Below are positions 1 through 63,966 of a stretch of 63,966 bases of DNA, one piece after another. How positions within the stretch are numbered: position 1 is the stretch's first letter; each line of letters starts with the position of its first letter. The translations under genes and the position numbers were made by a program. Where the stretch lies: positions 54,717,864-54,781,829 of the forward strand of contig NC_057718.1 in the NCBI RefSeq assembly GCF_004010195.1. Reading direction: 5' to 3'. This stretch comes from Chiloscyllium plagiosum (Eukaryota). The notes beneath the pieces were generated by a model that searched no databases, had not been told where the DNA came from, and worked only from the letters and a program-made list of their open reading frames with translations.

Positions 1-29
1 TTTAGAAACATGGAAAGTGACTTCATACA

Positions 30-350
30 GTGAATCTCAGAATTCCTACAGTGCAGAAAAAGGCCATTTGGTCCTCCTAAGAGCATCCCACCCATACCCA
101 GCATGCTACCCTATTCCCATAACCTCACATCACCGTGGCTAACCACCTATCCTGCACATCACTGGACACAGATAATTTAGCATGGCCAATCCACCTAAAC
201 TGCATGTTTGGACAGTAGTACGAAACCACAGAACCATTAGAAACCCACACAGATACAGGGAAATTGTGCAAACCCCACACACAGACAGTTGCACACACTG
301 GTCCCTGGCGCTGTGATAAGCAGTGCTATCCAGTGAGCCATCGTGCCACC
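30..350 (-). mobile_element. Older, diverged tRNA-derived SINE (V-SINE/HE1-like)
   Basis: Reverse complement begins gggtggcacgatggctcactggatagcactgct and is colinear with the young copy at 426-733. Confidence 0.8.
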
Positions 351-425
351 CTATTTTGGGAGGCAGTGATTCTCATGCAGAGGGTCACTGAATACTGGAG
401 TATGTTGACTTTAGGGATAAATTGT

Positions 426-733
426 GGGCGGCACGGTGGCACAGTGGTTAGCACTGTTGCCTCGCAGCGCCAGAGACCCGGGTTCAATTCCCGCCTCAGG
501 CGACTGACTGTGTGGAGTTTGCACGTTCTCCCCGTGTCTGCGTGGGTTTCCTCCGGGTGCTCCGGTTTCCTCCCACAGTCACAAAGATGTGCAGGGCCAG
601 CTAAATTGGCCAAACTAAATTGCCCATAGTGTTAGGTAAGGGGTAAATGTAGGGGTATGGGTGGGTTCGCTTCGGCGGGTCGGTGTGGACTTGTTGGGCC
701 GAAGGGCCTGTTTCCACACTGCAATGTAATCTA
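426..733 (+). mobile_element. Young tRNA-derived SINE (V-SINE/HE1-like), full length
   Basis: Pol III A box (tggcacagtgg) and B box (ggttcaattccc), central gtgtggagtttgcac...tcctcccacagtc core, taatcta tail; near-identical copies elsewhere in the window. Confidence 0.9.
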
Positions 734-959
734 AATTCATAAAGGATCACCAAACATGAAATGCTAACTTCTCGTTTCTTGCTTGACAGTTGCTGTCAGA
801 TTTAAAAGTACTATGCTATTTTTATTACATATCCATTGGTCTTTGCTCCAGCTGCTTAAAATATTTGAATAAATCAGGACAAGCCTGATTATCTGGAAAG
901 TCAACATATTCCTATCCAAGAAATTGTTTTGACTTTAAGTGACAACCCACTTGGACTTT

Positions 960-2200
960 GTTTTTATTAATTTGTGAGCCAAGGAATTTCTGGCTAGCCA
1001 GTATTTATTGTCCATCCCTAGTTGCCTTGTGAAGTTGATAGTGAGCTGCCTTGTTGAACCGCTTCAGTCCATGTTTTCTAAGTAGACCCACCATGCCATG
1101 AGAGAGGGAATTCCAGGAGTTTGATCCAACAAGTGAAGACACAGCAATATACTTTCAAATCAGGATGGTGAGTGACTTGGAAGGAACTTGCAGGTGGTGT
1201 TCCCATGTGTGTGCAGCCCATGTCCTTTGAGATGACTGTGGGTTCGGAAATTGTTTTCCAAGGATCTTTGAATTTCTTCTAGACATGCTGCCAATACGGA
1301 GCAAGGGAGTGGATGCTTATGCATGTGTTGCCAATTAAATGACCCGTTTGGCCCTAGATGATGTCAAATTTCTTGAGTGTATTGGCAGCTCCAATCATCC
1401 TGGCAAGAGGGGAGTATTCCATTACATTTCTCACTGATGCCTTAAAGATGGTGGACAAGCTTTGGGAACTCAGGTGGTGAGTTACTCACTACAGTATTCC
1501 TAGCCTCTAACCTGCTTCTGTAGCCATTATGTTTATGTGATGAATCCAGTTGAGTTTCTGAACAATGGTAACCCCCAGGATGTTGAATTCAGTGACGAAT
1601 ACACCATTGAATGTCAAGGAGTGCTAGTTAGATTGTCTCTTATTGGAGATGGTCATTTCCTATCATTTGTGTGGCACAAATGTTACTTGTCATTGGTCAA
1701 CCCAAGTCTGGATATTGTCCAAACCTTGATGCATTTGAACATTGACTGTTTCAATATCTGGGTCATCATGAATGGTGGTGAGCATTGTGTAATTATCGGT
1801 GACTATTTCCACATCTGACCTTATGAAGAAGAAAGGTCGTTGATGAAGCAGCTGAACATGATTGGACCAAGCACACTACTCCTGTAGAGATGTCCTGGAA
1901 CTGAAATGACTGACCTCCAACAACCACCTTCCTAAGTTCTAGGTATGACTCCAACCAGTGGAGAGTTTGCCCCCGATATCCAGTGATTCTAGTTTTGTTA
2001 GGACTCCTTGATGCCACACTCCGTCAAATGCAGCTTTGGTGTCAAAGGCTATCACTCTCAGCTCCCCTCCAGAATTCAGCTCTTCTGTCCATGCTTGAAC
2101 TAAGGCTGTCATGAGGTCAGGAGCCAAGTGGCCCTGCAGGAACCCAAACTTTGGTCACTAAGCACTATCGACATCACCTTCTATCACTTTACTGATGATG
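960..2200 (-). mobile_element. Degenerate CR1/L2-group LINE, 3' portion
   Basis: Minus-strand RT remnants VIAFDTKAAFDGVWHQG and LHWLESYL...VVVGGQ; 3' end motif atttattgtccatcccta shared with copies near 8270, 25560 and 34340. Confidence 0.8.
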
Positions 2201-4259
2201 GCCTACAAACTCAGTGAACATGCTTCCAATAGTACATGAAAAGCTGCTAAATAAGGAAGAAATTAATCAAAAACAATTAGCACACATTAGAAGAATTCAG
2301 TGTTGAGGAAGAACTGAGTGGCATCAGACACCTGCACCACTGCTATTGTTAATTTAAATAAATGACAAATTCATAAACTTTATTGCTCAGCAGTTGCAAA
2401 AAAACAGTGCTAAAAGTCTACAATCTGTGGCAATTAAAACAAATGTCCTCTCATGTGTCACACATTTCTGGCCAGTTTTACATTCTCTGCCATCTGCCTA
2501 GGAAAATCAGTGTTGCGTCCTTAACAACCCAAAGATTTCCATATATTGCTGAGTTTGCACATTCAGAACTGATTCGAAGAAAATTACATCGAGCAACCAG
2601 TAGAGAATTCAACACTTAATGAATATCAGTTGCATAAACTAATATTTATTTGAGTTAAAAGGTATGGAGTTTCCCAAATCAAGCAGGTTTAGAATGACAA
2701 TAACTACTTAGGGTACAATCATAATATTTCCTGTGGGAAGGTAATGCGGAACAAGGAGACAGTACCTTAAAATTAGGACTTGGCCATTTGGCACAGAAAA
2801 TGCATCCTTCTGAATATGCAGGACAGCAAAAATCTGAAATACTCTTCATCCAAAAGGTTATGGAGTATCTAAGTGACTAAACATCAAAGCTAAAATCAAT
2901 AGTATTTTTGTGAAATATGGTATCAAGCGATATACGGTAAGTCACTGAGATGTACATTTGATCATGATAAAATGGAATAGACTTGAGGGGCTACATGGTC
3001 TATTCCTGAGTTTCTTGTTTATTTTATTAGTCTACTAACAGTTACTTACACAGTTCATTCTGAAATCATGAACTTAACATCAATTTCCTTATCATTCAGT
3101 ATTACACATACAGCTACATTTAACATGATTATGTTTGTGTTCGTGTTTATTTCAGAGGACACTTCAGAAGATATTTGTTTTCATTGCCACAGATTGTAGG
3201 CTTTTTGCAACTGCTGGACCACTGTGTTTATTTGTTTGTAATTATAATTGAGATAGCAGACGGATCACTCATTATCCAACCTACCCAATTGCCCAAGACT
3301 TTAATAGAAGTCTATCAATTCATTAAAATGATTTCAACTCTGATTTCACTTATACAAACATTAAAAACAGCAATGGCTTAAGATGGCAATTCACCACCAC
3401 CTCCTCAAGGCCAATAAAGGACAATAAATGCTGAACTTGGCAAAGATACTAAAGTTAAAAAAAAGCACTGTGCAGCTTAGATTTGTTCAGAAAATGGATA
3501 AAATAGTCAGCAAGAATGGTCATTTGACTTTACACAATATCTGAAACATTAATGCATAACGTTGAAAATGCTATCATCTAATCTAATTGGCAATTGATTC
3601 ACATTTGAAAAGTTCATTTTTGTGAATATGCAAATTAAGACACCCGCTTCCTGTTTCAATTGCTGTGACTAATTATGTGTGCATCTGAGTTGATAACATC
3701 TCCTTAAGGGGAGGGACCACTTTGATAAAAAAAAACCACCAATTGGCACATCAATGCAACCTGTTTATTCCAAAGGAATATAAAAAATAATTTAGACACT
3801 GTATGCTTTGTTCACCTCCCCAAGATCTGCATAATTCAATATACCTCCATTTAAGCTTAATTTCCATGTTATGATAAACTGGAACTGCGTACATTGTGGT
3901 CCATGGCTAAAGGAGGGCTCTAATTCTTTATTTTTTTCCCACTTTATACTGAAAACAACTGTAACGTTTGACTTGTAACTTATTCATTTTTCTACATTGT
4001 ACCTTAGATGGCACCAGAAATGGTGACTGTACATTTTTCACTGTACTCCTGCATCCCTGTTCTTGAGTAAACATGACAGTAAACTTAATTTTAATTCTAT
4101 TTGCTTGCATATGTTGACATTTACAGTTGTTAATCTGAAACAGATATTTGTCAGACTTTTAGGAAGGAGTTTATAAATTTGCTACCAATCTAATTTAGAA
4201 TTTATTTAACAAACAATTTGTGAAGTGTTACTCTAATGATTCATAAATCTTAGATGTAC

Positions 4260-4324
4260 CTGTCCATAAACTGAAGAACAAAATCTTCAAATTCAGCTGT
4301 GGCTGAGCAAAGCTCCCTCTCTAC
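4260..4324 (-). CDS. PSME4: PSME4 exon 13 equivalent (65 nt)
   Basis: ttttag|GTA GAG AGG...GAC AG|gtacat; [21 protein letters not shown]. Confidence 0.95.
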
Positions 4325-7300
4325 CTAAAATAGAAGAAAAAGTATGCCATTTCAGGTAAAGACATAAATTAAAAAGATTTTATAAACACAGTTCAAGCAG
4401 AATCACAACAGAACAAAGTAGCCCACTTGAGTGGCACCCCGCCAAACACTTTCAACATTTGCACTCTGCACCGCTGTTGTATGTTGGCAGCAATGTACAT
4501 CACTGGCTGTTCCACTCACTCCTGCTCCTTCCAAGCCTGTGACTTCTGCTTGGAAGGACAAGGTCAGATGGATGAGAACAACGCAACCTGTATGTTCTAC
4601 TCCAAGCCATATTCTATCCAGAGTTGAAAGTATACTGGTGGTTCTTCACTGTCACTGTCAAAATCTTGGAACTCCCTCCTAACAACATTGTGGCTTTGAT
4701 CAACCCCCAAGGACAATGGCTGATCAAGAAGGTAGATCAACTACATTCAAGGTCAGTTAGGGATGGGCAATAGTGCTGGTGTAGTTAGTGAAACCCACAT
4801 CCCATGAATGAACTAAAATTTTTTTTCATATTAAGATTTTTGTGTCCCCTCACTCTCACTTTATACCCATTTTCCTTCTTGAAAGGGTTGATTTTTTTGC
4901 TAGGGGACAGTTTTATTGGGTCAGGGAAAACAGTTGTCCCAGTTAAAATGTAATTCTTTGGCAGGGAATTTTACACTGCATTGACATCCCATACTTCTAC
5001 TCAAGCCCACAACTAATGAGGAGAACCACACCTTGCTTCAACTTAATCAGTGGTCAGTTAAAATGACTTATACAGGGCCTACCATTCCCAGTCATATGGT
5101 CAGCTGCTCACTGCTCCCAGCAATACTGTTGTGACTGTATTCAGTCCCCAGTGGAGATGAGTGCAGAAGCCAAACACCAAGGCAAGTTGGAGGTGTGTCA
5201 GAGAATTTTCAGGTCCAGGCTAGACAAATGGAAACAAGTGGCCCATGCAAAGCTGGCTACCCAAAACCATTCACATGCAAAAATGGAACAGGGGCTGAGG
5301 GTATTTGCATTGTGCCCAATTTTACACCATCAACCAACTGAAACTCAGACCCAGGGAAATGCAAAATTCAGCCCTTGCGCAAAAGATAGAAAAGTGCTTG
5401 TCTGTAAGAGGTATCACACCTAAACTACTGTCAGACAAACGAACAAAATGACCTGCCAAGCAGAGGTGGCTTTGTGATTAGTGCCTCAATGTTGAGAATA
5501 TTGACTTGGTACAAGGTGCTGCTTTTGACCTCCTTTCTTGACATGAGATTTGGAAAATTGTGTGAAGTAACTTAAATAAAAAAAACTTTGATGTATCTGC
5601 TCTAAATTGTCTAAGTCCCCAGAAGTGTTGGATTAATTGTTGCCTTGTAAGTCATAACTTCAGTTCCAAGTTTGACAACCTAAAAACAAGATAGCCACCT
5701 GGTGAAGCAATAGCAAGGAAAATGGTCCCACAATCAGTTCTGCTGTATCCAGTTATGAACTGCAGTGATCTATTAGTAACTGAATGAGGGGGTTCCACAA
5801 ACATCCCCATCCTTTAGGATGGGAAAGCCCCATGTTAGCCCAAAAGACACGGTTAAATGGTGCATTTGCAAACAAGTCAGTAGTGCTTAGCAAATGATCC
5901 ATCTCGGCATCCTCATGAAATCCCCAAGACAACTGATGCCAATCTCCAGACCCTTCATTCACTCCACATGAAAACGAGAAATACCATTTACAGAACAACC
6001 TCAATTAGCCAAACGAGACGGACGGGGAGTATTTTGTTCGGATAACAGTTTGGATAATGGGTAGAGTTTTTACTGGACCTTGAGATCTTGTTCAGATAAT
6101 CTGAAATTCAGACAAGTGATGTTCGGATAATTAAGATTGTTCTGTATATTTTAGTAATAGTCGACCCCTATGTTTGGTCAAATAAGTGCTCCGGTTTCCT
6201 CCCACAGTCCAAAAGATGTGCAGGGTCAGGTGAATTGGCCATGCTAAATTGCCCGTAGTGTTAGGTAAGGGGTAAATGTAGGGGTATGGGTGGGTTTCGC
6301 TTCGGCGGGTCGGTGTGGACTTGTTGGGCCGAAGGGCCTGTTTCCACACTGTAATGTAATCTAATCTAATCTAATCTAAAAAAAAAACCTAGAATTTTCC
6401 ATATGTCCCATGTAAAAGTTGACCCTAGTTCTTCACAGAAAACAGATCAACGTTTATGAGTCAGTGTGCTGGCCGTCACATCCCACTCCAGCTTTCCAGT
6501 CTGCAAGATGTTCCGCTCCACTCCTGATTTTCCAGTCCACTGGCTGCTGTGTTCCACTCCCGGTTTTCCGAATTACCATAATTCAATTTTTGCTTTATTT
6601 GTTTAGAGATCAATTGAGCTTCTGCTAACAATACAGTATGAATTTTGACAGGCATGATTTTCAGCCTTTCAAAAGTAATAATAGTCAACCCCATAGATTT
6701 AACCAAAAGGTAGTCAAGAAAATTTGACTATTACTCAAGTACATATGGTAGCCAAAAGCATTTGGAAACAACAAGGGCTGTGGTCTTTGGTGACAATACT
6801 GAAGCTGTAGAACAGAACATATGCTCCAGAGCAATTTACGTCCTTAGCGAAATTGATTCAATACATCTGCAAGACAAGCATCTATCTGGAATACTATTTC
6901 TAGATGCATGACCCAACAAGTTTGAGAGATGGGAGGGGGGTGGTGGTAACAGACTTCCAGCATCATAGCAGCAGGCCAAATGCCACTTACAATGAGTTTC
7001 AGTCACTTTTTCTCCACAATCCGTGGTTTTCAAGTGTATCTGATCTCAGTCCACAAGCAATTTAAAAAAAACTTTACCCAAAAAAACCACCAAAGGACAG
7101 GTTGTCCCACTGATTTCCAATTTGCTTGATGCCACAATTCTTGAATTACTCAAGCCGTGGGAAGGCTATTTCAGACATGCCGTCATCACAGGATGTGTTC
7201 AAAGAAATATTTGTTGGGCAATGTCTTGCAGACCAGTTGTAGATGACAAAGGCCATCAGCCTCACAACAACTATCTGACTGATTCCTGGGTTGGTCAACA

Positions 7301-10300
7301 ACTTGTGAGTATGCAAGATACTAGCAGCCTTCAGAAAGCTGCAAAGGCAGATAGTGCATCTTTTTCTCCAATAAAATATTCAAAGCTTGAAGCATGCCAG
7401 TTTAATTTCCCCCACCAGTCGATGTAATCTGTGTCCTTTAACCATTAACTAACAGACTTCGCAGTTAAAGTAGCAATCACTTGTGCCTCCTGCAAAGAGA
7501 TGAAAAGAATCTAGTGATGTGAGATTGAAGAACATCAAGTCCTGGCAACAAAAGGATTCTCACCAACCCTGCAGACGGAGTCATTTAATTGCTTTCCCAC
7601 TTTTATTTTACCCCTTCCACCCATAACACCTATGCAATAATAATCTGACATAAAAGCAGTTGGATAACCATCAACGTGGTGAAAGACCACTTTTCATCAG
7701 TTCAAAACTGGTTGGTCTGCTAGAGTTCTCCTTGACTATGCATTTTAGACTGCAATGCCGCAAGTATTGGGAATACAAATTTAACTGGTACTCTGAGTCA
7801 CCTGCCATTTAGAAAATTTTAAGTGATTTTGGAGAAAAGGCAAGCAAAGTTCTGAAGGCAATGGTAGACTGCATTAATGGCCCTTAGGTATCATGTTGCA
7901 GAAACAGTTGCCTTGTGATACTGGAGTTTGTCTTCGCTTGGGATTGAAAGGATGTAGTTTTAAAATTGAATAATTGATTAGGTGTTAATGAGTGCCACTT
8001 GTTTGAAGAGCAAGTTTTTTTTATAATAAATGGATCATTTTTAGTTAATTAAGGAAGCCTGGTGACAGTCTCTCTTATTCTGGGTAGAAGAACAAAAATG
8101 AAACAATTAGGCATTTGAGTGACTGAATCAGTACATTAATACAAATGGTGTAACCAGTATGGTTGTGGGGCTTGATCATCAGTGCATTCCACTCATCACT
8201 GTCACTACACAAGGTCCAAGACTACATACTGAGGAATGCAATAAAGCTTTTTAAAAAGTCTTATCACATGCTGTGGGTATCAATGGCTAGGCCAGTGTTT
8301 ATTATCTTTCCCTAAATGTCCTTCACAAAGTTGTGATGTGACCTATATTTTATTCATTCAGGTTGTGTGGGCTTCACTGGCTAGACCAGCATTTATTACT
8401 CATCTCTAATTGCCTTTCAGAAGGTGCAGATGAGTTTCACTTCATGTGGTGTAGGTACACTCTCAATGCTACTATTTCCAAGATTTTGACCCAGCATAGA
8501 ACAAATGCCAGAGAAGCGGAATGAGTATGGTCACAGTTGAAAGCTTTCTGTCATAGCACACCAAAAGGCTGAAAACTGTAAAGCCCCTCAAGGCTGCATG
8601 TCCAACAAGAAATATGATCAACAGTATTGAAACTTTATTAAAGTGCCTTAGTGATATATGTTGAAAGAAGTTTATTTCTGCTGCACTGTCATTTACAATT
8701 GGAAATGTTTTGCCTCAGGTTGGCATGGAATGTATACTGTAAATATTAGTTATTACAATCTATGACCTCAAACACTTTTTGTACTGCTGCGGAGTGTTCA
8801 AGGTCTGTGCAAAACAGCAACTTTTAAAAACTGAGTCAACGGGTCCAGATAACATACATTTTTGGGAAAAGCACAATACAACGCACAAGTCAGAAGTAGT
8901 ATGGAATACTTTCTCCTTTCCTGTATGAATGGAGTTCCAACAATACATGATTCAACACAATTCATATCAAGATAATTTGCTTCTGAAGGGTAGCTAGACC
9001 CAAACACAGACTCTGCTTTTTGTTTTCAGTGCAATTTGCTTGATCAGCAATCCGAAGAACACTTTAAACATTCGTTCTTTCCACCATTGGTGGCAGCAGG
9101 ATGCATCATAGACAAGATGCAGTACAGCAACTTGCCTAGCCCCCTTTCAGTCCCAAATACCTAGAAGGAAAAGGGGGCAGTTGGATGGTAAGAGACAAAG
9201 TACACATGAATATGTATTGGTAGCTATTTCTTCTGAAAACCAGTGCAAATGTGAGTCATATCCTGTGCTATAAAATTATAAAGCTTAAGTGTTATGTTTT
9301 CAATCATTTCTTCACCCTTCCTTAAATTAACTTATTTTTAAAGGAAATAAACACTTTTGATGACTTTTAAATGAAATTACCTCTGAAAGATCATTTCTCT
9401 CTTGCAAAACTGATGAACAGTCCACCAAAGGCACAAGAGTAGAAAATGTAGCTATAAACTGGAATGTGATCTACATGGAAGTAAGAACAAATTTTTTAAA
9501 ATGCACAATTTTACAAAACTTAACTTAAACCAGAACTATATCTTTATCAATATGTTTGTATCACATTATTTTTCAAGAAACACAAATAAAACATCAAGAT
9601 ATTTCCAATGTCCACAATCAGCAGTCCCGAGGCTTTTTGGGGTATTATTTTCTATCAATTTAGAAAACATTGTTGGACAAATATAATAACCACCAGTATC
9701 TATAAATAACAAATAATGAACTTCCTCACCTATTCTGGGACATGTGCCTCCATACTATTACTTGACTTCTGGATTAGAGTTTTTCAAACTCAAACACAGT
9801 TTACGGCTTAGTTTTATCAATTTCTTAACAACTTATATTTATACAGTACACTGATCATAATAAAACATCAAGGATTTTCACAAAGGCATTAAAAAAAATG
9901 TGACATCAAATCACATATGAAATCACATATGATGACACTAGGACAGATGCCCAAAGCCTACTCAAAAAAGGCAAATTTTGCAGATTGCCTTAAAGGTAAG
10001 GTGGTTTCAACAGCTGAAGGTGTCAAGCAAAAGTCAAAACATTAAATCAGGAATTCTTCTCAGACCAGAATTAGAGCAGCAGTCATATTGGGAATTGTAG
10101 AGCTGGAGGAGATAACAGAGATAAAGAAGGGACAGGCTATGGAAGGATTTGAAAACAAGGATAAGAATTTTAAAATATGGGCATTATTTATCTGGGAGCC
10201 GATGTATGTCCGCAAGAACAGGTGTGATGGATGAATGATATATGGCGAGACAAAAAAAAATTGAGAATGTTTGACTCAATTCCATAAATGTATAGTCACA

Positions 10301-13300
10301 CATGTAAGAATATGTTTATATACCATGCACTTGCTGAAATCATTTGGGTCCACTCCAGGTAGGGCTCTCATTAATAGAGGTAGCATGTGTGTTGGGCCTT
10401 CAGGGAACCATTTTCCTCCAGAAACCAGACTGCGAGCAACTCCTATTACACAGCTTAGGGTCGCTGTGAGTTGGTGAGGTTCTGTTAAAGTTTGCATTGC
10501 AGGATATGTTCTAAGATTAAATTCAAAACACAGAAGTTACATTTAAAAGATTGCTCTCAAAAATAATGTACAACTATGATAATATAAAAACAAATAAATT
10601 TATCTATCATAAAAATAAATTGAATTATCACAATTTGTATTTATTGTCTCCATTTTCATTCATCTTTGGGAGTCACCCATTTTCTAGTAGTAAATGTTAT
10701 TGTGTAAACGCAGTGTTAAAAGCGTCAGTCTTGTTTTAGATATTTTCGTTGTAAAGAGTCATTTCTATAACAAAGGATCTCACGCCTTGTACAACACTGC
10801 CAAATAAAATACAATCCCTCCTAATTTGAAGATAATCTTTTTCCTTGTGTCACATTGGACACCGTCCCACTGCTTTGGAATGCACCCCATGACCCAAATG
10901 ACAAAACAAGGCCTGACACAAACGGCGAAGCACAAGAGAGGAATAAATATAATAGTTATCACTGTGACAAAGTACTTTGAAAAATACTAGGGAAGCTAAT
11001 GGGGCTGAAGACCAATAAGTCTCCTGGACCTAACGGGATACATTCTAGGATATTAAAAGTACTCACTACAAAGATAGAAGCAGCACTGGAAGTAATCTTC
11101 CAAGAATCCTTAGATTCTGGAAAAGTCCCACAAGATTGTTAGTCATTTATTCAAAAGGGGCAGGAGACAAAAAGCAAGTGACTATAGGTCAATTAGCTGA
11201 ACATCTGTTATTGGGAAAATGATAGAGTCAGTTAGAAAGGACATAATAGCAGATATTGTAGAAATATTAGGTATGATCAAGCAAAGTTGGCATGGACTCA
11301 AAGAGGAAACCACGTCTGACAAATTTATTGGAATTCTTTGAGGCGGTAACAAGCAGGATAGGTAAAGGGGAAGTTGTGGCTACAATATATTTTGGTTTTC
11401 AGAATGTGTTTGATATGTAATAAGGTAAGAGCCCAAGGTGTGGAAGTAGTATATTAGCATAGATGGACAACTATCAAACTAACTAGGGCAGCACAGAGGT
11501 TCAGTGGTTAGCACTGCTGCCTCACAGCACTAGGGACCTGGTTTCGATTCCAGCCTTGGGCAACTATCTGTGTTTGCACATTCTCCCCATATCTGCTTGG
11601 GTTTCCTCCAGGTGCTCCAGCTTTCTCCCACAATCCAAAGACGTGCAGGTTAGGTGAACTGGCCATGGTAAAATTGTCCGTAATGTTCAGGGATGTGTAG
11701 GTTAGGTGCATTAGTTAGGGGTAAATGTAGAACAGGAGGGGAATGGGTCTGTGCAGTTTACTCTTCGGAGGGTCAATGTGGACTTGTAGGGCCGAATGGC
11801 CTGTTTCCACATGGTGGTGAGTCTATGATTAACGATTCTCATCAAAGATAAAAGGTAGAATAAGGAGCTGCATTTCAGGATGGCGACCTGTAATTAGTGC
11901 AATCCCTCAGGGATCAGTCCTGGAGCCACAATTATTTACAATATATATTAGTAACTTAAATGACTAAAGTGAATATATGATCAAGTTTTCAGATGGGACA
12001 AAAATAGGTGGGAAGGTAAATGATGAAGATGACAATCTGCAGTGGAATCAAGATCAGCATTTAACGATTTTTTTGACTTTCTACTTAATAGGTTAAGCGA
12101 GTAGACAACTTGGCAGATGGAATAGAATACGAGAAAATGTGAGATTATGCAGATTAGCAGGAAGAGAAGTTGAATATTATTTAAATGGAGAAAGACTACA
12201 GAAAGCAACAGCATAGAGGGATTTGGGAGTCCTCATACATGAATTATAAAAACTAGCATCGACATTCAGCTGGTAACATGGACGAAAATGGAAATGTTGG
12301 CCTTTGTTTCCAAGAAAATGAAGTCTTAAAATAAGGAAGTCTTCTTAATACTAAACAAGGCATGAGTCAAACCACAGCTGTAATACTGTGAACAGTTTTG
12401 GTTCCTTTATGTAAGGAAAGGCATTGGCGTTGGAGGCTGTGTAGCAAAGGGTCACAACGCTGATCCCAGAGAATGAAGAGCTTGAGGAGATGTAATATAG
12501 TAGCGTTTGTGAACAAACATGTTTCCTGACTATGGCTAAAAATAATTGCACATAGTAATACAATTACAGCAGGCTAGGGTGCGAATGAACATTTATGATA
12601 TGCTATTAAATGCAAGATGTCACAGACCACGAAGATTGGGAAAGCCAACCCACCTGAAAAGGTTTCTGAGAATGTCATGAACCAGTCAATGTCATTTCCT
12701 GTCTAATTAAGCTCCAACACCCACTTTTCTAAAAACTCCAGATGGGCCCTGAAAATTTCACCCACATACCTCCTCTAAAATTGTATCCTTCAGTTTTTGG
12801 TGTTTTTATTACTTTCTTCTGACCAAAATGAATCACTTCACATTTCTTGACATTAAATTTCATCTGCCACTGGTTCCCCCTGCCCATCAACCCATCCCAC
12901 CAAGTTGTCATTTTTTAAGTCTACACTACACTAATATATATTCGTCTGTGGTTCACATTACTTCCAAGTTTGACCATGAGAACCTTTTTCCACATATGGA
13001 GTCAGCTACTACGAGGGGGCATAGCTTTAAATTAAGGGGTGGTAGGTATAGCACAGATGTTAGGGGTAGATTCTTTACTCAGCGAGTCGTGAGTTCATGG
13101 AATGCCCTGCCAGTAGCAGTGGTGGACTCTCCCTATTTATGGGCATTTAAACGGGCATTGGATAGGCATATGGAGGATAGTGGGCTAGTGTAGGTTAGGT
13201 GGGCTTGGATTGGCGCAACATCGAGGGCCAAAGGGCCTGTACTGCGCTGTATTTTCCTATGTTCTATGTTCTAATACTGCAAATTTTGAAATTGTGTCCT

Positions 13301-16300
13301 GCACATTAAGGAGGAGAAAGTGAGGACTGCAGATGCTGGAGATCAGAGCTGAAAATGTGTTGCTGGAAAAGCGCAGCAGGTCAGGCAGCATCCAAGGAAC
13401 AGGAGAATCGACGTTTCGGGCATAGGCCCTTCTTCAGGAATGAGGAAAGTGTGTCCAGCAGGCTAAGATAAAAGGTAGGGAGGAGGGATTTGGGGGAGGG
13501 GCGTTGGAAATGCGATGTGGAGGGAGGTCAAGGTGAGGGTGATAGGTCGGAGTGGGGTGGGGGCGGAGAGGTCAGGAAGATGATTGCAGGCTAGGAAGGC
13601 GGTGCTGAGTTCGAGGGATTTGACTGAGACAAGGTGGGGGGGGGAGGGGAAATGAGGAAACTGGAGAAATCTGAGTTCATCCATTGTGGTTGGAGGGTTC
13701 TCAGGCGGAAGATGAGGCGCTCTTCCTCCAACCGTCATGTTGCCATGGTCTGGCGATGGAAATGGGAGGGTGAGTTGAAGTGTTGAGCCACGGGGTGGTT
13801 GGGTTGGTTGGTCCGGGTATCCCAGAGGTGTTCTCTGAAACGTTCCACAAGTAGGCGGCCTGTCTCCCCAATATAGAGGAGGCCACATCGGGTGCAGCGG
13901 ATGCAATAGATGATGTGTGTGGAGGTGCAGGTGAATTTGTGGCGGATATGGAAGGATCCCTTGGGGCCTTGGAGGGAACTAAGGGGGAGAGGTGTGGGCG
14001 CAAGTTTTGCATTTCTTATGGTTGCAGGGGAAGGTGCCGGGAGTGGAGGTTGGGTTGATGGGGGGTGTGAACCTGACGAGAGAGTCACGGAGGGAGTGGT
14101 CTTTTCGGAACGCTGATAGGGGAGAGGAGGGGAATATATCCCTGGTGGTGGGGTCCGTTTGGAGGTGGCGGAAATGACGGCGGATGATACGCTGTACATG
14201 GAGGTTGGTGGGGTGGTAGGTGAGGACCAGTGGGGACCTCTGACCTCTCCGCCCCCACCCCACTCCGCCCTATCACCCTCACCTTGACCTCCCTCCACCT
14301 ATCGCATTTCCAGCGCTCCTCCCCCAAGTCCCTCCTCCCTACCTTTTATCTTAGCCTGCTGGACACACTTTCCTCATTCCTGAAGAAGGGCTTATGCCCA
14401 AAACGTCGATTCACCTGTTCCTTGGATGCTGCCTGACCTGCTGCGCTTTTCCAGCAACACATTTTCAGCTCCTGCACATTAAGGACTCGTTTAATAATAA
14501 AAACCTGAAACCTTTTCAATGGAACCATGTCTGAAACAAGACTCTTCCTTGTAGTAAAAACAACATTTTGGTTACAGGTCGATCTGCTATAATGTGCATT
14601 TCATTAACACAAATTTGCTGTAACACGATTGACAAATTGGGGACACTTTTTAATGCCCAAACTTTTAAAACGTACGTTGGCTGTAACACGGTTACATCGC
14701 TAACACTTTTAAGCGCTGTTTCTAAAGCATGATTTTTCTGTAATGCAGAGTTGCACCAGAATGCAACTACCATGTTGTAGAAAAACCTTCTGTATTTATT
14801 CCCAGCTAATTTAAGAACTAAATTATAACAACTTTTACAAAATCTGTGGCATGCTATCTTTTGACACATCCACTGAATCATTTGGATATTTTAAAAGGAA
14901 ATATTTTGTTAACAGGTTTTAAAATCCATTCTAAACATGTTGAACAGATTTAAACCATTATTTTCAAGAACTGCTTACAATGGCATTAAGCTATTGGCTT
15001 GCAGATATGTAACAGAAGTAATTAAGTGATGCAAACATTAAAAAAGGCAGGCGTAATTTAAGACTTACTTTTCAAGTACAGGTGGGATGACCAGCTCTGG
15101 CCGCATCAAAGCCAAATTTTGAAGGGCCTGAGCAGCCTCCAGACTTCCAGTCTTACTGAACATAGCAAGCAATACAGGTTGTTTGATGCTTTCCACAAAA
15201 TCAGTAATGTCCTGCTCTGTCAATTTGTGGCTATCTGGTACAACATTTAGCCAACTTTCCTTTTTGTACCGCTCTCTGTGCAGTCTTCTCACAACACTAG
15301 CAGGTAAGCGTTGTAACAATTTCATCAGTTTCATCTGTTCAAAAATAAATCAATTCCGAGTCTATTAATTGTGAGGAAGGAAAAAGGAATTTACATGAAT
15401 CGTGACGAATTATGATAAAAATTAGTTCTAAATATGAGATATTAAATATGAGATATTGCAAATCAAATACAATTCTTGATAGGCTTTCTCAGAATACAAT
15501 GGGACTTTGATCAGGTGGGCAAATGGGCCTAGGAGTGGCAGATGAAGTTTCATTTAGGTATATGTGAGGTGCTGCATTTTGGTAGGGCAAATCAGGGCAG
15601 GGATTATACACTTAATGCTAAGGTTCTGGGCAGCGTTTCCGAACAAACAGACCTTGGGTTGCAGGTCAGTAGTTTCTTGAAAGCGGAGTTGCAGGTAGAC
15701 AGGGTAGTGAAGGCATGATTCCTGATGAAGGACTTCTGCTCAAAAGATCAATTCTCCAGATCCTCTGATGCTGCCTGACTGCTGTGCTTTTCTAGCATCA
15801 CACTCTCAATTCTGATCTCCAGTATCTGTGGCCCTCATTATCTCCCAGTGAAGGAAGCATTTGGCACACTTGCCTTTATTGGCCAGTGCACTGATAATAA
15901 GAATTGGGAGGTCATTTTGCAGCTATACAGGACACTGGTTAGGCCACTTTTGGATGACTGCATTCAATGCCAGTCTCCCTGCTTTAGGAAAGATGTTGTG
16001 AAACTGGAAAGGATTCAGAAAAGATTTACAATGATGTTAACAGGGTTGGAGGGCTTGAGCTATAGGAAGAGGCTCAATAGGCTGGGGCTATTTTCTGTGG
16101 AGTGTCACAGGCTACAGGGTGACCATACAGAACTTTATAAAATCATTTGGGAGCATGGATAGGGTGAATAGTCAAAGTGTTTTCTCCAGGGTAGGAAGTT
16201 CAAACTACAGGACATCAGTTTACGGTGAGAGGATAAAGATTTAGAAAGGACCTATGGGGCAACTATTTCCACATAGAGAAGTGGTGCATGTATGGAATGA

Positions 16301-19300
16301 GGAGCAAGAGGTGATAGTGGAGGCAGGTACAAGTACAACATTTAAAAAGCATATGCATATATGAATAGGATGGGTTTAGAGGAATATGGGCCAAGTGCTG
16401 GCAAACGAGACAAAATTAATTTAGGATATCTGGTCGGTGTGAATGAGTTGGACTGAAGCATGTGTTTCCTTGCTATACATCTCTATGACGCAGTGACCCA
16501 AGTCAAGTGCAAGACAACTGGGAATATATAAATACACAAGTATGAAAAGGATGTAAAAGAGAAGAGGGGAAAGGAAGATAGAAATGATAGCTCCATGCTT
16601 GCATTAATAAAAGCACGATGAATAATTTCCTGTATTTAAAATGTACCTTTATTATTCTAATATAAAAACTAAATAACTGACATGTTTATTACATGTAATT
16701 TCCTCCTTTGGATTTAATTGTCAATTAAAAAAAGCACGTAGAATAGTGTTAAAACGTGTGGAGGAGAAAAGAAATGTCAGTATCAAGGAATGTTAAAACA
16801 CCAATAGTAGCAAAATATAGGTGCCCTAAAAGCATCTAAAAGTCTGTTTTCAAATTGTGCATTGTGGAAAATTCGCACTGCAAAAACTTTGGAAAAGCAA
16901 TATCAGTTAGGCAATAGAAAAATTATATAGAGCAAAATTGTAAGTAACAAATTAAAAACAAAGCTGGGGCAATGATATAAACTTTCCATACATAATCCTT
17001 AAGGTCCCAAATATAAACATTGGAAAAAAATAGTAGGGAGAAATAAAAATGAAATAATTTAAATAACTTCTGTTTTTATTTTAATAAATGGAAGAAAACT
17101 AACATTCAGTCATGATAGTCTTTTCCTTTTGAAAACTCCAATTCATTTTCAGCTAATTTTTATACATGGTTAATTATATCCCAATTTTACAACAAGTAGA
17201 GAAGTTTAGCATTAAGGGATGAAGAAAGAACGCTAAACTATTTATCCAGTTGGGGGTGAAAGCTACGGTATGACAAACTCCTGCTTTGATAAACTCCACG
17301 TTTATTTAAAGTAATAAAGTCTACAAGAAATGAGACCAAGTTACTGTGAAAAACATTAAGCAAACTCTCTGCTATGCTCCAAGTACTCCTGAAAAATATT
17401 ATATTCCATATCAAATATACCCAACTATGCGCATTGGCATGCAGGTTTCTGAGATCTGCAAATTCCGTTGGACAAAGCGTTCCATTTAGGGATAGTCAGC
17501 ATGGTTTTGTATGAGGGTAATAGTGTCTCACAAACTTCATTTTATTTTTAGGAAGTAACCAAAAAGATTGATGAGGGCAGAGCGGGAGACATTGTTTACA
17601 TGGATTTCAGCAAAGCCTTTGACAAGGTTTGCATAGCAGACTAATTATGCAAGTTAGATTACATGGGATTCAAGTTGAGCTTGCTAACTGGATACAAAAT
17701 TGGCTTGACAGTATAGGACAGAGGGTAGCTGCGAAGGGCTGTTTTTCAGACTGGAGGCCCATGACCACAGACATTGGTACTGGGTCCACTTTTGTTTGTC
17801 ATCTATAGAAATGATTTGGATGATAATATAGGAGGCATGGTTAGTAGATTTGAGGATGACACCAAAATTGGTGGTGTTGTGGACAGTGAATGTTATTTAA
17901 TATTACAAAGAGATCTTGATCAGTTGGAGCAATGGGCTGATAATTAGCAGATGGAGTTTAATTTGGATAAATATGTGATATTGCATTTTGGGAAAATAAA
18001 CAAGGGCATGACTTATACAATTAATGGTCAGGTCCTGGGTAGTGCTTTGGAACAGAGACCGAGTTCAAGCATATCTTTCTTTGAAATTTGTATCACAGGC
18101 AGACAGGATGGTTAAGAAGGCTCTTAGCATGTTTGCTTTCATTGCTCAGACCTTGGCGTACAGGAATTGGGATGTGATGTTGAGGTTGCACAGGCCACAG
18201 GTGAGGCTTCATCCAGAGTACTGTGCACAGTTCTGGTCACCCTTCTGTAGGAAGGATATTATTAAACTGGAGAGAGTTCAGAAAAGGTTTACTAAGATGT
18301 TACCAGGAATGAGGGTTTGAATAATAAAAATAGGCTGGAGCAGAGGAGATTGACGGGTGACCATATTGAGGTTTATAAAATCATGAGGGGCATAGAAAGG
18401 CAAATAGCAACGGTTTTTTTCCCCCTAGGGTAGCGAATTCAAAACTAAGGGACATATTTTTAAGATGAGAGGTGAAAGATTTAACAAGGACAATGAGGGC
18501 CAATTTTGTTATTTTAGAGTGATTCATATGTGGAATGAACTGCCAGAGGAAGTGGTGGACGCAGATAGAGTAACACTTAAAAGGCAATAAATACATGAAT
18601 AGGAAAAGTTTGGAGGGATAGGGGCCAAACGCAGGCAAGTGAGACAGGTTTAGTCTGGGAATATGGTTGGCATGGACTAGTTAGATGGAAGCGTCTGTTC
18701 CTACGCTGTATGACTAGAACTCTAAGCTTTATCCTGACAGCAGGGTTGCTTTACTGGCAATGCATACAGGTGAATTTAGTTTCTGTCTGGATTGGAAGAG
18801 TAAGCCATGTGGTACAATGGTAACGTTCCTACCTCTGGATCAGAAAGCCTGAGTTCAAGCCCACCTGCTCCATTAGTGTATCTCAACAAGTTTGAACATA
18901 TTGCTTAAAAAAAATCTGTCTCATTCAGAAGATACAGGCATTTAAAAAGACAAAACTTTTCATGCCTAGGATTGAAACAACTTGGGTGGTGGCCCAAAAG
19001 CAGTATTGGATTGGCTTATCATTAAGAAGAACAGCTGTATTCAGTTCCATTGCAGTTAAAAGAATTAAATATCAGGCACTGTATACAATGTGGCCAACTG
19101 GATATTACTTGTTTTGCATCACTGCCAGATACGCTGTTTTTATCCAGCAAAGTGTCGACTGATTCTGCTCCTCCTTGAATCGAGTGTTTAGTTATGTTTA
19201 CGTAGCCTTGCTCAATGATGTTTCAAGCTACTGACTGAGACAAAAATGTACAAGAGTCATAGGGAGTTATTCAGGGTTCAGTTTTGAGATACTACAACAG

Positions 19301-22300
19301 GTCCATTGAGATATGCATTAGGTATAGTTTGAATATTTATTTCACACTATCGGTACTGGCAGTCAAGAACATCCATTGAAATAAGTAAACAGCTAAACAG
19401 GCATAACAAGAATCAGAAGTACCTACCAACCATCTCCCATTATTAGAAGGATGATAGAATGATGCAATGCTGTTAAAAAATCCATTCAAATGCTTCTGTG
19501 CTAATTTACTGGGACCACCCTAACAAATTAAAAGATCTGAAAGTTAATCAAATTGCATTTCAGAGTGACATCCAATTACACACCACATTTTAATTCAAAG
19601 TGGAAGTCATTTTCAAACAAAAACATTTTGCACAATATGAAGACGTTACTTTCTCCAGTCTAAGTATGTGCCTTAATAGACAAATTCACAGTTGAAAATT
19701 ACCAATTTTAACCAAATAACAGATAGCAAGAGTGGTAAGGCAGTTACCCATCAATGGAAATCGAGATTCCCAATTAATTTTCACTATTTGAGGAATTTGT
19801 GAAACAAAATCAATGGGCGATTGAGGCTGCAAAAGTGAGCAAAATTAATCAGAACAGTTTAGTAAAAATAGCTGAATAATCAACACATCCTTCTCTTCAT
19901 TCACTAAGAACATAAGATATTGGAGGAGGAGTAGGCCATCGAGCCCTTCAAGCCTGCTCAACCACTCAATAAGATCAAGGCAGATCTTTGCGTGGCCCCA
20001 CCTCCACTTACCTGCCTGGGCGGCAAGGTGGCACAGTGGTTAGCACTGCTGCCTCACAGGACCAGAGACCCAGGTTCAATTCCTGCCTCAGGCGACTGAC
20101 TGTGTGGAGTTTGCACATTCCCCCCGCGGGTGCTCCGGTTTCCTCCCACAGTCCAAAAATGTGCAGATCAGGTGAATTGGCCACGCTAAAATTGCCCGTA
20201 GTGTTAGGTGCAGGGATAAATGTAGGGGAATAGGTCTGGGTGGGTGCGCTTCGGCGGGTCGGTGTGGACTTGTTGAGCCGAAGGGCCTGTTTCCACACTG
20301 TAAGTAATCTAATCTAATCTAACCTTCTCACCAGTTGACGATGATGTCACAATAACAAATCTGATTGGACACAAAGAAAAGCAAAGTAGGGCAAGGCATG
20401 GCAGAACTTAGACACTTAATGGCAAGGTCCTGGGGAATGTTGCTGAACAAAGAGACCTCGGAGTGCAGGTTTATAGTTCTTTCAAAGTGGAGTCGCAGGT
20501 AGATAGGATAACGAAGGCAGCATTTGATATGCTTTCCTTTGTTGGTCATGAGAAAGTCTATAGCCTTAAAACTTGTCTTTAAACATTTAGACTAAAATGT
20601 AATGCTGAATTATAGAACACATTTACTGCACTAGAAAATAGACAGGCAGGAAGGCTCAGAAAAAGGGGGGAACTTAAGGAATGCAAAAGATAGAGACACC
20701 TGTGCTCACTATGTGATAACAGGATACTGTAAGACAATTAAGAACATTTGCCTTAGCATCAGTGAATCTGTGTGAACACGACACCAAGTGATAACATTCA
20801 CAGCCATTCCCTTGTGAAATTAATGACAGTGTTTGATTCTGACCCTGAAACAAAACTTGGTACTATCAAAAACTTTGTAATTAATGGTCAGATGCTGCCA
20901 ATTATAATGGATTCTTATTACTCCTTGCAAGCGGAGCAGTCAGAGAGAAAACAGAATCTTTGCTGTTACAAAGCTCTGACTTGAGAGTTCAGAAGGACAG
21001 TAGAGAGACCTGTTTAGTGCTGAGGCTGTTGAAGCCAGTAGAAGATTAACTCTTGGATTGAATTTAATTGCATTTTGGGACTTTATGATATTGAGTAGCC
21101 ACTACCATTTATTAAATACAAACTCTAAAAGATAATATTGATGAAGCCTTAACTTACTTGCTGTTCTTGCAGACCACTCTACAGACCTTATGGGCTGTTC
21201 CACTGTCAATTCTAATTAATCAGATCTTATGTCTCATTTGAATGTGAATCACAAACTTGAAAAGAAGGCATGTTTAATTCGAGACTAATTAAATCACTTT
21301 AAATACAACCTTGCAGTAACATTTCAGCCTCCAGTACAGAATGATTCTGTGCTTAAGATAAAGAGCAGGAATCTGCTCCCAGCTTAAAATTATTCTAAAC
21401 CTAACACCGAAGAGAATCTGACACCATCTGTGTCAGGAAGCCATTTTATGGTCAAAAGTTTGCCCCTCCTTGCTAAGGAGCCATTTCGTAAAACAATGTT
21501 ATCAGCCATGCGAGCTGTGCAAGGTTACCTTATGACATCTCCCACTTAATTTAGACTGGTACTTCTTTATCGGAACTTATCTTGCCTGCAGATGCCTAAC
21601 TCAACTGGGTATGTTTTTCCCACCTAATGTATAGCTCAAGGCCTGTAGGAGTGATAAGTCAAGCGCACACAATCTGTCAATTAACTTTTCTTCTTTACAA
21701 ATTAATGTCTTTCACTGTAATTTGTCTAATTAAGAACATGCAATGCTTTTGTAAACTTTTGTATAAAGGAAGCCACTTTGTATCAGTACATCGGAGTAGC
21801 CTGCTGGGGTGCTTGAAGAGCTGGTACCCTACTCTCCTAGGTTCTTAGAACTTAATTTAGCTTATAGGTATCAGTGCTATGTTGTGACAGTGATGCTATT
21901 AGTGAATAAAGGGAATGACTAAAATTAAACTAATCTGTCTGTAAGAGGTTTTTAATTCCAAACTTCCAAAGAGTATGATCTCTGGGTTGAACCAAGAGAG
22001 AGGCTTTACAGGTCTCAGTCCACAAGGGATTCCCTGGGCTCTCACAAATCTCCACTTTAACAGTCAGAGAATTGAGCATAGGAGTTGGGAGTTCACATTG
22101 CAGCTATACGGGACATTGGTTAGGCGGCGATTGGAATACTGTGTGCAATTCAATATGCAAATAGACTGGGTGAATAATGTTGCCATTGGATCCAAAGAAA
22201 GGGAATTCATGGAATGCTTACAGGATGGCTTTTTGGAACAGCTTGTCATGGAGCCCAGAAGGGAGCAGGCTATTCTGGACTTAGTGCTATGTAATGAGCC

Positions 22301-25300
22301 AGACTTTATAAAAGATCTTAAAGTAAGGGAAGACTTAGGAGACAGCAATCATAATATGGTAGGGTTCAGTCTGCAGTTTGAAAGAGAGAAGGCAAAAGCA
22401 GATGTAATGGTGTTACAGTTAAATAAAGGTAATTACAAGGGCATGAAAGAGCAACTGATAAAAATCAACTGGAAGCAGAGCCTATCGGGAAGACAGTAGA
22501 GCAACAATGGCAGGAGTTTCTGGGTGTAATTGAGGACACAGTTCATCCCAAAGGAAAGAAAGATTATCCGGGGAGGATTAGACAGCCATGCCTGACAAAG
22601 GAAGTCTGGAAATGTATCATAGAAAAAGAGAGAGCCTATAAAGTGGCCAAGAGCACTGGAAATCAGAAGATTGGGAAGACTACAAAAGCAAACAGAGGAT
22701 AACAAAGAGAGAAATAAGGAAAGAGATGATGAAATATGAAAGTAAGTGAGCCAGTAATATTTGAAATCATAGCAGAAGTTCCTTTCAATACATAAGAAAT
22801 AAACGAGAGGCAAAAATAGACATTGGACCGCTCCAAATTGATGCCGGAAGGCTAGTGAAGGGAGGTAAGGAAATAGCTGAAGAACTTAATAAATACTTTG
22901 TGTCAGTCTTCACAGTGGAAGGCATGAGTAATATCCAAACAATTAACGAGAGTCAAGGGGCAGAGTTGAGTATGGTAGCCATTACAAAAGAGAAAGTGCT
23001 AGAAAAGCTAAAAGGTCTAAAAATTGATAAATCTCCTGGCCCCAATGAGCTACATCCTAGAGTTCTGAGGGAGATGGCTGAAGAAATAGCGCAGGTGTCG
23101 GTTGTAATCTTTCAAAACGATCACTGGAGTCAGGGAAAGTCCCAGATACTTTGAAAATTGCTGTTGTAACCCCCTTCTTCAAGAAAGGATCAAGACAAAA
23201 GATGGAAAATTATTGGCCAATTAACCTAACCTCAGTTGTAGGTAAAATTCTAGAATCCATCGTGAAGGAGGAGATTTCTAAATTCTTAAGATAAAAGGGT
23301 TCTTTTTTGGAATGGCAGCTAGTGACAAGTGTGTCCCACAGAGTTCCGTGTTGGGGCTGCAGCTGTTCACTTTATATATTAAATGACTTGGATGAAGGGA
23401 CTGGGGGCATTCTGGCAAAATTCACCGATGATACAAAGTTAGGTGGCCAGGCAGGTAGTTGTGAGGAGGTGGGGAGGCTGCAGAAACATTTAGACAGTTT
23501 AGGAGAGTGGCCCAAGAAATGGCTGATGAAATTCAATGTGAGCAAATGCTAGGTCTTGCACTTTGTAAAAAAGAATACAGGCAAGGACTATTTTCTAAAT
23601 GGTGAGAAAATTCATAAAGGCCAACAACAAAGGGATCTGGGAGTGCTAGTCCAGAATTCTAAGGGTTGAGTCTGAGGTTAAGAAAGCAAATGTAATTTTG
23701 TCATTTATCTCAAGAGGGTTGGAATGTAAAAGCAGTGATGTGCTACTGAGACTTTATAAAGCTCTGGTTAGGCCCCATTTAAAATACTGTTTTGAGCCCC
23801 ACGCCTCAGGACGTACATACTAACACTGAAGCATGTCCATTGATGATCCCTGGAATGGTGGGCCTAACATACAATGAACGGCTGAGGATCCTGGGATTGT
23901 ATTCATTAGAGTTTAGAAGGTTGAGGGGATAGAAACTTAGAAGATAATGCATGACAGACAGCGTGGACACTGAGAATTTGCTTCCAATAGGGTGGGATAC
24001 TAGGACCCCTGGGCATAGCCTTAGAATTAGAGGAGGTCAATTTAAAATGGAAATGAGGAGACATTTCTTCAGCCAGAGGATTGTGGGCCTGTGGAATTCA
24101 TTGCCATGGAGCGCAGCAGAGGCTAGGACATTAAATATCTTCAAGGCAGAGATTTATAAATTCTTAATCTCGCAAGGAATTAAGGCAAACGGGAAAAGTG
24201 TGGGTAAGAGGCGTTCAAATGTCCATCAGCCATGATTGAATGGCGGAGTGGACTCAATGGGATGAATGTCCTTACTTCCACTGCTATGTTTTACGGTTTA
24301 ATTCAGGTCTCCCTCCTATTGGAAGTATGTTGTGAAACTTGAAAGTGTCCAGAAAAGATTTACAAGGATGTTGCTAAGTTGAGGAGTTTCGCTATAAGGA
24401 GAGGCTGAATAGACTGGGGCTGGTTTTCCCTGGAGCATCGGAGACTGCAGAGTGAACCCGGAGGCTTAGAACATCATTCGGGGCATGGATAGAGTTAGAT
24501 GACAAGATATGCATGTGCATGCCTGCACCCATAACTAGAGGGCATAGGTTTAGGGTGAGAGGGAAAAGATTTCAAAGGAACCGAAGGGGCAACTTTTTCA
24601 CAGAGGGTGGTGCTTGAATGGAATAAGCTGCCAGAGGAAAGGGTGAGGCTGGTACAATTACAACATTTAAAAGGCATCTAGATGGGTACATGAACAGGAA
24701 GGGTTTAGCGGGATATCGGCGAAATGCTGTCAGATAAGACTACGCTAATTTAGGATGTCTGGTCGACACGGACAAGTTGGACTGATGTGTCTGTTTCCGT
24801 GCTGTCTCTCTCTATGACTCCACGTATACTGAGAGATTGAATAAAACTTTATATAACATAGCTTCTTCACCACAAAGATAATTCAAACAAAATACTTAAA
24901 ATAAAACAAAGAACTTGCTATGAATTGCAATAAATCCATAATCAAATACTAACCAGCATGGAAGTGATCCAAACCACCACATGGCCAATATCATAAGCAC
25001 TTGACAAATATTTGGAAATTAAAACTTGGCTACTTCCTACTGGCAGATTTAAGCTTCTCAAAAATCTGGTAAAAATCTGGAATATACATAAATTATTCAA
25101 TAAACAATTTTATATAAAACATAACTTTAATTTTATTTAAAAAACAATGAACACACACATAGGATTAAAATTGTAACAGCATCTTTTCTTGTAATAGATG
25201 ATCATTGATAATCAACTACAAAATAGGCAATAATAAAATTGATTAAAATGTTTTGACAATTACAACTTTTAATTATTTATACTGTCAAGCTCCAAAAACA

Positions 25301-28300
25301 CAAGCTAATATGCCTGAAAACAGCAAAGTAATTTACCTTTGGAATATATTCATCCCAATCTATGTACCCAATGTTATCCATAGCCAAGCGTGCAAACAGG
25401 TTTACCAGATTCTATCAACAGAAAACAAATCTTCAAGTTCCAATGCATTAACTTTATGAACAAGTAAATATCAATTTAGAAAAATCTCCTTAAAATTATT
25501 GAACATTTACTCTATTATCAGAAAGCATACAATTAGAGCTTTTTTTAAAAAAATTTCATTCAGGGGATGAAAGATTTACTGATCAGGTAGATTTATTGCC
25601 CATCTATATTTCTCGAGAAGGTGGCGGCTAGCTGCCTTCTTAGAGCCACTGCAGTCCATTTGGCATGCAAAATAGTCTCAGACTAATCTCTTTGTTAGGC
25701 TAATCTGGTGCCAATCCTGGCATGTCCTCTTGCACTCTTCACTGAACCAGGGTTCACCCCCAGTTCTGAAGGATCACTGGACCCAAAACATTGACTCTGC
25801 TTTCTCTCCACAGATGCTGCCTTATCTGCTGTTTTTGAGCACTCGGCTCGATGGTAATGGTAGAGTTGGGATTAGGCCACAAGGTTACAGTTTGAGTGGG
25901 GAGTAAAATTTCACTAACCCTTAGTCCACACACAGTCTCATGGATGCCCAATTGAATTTGCAACACGTGTTTGAAATCTCTCTCATTTAGCATGGTGGTA
26001 GTGCCACATAACATAATGGAGGGTATTCATAAGAATCACAGATGGTACTGATACTGTTATGGACAGATGCATTTACAGCAGATAGATTGGTACGGATGAG
26101 GTCAATTATATTTTTCCCTCATTATTCTTTCAAATATTGTTGTAGACCAAATGTAGCAACTTTATCTTTAGGTCTTGACCATCTTGGTCAGTAATGGTGC
26201 TGTCAGATCATTCTTTGTAATGAACATCAATGCCCCACCAAGAGCACATTCTGCACCCTAGCAATCCTCAGAGCTTCCTCCAAGTGGTGTTCAATATGAA
26301 CATGCACCAAATTATCAGCTGAGGTAGGGACAGCAGTCAGTAGCAGTTAAGGTTTTCTTGCCCATGTTTGATCTGATGTCACCACAATACACAGGGTCTG
26401 AAATCAATAGACGATTCCTAGAGCAATTCCATCCTGACAGGATACTATTATGCCGCCATCTGTCCTGCCAAGATTTTTTAGATAGCGGTGTCTAGGAAAC
26501 TGTCTGCAAAGTATGATTCAGTATGGTTGTCAGGCTGTTCCTTAACTGTCTGAGAGACAGCTCTTCCAAGACAACTATGCAGGGTGAACACAGCCAAACG
26601 TGCAACTGTCATTTTTTTTAAATGGAAGGATTAACAGCTTGATATGACCAAGTGGCTTACTAGGCCATTTCAGAGGGCAGTTAAGAATCTATCACACATA
26701 GAGTCACACATAGGTCAGACCAGATAAGGACAACAATGGTTTCCTCCCTTAAAAATCCAGTTTTTTAAAATTCAAATTCCATACCTGCACAAGTGGATTT
26801 GAACCTATGTGCCTAGTGTCTCTGGATTACCAATCCACCTTAATATCACTATGCCATCATCTCTCATGAATCCGACTTGGGCACTTTTAGAAAATTTAAG
26901 CAAATAAAAAGTACACTGAACTCAATAACTACAGCTTTTGGAACTATAATGCTTTCATCACATGGATGATCCCAAAAACATCAACTCTAATGACATGCTC
27001 CATAAAATGACTCTGTAGGAAGGATATTATTTGTAGGAAGGTTCAGAAAACGTTTATCAGTATGCTGCCGTGTATGGAAGGTTTGAATTATAAGGAAAGA
27101 CTGGATAGGCTGCACGTTTTTCACTGGAGCAGAGGAGATTGAGAGGCGACCCGAAAGAAGTTTATAAAAGAGAGGTATAGACAAAGTTAATGGTAATTGT
27201 CTTTTCTCTCGGATCGGAGATTTCAAGTCTAGGGGGCACATTTTAAGGTGAGGGGAGAGATTTAAAGATGACATATGGGGCAAATCTTTTCCACAGAAGG
27301 TGGTTTGTGTGGCATGAACTTCCTGAGGAAGTGGTGAATGTGGGTACAATTATAACACTTGGTCAAATACAATATGAGAGATTTGGAGGGACATGGGCCA
27401 GGAGTAGGCAGGTGGGACTAGTTTTAGCTTGGGATTAGGAATGGCATGGGCTAGATTATCAAGCTGTATGAATCCATTACTCTAAGCTTAAATTCATCTG
27501 TAACAATTCAAACCTTTCATTTGTAGAAGTCCAAACAAAAACTGCTTTACAACGATGCTAGTAATTTGAATACTATGTGCTGCAACACTAGAGAAGGTTA
27601 CTGAGATCAGATGGAGCGAGGCCATGGAGAGATTTGAACAATCTTGGGAATTTTAATTTTTGAATCTCTGGTAAACAAGGAATAAGTCAATAGGTTCCAT
27701 GTACACCTTGGTGCTGGGATAGGAAACAACATTTTAGATGAACAGATACCATCCAGAAGAGTTCTGCAATAGTCAAAGATTAGCAGTGATGTTTCTTGTC
27801 AGCTTATGGGATAAGGTAGAGGTGGATGGAGGTGAAGGGAATCAATCTTTGAGATGCAGAGGACACAGATTAACAGTAAAACAGAAAATTATGGAAATAT
27901 TCAATATCATCAGAGCGTGAAGCAAAGTTAACATTTTTGGATAATGGTAATTTTTAACTGTTTTCCTGAGATTTAGACTTGGATACTGTCAGCTAATCAA
28001 CATCTGCAGATGTCTTCAATAGACTCTCACTATTAGACAGGTGAGCTGTGACTCTATTGGGAGCTCTCCCATCAGAGTCAAAAGTTCCACTCCAGGAGGA
28101 CAAAACTTAAGGCCAAGATTACAGCCCAGTAAGACAGGAAGGCTCCATTGCCGAAGGTGCCATCTTTAAATTATATAATAAACAGAAGCCCTCTGCTTCC
28201 TCAGCTGGTTAACCAAAATCCCATTCCATAATTCTGCAAAAGAAGGGGGAGGTTACTCCCAGTGGCCTGGTCATTACCTATCCATCAAATTAACCCTGAC

Positions 28301-31300
28301 AGTTTCTGGTTAGTATTGCATTGCTGTGATAGAGTTTGCCATGTGAATGTTACAAGACTACAGATTTAAAGCCCTTCATTGACCATCAAGCACTCTGCAG
28401 TCCTGAAACGCATATGCAGAGGAACCTCGAAAATCCAGCATTCAATTATCTGAATTGCAAGATCCTGATGCTTGGCTAAGCTATGTTATCCGGCATTAGA
28501 TTAACCAAACGAAATACTCCCCACCCGGTATCCTTCAAATAATTTCCTCTGTAAATGAGTGTCTTTTTTTTAAAAAAACAGTTCATGGAATGATTGGCTT
28601 ACCCCTTCCCATTGAGGGAGGTTTTGAACAGTGATGTAAAGGTGTATTAATTCATCAAACCAAAGCCTGCAGGAAATAAAAAAATTCAAAATACATTATT
28701 GAAAACAGATCAGCAATTGCAACATCAATAAACAATGACTGCCTTTGAGTTAAGATACATGTAGATTTCTGTACATTTCCATTCAATGAGCTGATCTCCT
28801 GCAATTGATCACATGGGGTGAAAAGAGCAAGTGTAGTCGTTAAGTGACAGAGGTTTGAGGGCAGGAAATATTTGAACTAAGGACAACTGAAGAAACTAAG
28901 CTCCCATTTTAAAGTGATATTCTATATTTCTATAGTAAACTGTTTTCATTTTTACAATGCAAAGTACTTCAATAAAACAAGCACAATGCAAGTTCACTCT
29001 TTCATAGTGAAACATGACTGTGGCTCTACCAAGATGATGCCAGCACCAATGTTAAATAGACAGATTTTATTGCAAACAGCACAAAAAGTTGATAAATGTG
29101 TAGTAAATGAATTTTGAATGCATTAAATTAGTTTTCCATAGGGTTGCTATCAAATTGAAGAATGTGAAGATATACCATTTCTCATTATATCTCCATCTCT
29201 GTTTCTCTCTGCTTCAACCATCAACTCCATTCTTGGATTCTGCTCTGCAGCACTGAGTATTAACAGTTTCTCTTGCACTGAGTCCTAAATCACTTGAAAT
29301 TAATCTGTGTCACTTCATTCTCTGTTCTATTACGAGTAACGTTTTTTAATCATCAAATTTCATCCCAAAATAACATTACATACTTTCCAACAATTCATTT
29401 CATTTTATTTTGTCCTAATCATTATTAAACTTTATGATCTCAAACCATGAAATATGATGCTTTTAAAATTTGTGAACTACCTCCAAGGATCTCATATCGT
29501 CTGTATATTCTTCCAGAGTTACTGTAGATTTTTATGTCTAGTCAACTTTTGAAGCTTCAAAAATCCTATCAAAAATGGAGGCTGACTTACATTCAAAACA
29601 AAGCAGTAAATCACCAGATGAATGTGGGTGCTCACGATCTCTCAGATTTGCCATGCAGGAGGTATCGGCCGTGTGTGTCTTAACCTATTGTGCATCTTTG
29701 TAACACAGCCTGCTTTACCTGTTTGATCCTTTGCACCTACCTATAACATGTAGGAGGTTGACTATAAGTACAGTATGTCACAGCATGCAAGTACGTATGA
29801 GTCGGGGGGAGAAGAGTTGCAGGGAATCAACTTATAAACCAAGATATGCTGCTTGTGGCTGATAAAACTCGACTGTCTTACACACCATAATACACAATAC
29901 TTTTTTTTTAAAATGTTAGAACAACATTCAGTTAAATCCTCAGTTGAAATAGCGTCCGCATTCTCGAACAGCGGCGCTTTAAAGTGAACCCAAGGTTCTC
30001 AAAAGAATTCAATATTAAAACTGGACTTCAGTCCCTTTGGACATTTCTTGACCAGAATACCCAATGTACAAGTTACAGCACTGTTCTAAACAGATGCAAT
30101 ACTGTGTATTCACAGCTGAAATAACTTCCTAAACAAACAATAAATAGGAAATAAATACTGCAACGTTAGGAATTTTAGTACTATTTTCAGCTAAGAAAAG
30201 TATGTTAAAATGCTATATATTTCAAAATACTTATATTCAAATAAAAACAATTTTGAATAAAGAAACAATTTACAGTTAATGCTCGAATTAGTCAGCAGTT
30301 TTAAATTGACCCCATCTGGTGACAGATGTTGATTATGCAGGTAGCAGCTGAAGTTGCAAAACAATTGACACCAATTAACTTTTCCACTAGATAGAGCGGC
30401 ACGGTGGCACAGTGGTAAGCACTACTGCCTCACAGCGCCAGAGACCCAGGTTCAATTCCCGCCTCAGGCGACTGACTGTGTGGACTGTTTCCTCCCACAG
30501 TCCAAAAATGTGCAGGTTAGGTGAATTGGCCATGCTAAATTGCCCACAGTGTTAGGTGAAGGGGTAAATGTAGTGGAATTGGTCTGGGTGGGTTGCGCTT
30601 CGGCGGGTCGGTGTGGACTTGTTGGGCCAAAGGGCCTGTTCCCACACTGTAAGTAATCTAAACTTCAATCAAAGTTTTTTGTCCTCATGATTCCATTAAC
30701 GTTAAATGATTAGGAGATGGGGAGTGGCAGGATTTGAAACACTGCAGAAAAGGGAAATGTTCACTTTGCAGGTTACAGAATAGCAAGTCTGTGACAAATT
30801 AGGTTCAAGTAAAACTTGCAAACTTTAAATGGATATATTGAGATTATTTTATTAAGAGTGTTAAATTGAAATGATGTTGCTTGGCAATGCTAAACAGAAG
30901 CTCATTGTATACTGACATGGCATTTCATATCTGACTTTTTCACCCATTCCATCTCCTTATAGATTCTTGCAGCTGGAAGGGCTGCTCAAAATAATGGATT
31001 TATGAAAATGGACAATAAATGAGGCAGGCTGGGAACTTGAGACAAGCCTTGATCAAAGTGACTATGCTAATAAACATGCTGCAGAATCCAGACAGGTTGC
31101 AGCTACAGACACACAGTATCCAACTGACCCAGCAGCTGTAGACAATACAACTTCCCATGCCATGCCCAGGACAATCACAAACACAGGGGCACCTCACACC
31201 TTTATTTGCAGAGGGCTACTTGACCTATGTGCACCCAATGCCTCCAGAAATGGATGCTTAAGGACCATCCTGCCATCGACAAGTCAAGGCCTGTTTGGGT

Positions 31301-34300
31301 CCTGATTGATCTATTGGAGGATATTAAAGACCCTGCTAAAAGGGCTGGAACAACTACTAAGTATAAGAGCTGCAACACCACCCTCAGAGGCAGTAATTCA
31401 AGACCAATCACTGAAGACACCCCTGAGACCACCAGGAGAAGACAACCAGACAATCATCACCACATGGATCAAAGCCAAGATTGAGTGTGGTGGTACACGA
31501 TCATCCAAAGTTAAAGCACAAGATAGTTGATTAGATTTATAGTGTAAATTGTCAGTTTGTAGTGTATTTTGTTGGAATAGTATTAATTGCGGTTAATAAA
31601 CATTATTGTTTATTATTATTCCTTTACTAGATATAAGAGTTAAACACACTGTGTGGTAGGCACAACATCTGTAACCTTGAGTTATTTAGTGACTATTATT
31701 GCATGATCTGTAAACTTAGCCCATTTAGCCAGACATCAAACTTATCATAAAGTGAACCTGAGATTCCAGAATAGAACCTTGTTGGATATTATTGATCATA
31801 GAGTCAAACAGCATGGAAACAAGCCCTTTGGTCCAACTCATTCACACTAACCAGACTTCCCAAACTGATCTAGTCCTATTTGCCAGCATTTGGTCCATAT
31901 CCCTCTAAATCCTTTGTATTCACTTACCTGTCCAGATGCCTTTTAAATTTTGTAATTGTACCAGCCTCTGGCAGTTCATTCCATACATGCACCATTCTCT
32001 GCATGAAAAAATTGCCCCTTAGATCTCATTTAAACCTTTCCGCCAACTTAAACCTAGGCCTGTAATTTTGGATGCCCCCACCCTAGGGAAAAGATCTTTG
32101 CTATTCACCCTATTCATGCCGTTCATGATTTTATAAACCTCTACAAGGTCACTCCTCAGCCTCCAACGCACCAGGGAAAAAAGCCCCAGCCTATTCAGCC
32201 TCTCCCTGTAGCTCAAACCCTCCAATCCTGGCAACATTCTTGAAAAGATTCAGAAAAGATGTGCAAGTTTCACAACATCCTTCCTATAAGAAGAACAATC
32301 AGAATTGTAAGCAATATTCTAAAAGTGGCAGCATGACATCCCAACTCCTTTGCTCAATGTATTGAACAATGAAAGCAAGCGTGTCAAATGTCTTCTTCAG
32401 CACCCTATCTCCTTGCGATTCCACTTTCAAGGAATTATGCAGCTGCACCCCAGGTCTGTTTTGCAACACTGCCTAGGACCCTACCCTTAAGTGTGTCAGT
32501 CTTGCCCTGGTTTGCCTTATCAAAATCCAACACCTCACTTTTATCTAAATTAAACTCCACCTGCCACTCCTCAGCCCATCTGATTAAGGTCCTGTTGTAC
32601 TTGGAGAAAATCTTCTTCACTGACCATTACACTTTCCAATCTAATTTGGTGTCATCTGCAAATTTACTAACATGCTTCCTTCATTCACATCCAAAACATG
32701 TGGACATGCTGTTGCTTTCTGCAAAAAAAAAATACTTCCAACTTTGAGAAAATAAGCTTAACTTCTCACCCTTCCTCACTTCTATTATTAAAGAAAATTT
32801 ATTTTCTTCCTTCAATTCTATATCCCATCAGTGGCTCCAATTGTTTTTATCGTGAGAAACCTTATCAAAGGCTTTCCAAAGATTCATGGCTACATTTCCC
32901 ACATCCACAATATCATCAAGAATTCTATTAAACTTATCATCTGCAATCATCTTTTCTGAAATTTATATCTGCTGCTTCAATACAATTTTTAAACAAAGGT
33001 TATCAATGTTGGTTAGTCCATCATTGGAAAGTGATAGACAAAAATATCTGTACTTATCGAACAAAAATGAACAAATTTGGATTGAATTACAATTGCCTGT
33101 GCACCTCCAGTCACTTTAAAAGAGAGTCTGAATACAGAGGTCCAAGAAATTAATCTTTTAGAGCTTGAGAATGCTGTACAAAAGAGGGAGAGAAACCAGG
33201 GAAGGAAAAATAAAACCTAAAAGCAGTATACTAAAAGATCTGCATACTCACCTGAATCCTTTATGATGCAGATGAGGAGGGAGTGTGGTAGGAAGAAACA
33301 TTTCAAAATAGCTGACTGCTTTCTGCATAGTAACATCAAAAGGACACATCAATGGCTTCCATTCATCTAACATCTCTGCTGTAGCTTCATCTGGAAAATA
33401 CCTGAATAAACAAGAAGTTTAGTTACAAAAATCCATTCCTAACACAATATCATGAACAGTACTCCTCACACAATTTAAAATATTTTATAATGTTCAAAGC
33501 CAGACGCTACTTCGCAATAGAGCTTAATCTGTCCCTTAATAATTGTTCATAGCAGCTTCAAAAAGCTGCAGAATTCAGATAAACAAAAGAATGCTTTTTT
33601 AAAAAAATCCACTGTCCATTTGACAGAAAGAATATGAATAGTTGAAATCAATTAGTTGGAAAATAAATACATATATACTCATCTGGGAGTTAATAATTCA
33701 TGAATATTTACTTTGCCTAAATAAGTCATCAATTTCTTCAGAACAATCTTTACCAAATGTTTGTTTTTGTACATTTGGAACTAGGATAATCTCGCTTACA
33801 CAATCAACTTCTTGCCTCTAGTAGCATTTGTCTAGTATCACAGCTTTCTACACTACCCAACATTTCACATCCAGTAAATTCAAACAAGAACTTTATTGTA
33901 CTCATGCAAAAAACATAAAAAGCAAATGTTATGTTGATTTTCATTGCAGTAGGTGTGAGTACAGGAGTAAAGATGTCATACCATGAGACTTTGGTGAGAT
34001 TACATTGGAAATATAGTGTGCAACTTTAGTCTCCATATTTGAGTGGTAGATTCACATTGGAAACAGTGCAAAGAAGGTTCACTAGGTTGGTCCTAGAACT
34101 GAGAGGATTGTCCTAAGTGAGAGGCTGTGTAAACATGCCTGTGTTCTCTGGACTTGAGGATCAAGAATTGATATCATTGAAACACAAGATTCTGAAGGAG
34201 CTTGATATGGTAGAGGCTGAGAGATTGTTTCCACTCGTCAAGAAATTTAAAACACATAGGCAGAGTCGCCCAACAAGGGCTGATAAGTTTGAGATCAGGA

Positions 34301-37300
34301 GAAATTACTTCACTTGATGATTATGATTTTTAAAAATCTTTTCTTAGCAGGTCAGCATCAATTGCCCGTGTGTAATTGCCCTTGAGAAGGTGAAACACCC
34401 TCTCTAACCAGTACTGACCTTGATGTATAGATATTCTCAAAGTGCTGTTCAAATTGAAGCACAGGATTTTAGCCTTACAATAGCAAAAAGCAGTGACATA
34501 GTTCAAAGTTAGAATAGTGTGTGTCTTGGTGGGAAACTTGCAAGTGATGGTGTTTCTGTGCAACTGCTCTCCTTGTCCTTCTAGGTTGCAAAATATGTTG
34601 GAATGTATTATTGAAGGAGCTTAACTGAGTTACAGCAGGAAGTTGTGTAGCTCGGTCCAGTTCAGCTTCTGCTGAACCTTTAAAAAGTCTATTGCGGAGG
34701 ATTCGGTGATGGTAAAGCTATTGAATGTAAAAGGGACATGGTTAAATCCTCTCTTTTCTAAGACAGTCATTGTCTAGCATTTCTGATGCAAATGGTAATT
34801 GCCACTTATCAACACAAGCCTGTATGTTGCCCTTGTCTTGTCATACATGGACACGGACTATTGTGCATCTCAGCAGTTGTGAACTGCACAATCAGCAGCA
34901 AATAACGCCCACCCCTTCTCAACAGAAAGTGGTTGAGCCTTAGGCACTCTCCTGAGAAACAGTAATATACTAGGATTGAGTGACTGACCAACAATAACTA
35001 AATGATCTTCCTACATGTTAGATATAACTAACCTGCAGATAGATTAACCCACCCTTCTCCTTCAATTCGCATTGATCTCAGCTTTATTAGAGCTTCTGAA
35101 TATTATATTGGATTAACTGCTGCGACACACACTTCACCTTTGGAGTTCCATTCTATGGTCCATGTTTGGATCAAGACTGTTGAGAGGGGTCAGGTGGCCC
35201 TTCCAGAATCCAAAATCGAGCAAACAAGTTAATGCTAAGCAATTGCCTATTGATAGCACTGTCAGCCCTCCACTCACTTTGCTATTCTTTGGCATACTCA
35301 ACCGCATAAAGTTGTGGGGGTTCCATCATTGATGAAATTCCAGGCTGAGACACAGGTATTTGGTCTCTCAGGGAATCAAGGGATACAGGGTGTCGGCAGG
35401 AAAGTGAAGCTGAAGTCCAAGACCTGCTATAATCGTACTGAATAGCAGAACAGTCTTTAGGTGCTGTACAGGCTACTCCTGCTCTATCGTTTGCTCTTGT
35501 AGTGTGGTAAGAATAAGATGATAGGATGGTAATATAAACAACTATTACTTCAAACATTACTAATATCAATATCTAAAGGTGTAAGCTCAGATGCATCAAT
35601 ATTGGGATATTGTCAAAAGAAATGGTGAAATGGAACTGGCACTATTAGTGATAACCAAATAGAAGTCCAACCATAGACATAAGCTGTTTGGAGTACAGTC
35701 GGTTCTGCTTTAATGTGTGCTTCTTCAACATGAATTGGCTTTAACATGTTTGAAGAATTTAGACTTATTTGTTGAATGCAAACGTTACTTACATGTATTG
35801 GCTATAATGCGATTCCAACCCCATTAGTTTAAATGGCACAGCTAGTGCACGATTTTCTTATTGCGCAAGAACGGAACTATCGCGTTATATCAGAACCAAC
35901 CGAATGCCTCAGCTTTACCTCTCCAGAAAACAGACAGATAGTCAAACATTCACTCATATCAATGATTGGTGGAATAATCGTACCAACTCTACCAAAGTGC
36001 ACTGAGCAAGGTATTATGCCTCAGCAGAGAACCCCAGCTCAGGTCATTCTATTGTGTAACAAGTGTGCATGGCTGTACCATTAAGATCACAGTTCCTCAC
36101 TTTGGTTTCTCTGCACCTGAAATGTTCTGTATTCTACCCTGTCAAAAAATTTATTAACTGTAAATACCTCAATTTGATCACCACTAATAATCAAAGAAAT
36201 GTAAGACACATTTATACATAATGTCCTCATAATTTATGCATTCAAGCCATGATATTGTTCTACTGCATTTGCGCTCATATCACATAAGGAAAATATACAG
36301 ACAAAAATTAACCTAGCACATCTTGTTCCAGCACCCAAATTAGTCTGGCATATTCTGCAATTGCAAACCCACCAGTACTTTCAGTTTTCTGAAGAACTCG
36401 CAGCAATTTCAGTTTTTTTGGAATTTTAATGACAAGGTAAATAGAACGTCTATATTTCCTAAAATAACTGGCTTTTTGTCTCATTTTATGTTACACCGTA
36501 CTTTTAAAAACTCCTGTGCTGACCCTGACTGATGACCTCCTATGGTCTGGCAAAGGCCTGTTAGAGGCTGCCAGATTAAAAGGTACAACCTGTATACTAA
36601 GGAATCATGGTTAATACTAATTGCAGTTCTCCAGGTGATTAATGGTCAATGCTCTATAGAAACATCAGGTCTACACTTTATCTATTTGAGATAAAGGCCA
36701 ACAATGCCTTTGTATTTTTGATAACTTTTTGACCTGCACAATAACTCTTATTGTTGTGTACAAGCATATCTAAATTACTTTGTTCTTTACTATCTTTACT
36801 ATCTCTCAGTTTAAAAAAACTTCCATTTATCCTTACTTGATCGAATTGGCTAACTTAATGACAAACTTCAGCTGCCATACTTATCCCACGATTTATCTTT
36901 ATAGTTTTGACTTTTTCTGCTACATCTATACAAATTGAGATTCCTAACTTAGTAACATTTGCAAACATGCATGTACAATTCACGTTTTATGGAGTATAGG
37001 AACATATACTTTTAGCCCTCAAATTAGAAACTAAACTCTTTACTGTCTGCTTTCTATCCCTTGGGAAATTTCTAGCCAGTGAGAAAGTTCCCTCCATCTT
37101 AGTGCACTCTTATTTTGCTAGTCTCTTTCATGAACTTAGCAAATGCTTTCTGAAACTCCAAATGAATACTATTCATGAATATCCCCTATTCAATATACCA
37201 GTGACCTTCTTAAATAGTCCAGCTACATTAGTCACTCGTCAGATTAATTCATTTCATTCCAAGTAAAGCCTGATTAAGTGCTCAATCTCTTTAATGTGAA

Positions 37301-40300
37301 GACAGATTAGAGTAACTTTGCCATACTGAGGTATACTATTAATATCTTGCCAAACAAGTTAGTATGCCTAATTCAAGTGGAAAATTATTTGGTAAAAAGA
37401 ATATGGAAAGACGGTACAAAGTAAAGGATACTTAATTACTCAGTTTAAAGACCAAAACAGATGGACTCCTGTGGTGCAGTCGTCGTGCCCCTGCCTCTAG
37501 TTCACAAGACCTAGTTTTAAGTTACACCTGCCCCCAGAGTGTCTCCCCAAACAGCTCGATTAAAACTAAATGCAAACTAAAAGAGCTGAAAGGCAATTAC
37601 GATGCGCAGCAAATATTGTCCTAGCCTATGGGGAAATACCAAACGAGTATTTTGCATCAGTATTTACTGTGGAGAAGGACATGGAAGATATAGAATGTGG
37701 GGAAATAGATGGTGACATCCTGAAAAATGTCCATACTTTAGAGGTGGTGGTGCTGGCCAGGATCTAATCGGGTGCATCCAAGAATTCTGTGGGAAGCAAT
37801 GGAAGTGATTGCTGGGCTCCCTGCTGAGATATTTGTAACATCAATAGTCACAGGTGAGGTGCAGGAAGACTGGAAGTTGGCTAATGTGATGCTACTATTT
37901 AAGAAAGATTGTAAGTAAAATACATTTAATGGTTAGGCCCTGGGAAACGTTGCTTAACAAAGAGACCTTGCGATACAGGTTTACAGTCCCTTGAAAGTGG
38001 AGTCACAGGTAGATAGGATAGTGGAGGCGACGTTTAGTATGTCTTCCTTTATTGGTCAGACTATTGAGTACAGGAGTTGGGAGGTCATTTTGCCTCTTTT
38101 GGAATATTGCGCGCAATTCTGGTCTCCCTTCTATCAAAGAGATGCTACGAAACTTTAAAGGGTTCAGAAAATATTTAAAAGGATGTTGCCATGGTTGGAA
38201 GATTTGAGCTATAGGAAGAGGCTGAATAGAATGAGACTATTTTTCCTGGAGCATTGGAGGCTGAGGGGTGACCTTTTGGAGGTTTATAAAATCATGAAGG
38301 GCTTGGATAGGATAAATAGACAAGAGTCCAGAACTAGAGGGCATAGAGGGTAAATGGGACTAGATTAGGTTAGGAAATCTGGTTGGCATGGATGGGTTGG
38401 ACTGAAGGGTCTGTTTCCGTGCCGCACATCTCTATATGACTCTATGCTGGCAAATTTTCACATCCCAAGAAGGAAACAACTGACCTTTTACAAAGTCAGC
38501 CTGCATTTTCCAGCAAAGTTAATATCTATAATGAATCATTACGTTCAACACAAAACAATCAATTCAGTAGATATTCTGATCAATGAAAAAAGTGGTCTGA
38601 AGCAGAACAGGGGTGATGGGGAAACAGCTGAATTAAGTCACGAATGGGAAACAATGAATGCATTAAGGCAGTGAAGGATCATAGAGAATTCAGGAAGGGA
38701 TAAACATCCTGAAGTCAGGAAATATTTGTGCTATTTCACAAACCAAACTGCTGAAATTTGATACTTCATAAACTAACAGGACTGTAAATGTTTGAACATG
38801 AACATTCACAGAGAACCCAATAGCTCGCATTGGATACATTTTCCATTGCATTGGAATCTCTCTTATCCACTTGATTGAGATGCTGCCTAGAGTAAGGGGG
38901 ATAAAAGCTGTGTCAAGAACGCATATTCAGTATGCAATTTTACTTCAAAACAGTATATGGAAGGTAACTCTTAAGCCAGCTGCAGAAAATGACCACAAAT
39001 TATGAGAAATAATAGTAGGTCATTTGCCCCTTCAAGATGACTGCAGCACGATCTTCGATCTCAGCTCCATATTCAAGCATTAGTATTGCATCTCGTGATT
39101 CCTTTGCAGAATCACCGAATTTCACAATGCAGGAGACTACTTAGCCGACTGTGTCTGCACTGACTAGCTCTCTGAATGAGCATGACTGAAATTTCTGTTG
39201 AAGCAACAAGTACAGTGGCATAGTGGAAATTGAAGAAGGTTATCTAAGATTACAGAGATATTGCTCAATTGCTCAAGGGGAGCTTAATTTGGATAAATGA
39301 GAGATATTGTATTTTAGTAATACAAGGTATTGATAAAACAAGGTCAGGACGTGTCCAATTCATGGCAGGGCTGAGTAGTTTTGTAGAATGGAAAGATCTA
39401 CAGGTTCAGGAACATTATTGTTTGAAATTTGCCTCATGGGTAGACAGGGTGGTTAAGGAGGCCTTAAACACACTTATGGGAGAAAGTGAACAGACCCTTC
39501 AGTCCAACTCGTCCATGACGACCAGATATCCCAAACCAATCTAGTCTCACCTGCCAGCACTCAGCCTATATCCCTTCAAACCCTTCCTATTCAGAAACCC
39601 ATCCAGATGCCTTTTAAATGTTGCAATTGTACTAGCCTCCACTACTTCCTCTGGCAGCTCATTCCACACATGTACCACCCTCTGCGTGAAAAAGTTGCCC
39701 CGGAGGTCTCTTTTATATCTTTCCCCACTCACCCTAAGCCTATGCCCTCTAGTCTGGACTCCCTCAACCCAGGGAAAAGATTTTGCCTATTTATCCTATC
39801 CATGCCCCTCATGATTTTATAAACCTCTATCAAAGTCACCCCTCAGCCTCCAACGCTCCAGGGAAAACAGCCCTACCCTATTCAACCTCTCCCTATAGCT
39901 CAAATCCTCCAACCCTGGCGACATCCTTGTAAATCTTTGTTGAAGCCTTTCAAGTTTCACAACATCTTTCCAATAGGAAGGAGACCAGAACTGCATGCAA
40001 TATTCCAATACTGGCCTAACCAATGTTCTGTAGAGCCACAACATGACCTCCCAACTCCTGTACTCAATACACTGACCAATAAAGGAAAGCATACCAAACA
40101 CCGCCTTCATTATCCTATCGACCTGCGACTCCACTTTCAAGGAGCTATGAACCTGCACTCCAAGATCTCTTTGTTCAGCAACACTCCCTACGACCTTATC
40201 ATTAAGTCCTGCTAAGATTTGCTTTCCCAAAATGCAGCACCTCGCATTTATCTAAATTAAATTCCATCTGCCACATCTCAGCTCATTGGCCCATCTGGTC

Positions 40301-43300
40301 CAGATCCTGTTGTAATCTGAGGTAACCTTCTTCGCTGTCGACTACACCTCCGATGCTGGTGTCATCTGAAAACTTACTAACCATACCTCTTATGCTCACA
40401 TCCAAATCATTTATATAAATGATAAAAAGTAGAGGACCCAGCACCAATCCTTGTGGCACTCCACTGGTCACAGGCCTCCAGTCTGAAAAACAACCCTCTA
40501 CCACCACCTTCTATCTTCTACCTTTGAGCCAGTTCTGTTTCCACATGGCTAGTTCTCCCTGTATTCCATGAGATCTAACCTTGCTAACCAGTTTCCCATG
40601 GGGAACCTTGTTGAAAGCCTTACTGAATTCCATATAGATCACATCTACCGCTCTGCCCTCAATCCTCTTTGTTACTTCTTAAAAAAAGCTCAATCAAGTT
40701 GGTAAGACACTATTTCCCACACACAAAGCCATGTTGACTAACCTTTCCAAATACATCTACATCCTGTCTCTCAGGATTCCCTCCAACAACTTGCCCACCA
40801 CTGATGTCAGACTCACTTGTCTATAATCCCATGGCTTGTCTTACCACCTTTCTTAAACAGTGGAACCACGTTAGCCAATCTCCAGTCTTCCGACACCTCA
40901 CCCGTGACTATCAATAACACAAATATCTCAGTAAGAGGCCCAGCCATCACTTCCCTCGCTTCCTACGGTACACGTGATCAGATCCTGGGGATTTATCCAC
41001 TTCTGTGCATTTCAAGACATCCAGCACTTCCTCCTCTAATATGGACATTTTTCAAAATGTCACTATTTCCCTACATTCTATATTTTCCATGCCCTTTTCC
41101 ACCATAAATACTGATGCAAAATACTCGTTTAGTATCTCCCCCATTTTCTGCGGCTCCACACAAAGGCCGCCTTGCTGATCTTTGAAGGGCCCTATTCTCT
41201 CCCTAGTTACCCTTTTGTCCTTAATCTATGTGTACACATCCTTTGGATTCTCCTTAACTTTACTTGTCAATGCTATCTCATGTCTTCTTTTTGCCCTCCT
41301 GATTTCTCTCTTAACTATACTCCTACTGCATTTATAGTCTAAGGATTCACTCGATCTATCCTGTCTATACCTGACATTTGCTTCCTGCTTTTTCTTAACC
41401 AAACCCTCAATTTCTTTCATCATCCAACGTTCCCTGCACTTACCAGCCTTTCCTTTTACCCTAACAGGAATATACTTTCTCTGGATTCTCGTTATCTCAT
41501 TTCTGAAGGTTTCCCATATTCCAGTCGTCCTTTTACCTGCGAACATCTGCGCTCAACTAGCTTTTCAAAGTTCTTGCCTAATACTGTCAAAATTGGCCTT
41601 TCTCCAATTTAGACCTTCAACTTTTAGATCTGGTCTATCCTGTTCCATCACTATTTTAAAACTAAAAGAATTATGGTCACTGGCCCCAAAGTACTCCCCC
41701 ATTGACAACTCCGTCACCTGCCCTGCCTTATTTCCCAAGAGTAGGTCAAGTTTTACACCTTCTCGTAGGTACATCCACATACTGAATCAGAAAAGTGACT
41801 TGTACAATTAACAAATTCCTCTCCATCTAAACCCTTAACACTATGGCAGTCCCAGTTAAAATCTCCTACCATAACCACCCTATTATTCTTACAGATAACT
41901 GAGATCTCCTTACAAATTTGTTTCTCAATTTCCCACTGACTATTAGGGGGTCTATAATACAATCCCAATAAGGTGATTATCCCTTTCGTATTTCTCAGTT
42001 CCACCCAAATAACTTCCCTGGATATATTTCTGGGAATATCCTCACCTAATACAGCTGTAATGCTAACCCTTGTCCCCCTCCTCTCTTGCCTTCCTTTCTA
42101 TCCTTCCTGCAGCGGTCTATAATACAATCCCAATAAGGTGATTATCCCTTTCGTATTTCTCAGTTCCACCCAAATAACTTCCCTGGATATATTTCTGGGA
42201 ACATCCTCACCTAATACAGCTGTAATGCTAACCCTTGTCAAAACATCACTCCCCCTCCTCTCTTGCCTTCCTTTCTATCCTTCCTGTAGCATTTGTATCC
42301 TGGAACATTAAGCTGCCAGTTCTGTCTATCCCTGAGCCACATTTCTGTAATTGCTATGGTATCCCAGTCCCATGTCCCTAACCATGTCCTGAGTTCATCT
42401 GCCTTCCCTGTTAGACCTCTAGCACTGAAATAAGTGCAGTTTATTTTATCAGGCCTACCTTGTTCTCTGCATTGCCCCTGCCTGCCTTTGTTCTCAACTG
42501 TGCCAGTCTCAGATTGATCTCTTTCCTCACCATTTCCCTGGAGTCCCTCCCCTCAGAATCTCAACCTTTTTCCTTCCTATGTCATTGGTTCCAATGTGTA
42601 CAATGACCTCCTGCTGGCCCCTCTCCCCCTTGACAACATTCTGCACCCTCAGACATCCTTGATCCTGGCAACAGGGAAGCAACACACCATTCCGATTTTT
42701 CGCTGCTGGCCACAGAAACATCTGTCTGCACCTCGGATCAGACAGTCCCTTAACACAATTTGATCTCTTGGAACCCGATGTACCCTTCATTGCATTAGAG
42801 CCAGTCTCGATACCAGAAACTAGGCTGTTCATGCTACGTTCCCCTGAGAATCCATCACCTTCTACATTTTCCAAAACACTATACGCGTTTGAAATGGGGA
42901 TAGCCATACAAGACTCCTGCACTAACTGCCTGCCTCTCTTACCCTTCCTGGAGTTTACCCATCTACATGACTGTATTTGCGACCTTCCCTCCTTCCTATA
43001 ACTGCCATCCATCACATCCCCTTGCTCTTGTACATTCCTCATTGCCTCTAACTACCTCTCCAACTGATCCATTCGACCTGATAGATGGATTTGCAACCAA
43101 CGGCATTTATTGCAGATATAATCCTCTGTAACCCGTAAACTCTCCCTAAACTCCCACATCCGATAGGAAGAGCATATCACTCTACTGAAGGCCATTTTTA
43201 CTTCTTTTAATCCACAGACCCAGAAAATACCACTGTCTTGTTCCTCTACAAAACATTGCTCCAGGTTAAATTAATAGCTATGGCTTATATCAAGTTTAAT

Positions 43301-46300
43301 CAAGATACATATCTCAATAAAACAATCAACAAAGAACCCACTACTGCAGACTTACTGTAAGGCCACACTTAAAATATCCACTTATGTGTTTCTGTGCTGT
43401 GACCCCTCCCAAACAGGTTCCTCCAAAATTAGTTGTGAATTTCACTGTTTGCTCATTTTCCCAGACGCACTTCTATGTCCAGCAATACATGAATTCAAAC
43501 AGCAAAGGCAGTAACTGTGCAGTTTGACTGCTCTGTCAGTTAGCAATGTGGGTTTCTTTCTCTCTGTCTTCTGCACTGATGTCATGTGCTTCCTTTGTCT
43601 ATTCCTCTCCCTTTCAAAAGTGCTGTTGTTTTGACTTTTTCTCCTCCAAATTTCCAAAACAATGCAACAGCATATAAGACAGTAATTGCTGCTCCTGGAA
43701 TTTGAGGAAATCACCTCCAACACCTAAAATACCTTAAAAAAGGAGCAGCTGTTACAGCCAGACATTTTTCCAGTCCTCCACCTTGGATTCAGAGATTAGA
43801 GTCGAGAGTGTGGTGCTGGAAAAGCACAGCAAGTCAGACAACATCTGAGGAGCAGGAGCATAAACCCTTTATCAAGCCCTTAAACACACATCTTCATTAC
43901 TCAGACCTCTGAGTCAAGAGAGTTGGTATACCATGTTGAGGTTGTACAGGATTTGGTGAGGCCTCTGAAGTAGTGTGCGCAGTTCTGGTAACCATGCTAT
44001 AGGAAGTGTATTATTAAACTTGAGACGGTTCAGAAAAGAGTTATTAGGATGTTGGTTCAGTAACAAATTTTTCAAGATATTTAGATAAGTTCATGAACAG
44101 GAAAGGTTTGGAGGGATAGGGACCAAATGCAGACAAGTGGGACTTGTTTAGTTTGGAAGCATGTTTGGCATGGATTGGTTGGACTGAAGGGACTATTTCC
44201 AGGCTCTATGACTCTGGTTTTATAAAGGCATGGATGGGTTTCAGCAGTCAATGAGTTGAAGCAAACAAGGGTTCTGATGTTAGAGGTGAAATAGGTGGCA
44301 TTAGCAACTGTGCAAAATGCGGTAAGTAGGTCTGCACTAAGTCAGGGTCTGGGCATGTAAGGCATCTGAAGGAGGTGCAATTCGTTAAGTATTTTCTGAA
44401 GTGCAGCAGGATTCTTCAATTTCTTAAATATATACTTTTGCAGGGTTTCAGGCAGAGGGAAATTGCCCAGCAAAATTTCTATTTCACAGGCACATCCTTC
44501 AGAGTCTACTACAATGAGGATTCCACAGGGTTCCTACTCACACCTCCAATCTTTGCTTCAGAAACAATTATCTGTCCATCAAAATATCTGGGCCATATCT
44601 GGAAGAGAAATGATGGGGATGAGGGTTGGTGGTGGTGACATTACCAAGGATAAATTCTGCTGTGGAAAATATAAGCAATAGTGAGAGCAGGAAGAGAAGC
44701 AGCTACAAATGAAATACTGGTTATAATTGGATAATGGTAGAACCAAGAAAAAGGATACTTAAAATGAAAGCGAAGAGGCAAGTCTCGCATCCCAATCCGA
44801 TCGACTGGAATAGATCCTAGCCTACCCTCAAAACTAGGATTTACTTTGAATGTACTTTCCATTCAAAATTTTTTGTGATATGGATTGAAATGTGGCAGTC
44901 TAACAGGTATTGAAGTATTAAACCTCTGCATATTAGCAATTCAAGATTTAAGTATGATTTCTCTTTAACCCGGTTGCCCTTTTTATTAACTGCACTCTCC
45001 AAGCTCCAACGACGTTTACTGAAACTCTTCCTTAAGTCCTGTTTAGCTAAACATTCTTACAAAAACAGCCTGAATCCATCTATGTGCTCAGCTCATGAAA
45101 ATCAAAAAGTCTTAAGTATTGAATTGTAAACATTCTTTAACTACTGATATGGAGAGAAATAAACAGAGCTGTCGTAACTCAAACGGCAAAAGGAGGAAAT
45201 TAAAACAAAGACATTTTAAAAAAACTTGACAATATTGTAAGAAACTCTGCACTTACGGTCGACAGCACTTCACCAGTGTCTTCAATACATTTTCTACGGA
45301 GCTTGAGAGAGAAACACAATTAATATTTCAAGCCTCTGCAATATTCAAAACAGTTCATCAGTAGCTTATGTTGCATAGGAAATCTGAAAACAATTAGAAA
45401 TCAGTTACTACTTCCCAGCTACCTCTTTATAACTACAGCTACTACTTGCACATAAATTAACATAGCAGACATTATTAAGCATTCAACTTAAGATACAACT
45501 CTACTTAGAATGCAAAGGACGCTCTAACACAAACCAACAGGATTATACATTCATACCAATTTATATACTCAGTTTGTGTTTCTTTATAGTTTAGTTTGAA
45601 AAGTCATTCCCTACTTCATTTTATCTTCTCCTGATGTTAGGAACTACAAATGTCAATATAAATGACAAAAAAAAACTGCCGAAGTATGGAGCAAATTTCT
45701 TTTCTAAATGCATGAAAAGAGAATTTGCTTCACAAGTTAAAAAACTGAAAACAAAAGGTGAAAGTTCAAATAAATGTCTCGAAAATTTCACATCAAAACA
45801 TCTTGAACAATGCAGCTATAATTGGATATTAATTCACACTCTAGTTTCTTGTGAAATATCACTCAAATAACAAACAAATGCAATTTTCTGGTGGTGGCCT
45901 TGAATATGACAAAAGGAACAAAAAAAATCACATGACTGCAAATACGCAAATAGATGATTTTGCACTTTATTTCTGTTACATTTAACCAAATATTTCAATC
46001 GATGTAAGATGCTTTTAACAGTTCTTCACAGCAGTACTCTACTACACTATTAGTATTGCATATATGGCATTTATGCAAATAGCAGCCCCAAACCATCTCA
46101 AACAGAAATTTAAATGCAGTGCAATGTTCTCAATAGTGGTGTAATGTTATCATTTTGTTTTTAAACAAATGATGCACAACAAAAAGATGCATTTTAGTAA
46201 AAATGTTACATCTGTGTGATAAGCACCACATTTATAAAAACATGCATTATTGATCGGGCAAACATATAAATATCTTCCTTACCACCTATGCAAAACACTA

Positions 46301-49300
46301 AGCACACACGATTTAGGGGAAGAGAAGCCTTGTCGGAATGAACTGAATAATAAAGAGAAATAGGTCAGAAAGGGCACAGAAAATCAATAGATTAGAAACA
46401 CTGCCATATTAGCACTCAACATGAGTACATGACAGCCTTTGACATTTAAGTGGTGCTCACACAGTCATTTCTCACCTCAGCTTAGGTATTTTTAAAAGTA
46501 TACTTGAGATGAATAGTAAAGCAAAATCAGTTTAAACAGCACCATTGAGAATAGATCGCACTGCACATAAGTAACAACAATTTTGCAACTATCAAGGGGA
46601 AAAAACTGGAGATTTGTCACAAAAGACTGTGCTAATTGAATTTGATGTCAGTTATCAAATTGTTACCAAAGAAATTCATCATGGAAAGTAAACAAGTTCA
46701 AAGTAATCTTAAGCACACTTGCAATTAAATAAGAAATGCAATTACAACATTCGACAGCAAAGTTTGAACAGATTTGATCTCTTAGACATTAAGGAAATGG
46801 GGTTGCAAAATGACCAAGATTGGAAAATAAATATTCTGATAAAATTAACTTTTATAAGCGAGGGGCAAAAATAAAGAGAGGAAGAGCAATCCTGATGATA
46901 AACAATTGGATAACAGACAAAGGAAAAGACCTTTGTATCGAAAAACAAGAGAATCAGTTTAGGTGAAGGCAAGAAGAAGCAAGTACACAAATCTTTGATG
47001 TGAGCCATTTATTGATTCCTTAATAATAATCAAAGTGCAGAAAAAAAAGTATGAATCAGGAAATTAGTAACACACATAATAAGGGAAATGTAGTGATCAT
47101 GGAGGGCTTTAATGTTCATGTAGCCCAGGGAATCCAAATCTGGAGGGATATCTTCATGATAGTTTTATTGTGTCCAATTAGAATGTTGAAGAACCAACTG
47201 GGGAACAGGTTATTTTGATTTCTGACTTGGGTAATGAGAACAGGTTGATAAATAATTTCATAATACATGGGCCTTTATGGAGAGCACCCATAGAATGGTC
47301 AAATTTTGTGAGGCCAAAAGATGGAGCAGAGTATGCAGCTTATCTGAAGGTGGACACTGCGCTATCGGGAGCATAAGGAAGGCTCTCTTGACATGTTTTC
47401 TGCAATAACTGGATTGTGTTGGTGGAATTAATTACATGGGGCCTATATTTTACACGCAGGTTAAAAGAATGAATGAGTTAAATCAAGACTGCAAGAGGGC
47501 ATGAAAGGAGCAGCACCGAACACACCTAAAAATAAGGTGCCAACCTGGTAAAGTTGGAAAAAATAATATCCTGCAGATGCTGGAAATTTGAAATAAAGGC
47601 AGAATGCTGAAGAAATAAAGGAGGTCTGGCAGCATTTGTGTATACAGAAACAAAGTTAATGTATTGAGTTCCATGACTCTTCTTTGGTTTTGCAGATGAC
47701 TACTTGCGTGCCAAATAGCAAAAGCAGTAAGTGATAGACAAGACTAAATGATTTCACAATCAACAGATCAAAGCACTGCAATCTTGCCAGATCCAATCAT
47801 GAATGATGGTAAACAATTAAAAAAGCCACTGGAGAAGGATTCACACACATCCCTGTACTCCAAGAGTGAGGAGCCCAGCACAGTGAAAAGACAAAACTGA
47901 AGCATTTGCAACAATCTGCAGCCTGAATTGCTGAGTGAACAATCCATCTCATCCTTCTCCATAGGTCTCCAGCATCAAGCATGCAGTTTACAGAATATTC
48001 AATTTACCCTCAGTGTGGTATGAAGAAACAGGTGAAGCTACTGTGTACTACAAAAGCTACAAGCTCTCAACATTCCAGTGATAGTACTCAAGACTTGAGC
48101 TCCAGAGCTTACCAAGTACCGAGCCAAGCTGTTGTAGTACAATTACAACACTGGCATTACCCAACAATGTGATAAATTAACCAGGTATGTCTATACACGA
48201 AAAACAGGACAAAAGCAAAGAACTGGCGATACTGCAGATCTGAAAAACAAAGTGCTGGAGAAATACTGCAGATGCTGCAAGACCCGCCAATTTCTCCAGC
48301 ACTACGTGCATTTCTAACAATACTGATTCAACAGTCTACTTTCGTTATCAGTAAAGCATCAGAAGGGGTCATCAACAGTGCTGAAGAAGGGCTTATGCCC
48401 GAAACGTCGATTCTCCTGTTCCCTGGATGCTGCCTGACCTGCTGCGTTTTTCCAGCAACACATTTTCAGCTCTGATCTCCAGCATCTGCAGTCCTCACTT
48501 TCTCCTCAAAGACATCAACAGTGCTATCAAGCAGTACCTGCTTAGCAATACCCTGCTCACTGATACTCATTTTGTGTTCTGGCAAGGCTACTTAGCTCCT
48601 AAATTCTACATAGCTTTGCTTCAAATATGGAGAAAAGACAAGAACGGCTAACCTTAACGTCATTGCCTCATTTGACTGATTTTTGGCATCAAAGAGCCCA
48701 AGCAAAACTAGAGTCAATCAGACACCCAAAAAAAAGCAAGATAGCAGTGGTTGTTTGAAGTTTACCATCTGGAGTTCTTCTGGTAGTGTCACAAATCCAA
48801 CCAACCATTTTCATCTGTTCTATCAATGACTTACTACCCTTTGCAGAAGTGGATACGTTCACTGACAACTGCAAACTTTTCTGCACCATTTGCAGCTCGC
48901 CTGATAGCAAAGCAGTCCATGTCCGAATAGTATTCAAGCTTTGACTGACAAATAGCAAGTAACATTCGGCACACAAGTACAAGGAAATGGCCGTACAAGG
49001 TAAAAACAATGACTGCAAATGCTGGAAACCAGATTCTGGATTAGCGGTGCTGGAAAAGCACAGGAGTTGAGGAAGCATCCAAGAAGCAGTAAAATCGACA
49101 TTTCAGGAAAAAGCCCTTCATCAGGAATACAGGTACTATTCCAGCACCACTAATCCAGAGTCTCCTAGATAGAATCTAACCCCTCGACATTCATTGACAC
49201 AACCATTATATCTTCCACTATCAATATCCTTGGATTTCCATTCAGAATACAAGAACTAGAAGCAGGAATAGACTATCCCTCAAGCCTGCTTCGCCATTAA

Positions 49301-52300
49301 ATAACATCACAGATGATCTCAACATGGCCTTAATGTCATTTTCTTGCTCATTCCCATAATCCTTCAATCAATGCAGTTCTGATTGCCTCAATATATTAGC
49401 TTCATATTTCATAGATTGTGCAGATAGATTCTTTAAAGTGCACAGTGCCTGTTATGGGCCTTTTTTGATCATGGTCAGCAATTTATACTCAGAAAAAGAT
49501 ACCAACTATTTATCATTTTCATGCAGTCAAATATATATCTTCTTTTGGGTTTCAGGGCAGTGTTTTGAGATTTCAAAGATGCATTTAAAAATTTTAATTT
49601 AGTGGCTTTCTAAGTTTATAGTTATAGCACATAGAACAAGTAACAGATAGTATTCCCAACATTCCCCCAAGCATTTGAAATGAACAGAGTAGTCAGTTCT
49701 ACACAGGTATACTAAAACTCTGTAGTGTCTGCTCACTTTGGGGAGAATTTCACTTTCTTTGAAGGGAACAAACTTAACCAAACAGGTATTAAATAGTACC
49801 TAGGCTCTCTCAGTGAGTCTGCTCTCAGTTTTCCATTAGTGAGGATGACAGTTTTCCTTCTAAGAAAATACATCCAATTTATTTTGCAAGCCAATTGCAG
49901 TAACATACTTGCTACAACTGCTGGAGACCCCACTTCTGCCTTACAGATATCTGTCTCATATCTGTTAAACTGCAGCAATGTTGTCAGTTATGCAAGAGGG
50001 AACCTGTTCATCCTCATGTTGTTGCGCCCTCTGTGAAGAGGAGAAGTGCATTGTATAAGCTTAAGAGTGAAATCAGAGTCACGCAACTCAAGGAAATACA
50101 CTTTACTAGCTGGTCACTGCAAAGTAGCCTGCATGTCATCAACTAGAAAATAGAAAAAAATATTGTGCAATTATGACTGCAAATGATTCACTTTGCCACA
50201 CCTCTTACAGAATAAAAACAGAAGCAAGCTTGACTTACCTCATTCCCCTTACCCAAAAAATGCTCTTTATTAATCAGGAGCCAAATAGCAGAAATAAAAT
50301 GCCTTTTAAATAAATAGTCAAATTCTAATTCAGTAATACTGCAGCAATACATAAACATATGCTTACTTTGGAAACCAATTTAGTCCAAGGTGTTCTGTCT
50401 TTGAGTACAAAATTCTTTCCATCATTTCATACAATGGTCTCCATGGCAGCTGCAAGTCTTCTCTTGATAAGAGCTCTTTTTTTCTAGGTGAAATAGACAG
50501 GAAAAACATAATTTACAAACACATAACTGAACGTGAACAAATACATTGCAAAGATAATTTTTAAACCTTGCTCATATTGCTTTTTTTTAAAAAACGTTTT
50601 TGCACTTTCCACATTTGTCGTTTCTCTTCAGCTTACCTATTGCTGTTTTGGCAACCCATTCTTTTCCAACAATTGTTTTGTTCTCCATACTGCTGCCTAT
50701 ATCACTTATTTTACACTCCCGTGTTGATCTGATTTCAAAATCAGATTTCCCTTCAGAATATCACTTCTAAGCAACTGCACGCAAGCCCCTTCAGCTATCT
50801 ATTTTATCTGCTCTTATTTTGACAAATGCAAAATATGCATCATGTGGATAATGACAAAAGGTGCCCCTAATCAGGGTTGCCAATTGTAAATTTAAACAAG
50901 ACTAAAACAACTGAAGAAAATATAAAAGTAGTGCAGATCCTAGAGACCAGAAACAAAACAGAAATTGCTGGGAAAACTTGGGAGGTCTGGCAGCATCTGA
51001 GGAGAAAAGGTCAAGTTTACATTTCGGGTTCAGTGACCCAATTCTGAAGATGAACCCAAAACATTAACTCTGCTTTCTCTTTCTCTCCACAGACCTGAAG
51101 ATAGTGAGAACTGCAGATGCTGGAGATCAGAATGGATAAAGAGTGGAGCTGGAAAAAGCACAGTCGGTCAAGCAGCGCCAGAGGAGGAGGGGAGTTGACA
51201 TTTCAGGTCGAAACCTTTAATCAGTCCCCTCCTCTGATGCTGTTTGACATGCTCTGCTTTTTCTAGCTTTTACCTTCTTTTCCAGTCTTTATCTTTCTCT
51301 CCACAGATGCTTCCAAACCTGAGTTTTCCCAGCAACTTCTGTTTTTGTTGTAGAATACATATCGTACACTACATGATAAAAATCTACAGAGAAATGCATG
51401 AGACGGCCTTTGTTTTTTGCAGGCTGGGTTCAGAAGCAGTGTTCTACATTTTTAAAAAATATTTGTTGTCTTTCTTGCCCTGAATATGATCCTGAAAGAC
51501 TGAAGCGATTTGAATATGGTGCACCATATTGGGACACACAATATTGTTGAAGAAGTGTTACCCTGATCAATCTGTGAATACAGTCCACAGTTTAAAAATG
51601 CAGCTGTGTAAGTGGTATCAAAGAAATAGTTGATTAAAAATCATTAAGTCACTTGGAGAAAAAGAAAGAAATGGAAGGAAAGTGATAAACAAGTTAAATG
51701 TAACAGTCACAGGGATGCAACTGAGGTCAAACAGGATCAAATTTGAAAGGTTGCGAATAGCTTCTCCCAATTGGAGATAATTGTGGAGATTTGAATGCAA
51801 CTTTTAGTCATACAGATATTAAATGTGTTTAATGGAAACTAGGAGCAGTAATTGTTAGAGCATTACTTTCTACTTAATTTGAATTTGCATCTCCACAAGA
51901 AAAATGCAAATTGTGCATTTTTGTTTAAAAATGTGAATCGAAAATCAAGTTAGAATGTGATCTGAAGGATGCCAAAAATAGCTTCCCACACACATAGATC
52001 ACAGCATTGTTGCAAATGCAGAGAATTAAGGAGAGAAAGAAGCTAATAATTAGAAGCTATACCTCCTACCCTGCATAAAAGGTTTACCAAATCTGTGTAT
52101 ATGTAGACTGTGTTCTTGGAATGTCTGAATAACAAACAAAGGAATCACTGGTGAGTTTTCAGAAACACATTAAAGCTGACCTAAAAACAATCTTTAACAC
52201 TGAGAACGGCAAAACAGCAGTTTTTTTTAAATAGATATTTTTATTAAAAATTTAATATGTTTTTACAAGTTTACAAATTTAAAAAAACACAAGTACAAAC

Positions 52301-55300
52301 ACTAATATACAATTAAATATTAAATAAATAATAGCCAAAACCTGTCAAACAAAAAGAAAAGATACAGAGAAGAAAACGAAAAAGACAAAACTCAACTAAC
52401 TACTAATCTAACCTATAACTAACCAGAGTGTATGATCAAATATCTTATATTACTCAAGAGAAAAAAAGGATAACATAGTAATTAAGTAGTGAAGTACATG
52501 CTCAGAATGAGTTAACATCAAGTCGTAATAAAACCCGTATTCATGCGGGATTCCTCTCCCAAGGGGCCCCGGACCAGCCAGAACCGTTACCTCAGCTAGA
52601 TGAAAGCCCTTGATAGATACAGATATTTCAGCCATTCTATGTAATTCAAAAAGGGCTGCCATATTTTACAGAATAATTCAGTTTTTTGGTGCACCATATT
52701 TGTAAGGAAATCAAGGCGAATACATTAAATGATTAATCTGGGCCAATTCGGAAGTCCTGGAGGGCCCGCAGCCACCCAGTTTACCAAGATATTTTTCCTT
52801 GCACAGAAGGGCAAAACGGAAAATAATTTCCTCCCGTGCACATCCAGGGAAGATAAGCTCGAGAAGCCCAGAAGAAGAGATACTGGACCTACTGTAATTT
52901 CCGTTCAAGATTTCTGTCAGGGTGTTTACTACTTTGGTCCAGTATTTGCAGATCTTATGGCATGTCCATAAGCAGTGTGTCAGAGGGCCTACCTGTTTTA
53001 CATTTGGGACACATTGGAGATGCTCCTGCCCTAAATTTTGTCAATCGTTCCAGTGCCATATGGGCCCTATGAAGTATCTTTAACTGAATGGCCTGTGTTC
53101 TGTTACAAATGGAGATTTTTCTGGCATTTTCCCCAGATGTCATTCCACATTTCTGTATAAATTTCCAGCCCCAAATCCTGATCCCATGCTCTAATCAGAC
53201 GGTCCATATCTTCCGACACTTCATCGTGTAATAAATGATAAAGAGTGCTGACCGAGGGTACACCCACTGGCCACAGCACTCTACGTTCTCTATCTGATTT
53301 TTTAGAGACTACCTAATAGTATAGTCTTCTTCTGTATGTAATCTCGAATTTGGAAGTATCAAAAAAGATCTCAGTTAGGTGATCCAAATTTCTGATGCAA
53401 CTATTCAAAAGACATCAGGACCCCCTCCTCAAACAGATCCCCTAAACAGGAGATACCCCTAGATCTCCAGGATTTGAATGTGGCATCTGTGAACCCCGGT
53501 TGAAAATCCCATGCCCCCACTATCGGAGTATAGGGGGATAGGGGGATGTTTTACGGGAGTTACCCTCGTTTTGCCACATTATATTCCAAGCTTTAATTGT
53601 GTTTAGTACTATAGGGTTTTTACAGTGGTCCATAATGATTTTCATCTTATCTAAAAATAAGAGGTTAATAAGAGGGCACTTTACTTGAGAAGCCTCAATG
53701 TCCAGCCAGATTGATTGCGGGTCAGATGAGACCCAATCGGCTATGTAGCTTAACAAGGAACTTAACTGATACTTCCTAAAGTCTGGAAAATCCAGCCCTC
53801 CCCTTGCCTGTGGAAGCTGTAGCTTTCTTAACTTAATGAGGGGCCGTCTATGATTCAGATGAAAGAACCCAGCCAACCAGTGCCGGCCTTGGCAGCATCA
53901 CCGGGAGCATTCTCATAGGGTATAAGAGACGGGGCAAGACATTCATTTTAANNNNNNNNNNNNNNNNNNNNNNNNNNNNNNNNNNNNNNNNNNNNNNNNN
54001 NNNNNNNNNNNNNNNNNNNNNNNNNNNNNNNNNNNNNNNNNNNNNNNNNNNNNNNNNNNNNNNNNNNNNNNNNNNNNNNNNNNNNNNNNNNNNNNNNNNN
54101 NNNNNNNNNNNNNNNNNNNNNNNNNNNNNNNNNNNNNNNNNNNNNNNNNNNNNNNNNNNNNNNNNNNNNNNNNNNNNNNNNNNNNNNNNNNNNNNNNNNN
54201 NNNNNNNNNNNNNNNNNNNNNNNNNNNNNNNNNNNNNNNNNNNNNNNNNNNNNNNNNNNNNNNNNNNNNNNNNNNNNNNNNNNNNTGCCTTCTCCGCATC
54301 CAATGAGACTACTATTCCTGGTATTTTTTCCTGATGACAGATTTGAATCACACTCAAGATCCTTCTAATATTATTAGATGATCTATGGCCCTTGATAAAC
54401 GCTGTCTAGTCCTCTTTTATGATATATATGGCAGTACCCTCTTTAGTCTCAACGCTCATGTTTTAGAAAGAATTTTAAGATCTATATTTAGCAAGGATAT
54501 TGGTCTGTATGATGCGCAATCTTCTGGGTCCTTTCCTTTTGAGAATAAGGGAGATATTCGCCTCTTTCAGCGAAGGCGGGAGGTAGCCCCGACTATATGA
54601 GTAGTTATACATGTCCATAAATGGGTCAGCAAATACACCTGTAAACTCTTTGCAAAATTTAACCTGAAAGCCATCTGGGCCAGGTGCCTTACCGCTCTGA
54701 AGTTGCCTGATTGCATCAAGTATTTCCTGAGTTGTTAGGGGAGCATTCAGGACCAATACCTGTTCTGGGGTTAAATCCGGAAAAGCCAGGCTTTTAAAAA
54801 AGGACTGCATCCTCCTAGCTCTATCTTCACAATCCTGCGATTTATATAAATCAGAATAAAACTTTCTGAAGATTGTGTTGATCCTTTTGTGATCGTGAGT
54901 CAGATTACCGGCACTTTCCCTGATAGCCATGATAGCTTGAGTAGCCTTTTTTTACCTCGCGAGAAATGCTAAGTATCTACCAGGTTTATCGCCAAATTCA
55001 TATAATCTTTGTTTTGCAAATAATATTTTCCTCTTTGCCGTTTGGGTGAGCGCGATATTCGGAGCTGTCCTAAGGGCCGTAATGCTTTGTGACTTGGCAA
55101 TAGAAGGTCTGTCAACGTATGCTGTTTCAGCTGCTTTTAAGCGAGCCTCAAGTAGACGCTGTCATTCTCCCTTTATTTCTTTCTGGGGTCGCCAAGTCTG
55201 AAATGATCAGACCTCGTGCATAAGCTTTAATAGTCTTCCACATCATTGACGGATTACTAGCCGTACCTGAATTAATTTCCAAGGAAGTTTTAAATTCTTG

Positions 55301-58300
55301 AGAAAAATATTTTACAAATTTACTATCTTTCATGAAGAAGGAATCCACACGCCAATGTTGGAGGGGGATGCCTTATTGCTAGGAACAATACACAGCAGCG
55401 TGATCAGTATGATTTCCATATACACAGCAGCATGATCAGAAATTATATTACCTATTTTACAGGATGATATGGAATTTTAAGAAGTCGAAAGGACAAAAAA
55501 AAAGTCAATTCTAGTGTGACATTTATGTGGATTAGAGTAAAAAGAGAAATCTCTACCTTGCGGGTGGAGGCACCTCCTCACATCTACTAATCCTAATTCT
55601 TTATTCAAATCCGCCAATTGTCTGGATCTGGGGGATACACCCGCAGTACTCTTGGGTATCCTGTCCGTATGCGGGTCCAATATGCAATTAAAGTCTCCCC
55701 CTATAATTGTATGACGAGCACCAAGAGCCGTCAGTTTGGAGAAGGCTTCCATTATAAATTTGAAAGGATGCGCAGGGGGACAATACAGATTTAAAATCCC
55801 ATATTCCTCTCCATTTATAAGGGCTTTAATTAGTATATATTGTCCAGATTCATCTTTTATCTGACTTAGAATTTTGAAAGGGAGATTCTTCTGAATAAGA
55901 ATGACTATTCCCCTCCTTTTTGAGCTGAAGGAAGAAAAGAAGTCCTGATCAAATCCATCCTGTCGTAATTTCAAATGTTCTTTATCCAATAAATGTGTCT
56001 CCTGTAGGAGAGCTATATCAACCCTTTCTCTTTTGAGGTTTGATAATATTTTCTTCCGGTTGATTGGTGAATTACTCCCCTTGACATTCCAGGTGCACCA
56101 TTTAATCGAATGACTAACCATAATCGTCCAGGCAAGTCCGAGACCCCCCCCCCAGGAAGAGAAACCCCATCCAAAACACCCCGAGCATAGACCATAGAAA
56201 ATTCACAAAAATAGAGATTCTTTAATACACTCACACCAATATAATAAAAAACTATTTCTAAATAGAAAAATTATAAAACATATTTAAACAGAGATTTTCC
56301 CCCTAGTTTCCAGGGGGCATCACTTCCTTTCCGAAAACCCACCATATCCTCTCCCAACCATTGCCCCACCCTCGACCCAGGCATCCCATAATAAAATAAA
56401 GAAAATTCAAGTGTACCACAAAGCTAAAGTTAACAGTATTAAAAAAAAGGAAAATTGCAAAGTGGAGAACAAATAATCCCCCCTCCCTACCCCCCCGGAG
56501 ATAATATTAAGCAATAAAGGAATGAGAGAGAAAAAAGGGCGAACTGGGGAAGGAGAAGGGCAGAACAACATCATTCACCATACGAGTTAACTCTCACAGT
56601 TTATCTAAGAGAGTCCAAAAATTCCTTGGCCTTCTCCAGCGATCCAAAGTTATACACGGACCCTTCGTGGCTAAAACTTGGCATCGCTGGGTAGCGCAGG
56701 GAGTACTGAATGTTTAAATCCCTTAAACGCTTCTTCATTTCCTCAAACGCCCTCCTCTTTCGGACCAGAGCTGAGGAACAGTCCTGAAACAGCATAGCCT
56801 TGGATCCTTTGTAAGTAATGGCTTGGGAATCTTTCCCGAGACTTCTGGCAGCTTCTAGGAGCATCTGCTTCTCCTTGTAGCACTGCAGCCGGAACAGGAC
56901 CGGGCGGGGGCGCTGATCCAAGCTGAGCCTGTGTATTGCAACCCGGTGGGCCCATTCTACCCTTACCTGGCCTGATCCAGCCTCCAGATTCAATAACTGC
57001 GGAAGCCACTGCTCCAGAAATGTTGTAAGATGGCCTTCCTCTTCCCATTCGGGAAGGCCCTGCAAAAGAATATTTTTTCGACGACCGAGGTGATCTTCTA
57101 ATGTCCAGACTCGCTGTTTGAGAGTCTGGACCCGACCCACGGCCGATTCTGCAGCAGCCTCGGAGGTCGCAGCCTTTAGCTCCGCCCCTCCCACTCGATG
57201 TTCGATATTTTCTATGTCTTAGTCGTGCTTCTGCAGCGCGACCAACAACGATTCCCATCTGCTCCTGGACTCTTCTATGAAGGCGTCGATCTTTACTTCA
57301 AGCTTGGAAATCACTGCAACAAGACACGCCACCGTAGGCAAGTCCCCAGGGGTGGCTGCATACGCCTCTGCTGCAGCTGGGGAGGGTGGGGGAGGGGTTT
57401 CTGTGTGCTGCGAGCATTCTTTCCTTTAGTCATTTTAATGGGGCACTAAACTGCTCAAGTTTGGTGTAAAATAACTAGCTGTATTAAATAAAAGCTAAAA
57501 TGATTTGACAGGTGTAGTGGAGGCGGGCAGCCCACTTTGCCTGTGTCTTGGGCAGAGCACTACAGACTCAGACTTGCTGGGTCACCGCCATCTTGGATCC
57601 CCAGTTTGCTTTCTTTTTATAAAATAAGACATAAACTAAGAAGCAATGTGTATGAGATGGACCATGGAACATCAGATACGGAAATATAAATGACCACAAT
57701 CAAGATAGAAATTGAAAGAATTATCTTGACAGACACAGTCATGGGACTAGACAAGCACGTAAGCAGGAATTGCCACTGGTTGCACAAACTTAATTTCCAG
57801 GTTTCAAGTAGTGGCTGGAGACTATGGTGCATCCATGAGACAGAAAATAATGTAGATAGCCCATTCAGAGATGGTCATATTGCAGATTAGAGGCATGTAG
57901 ACAAATAGATTACCCAAATTAGGTGTCCCAAGGTCCACTCGCTAACTGGCTTTACATTTTGGATACAGAGGAAGGTGATTGTGCTTTTATGGAGTACAGC
58001 AGCAGCCAAGCCATGGCACCATGTGTGGTCCAGCACTCGAAGGACTAAGTGGGACAGCTGTAGTGATGGGATTCACTAACTCAGGGAAAACACAAGTGTT
58101 TCTGGGGCATGGCAGAGACAGCTGTAGATCAGTTTGACAGCACAACATAAGTAGGCAAGAATGCGCACAGTGAACAGCCAAAGATCATGGCCCAAATTGG
58201 TAACAATACATGGGGTGGAAAGGTGATAAGGTCCTGCAGTCAGAATTTAAGGAGCTTGGTACAAAATTGGCAATCAGGACCTCGAGTAGTAATCCCTGAT

Positions 58301-60412
58301 TGCTTCCAGTCCCACATAAAAGCAAGCACAGAAATTGTACCATATTAAAATAATTATCACCAGAGAAAAGAAAACCACAAGAAAAACTAATGGGGTGAAA
58401 GGTCCTCTGGACCTGATGGGCTGCATCCTAGGAATTGTTTTAAAGAGTTGCTACAAAAATAGTAGACACACTGATATTGTTCTTCCAAGAATCCTTAGAT
58501 TCTGGAAATGTCCAAGAGGATTGTATAACTACCCACCTAACACCCCTTTTCAAAAAGAGTGGGAGTCAAAGAATAGGTAACTATAGGCCAATTAGCTTAA
58601 CATCCGTCATTAGGAAAATGTTAGTCATGAAGTACGAAATAGAAGAGCATTTAGAAACGCACAATATAATCAAGCAGAGTCAGAGCAGCCTCATGAAGGA
58701 GAAATCATGCCTGACGAATTTATTACAGTTCTTTGTGATGGTAACAAGCAGAGGAAATAAAGGGGAAGCACTGGAAGCAATACACTTAGGTATTCAATAA
58801 ACCTATTTTACATAAGGTTACTTAAAGAGCCCCGGTATCAAAATAGCATATTAACTTGGAAGCAGATTGGCTAACTAACAAAAGTCAGAATTAGGATCAG
58901 TGGGAATTTTCAGGACGACAACCTGCAACTAGTAAATGCCACAGGAATCAGTGCTAAGGCCACAAGTATTCACAACATATTTTCATGACTTGGACAGAAG
59001 TAAACATTTTTCAACTGATAAAAAATAGGTGCAAAGACAAGGTGAGAGAATCATAGAATCCCTACTAACCCTCCAAAGAGAATTGCACACAGACTGACAC
59101 CCCTACTCTGCCCCTGTAACCCTGCATTTTCCACAACTAATTCACTTAGCCTGATCATCCTTGAACATGATGGACAATTTGGCATGGCCAATCCACCTAA
59201 CCAGCACATCTCTGGGCTGTGGGAGGAAACCGAAGCATCCAGAGAAAACCCATGTGGATGCGAGTAGAATGTGCAAACTCCACACAGACAGTCACCAAGG
59301 TTAGAATCAAATCCAGGTCCCTGGCACTGTGAGGCAGTAGTGCTAATTACTGAACCACCATGCCACCCTTAAGTCAGGATCCACCCTTAGGATGATACAT
59401 GGAAGCTACAGAGGAACATAGACAGGTCAATGAAAATTTGGCAGATGGAATATAATGAGGGAAAAATGTGAGGTTATGCAGACAGAAAGAATAGAGGATG
59501 TAGTTGAGTAAAGACTGCAAAAAGCTGAAGGAAAGAATGATTTGCAAGTCCTTGTGCATAAATCAAAAAAACTAACATGAAAGTTCAGCATTAGATACAA
59601 GCTTTTATTTATATACTGTATTGAAACTTCATCTACAGTTAAAAAAATGTCCATTCGAATATCTCTAAACCTGAAGAACAATCCTAACTTTCCAGCCTCC
59701 AATGATAAATTAAGTTGCTCACCCCTGATAAAACCCCAATACATCTCCCCAATGCTCTTTCTGAAGGTCTTTACACTTGATCTGCATTGTCACATTCTGA
59801 ATTGCCAAATTAGTGATTACAAAAGTCTTACATCGGATGCCTTTATTGTTTATTGTCATTTAGGTGTCATTTACAGTATACTGACTTTTCATATTAATCC
59901 ACCCAAGTTCATAACTTCACATTTCTCCCCATAAACTACATTTGCTATGCTTCTGCATGTTTAATCATTGTCACCTTGAAATCCAAAATAATACTCTTCA
60001 CCAACTACTCCACTCCCAAATGTCATTTGCAAACTGTATGCAGCCATTCTCAACACAGATATCTTAAAAAGTAATGACTGCAAACGGATTCCTGAGGAGT
60101 ATCACTGCACCAGTTACCTGACTGAAAAACATTCACTACCACACGTCCACTAAAACATACTCACAAGAAAAGTAGTTTAGAACTTAAATGTACTTATTAA
60201 CGGTTGGCAATTGTTTGCAGTAGCACATCTTCTCGTAACTTAAACTAACTTGAATAAATAAACTAACTTACTTGAGTAAACTGATTAACAATCGTGTGAA
60301 TCCTTGCATCATGCTAATTTCAAGTTTAGGCATGACAACCAATTCATACACCTGCTTAACAAATAGAACGTGATCTTCTTTGCTGAATTTTCTTCCATAT
60401 AATCGGATATAT
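4260..60412 (-). CDS. PSME4: PSME4 / PA200 proteasome activator complex subunit 4, partial spliced CDS (12 exons equivalent to human exons 2-13)
   Basis: Spliced translation runs from [17 protein letters not shown] to [21 protein letters not shown] and matches the N-terminal part of vertebrate PA200 as I recall it. All introns are GT-AG with compatible phases. No stops in 1416 nt. Confidence 0.97.
4420..4815 (+). mobile_element. LINE 3' fragment (same family as 960-2200)
   Basis: Ends gttagggatgggcaat...cccacatcccatgaatgaa, the reverse complement of the family 3' end. Confidence 0.65.
5991..6144. mobile_element. TA-flanked MITE (Tc1/mariner-pogo superfamily)
   Basis: ta|cagaacaacctcaatta ... 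taattaagattgttctg|ta: imperfect terminal inverted repeats with TA on both sides. Confidence 0.8.
6187..6380 (+). mobile_element. 5'-truncated young SINE
   Basis: Near-identical to the 3' part of 426-733, (taatc)n tail. Confidence 0.88.
9381..9470 (-). CDS. PSME4: PSME4 exon 12 equivalent (90 nt)
   Basis: atgtag|ATC ACA TTC...TCA GAG|gtaatt; [30 protein letters not shown]. Confidence 0.96.
10324..10510 (-). CDS. PSME4: PSME4 exon 11 equivalent (187 nt)
   Basis: cttag|A ACA TAT CCT...TGC ATG|gtatat; [62 protein letters not shown]. Confidence 0.97.
10975..12480 (+). mobile_element. Degenerate CR1-type LINE ORF2 fragments, interrupted by a SINE
   Basis: Remnants of [15 protein letters not shown] and SGVPQGSVLG motifs (aagtctcctggacctaacggg, actataggtcaattagc, cctcagggatcagtcctgg). 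Confidence 0.75.
11486..11830 (+). mobile_element. Older SINE subfamily copy (V-SINE/HE1-like)
   Basis: gggcagcacagaggttcagtggttagcactgctgcctcacagc head and conserved core. Confidence 0.85.
12966..13273 (+). mobile_element. Young CR1-type LINE 3' end
   Basis: Intact ORF2 C-terminus TRGHSFKL...[15 protein letters not shown] followed by a (tatgttc)n tail. Confidence 0.85.
13313..14469 (-). mobile_element. Penelope-like retroelement, 5'-truncated, GIY-YIG endonuclease remnant, with inverted pseudo-LTR copy
   Basis: Minus-strand [29 protein letters not shown] preceded by CNHKKCKTC; ~230-bp inverted repeats at 13346-13575 and 14240-14471; flanking direct repeat tcctgcacattaagga at 13297-13312 and 14470-14485. 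Confidence 0.9.
13403..13442 (-). ncRNA. Minimal hammerhead ribozyme motif in Penelope pseudo-LTR
   Basis: Minus strand cattc-CTGAAGA-a-gggc ctat gccc-GAAA-c-GTC-gattc: both core boxes, stem II, ACGT palindrome, GUC triplet. Confidence 0.6.
14575..14792. mobile_element. TA-flanked MITE, diverged (related to 35696-35902)
   Basis: ta|caggtcgatctgctataatg ... catgttgtagaaaaaccttctg|ta; internal similarity to the 35696 copy. Confidence 0.6.
15069..15334 (-). CDS. PSME4: PSME4 exon 10 equivalent (266 nt)
   Basis: aacag|ATG AAA CTG...GAA AA|gtaagt; ORF 15065..15334 [25 protein letters not shown]...[11 protein letters not shown]. Confidence 0.97.
15490..16490 (+). mobile_element. CR1-type LINE 3' portion
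   Basis: ORF 15848..16162 [10 protein letters not shown]...[10 protein letters not shown]...RLNRLGLFS; tail ctatacatctctatgac. Confidence 0.85.
15714..15846 (+). mobile_element. Short Penelope terminal fragment inserted in a CR1
   Basis: gattcctgatgaaggacttctgctcaaaa...ctgatctccagtatctg; flanked by direct repeat agtgaagg. Confidence 0.7.
17487..18720 (+). mobile_element. CR1-type LINE 3' portion
   Basis: RT remnants (tacatggatttcagcaaagcctttgacaagg = [10 protein letters not shown]; tttgaggatgacacc = F.DDT), ORF 18024..18320, CR1 3' UTR. Confidence 0.85.
18803..18900 (+). mobile_element. Short tRNA-derived SINE remnant (similar copy at ~37465-37560)
   Basis: tggtacaatggta A-box-like and gagttcaagccc B-box-like motifs; colinear with the 37465 copy. 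Confidence 0.5.
19427..19519 (-). CDS. PSME4: PSME4 exon 9 equivalent (93 nt)
   Basis: tgttag|GGT GGT CCC...TGG TTG|gtaggt; [31 protein letters not shown]. Confidence 0.95.
20018..20322 (+). mobile_element. Young SINE with small internal deletion
   Basis: Same head, core and (taatc)n tail as 426-733. Confidence 0.9.
20549..22062 (+). mobile_element. Solo LTR, 1514 bp (ERV or LTR retrotransposon)
   Basis: Starts TGAGAAAG, ends CTTTAACA; 4-bp duplication gtca at 20545-20548 and 22063-22066; TATAAA 21762-21767, AATAAA 21905-21910. Confidence 0.8.
22153..24299 (+). mobile_element. CR1-type LINE, 5'-truncated and internally deleted, nested in another CR1
   Basis: APE end ([16 protein letters not shown]), [38 protein letters not shown]; flanked by aattca at 22147-22152 and 24300-24305. 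Confidence 0.88.
24954..25076 (-). CDS. PSME4: PSME4 exon 8 equivalent (123 nt)
   Basis: ttccag|ATT TTT ACC...ATG CTG|gttagt; [41 protein letters not shown]. Confidence 0.95.
25337..25411 (-). CDS. PSME4: PSME4 exon 7 equivalent (75 nt)
   Basis: gatag|AAT CTG GTA...CCA AAG|gtaaat; [25 protein letters not shown]. Confidence 0.95.
25555..26560 (-). mobile_element. Degenerate LINE fragments (960-2200 family) containing a Penelope-like end at ~25760-25835
   Basis: atttattgcccatct 3' end motif; ttctgaaggatcactggacccaaaacattgactctgctttctctccacagatgctg. Confidence 0.6.
27020..27485 (+). mobile_element. CR1-type LINE 3' end
   Basis: ggttcagaaaacgttta...tctagggggcacattttaaggtgag, same 3' end as other CR1 copies. 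Confidence 0.75.
28050..28400 (+). mobile_element. Ancient Deu-domain SINE remnant (SacSINE1/AmnSINE-like)
   Basis: gaaggtgccatcttt...aaaatcccatt...gaagggggaggttactcccagtggcctgg...cattgctgtg resembles the Deu core as I recall it; heavily diverged. Confidence 0.5.
28417..28551. mobile_element. MITE related to 5991-6144
   Basis: cagaggaa...ttcctctg|ta ends; internal cgaaatactcccc is the reverse complement of ggggagtattttg in the 5991 copy. Confidence 0.7.
28603..28666 (-). CDS. PSME4: PSME4 exon 6 equivalent (64 nt)
   Basis: ctgcag|G CTT TGG TTT...GAA GGG|gtaagc; [21 protein letters not shown]. Confidence 0.95.
30394..30661 (+). mobile_element. Young SINE with internal deletion
   Basis: Same family as 426-733; part of the central core is missing. 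Confidence 0.9.
30968..31667 (+). mobile_element. Probable solo LTR (~700 bp)
   Basis: TG...CAACA ends, TATAAG at ~31364, AATAAA at ~31595; only a 3-nt flank match (tct), so boundaries are uncertain. Confidence 0.45.
31797..32700 (-). mobile_element. CR1-type LINE 3' portion
   Basis: ORFs 32019..32237 ([15 protein letters not shown]) and 32435..32620 ([10 protein letters not shown]). Confidence 0.85.
33252..33401 (-). CDS. PSME4: PSME4 exon 5 equivalent (150 nt)
   Basis: ttcag|G TAT TTT CCA...TTC AG|gtgagt; [49 protein letters not shown]. Confidence 0.96.
33900..35280. mobile_element. Adjacent degenerate LINE fragments (CR1 on +, ~33900-34320; 960-2200 family on -, ~34340-35280)
   Basis: gtgcaaagaaggttcactagg (VQRRFTR); second part colinear with 960-2200. 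Confidence 0.6.
35696..35902. mobile_element. TA-associated MITE (Tc1/mariner-pogo superfamily)
   Basis: ta|cagtcggttctgctttaa ... ttatatcagaaccaaccg inverted ends. Confidence 0.65.
37620..38443 (+). mobile_element. CR1-type LINE, internally deleted
   Basis: [11 protein letters not shown] (ORF 37570..37767), then the CR1 3' region and tail catctctatatgactcta. Confidence 0.82.
39490..43790 (-). mobile_element. Near full-length CR1-type LINE (ORF1 with esterase motif; ORF2 APE + RT), decayed
   Basis: ORF1 remnant [11 protein letters not shown] (SGNH esterase-like); [52 protein letters not shown]-terminal [14 protein letters not shown]. Confidence 0.92.
41949..42290. repeat. Tandem duplication of ~165-177 bp inside the CR1 endonuclease region
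   Basis: ggtctataatacaatcccaataagg... starts at 41949 and again at 42114; the first copy lacks ~12 nt. Confidence 0.9.
43890..44215 (+). mobile_element. CR1 3' part, continuation of the fragment at ~39200-39473
   Basis: ccttaaacacac duplicated at 39462-39473 and 43878-43889; CR1 sequence is continuous across the insert. Confidence 0.75.
45257..45301 (-). CDS. PSME4: PSME4 exon 4 equivalent (45 nt)
   Basis: tctctcaag|C TCC GTA GAA...CGA CC|gtaagt; [14 protein letters not shown]. Confidence 0.94.
47760..49240 (+). mobile_element. Degenerate LINE ORF2 fragments (960-2200 family) with several Penelope-end inserts
   Basis: ttctatcaatgactta...gttcactgacaactgc (INDL...F.D.C RT remnant); inserts at ~48220-48315, 48381-48510, ~48997-49165. 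Confidence 0.65.
48381..48510 (+). mobile_element. Young short Penelope terminal fragment starting at the hammerhead core
   Basis: ctgaagaagggcttatgcccgaaacgtcgattc...gtcctcactttctcctc, near-identical to the reverse complement of 13311-13437; flanked by direct repeat catcaacagtgct. Confidence 0.85.
50367..50483 (-). CDS. PSME4: PSME4 exon 3 equivalent (117 nt)
   Basis: cacctag|A AAA AAA GAG...CCA AA|gtaagc; [38 protein letters not shown]. Confidence 0.96.
50930..51350. mobile_element. Nested inverted Penelope-like terminal fragments
   Basis: aacaaaacagaaattgctgggaaaact...gagttttcccagcaacttctgtttttgtt inverted ends enclosing a second inverted pair (ctgcagatgctggagatc...ctgatgctgtttgac). Confidence 0.6.
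52596..56121 (-). pseudogene. L1 ORF2 (endonuclease/reverse transcriptase), disrupted
   Basis: Chain of ORFs 55477..56121, 55148..55348, 54475..54930, 53848..54357, 53520..53876, 52955..53143. Confidence 0.88.
53952..54285. other. Assembly gap (334 N)
   Basis: Run of n. Confidence 1.
56601..57433 (-). pseudogene. L1 ORF1 (RNA-binding protein), disrupted
   Basis: ATG at 57433 (MTKGKNAR...), frameshifted into ORF 56601..57194. Confidence 0.8.
57586..57595 (-). promoter_or_regulatory. YY1-type motif at the L1 5' end
   Basis: CGCCATCTTG (CAAGATGGCG on the element strand) within ~15 nt of the element start. Confidence 0.6.
57720..59580 (+). mobile_element. Old CR1-type LINE remnants (ORF1 and ORF2 pieces)
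   Basis: [16 protein letters not shown]...[11 protein letters not shown] (ORF 58477..58800); ORF1-like piece upstream. Confidence 0.75.
59048..59368 (-). mobile_element. Older SINE copy (V-SINE/HE1-like)
   Basis: Reverse complement begins gggtggcatggtggttcagtaattagcactactgcctcacagtgccagggacc. Confidence 0.85.
60272..60412 (-). CDS. PSME4: PSME4 exon 2 equivalent (141 nt)
   Basis: ttttccag|A TAT ATC CGA...CTC AA|gtaagt; [46 protein letters not shown]. Confidence 0.96.
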
Positions 60413-60720
60413 CTGGAAAACAAAATACAAATTTGATAAATATTCCACATCGATAACCACAAAATTTTAGAAATAATACTAAATATTAGGCAGTCATCAC
60501 ATTTTTGTAAGGGTTACAAATTCATGGACTCATCAACCTGAAATATAAATAATCATATTTGCACTCGGACAGCTGGAGGTTTGACTGCCAATAGTAGGAG
60601 AAATAAATATCAGGGGTGAACAATGGGCTATAACTGGAGGACCATGGAAGAGAGTTACTGGGTGTGAGGCCATGACATGTTCATAAGGTTAATAACTTAT
60701 ATTGATATAGCCTTTATCCT

Positions 60721-61050
60721 ACAGTGGTTAGCACTGCTGCCTCGCAGCGCCAGAGACCCGGGTTCAATTCCCGCCTCAGGCGACTGACTGTGTGGAGTTT
60801 GCACATTCTCCCCGTGTCTGCGTGGGTTTCCTCCGGGCGCTCCGGTTTCCTCCCACAGTCCAAAGATGTGCAGGTCAGGTGAATTGGCCATGTTAAATTG
60901 TCCGTAGTGTTAGGTAAGGGTTAAATGTAGGGGTATGGGTGGTTTGCGCTTCGGCGGGTCGGTGTGGACTTGTTGGGCCGAAGGGCCTGTTTCCACACTG
61001 TAAAGTAATCTAATCTAAAAAAAAAGTAATCTAATCTAATCTAATCTAAT
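60721..61050 (+). mobile_element. Young SINE, slightly 5'-truncated
   Basis: Near-identical to 426-733, (taatc)n tail. Confidence 0.9.
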
Positions 61051-61054
61051 AAAG

Positions 61055-62130
61055 CATTCTAAAGAATTTCACAGAGGCGTTATAAAAGTTAGACAAGGAC
61101 AATTAGGTCATGTGATTTTAATGCACATCTTAAAGAAGAGCAACAAGGTACAAAGGAAGAGCGGCAAAAGTAGGGTGTTCCTTGCTTTGAGGTCTAAGGT
61201 TGATAGCACATCCATGGAATTTGGAGTGATTAATATCAAAGATACTCAATGAGCCAGGTTTAAAGAAGCACATACATATAATAAGGTTTTGGGGCTGGGA
61301 CTGGAGGCAATTACAGAAATCTCAGAGGTGCTGAAAATAAGCACAAGGAAGATGAAGGTATTACTGGACCAGGAGTCAAAGTAGGGTCAAGTTACCACAT
61401 GGGTGATAGACAGGATTTAAATTAAGGTAGCATAAAGGCGATAGAACTTTGGCTGGATCAAGTTCATGCAGAACCTAAGATCGGAGGCCACCAGGATAGT
61501 ATTTGAATAGTTCAGTTTGGCAGGAACAATGGCAAAGATGTGGGCTTGTGCACTATATAGACTGAAGGAAAGTGAGAGAGGGCGATGTTACGGAGGTAGA
61601 AGAAAGCAGTCCGAGTAATGGAAGAGCATGAAGTTGGGTTCAGAGTCAAATTAATAATTAAGATTGCGAACAATCCAATTCACTCAGATAGTTGACAGAA
61701 AGAGACAGATTATGAGACAGAGTTAATGTAAAAGCTTTGATTTTGCCCAGTATTTCACTGGTCAAATAAGAGGCAAAAAGTGAGGCCATGTATGATACAT
61801 GTGCAATCTGGCATTGCATTTTCAGATGCTGTCACTAAAGGCTGCATGCACATTAAAAATAGGAGATGGAAGATTAGATCCTTGGGGAACTTAAAAGCAA
61901 ACCATGCAAGAGCAGGAAAAGCAGCCATAACAACAGATTCGCTGGCTACAATTGGATACATGAGAGTGGAATTAGGTAAGATTGTTTTGAACTAGAAAAT
62001 AACTGAGGTATTGTCTAAGACTGCAGGTAGATCAAGGAGTGATGCTCACAATCATACAGGATATCATTTGTCATTTTGATCAGTACCATTCCTGTGGGAG
62101 AGACAAAAACCTGATTAGAAGAGCTGTGGG
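61055..62130 (-). mobile_element. Ancient L2-like LINE remnant
   Basis: Purine-rich decayed sequence similar to ~9870-10250 and ~27570-27800; identification is by general resemblance only. Confidence 0.45.
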
Positions 62131-62776
62131 AATAATCCCAGAATTAAAATCCTGTGCCCATCAGATATGATTGAACATGCTGGGGCTTTTTTCTGTCAAT
62201 AGGAAGATCCAAGTGCTGACCTGTTCAAGGCCTTTATCATTATGAAAGAGGTTATGGGAAAGACACAGAAGATGCTTCCACTTGTGGGCAAGAACAGCTT
62301 GAGGAGCCATCAATACAACACAGTCACTAAAAAATCCAGTTAGAATTCAAGAATAACTTCTTTGCTGACAGAATGGAATGCTGGACTCCACAGGAATGAT
62401 TGAGATGCATTTACAAGCTAAACAGATTAGATACATTTACAAACAGATTAGATGCATTTACAAGCTAAATAACCATACAAGGGAGAATAGAATACAAGAG
62501 TAAGATGATGGAAGAAAGCTAATGTGGAGTATAAACAGCAACACAAGCCTTTGGGCCAAATTACCTGTGTTTTTTCACTGTAAACAGTGATAGTAGGCAT
62601 TTAGGAGACAATAACATGAATCAATCATGTATTTCTCTACACTATTTCTAAAACAAAATCTTTGCTCATTGATGGCTTGTGCTTGACATGCACAATAATT
62701 CACGTTAAGTTTATTCCAAGTTAGCACTGGTCTCTGAATATTAGTTTCAGACCTACTCATTAACAAAACCTGAACT

Positions 62777-62883
62777 CTACTCATGGGATGGGAAGTGGCT
62801 ATCAACAGCATATGTACTATAATCAGTTCATTTTCCATGACCTATGTTCCAATCCTGGATTTCTGTTTTTTTGTTTCTTGTTT

Positions 62884-62940
<57 letters not shown>

Positions 62941-63077
62941 TTATATATAAACACACACACACACACACGTAAACAAAAAACAAAAAAACAGAAATCCAAG
63001 ATTGGAAAATAGGTCATGGAAAATGAACTGATTATAGTATATATGCTATTAATAGCCACTTCCCATCCCATGACTAG
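62777..63077. repeat. ~300-bp foldback / inverted repeat with (TG)n and (CA)n near the centre
   Basis: 62781-62885 versus the reverse complement of 62969-63073 differ at 6 positions; centre palindrome ttatatataa at 62941-62950. Confidence 0.95.
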
Positions 63078-63696
63078 GAAATGCCTGAAATGTTTCACAC
63101 TGTCTCTTTCCAAGTCACATGCGACCATATTTTCTAAGAAGCACGTGGTCATGGTAACATATACTAGAAGCAGGCAAGATTATGCCAGATTTTTCCTCAA
63201 CACTCATTACCACATGTTCATTTCTGAGCTTCTCTGCTTTAAAAGAAAACAAATTACTGCAATAGAGAAATTTTCAAGCATCATGTTTTACCATTCTCTA
63301 TCTGGGCCATTAAGTTTCAAATGTTGCTCCAAATTCCTTAAAGGTGTTTAACTGTAGAAGTTCCCACAGAAAAATGAGAAAAAGCCTTTTTAAATTATTT
63401 CTACATAAACTGTATGTACATTACTACAGTCATCACCTCACCCTTCAAAACTACTCCCCAGACAAACTGTCCTGTATCATTGTAAAATTATGGAATGAAT
63501 GTCAGTTCTTGTCAATTCATTCTTTGTCACTCCTTTTGTAGGGCTGTTGGCATCATCTCATTTCTTCCCGTGTTTTCTTCAAACCTCCCTCAGTCCAGAT
63601 TTCAACGTTAAATCACAACTGATTTTCATTTTTGCTTTTGTTTTAATCCTCAAATTCTTCTTCAATTGCAGCCAGGTAAGAGTATGGTTCATTACC

Positions 63697-63966
63697 TGGA
63701 TTACACCTCTTCCCACCCTACCCCTTGCAAAAATGCCATCCCGTATTCCCAAGTCCTCCGCCTCATCTGCTCCCAGGAGGACCAGTTCCACCACAGAACC
63801 CACCAGATGGCCTCCTTCTTTAGAGACCGCATATTTCCTTCCCACGTGGTTAAAGATGCCCTCCAACGCATCTCGTCCACATCCCGCACCTCCGCCCTCA
63901 GACCCCACCCCTCCAACCGTAACAAGGACAGAACGCCCCTGGTGCTCACCTTCCACCCTACCAACC
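63697..63966 (+). mobile_element. Penelope-like element fragment running off the window end
   Basis: DYTSSHPTPCKNAIPYSQ...RTPLVLTFHPTN; PLVLT(F/Y)HPTN is shared with the element at 13313-14469. Confidence 0.8.

Follow-up and report, generated by a model that had tools for sequence, protein, structure and literature searches.

A long, otherwise ordinary LTR, very probably solo, in an intron of the shark gene PSME4

Introduction

An intron of PSME4 in Chiloscyllium plagiosum contains an insert with the outward marks of a retroviral LTR, and the question raised by this locus is what kind of element left it there. A sequence-only reading of the window (the whole stretch of DNA that was analysed, 63,966 nucleotides) had proposed an unusually long solo LTR, possibly derived from a complex, foamy-like retrovirus and possibly retaining the remnant of an accessory gene. 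The prototype foamy virus has an LTR with a long U3, and foamy U3 regions may carry a Pol III miRNA hairpin cassette. The diagnostics of foamy-like ERVs listed in the available part of PMC5210030 are the RT clade, a tRNA-Lys/Asn PBS, a GGGTG junction between PPT and LTR, a Gag without Cys-His box and an internal promoter. We consider in turn the boundaries of the insert, the family to which it belongs, its internal layout, its coding capacity and its probable parent.

Results and discussion

The insert spans 20549-22062 (1514 bp, TG..CA), starts with TGAGAAAG and finishes with CTTTAACA. It lies within a repeat that, from the look of its translations, we take to be a CR1, and an uninterrupted relative of this host repeat is present in the window on the - strand (40207-39988). 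On this relative the match to the left flank extends to 40073 and the match to the right flank begins from 40076; because the two flanks overlap there by exactly four bases, the insertion is clean and was accompanied by a 4-bp duplication. The coordinates and the host-repeat relative thus confirm the TG..CA insert of 1514 bp with a gtca duplication in CR1 that had been described from the letters alone. The short inverted termini reported with it are also present as short, integrase-type ends, though with only 7 of their 10 bases complementary; a more extensive terminal inverted repeat was not found. Public-run contigs from two studies (X2 record 16 and X4 record 32) read across this copy's own right junction with no differences. 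Even if one of the two stems from the source sample, the other is independent, which makes an artefact of assembly unlikely. We regard the insert as very probably a solo LTR. The coordinates of all features are collected in Table 1.

Table 1. Features of the PSME4 intron and of the insert (positions are those of the window)
Feature	Position	Strand	Remarks
PSME4 exon	19427..19519	-	human residues 320-350, E 5e-12; ~1.0 kb from LTR start
Host CR1-like fragment, before LTR	20414..20548	+	window repeat comparison
Target-site duplication, left copy, GTCA	20545..20548	.	exact 4 bp
LTR, very probably solo	20549..22062	+	1514 bp, TG..CA; family boundaries in public-run contigs
U3, putative, ~1.24 kb	20549..21790	+	from TATA position; ends common across family, middle (~20840-21720) more variable
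Two 15-base direct repeats, 75 bases apart, 87% alike	20707..20796	+	5' U3; each with a GATA-type word
Stop-free stretch, 72 codons	20766..20984	+	first ATG at 20823, giving 53 aa; judged chance
Two adjacent short palindromes, 9-bp and 6-bp stems	21333..21378	+	U3 fold scan
TATA box (21762-21767) in 13-base context	21757..21769	+	identical to CmiERV scaffold 324 LTR, by eye
R, putative, ~140 nt	21791..21930	+	AATAAA at 21905-21910; no consensus splice donor
U5, putative, ~130 nt	21931..22062	+	from AATAAA position and insert end
Target-site duplication, right copy, GTCA	22063..22066	.	no differences in X2 record 16, X4 record 32
Host CR1-like fragment, after LTR	22063..22151	+	resumes at 24302-24795 past second insertion
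Preceding PSME4 exon, coordinates approximate	24954..25076	-	human residues 278-319, E 1e-11; ~2.9 kb from LTR end

A second insertion, a + strand CR1-like piece of 2.15 kb (22152-24301), interrupts the same host fragment 89 bases past the LTR, and the AATTCA found at 22147-22152 and at 24300-24305 may be its 6-bp duplication.

Parts of the insert were contained in 20 of the 24 public runs listed (11 studies, 4 organism labels), the best of them holding 45% of the insert words. Four runs (X1-X4) were aligned to 20430-22180 at 85% likeness. Among the 24 of 821 loose-end rows listed, 69 contigs of X1 have loose ends just before 20549 with an agreement of 0.35, which means that their flanks are unrelated; at the other boundary, behind 22062, the loose ends of 6 X4 contigs show an agreement of 0.47. 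These data support both ends of the insert as boundaries of a multi-copy, dispersed family. Other copies thus share the boundaries of this one, the 5' end in X1 and the 3' end in X4, and the earlier proposal of a solo LTR is upheld, as a member of a multi-copy family, by the recurrence of its boundaries in many contigs with unrelated flanks and by the clean 4-bp duplication. Our literature searches listed no description of this LTR family, and it may already be catalogued in Dfam/Repbase.

This copy has drifted at least ~2% away from the family bulk, and at 35 of the 39 LTR sites listed (40 of 350 difference rows) the majority of the X1 depth carries a different letter. The observed/expected ratio of CpG is 0.17 in the insert versus 0.29 in the window. 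Small indels (12 of 37 rows listed) and skips of 70-860 bases, the latter mostly in the U3 (15 of 84 rows listed), distinguish the copies of the family. The X1 depth amounted to ~10,000-18,000 in several end bins versus ~3,000-7,000 in the middle, several other end bins also being low, and this contrast was not read as copy number. In the majority letters before 20549, the two central positions of the last four bases form a pyrimidine-purine step, the final position is a C, and a T stands two places before those four; the pattern fits the target preference that the available part of Serrao 2015 (PMC4422553) gives for each of the four viruses making 4-bp duplications, whether spuma or gamma, the fit being weak (agreement 0.35) and not extending to the GTCA of this copy itself. 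Neither a PBS nor a PPT was readable in the loose-end majorities (24 of 821 rows listed), in which the flanks are mixed. A metagenome scan with a 21-base word from the U5 gave 0 matches. Two matches obtained in a scan of viral contigs with a 17-base word extended over 17-19 bases only and were set aside as chance. In run X3 (organism label B) contigs match 20600-20784 with 2 differences and 20899-21043 with 0. The insertion, or a very close copy of it, may be common to organism labels A and B.

The TATAAA (21762) and AATAAA (21905) that had been pointed out near the 3' end were both found in place, and neither hexamer occurs a second time on the insert's + strand; a TATA followed by an AATAAA near the 3' end arose in 35 of 2000 dinucleotide shuffles. 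On established retroviral biology, the borders between U3, R and U5 would lie near 21790 and 21930. This layout also bears on the reading under which the insert would not be an LTR at all, being instead a chance composite or a DNA transposon, non-autonomous and duplicating 4 bp on insertion. Such a transposon would be Ginger-, Sola- or Kolobok-like. No paired copy with internal genes was seen, nor any second copy in the 64-kb window. However, a terminal inverted repeat of ten or more bases is missing, the ordered pair of signals is rare among the shuffles, and both insert ends are shared family boundaries, and we consider a non-LTR origin highly improbable.

Further structure was found within the U3. 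Family copies skip part of the region of the two direct repeats near its 5' end, and an enhancer duplication is possible there, a weak reading since the flanking 75-base units align poorly. The adjacent palindromes at 21333-21378 reached a z of -4.07, the best of 72 + strand windows (144 on both strands), and of -3.5 when refolded. They were examined as a pre-miRNA dumbbell and rejected as such, the stems being real but too short. A third short palindrome lies in the central U3 at 21418-21436, the pair at 21333-21378 forming the strongest local fold of the insert, and the three may possibly represent dimer binding sites. A hairpin in the R region was considered as a TAR-like element and dismissed, its fold being no stabler than shuffles (z -0.08 and -0.52). 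Rfam gave no match in the insert beyond one chance match (E 0.89), and Tandem Repeats Finder returned one 19-base match only.

In an ORF of 70 aa the sequence-only reading had seen a possible accessory-gene remnant. The stop-free stretch of 72 codons begins ~220 bases inside the LTR, and stop-free runs of at least this length on the + strand of the U3 occurred in 287 of 1000 shuffles; the three + frames of the U3 contain 34, 26 and 25 stops versus 29.8 +/- 4.7 expected. Counted from the LTR start, the first stops of the three + frames fall at codons 1, 11 and 15, so that no frame enters the U3 from upstream. Pfam, searched with the ORF and with six frames, yielded 2 weak matches only (E 0.085 and 0.15), which did not pass the cut-offs; a word search with the 72-aa ORF gave no candidate among proteins of 39-126 residues, phmmer with the + frame holding the ORF returned 0 matches against 1.84 billion representatives, and an Atlas search produced no usable match. 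Such blanks weigh little because the libraries may hold few shark ERV proteins, and it is therefore the shuffle test that carries the verdict on the ORF. Among family copies a one-base indel falls within the ORF stretch and skips run across it. Being of chance-level length, lacking a homologue in these searches and disrupted in other copies by frame-shifting indels and skips, the stretch is on present evidence no gene remnant, and the accessory-gene proposal is not sustained.

Descent from a foamy-like virus, or from another class III or basal retrovirus (FLERV, SnRV-like, lokiretrovirus), would leave a solo LTR by the same route of formation and would account for its length by a long U3. The LTR of AciFLERV measures 1498 nt (PMC5512871), equal in length to the 1514 bp found here, and most pairs of teleost FLERV LTRs span 1368-1707 positions, with 4-nt duplications (PMC5210030). 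Both features, an LTR of ~1.5 kb and a 4-nt duplication, are shared by the teleost elements AciFLERV/AcERV and AliFLERV, and AciFLERV also ends in TAACA as the insert does. The prototype foamy virus resembles the insert in its poly(A) signal within R and in its 4-bp duplication (PMC3694450). Length and 4-bp duplication are nevertheless not diagnostic for foamy viruses, because class I ERVs have both, and the features by which teleost FLERVs are defined (Lys PBS, GGGTG junction, RT clade) belong to parts of the element that a solo LTR does not include.

Several properties of the LTR itself speak against a foamy-like parent. Read from the LTR start, every frame meets a stop after at most 14 codons, whereas acc2 of AliFLERV runs into its 3' LTR; acc2 of AciFLERV also ends before its LTR, and the frame test was made here on one decayed copy. 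A bel-like frame entering the U3, as in the prototype foamy virus, is likewise absent. Foamy R regions hold the major splice donor, and the R of the prototype virus comprises 193 nt with this donor upstream of the poly(A) signal (PMC3694450), whereas the putative R of the insert, of ~140 nt, has no consensus donor, the best of 12 GT sites between TATA and AATAAA scoring 6.5 of 11 in a simple match count; the donor of the prototype virus itself shows low complementarity, and the available literature does not establish the feature for fish FLERVs. The LTR starts with TGA, whereas three FLERV 5' LTRs start with TGTC and the class III motifs with TGT (PMC3601003); the 3' LTR of NviFLERV-1 starts with TGA, and no family difference rows fall at 20549-20693 among the 40 of 350 listed. 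By eye, AciFLERV, whose U3/R/U5 borders are unmarked in the figure available, has TATAAA near positions 450 and 660 of its 1498-nt LTR and AATAAA near 1010, much further 5' than the 1214 and 1357 of 1514 here. The LTR of ERV-Spuma.0-Sca, the single catshark foamy-like element in print, is 866 bp long (PMC10699275). Hairpins of pre-miRNA length are absent from the insert, which is without an Rfam match, and a search of the U3 for a miRNA cassette revealed only the 9-bp and 6-bp stems, with no B box. Of the foamy-like proposal, the length and the 4-bp duplication stand, whereas an ORF running into the U3, a consensus donor in R and a TGT start are missing from this copy; we do not favour this parent and judge it rather unlikely. 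Decidedly less probable is that the LTR represents an undescribed, abundant spumaretrovirus-like family of sharks, with a very long U3 and a short R-U5 unlike those of teleost FLERVs, whose variable central U3 once coded for a regulator. If true, this would push the long-U3 foamy design back to the cartilaginous fish.

With moderate confidence we assign the parent to class I (epsilon/gamma-like, 'ERV1'), an assignment drawn from weak LTR features of one decayed copy, with no internal sequence, PBS or PPT seen. Gammaretroviruses, as foamy viruses, make 4-bp duplications (PMC5210030, PMC4422553), and a class I LTR of 1.4 kb exists in LTR12C (PMC12147996, PMC11417402). Among the TG-starting end motifs in the available part of Benachenhou 2013 (PMC3601003), only the gamma motif admits A as the third base; of the places that this motif specifies, 5 of 8 agree by eye with the 5' end of the insert and 4 of 4 with the 3' end. 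The mean of the gamma LTRs used for training in the same study is 521, and the 1514 bp of the insert lie above this gamma average. In the available parts of PMC8672886, PMC7947760 and PMC2664473 we found no data on LTR length or duplication that separate the classes.

A further likeness was found to the LTR of CmiERV scaffold 324 (Callorhinchus milii, lineage II; PMC4422223), which also belongs to an ERV of a cartilaginous fish and shares the identical 13-base TATA context; this ERV groups with epsilonretroviruses in Han 2015 (PMC4422223). The seven bases shared beyond the TATA hexamer have a probability of 6e-5 on base composition alone, the true chance of the 13-mer being well above this value because the match was found by eye among several LTRs and the surroundings of TATA boxes are not random. 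By eye, a GTAG...CTAC stem with which R begins follows the TATA box at a similar distance in both LTRs, the stem in the insert being no stabler than shuffles. In contrast, the LTR of CmiERV scaffold 324 measures ~600 bp by our own count and starts with TGT, and no further similarity was apparent by eye.

The end motifs and the TATA context also bear on a Ty3/Gypsy retrotransposon with a 4-bp duplication, from which a solo LTR would arise by the same recombination without any virus being involved. Some fish Gypsy families make 4-bp duplications and have LTRs of more than 1 kb. By eye, the insert agrees with the 5' motif of the fish Gypsy element rGmr1 in 4 of 5 positions, the third base being the one exception (PMC3601003). 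At that base, however, all vertebrate-relevant Gypsy motifs given in the available part of this source have T, the 3' end fits only in part, the mean Gypsy training lengths are 174-695 bp (PMC3601003), and the TATA context matches that of a retroviral LTR, CmiERV scaffold 324. A Gypsy parent appears unlikely.

Under the preferred class I reading, a provirus would have integrated into an old CR1 fragment in the PSME4 intron, its integrase presumably making the 4-bp duplication that is observed. Recombination between the two LTRs would later have removed the internal genes and left one LTR, as we infer because a single LTR lies between intact duplications. The length of the LTR may be explained by a U3 that carries a long, subfamily-variable, non-coding enhancer region and no gene. 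The human LTR12C/ERV9 offers a comparable case, a class I solo LTR of 1.4 kb that is lengthened at the 5' side and lies antisense in an intron, with no transcript traced in the available parts of PMC12147996 and PMC11417402; it is a primate element whose extra length consists of short tandem repeats, unlike that of the insert, and the comparison is one of analogy, not homology.

The PSME4 intron holding the LTR is ~5.4 kb long. The LTR is intronic and antisense, since the PSME4 exons on both sides of it lie on the - strand, which bears out the earlier statement that the LTR promoter points antisense to PSME4. Intronic solo LTRs show a bias toward the antisense orientation (PMC1794541). This orientation against PSME4 may explain why the LTR has persisted, since PSME4 transcripts would presumably not read its poly(A) signal. 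This orientation argument is not airtight, an AATAAA being present inside the LTR on the sense strand of PSME4 (- strand) at 21113. A donor-like site at 21157 (8/11), together with this AATAAA, could allow cryptic processing of the PSME4 pre-mRNA. In X3, a run presumed to be RNA, one contig (record 24) has its first base at the predicted start, 21790; as contigs are unable to show starts, it was not counted as a sign of expression. Among the 24 listed runs, no RNA run was found to contain the insert.

The insert is a real, long, otherwise ordinary solo LTR, at the high confidence given above, and nothing that we observed ties it to foamy viruses in particular. It can serve repeat annotation and mark an insertion site in comparisons of related sharks. 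Its non-coding U3 of 1.2 kb, conserved towards the ends and variable in between, is among the longer ones of fish ERVs and could illustrate LTR enhancer turnover. Its importance would grow only if full-length relatives turned out to be foamy-like, and even in that case such ERVs have been published from cartilaginous fish before (PMC5512871, PMC10699275).

Other repeats were observed in the window. A repeat of ~300 bp at 20017-20317, just before the host CR1, has copies at 425-734, 30396-30675 and 60721-61018 (76-94% alike). From its appearance we take it to be a tRNA-derived SINE. An L1/Tx1-like element at 53500-57300 on the - strand retains pieces of ORF1, endonuclease and RT and is interrupted by an N run near 53950-54280.
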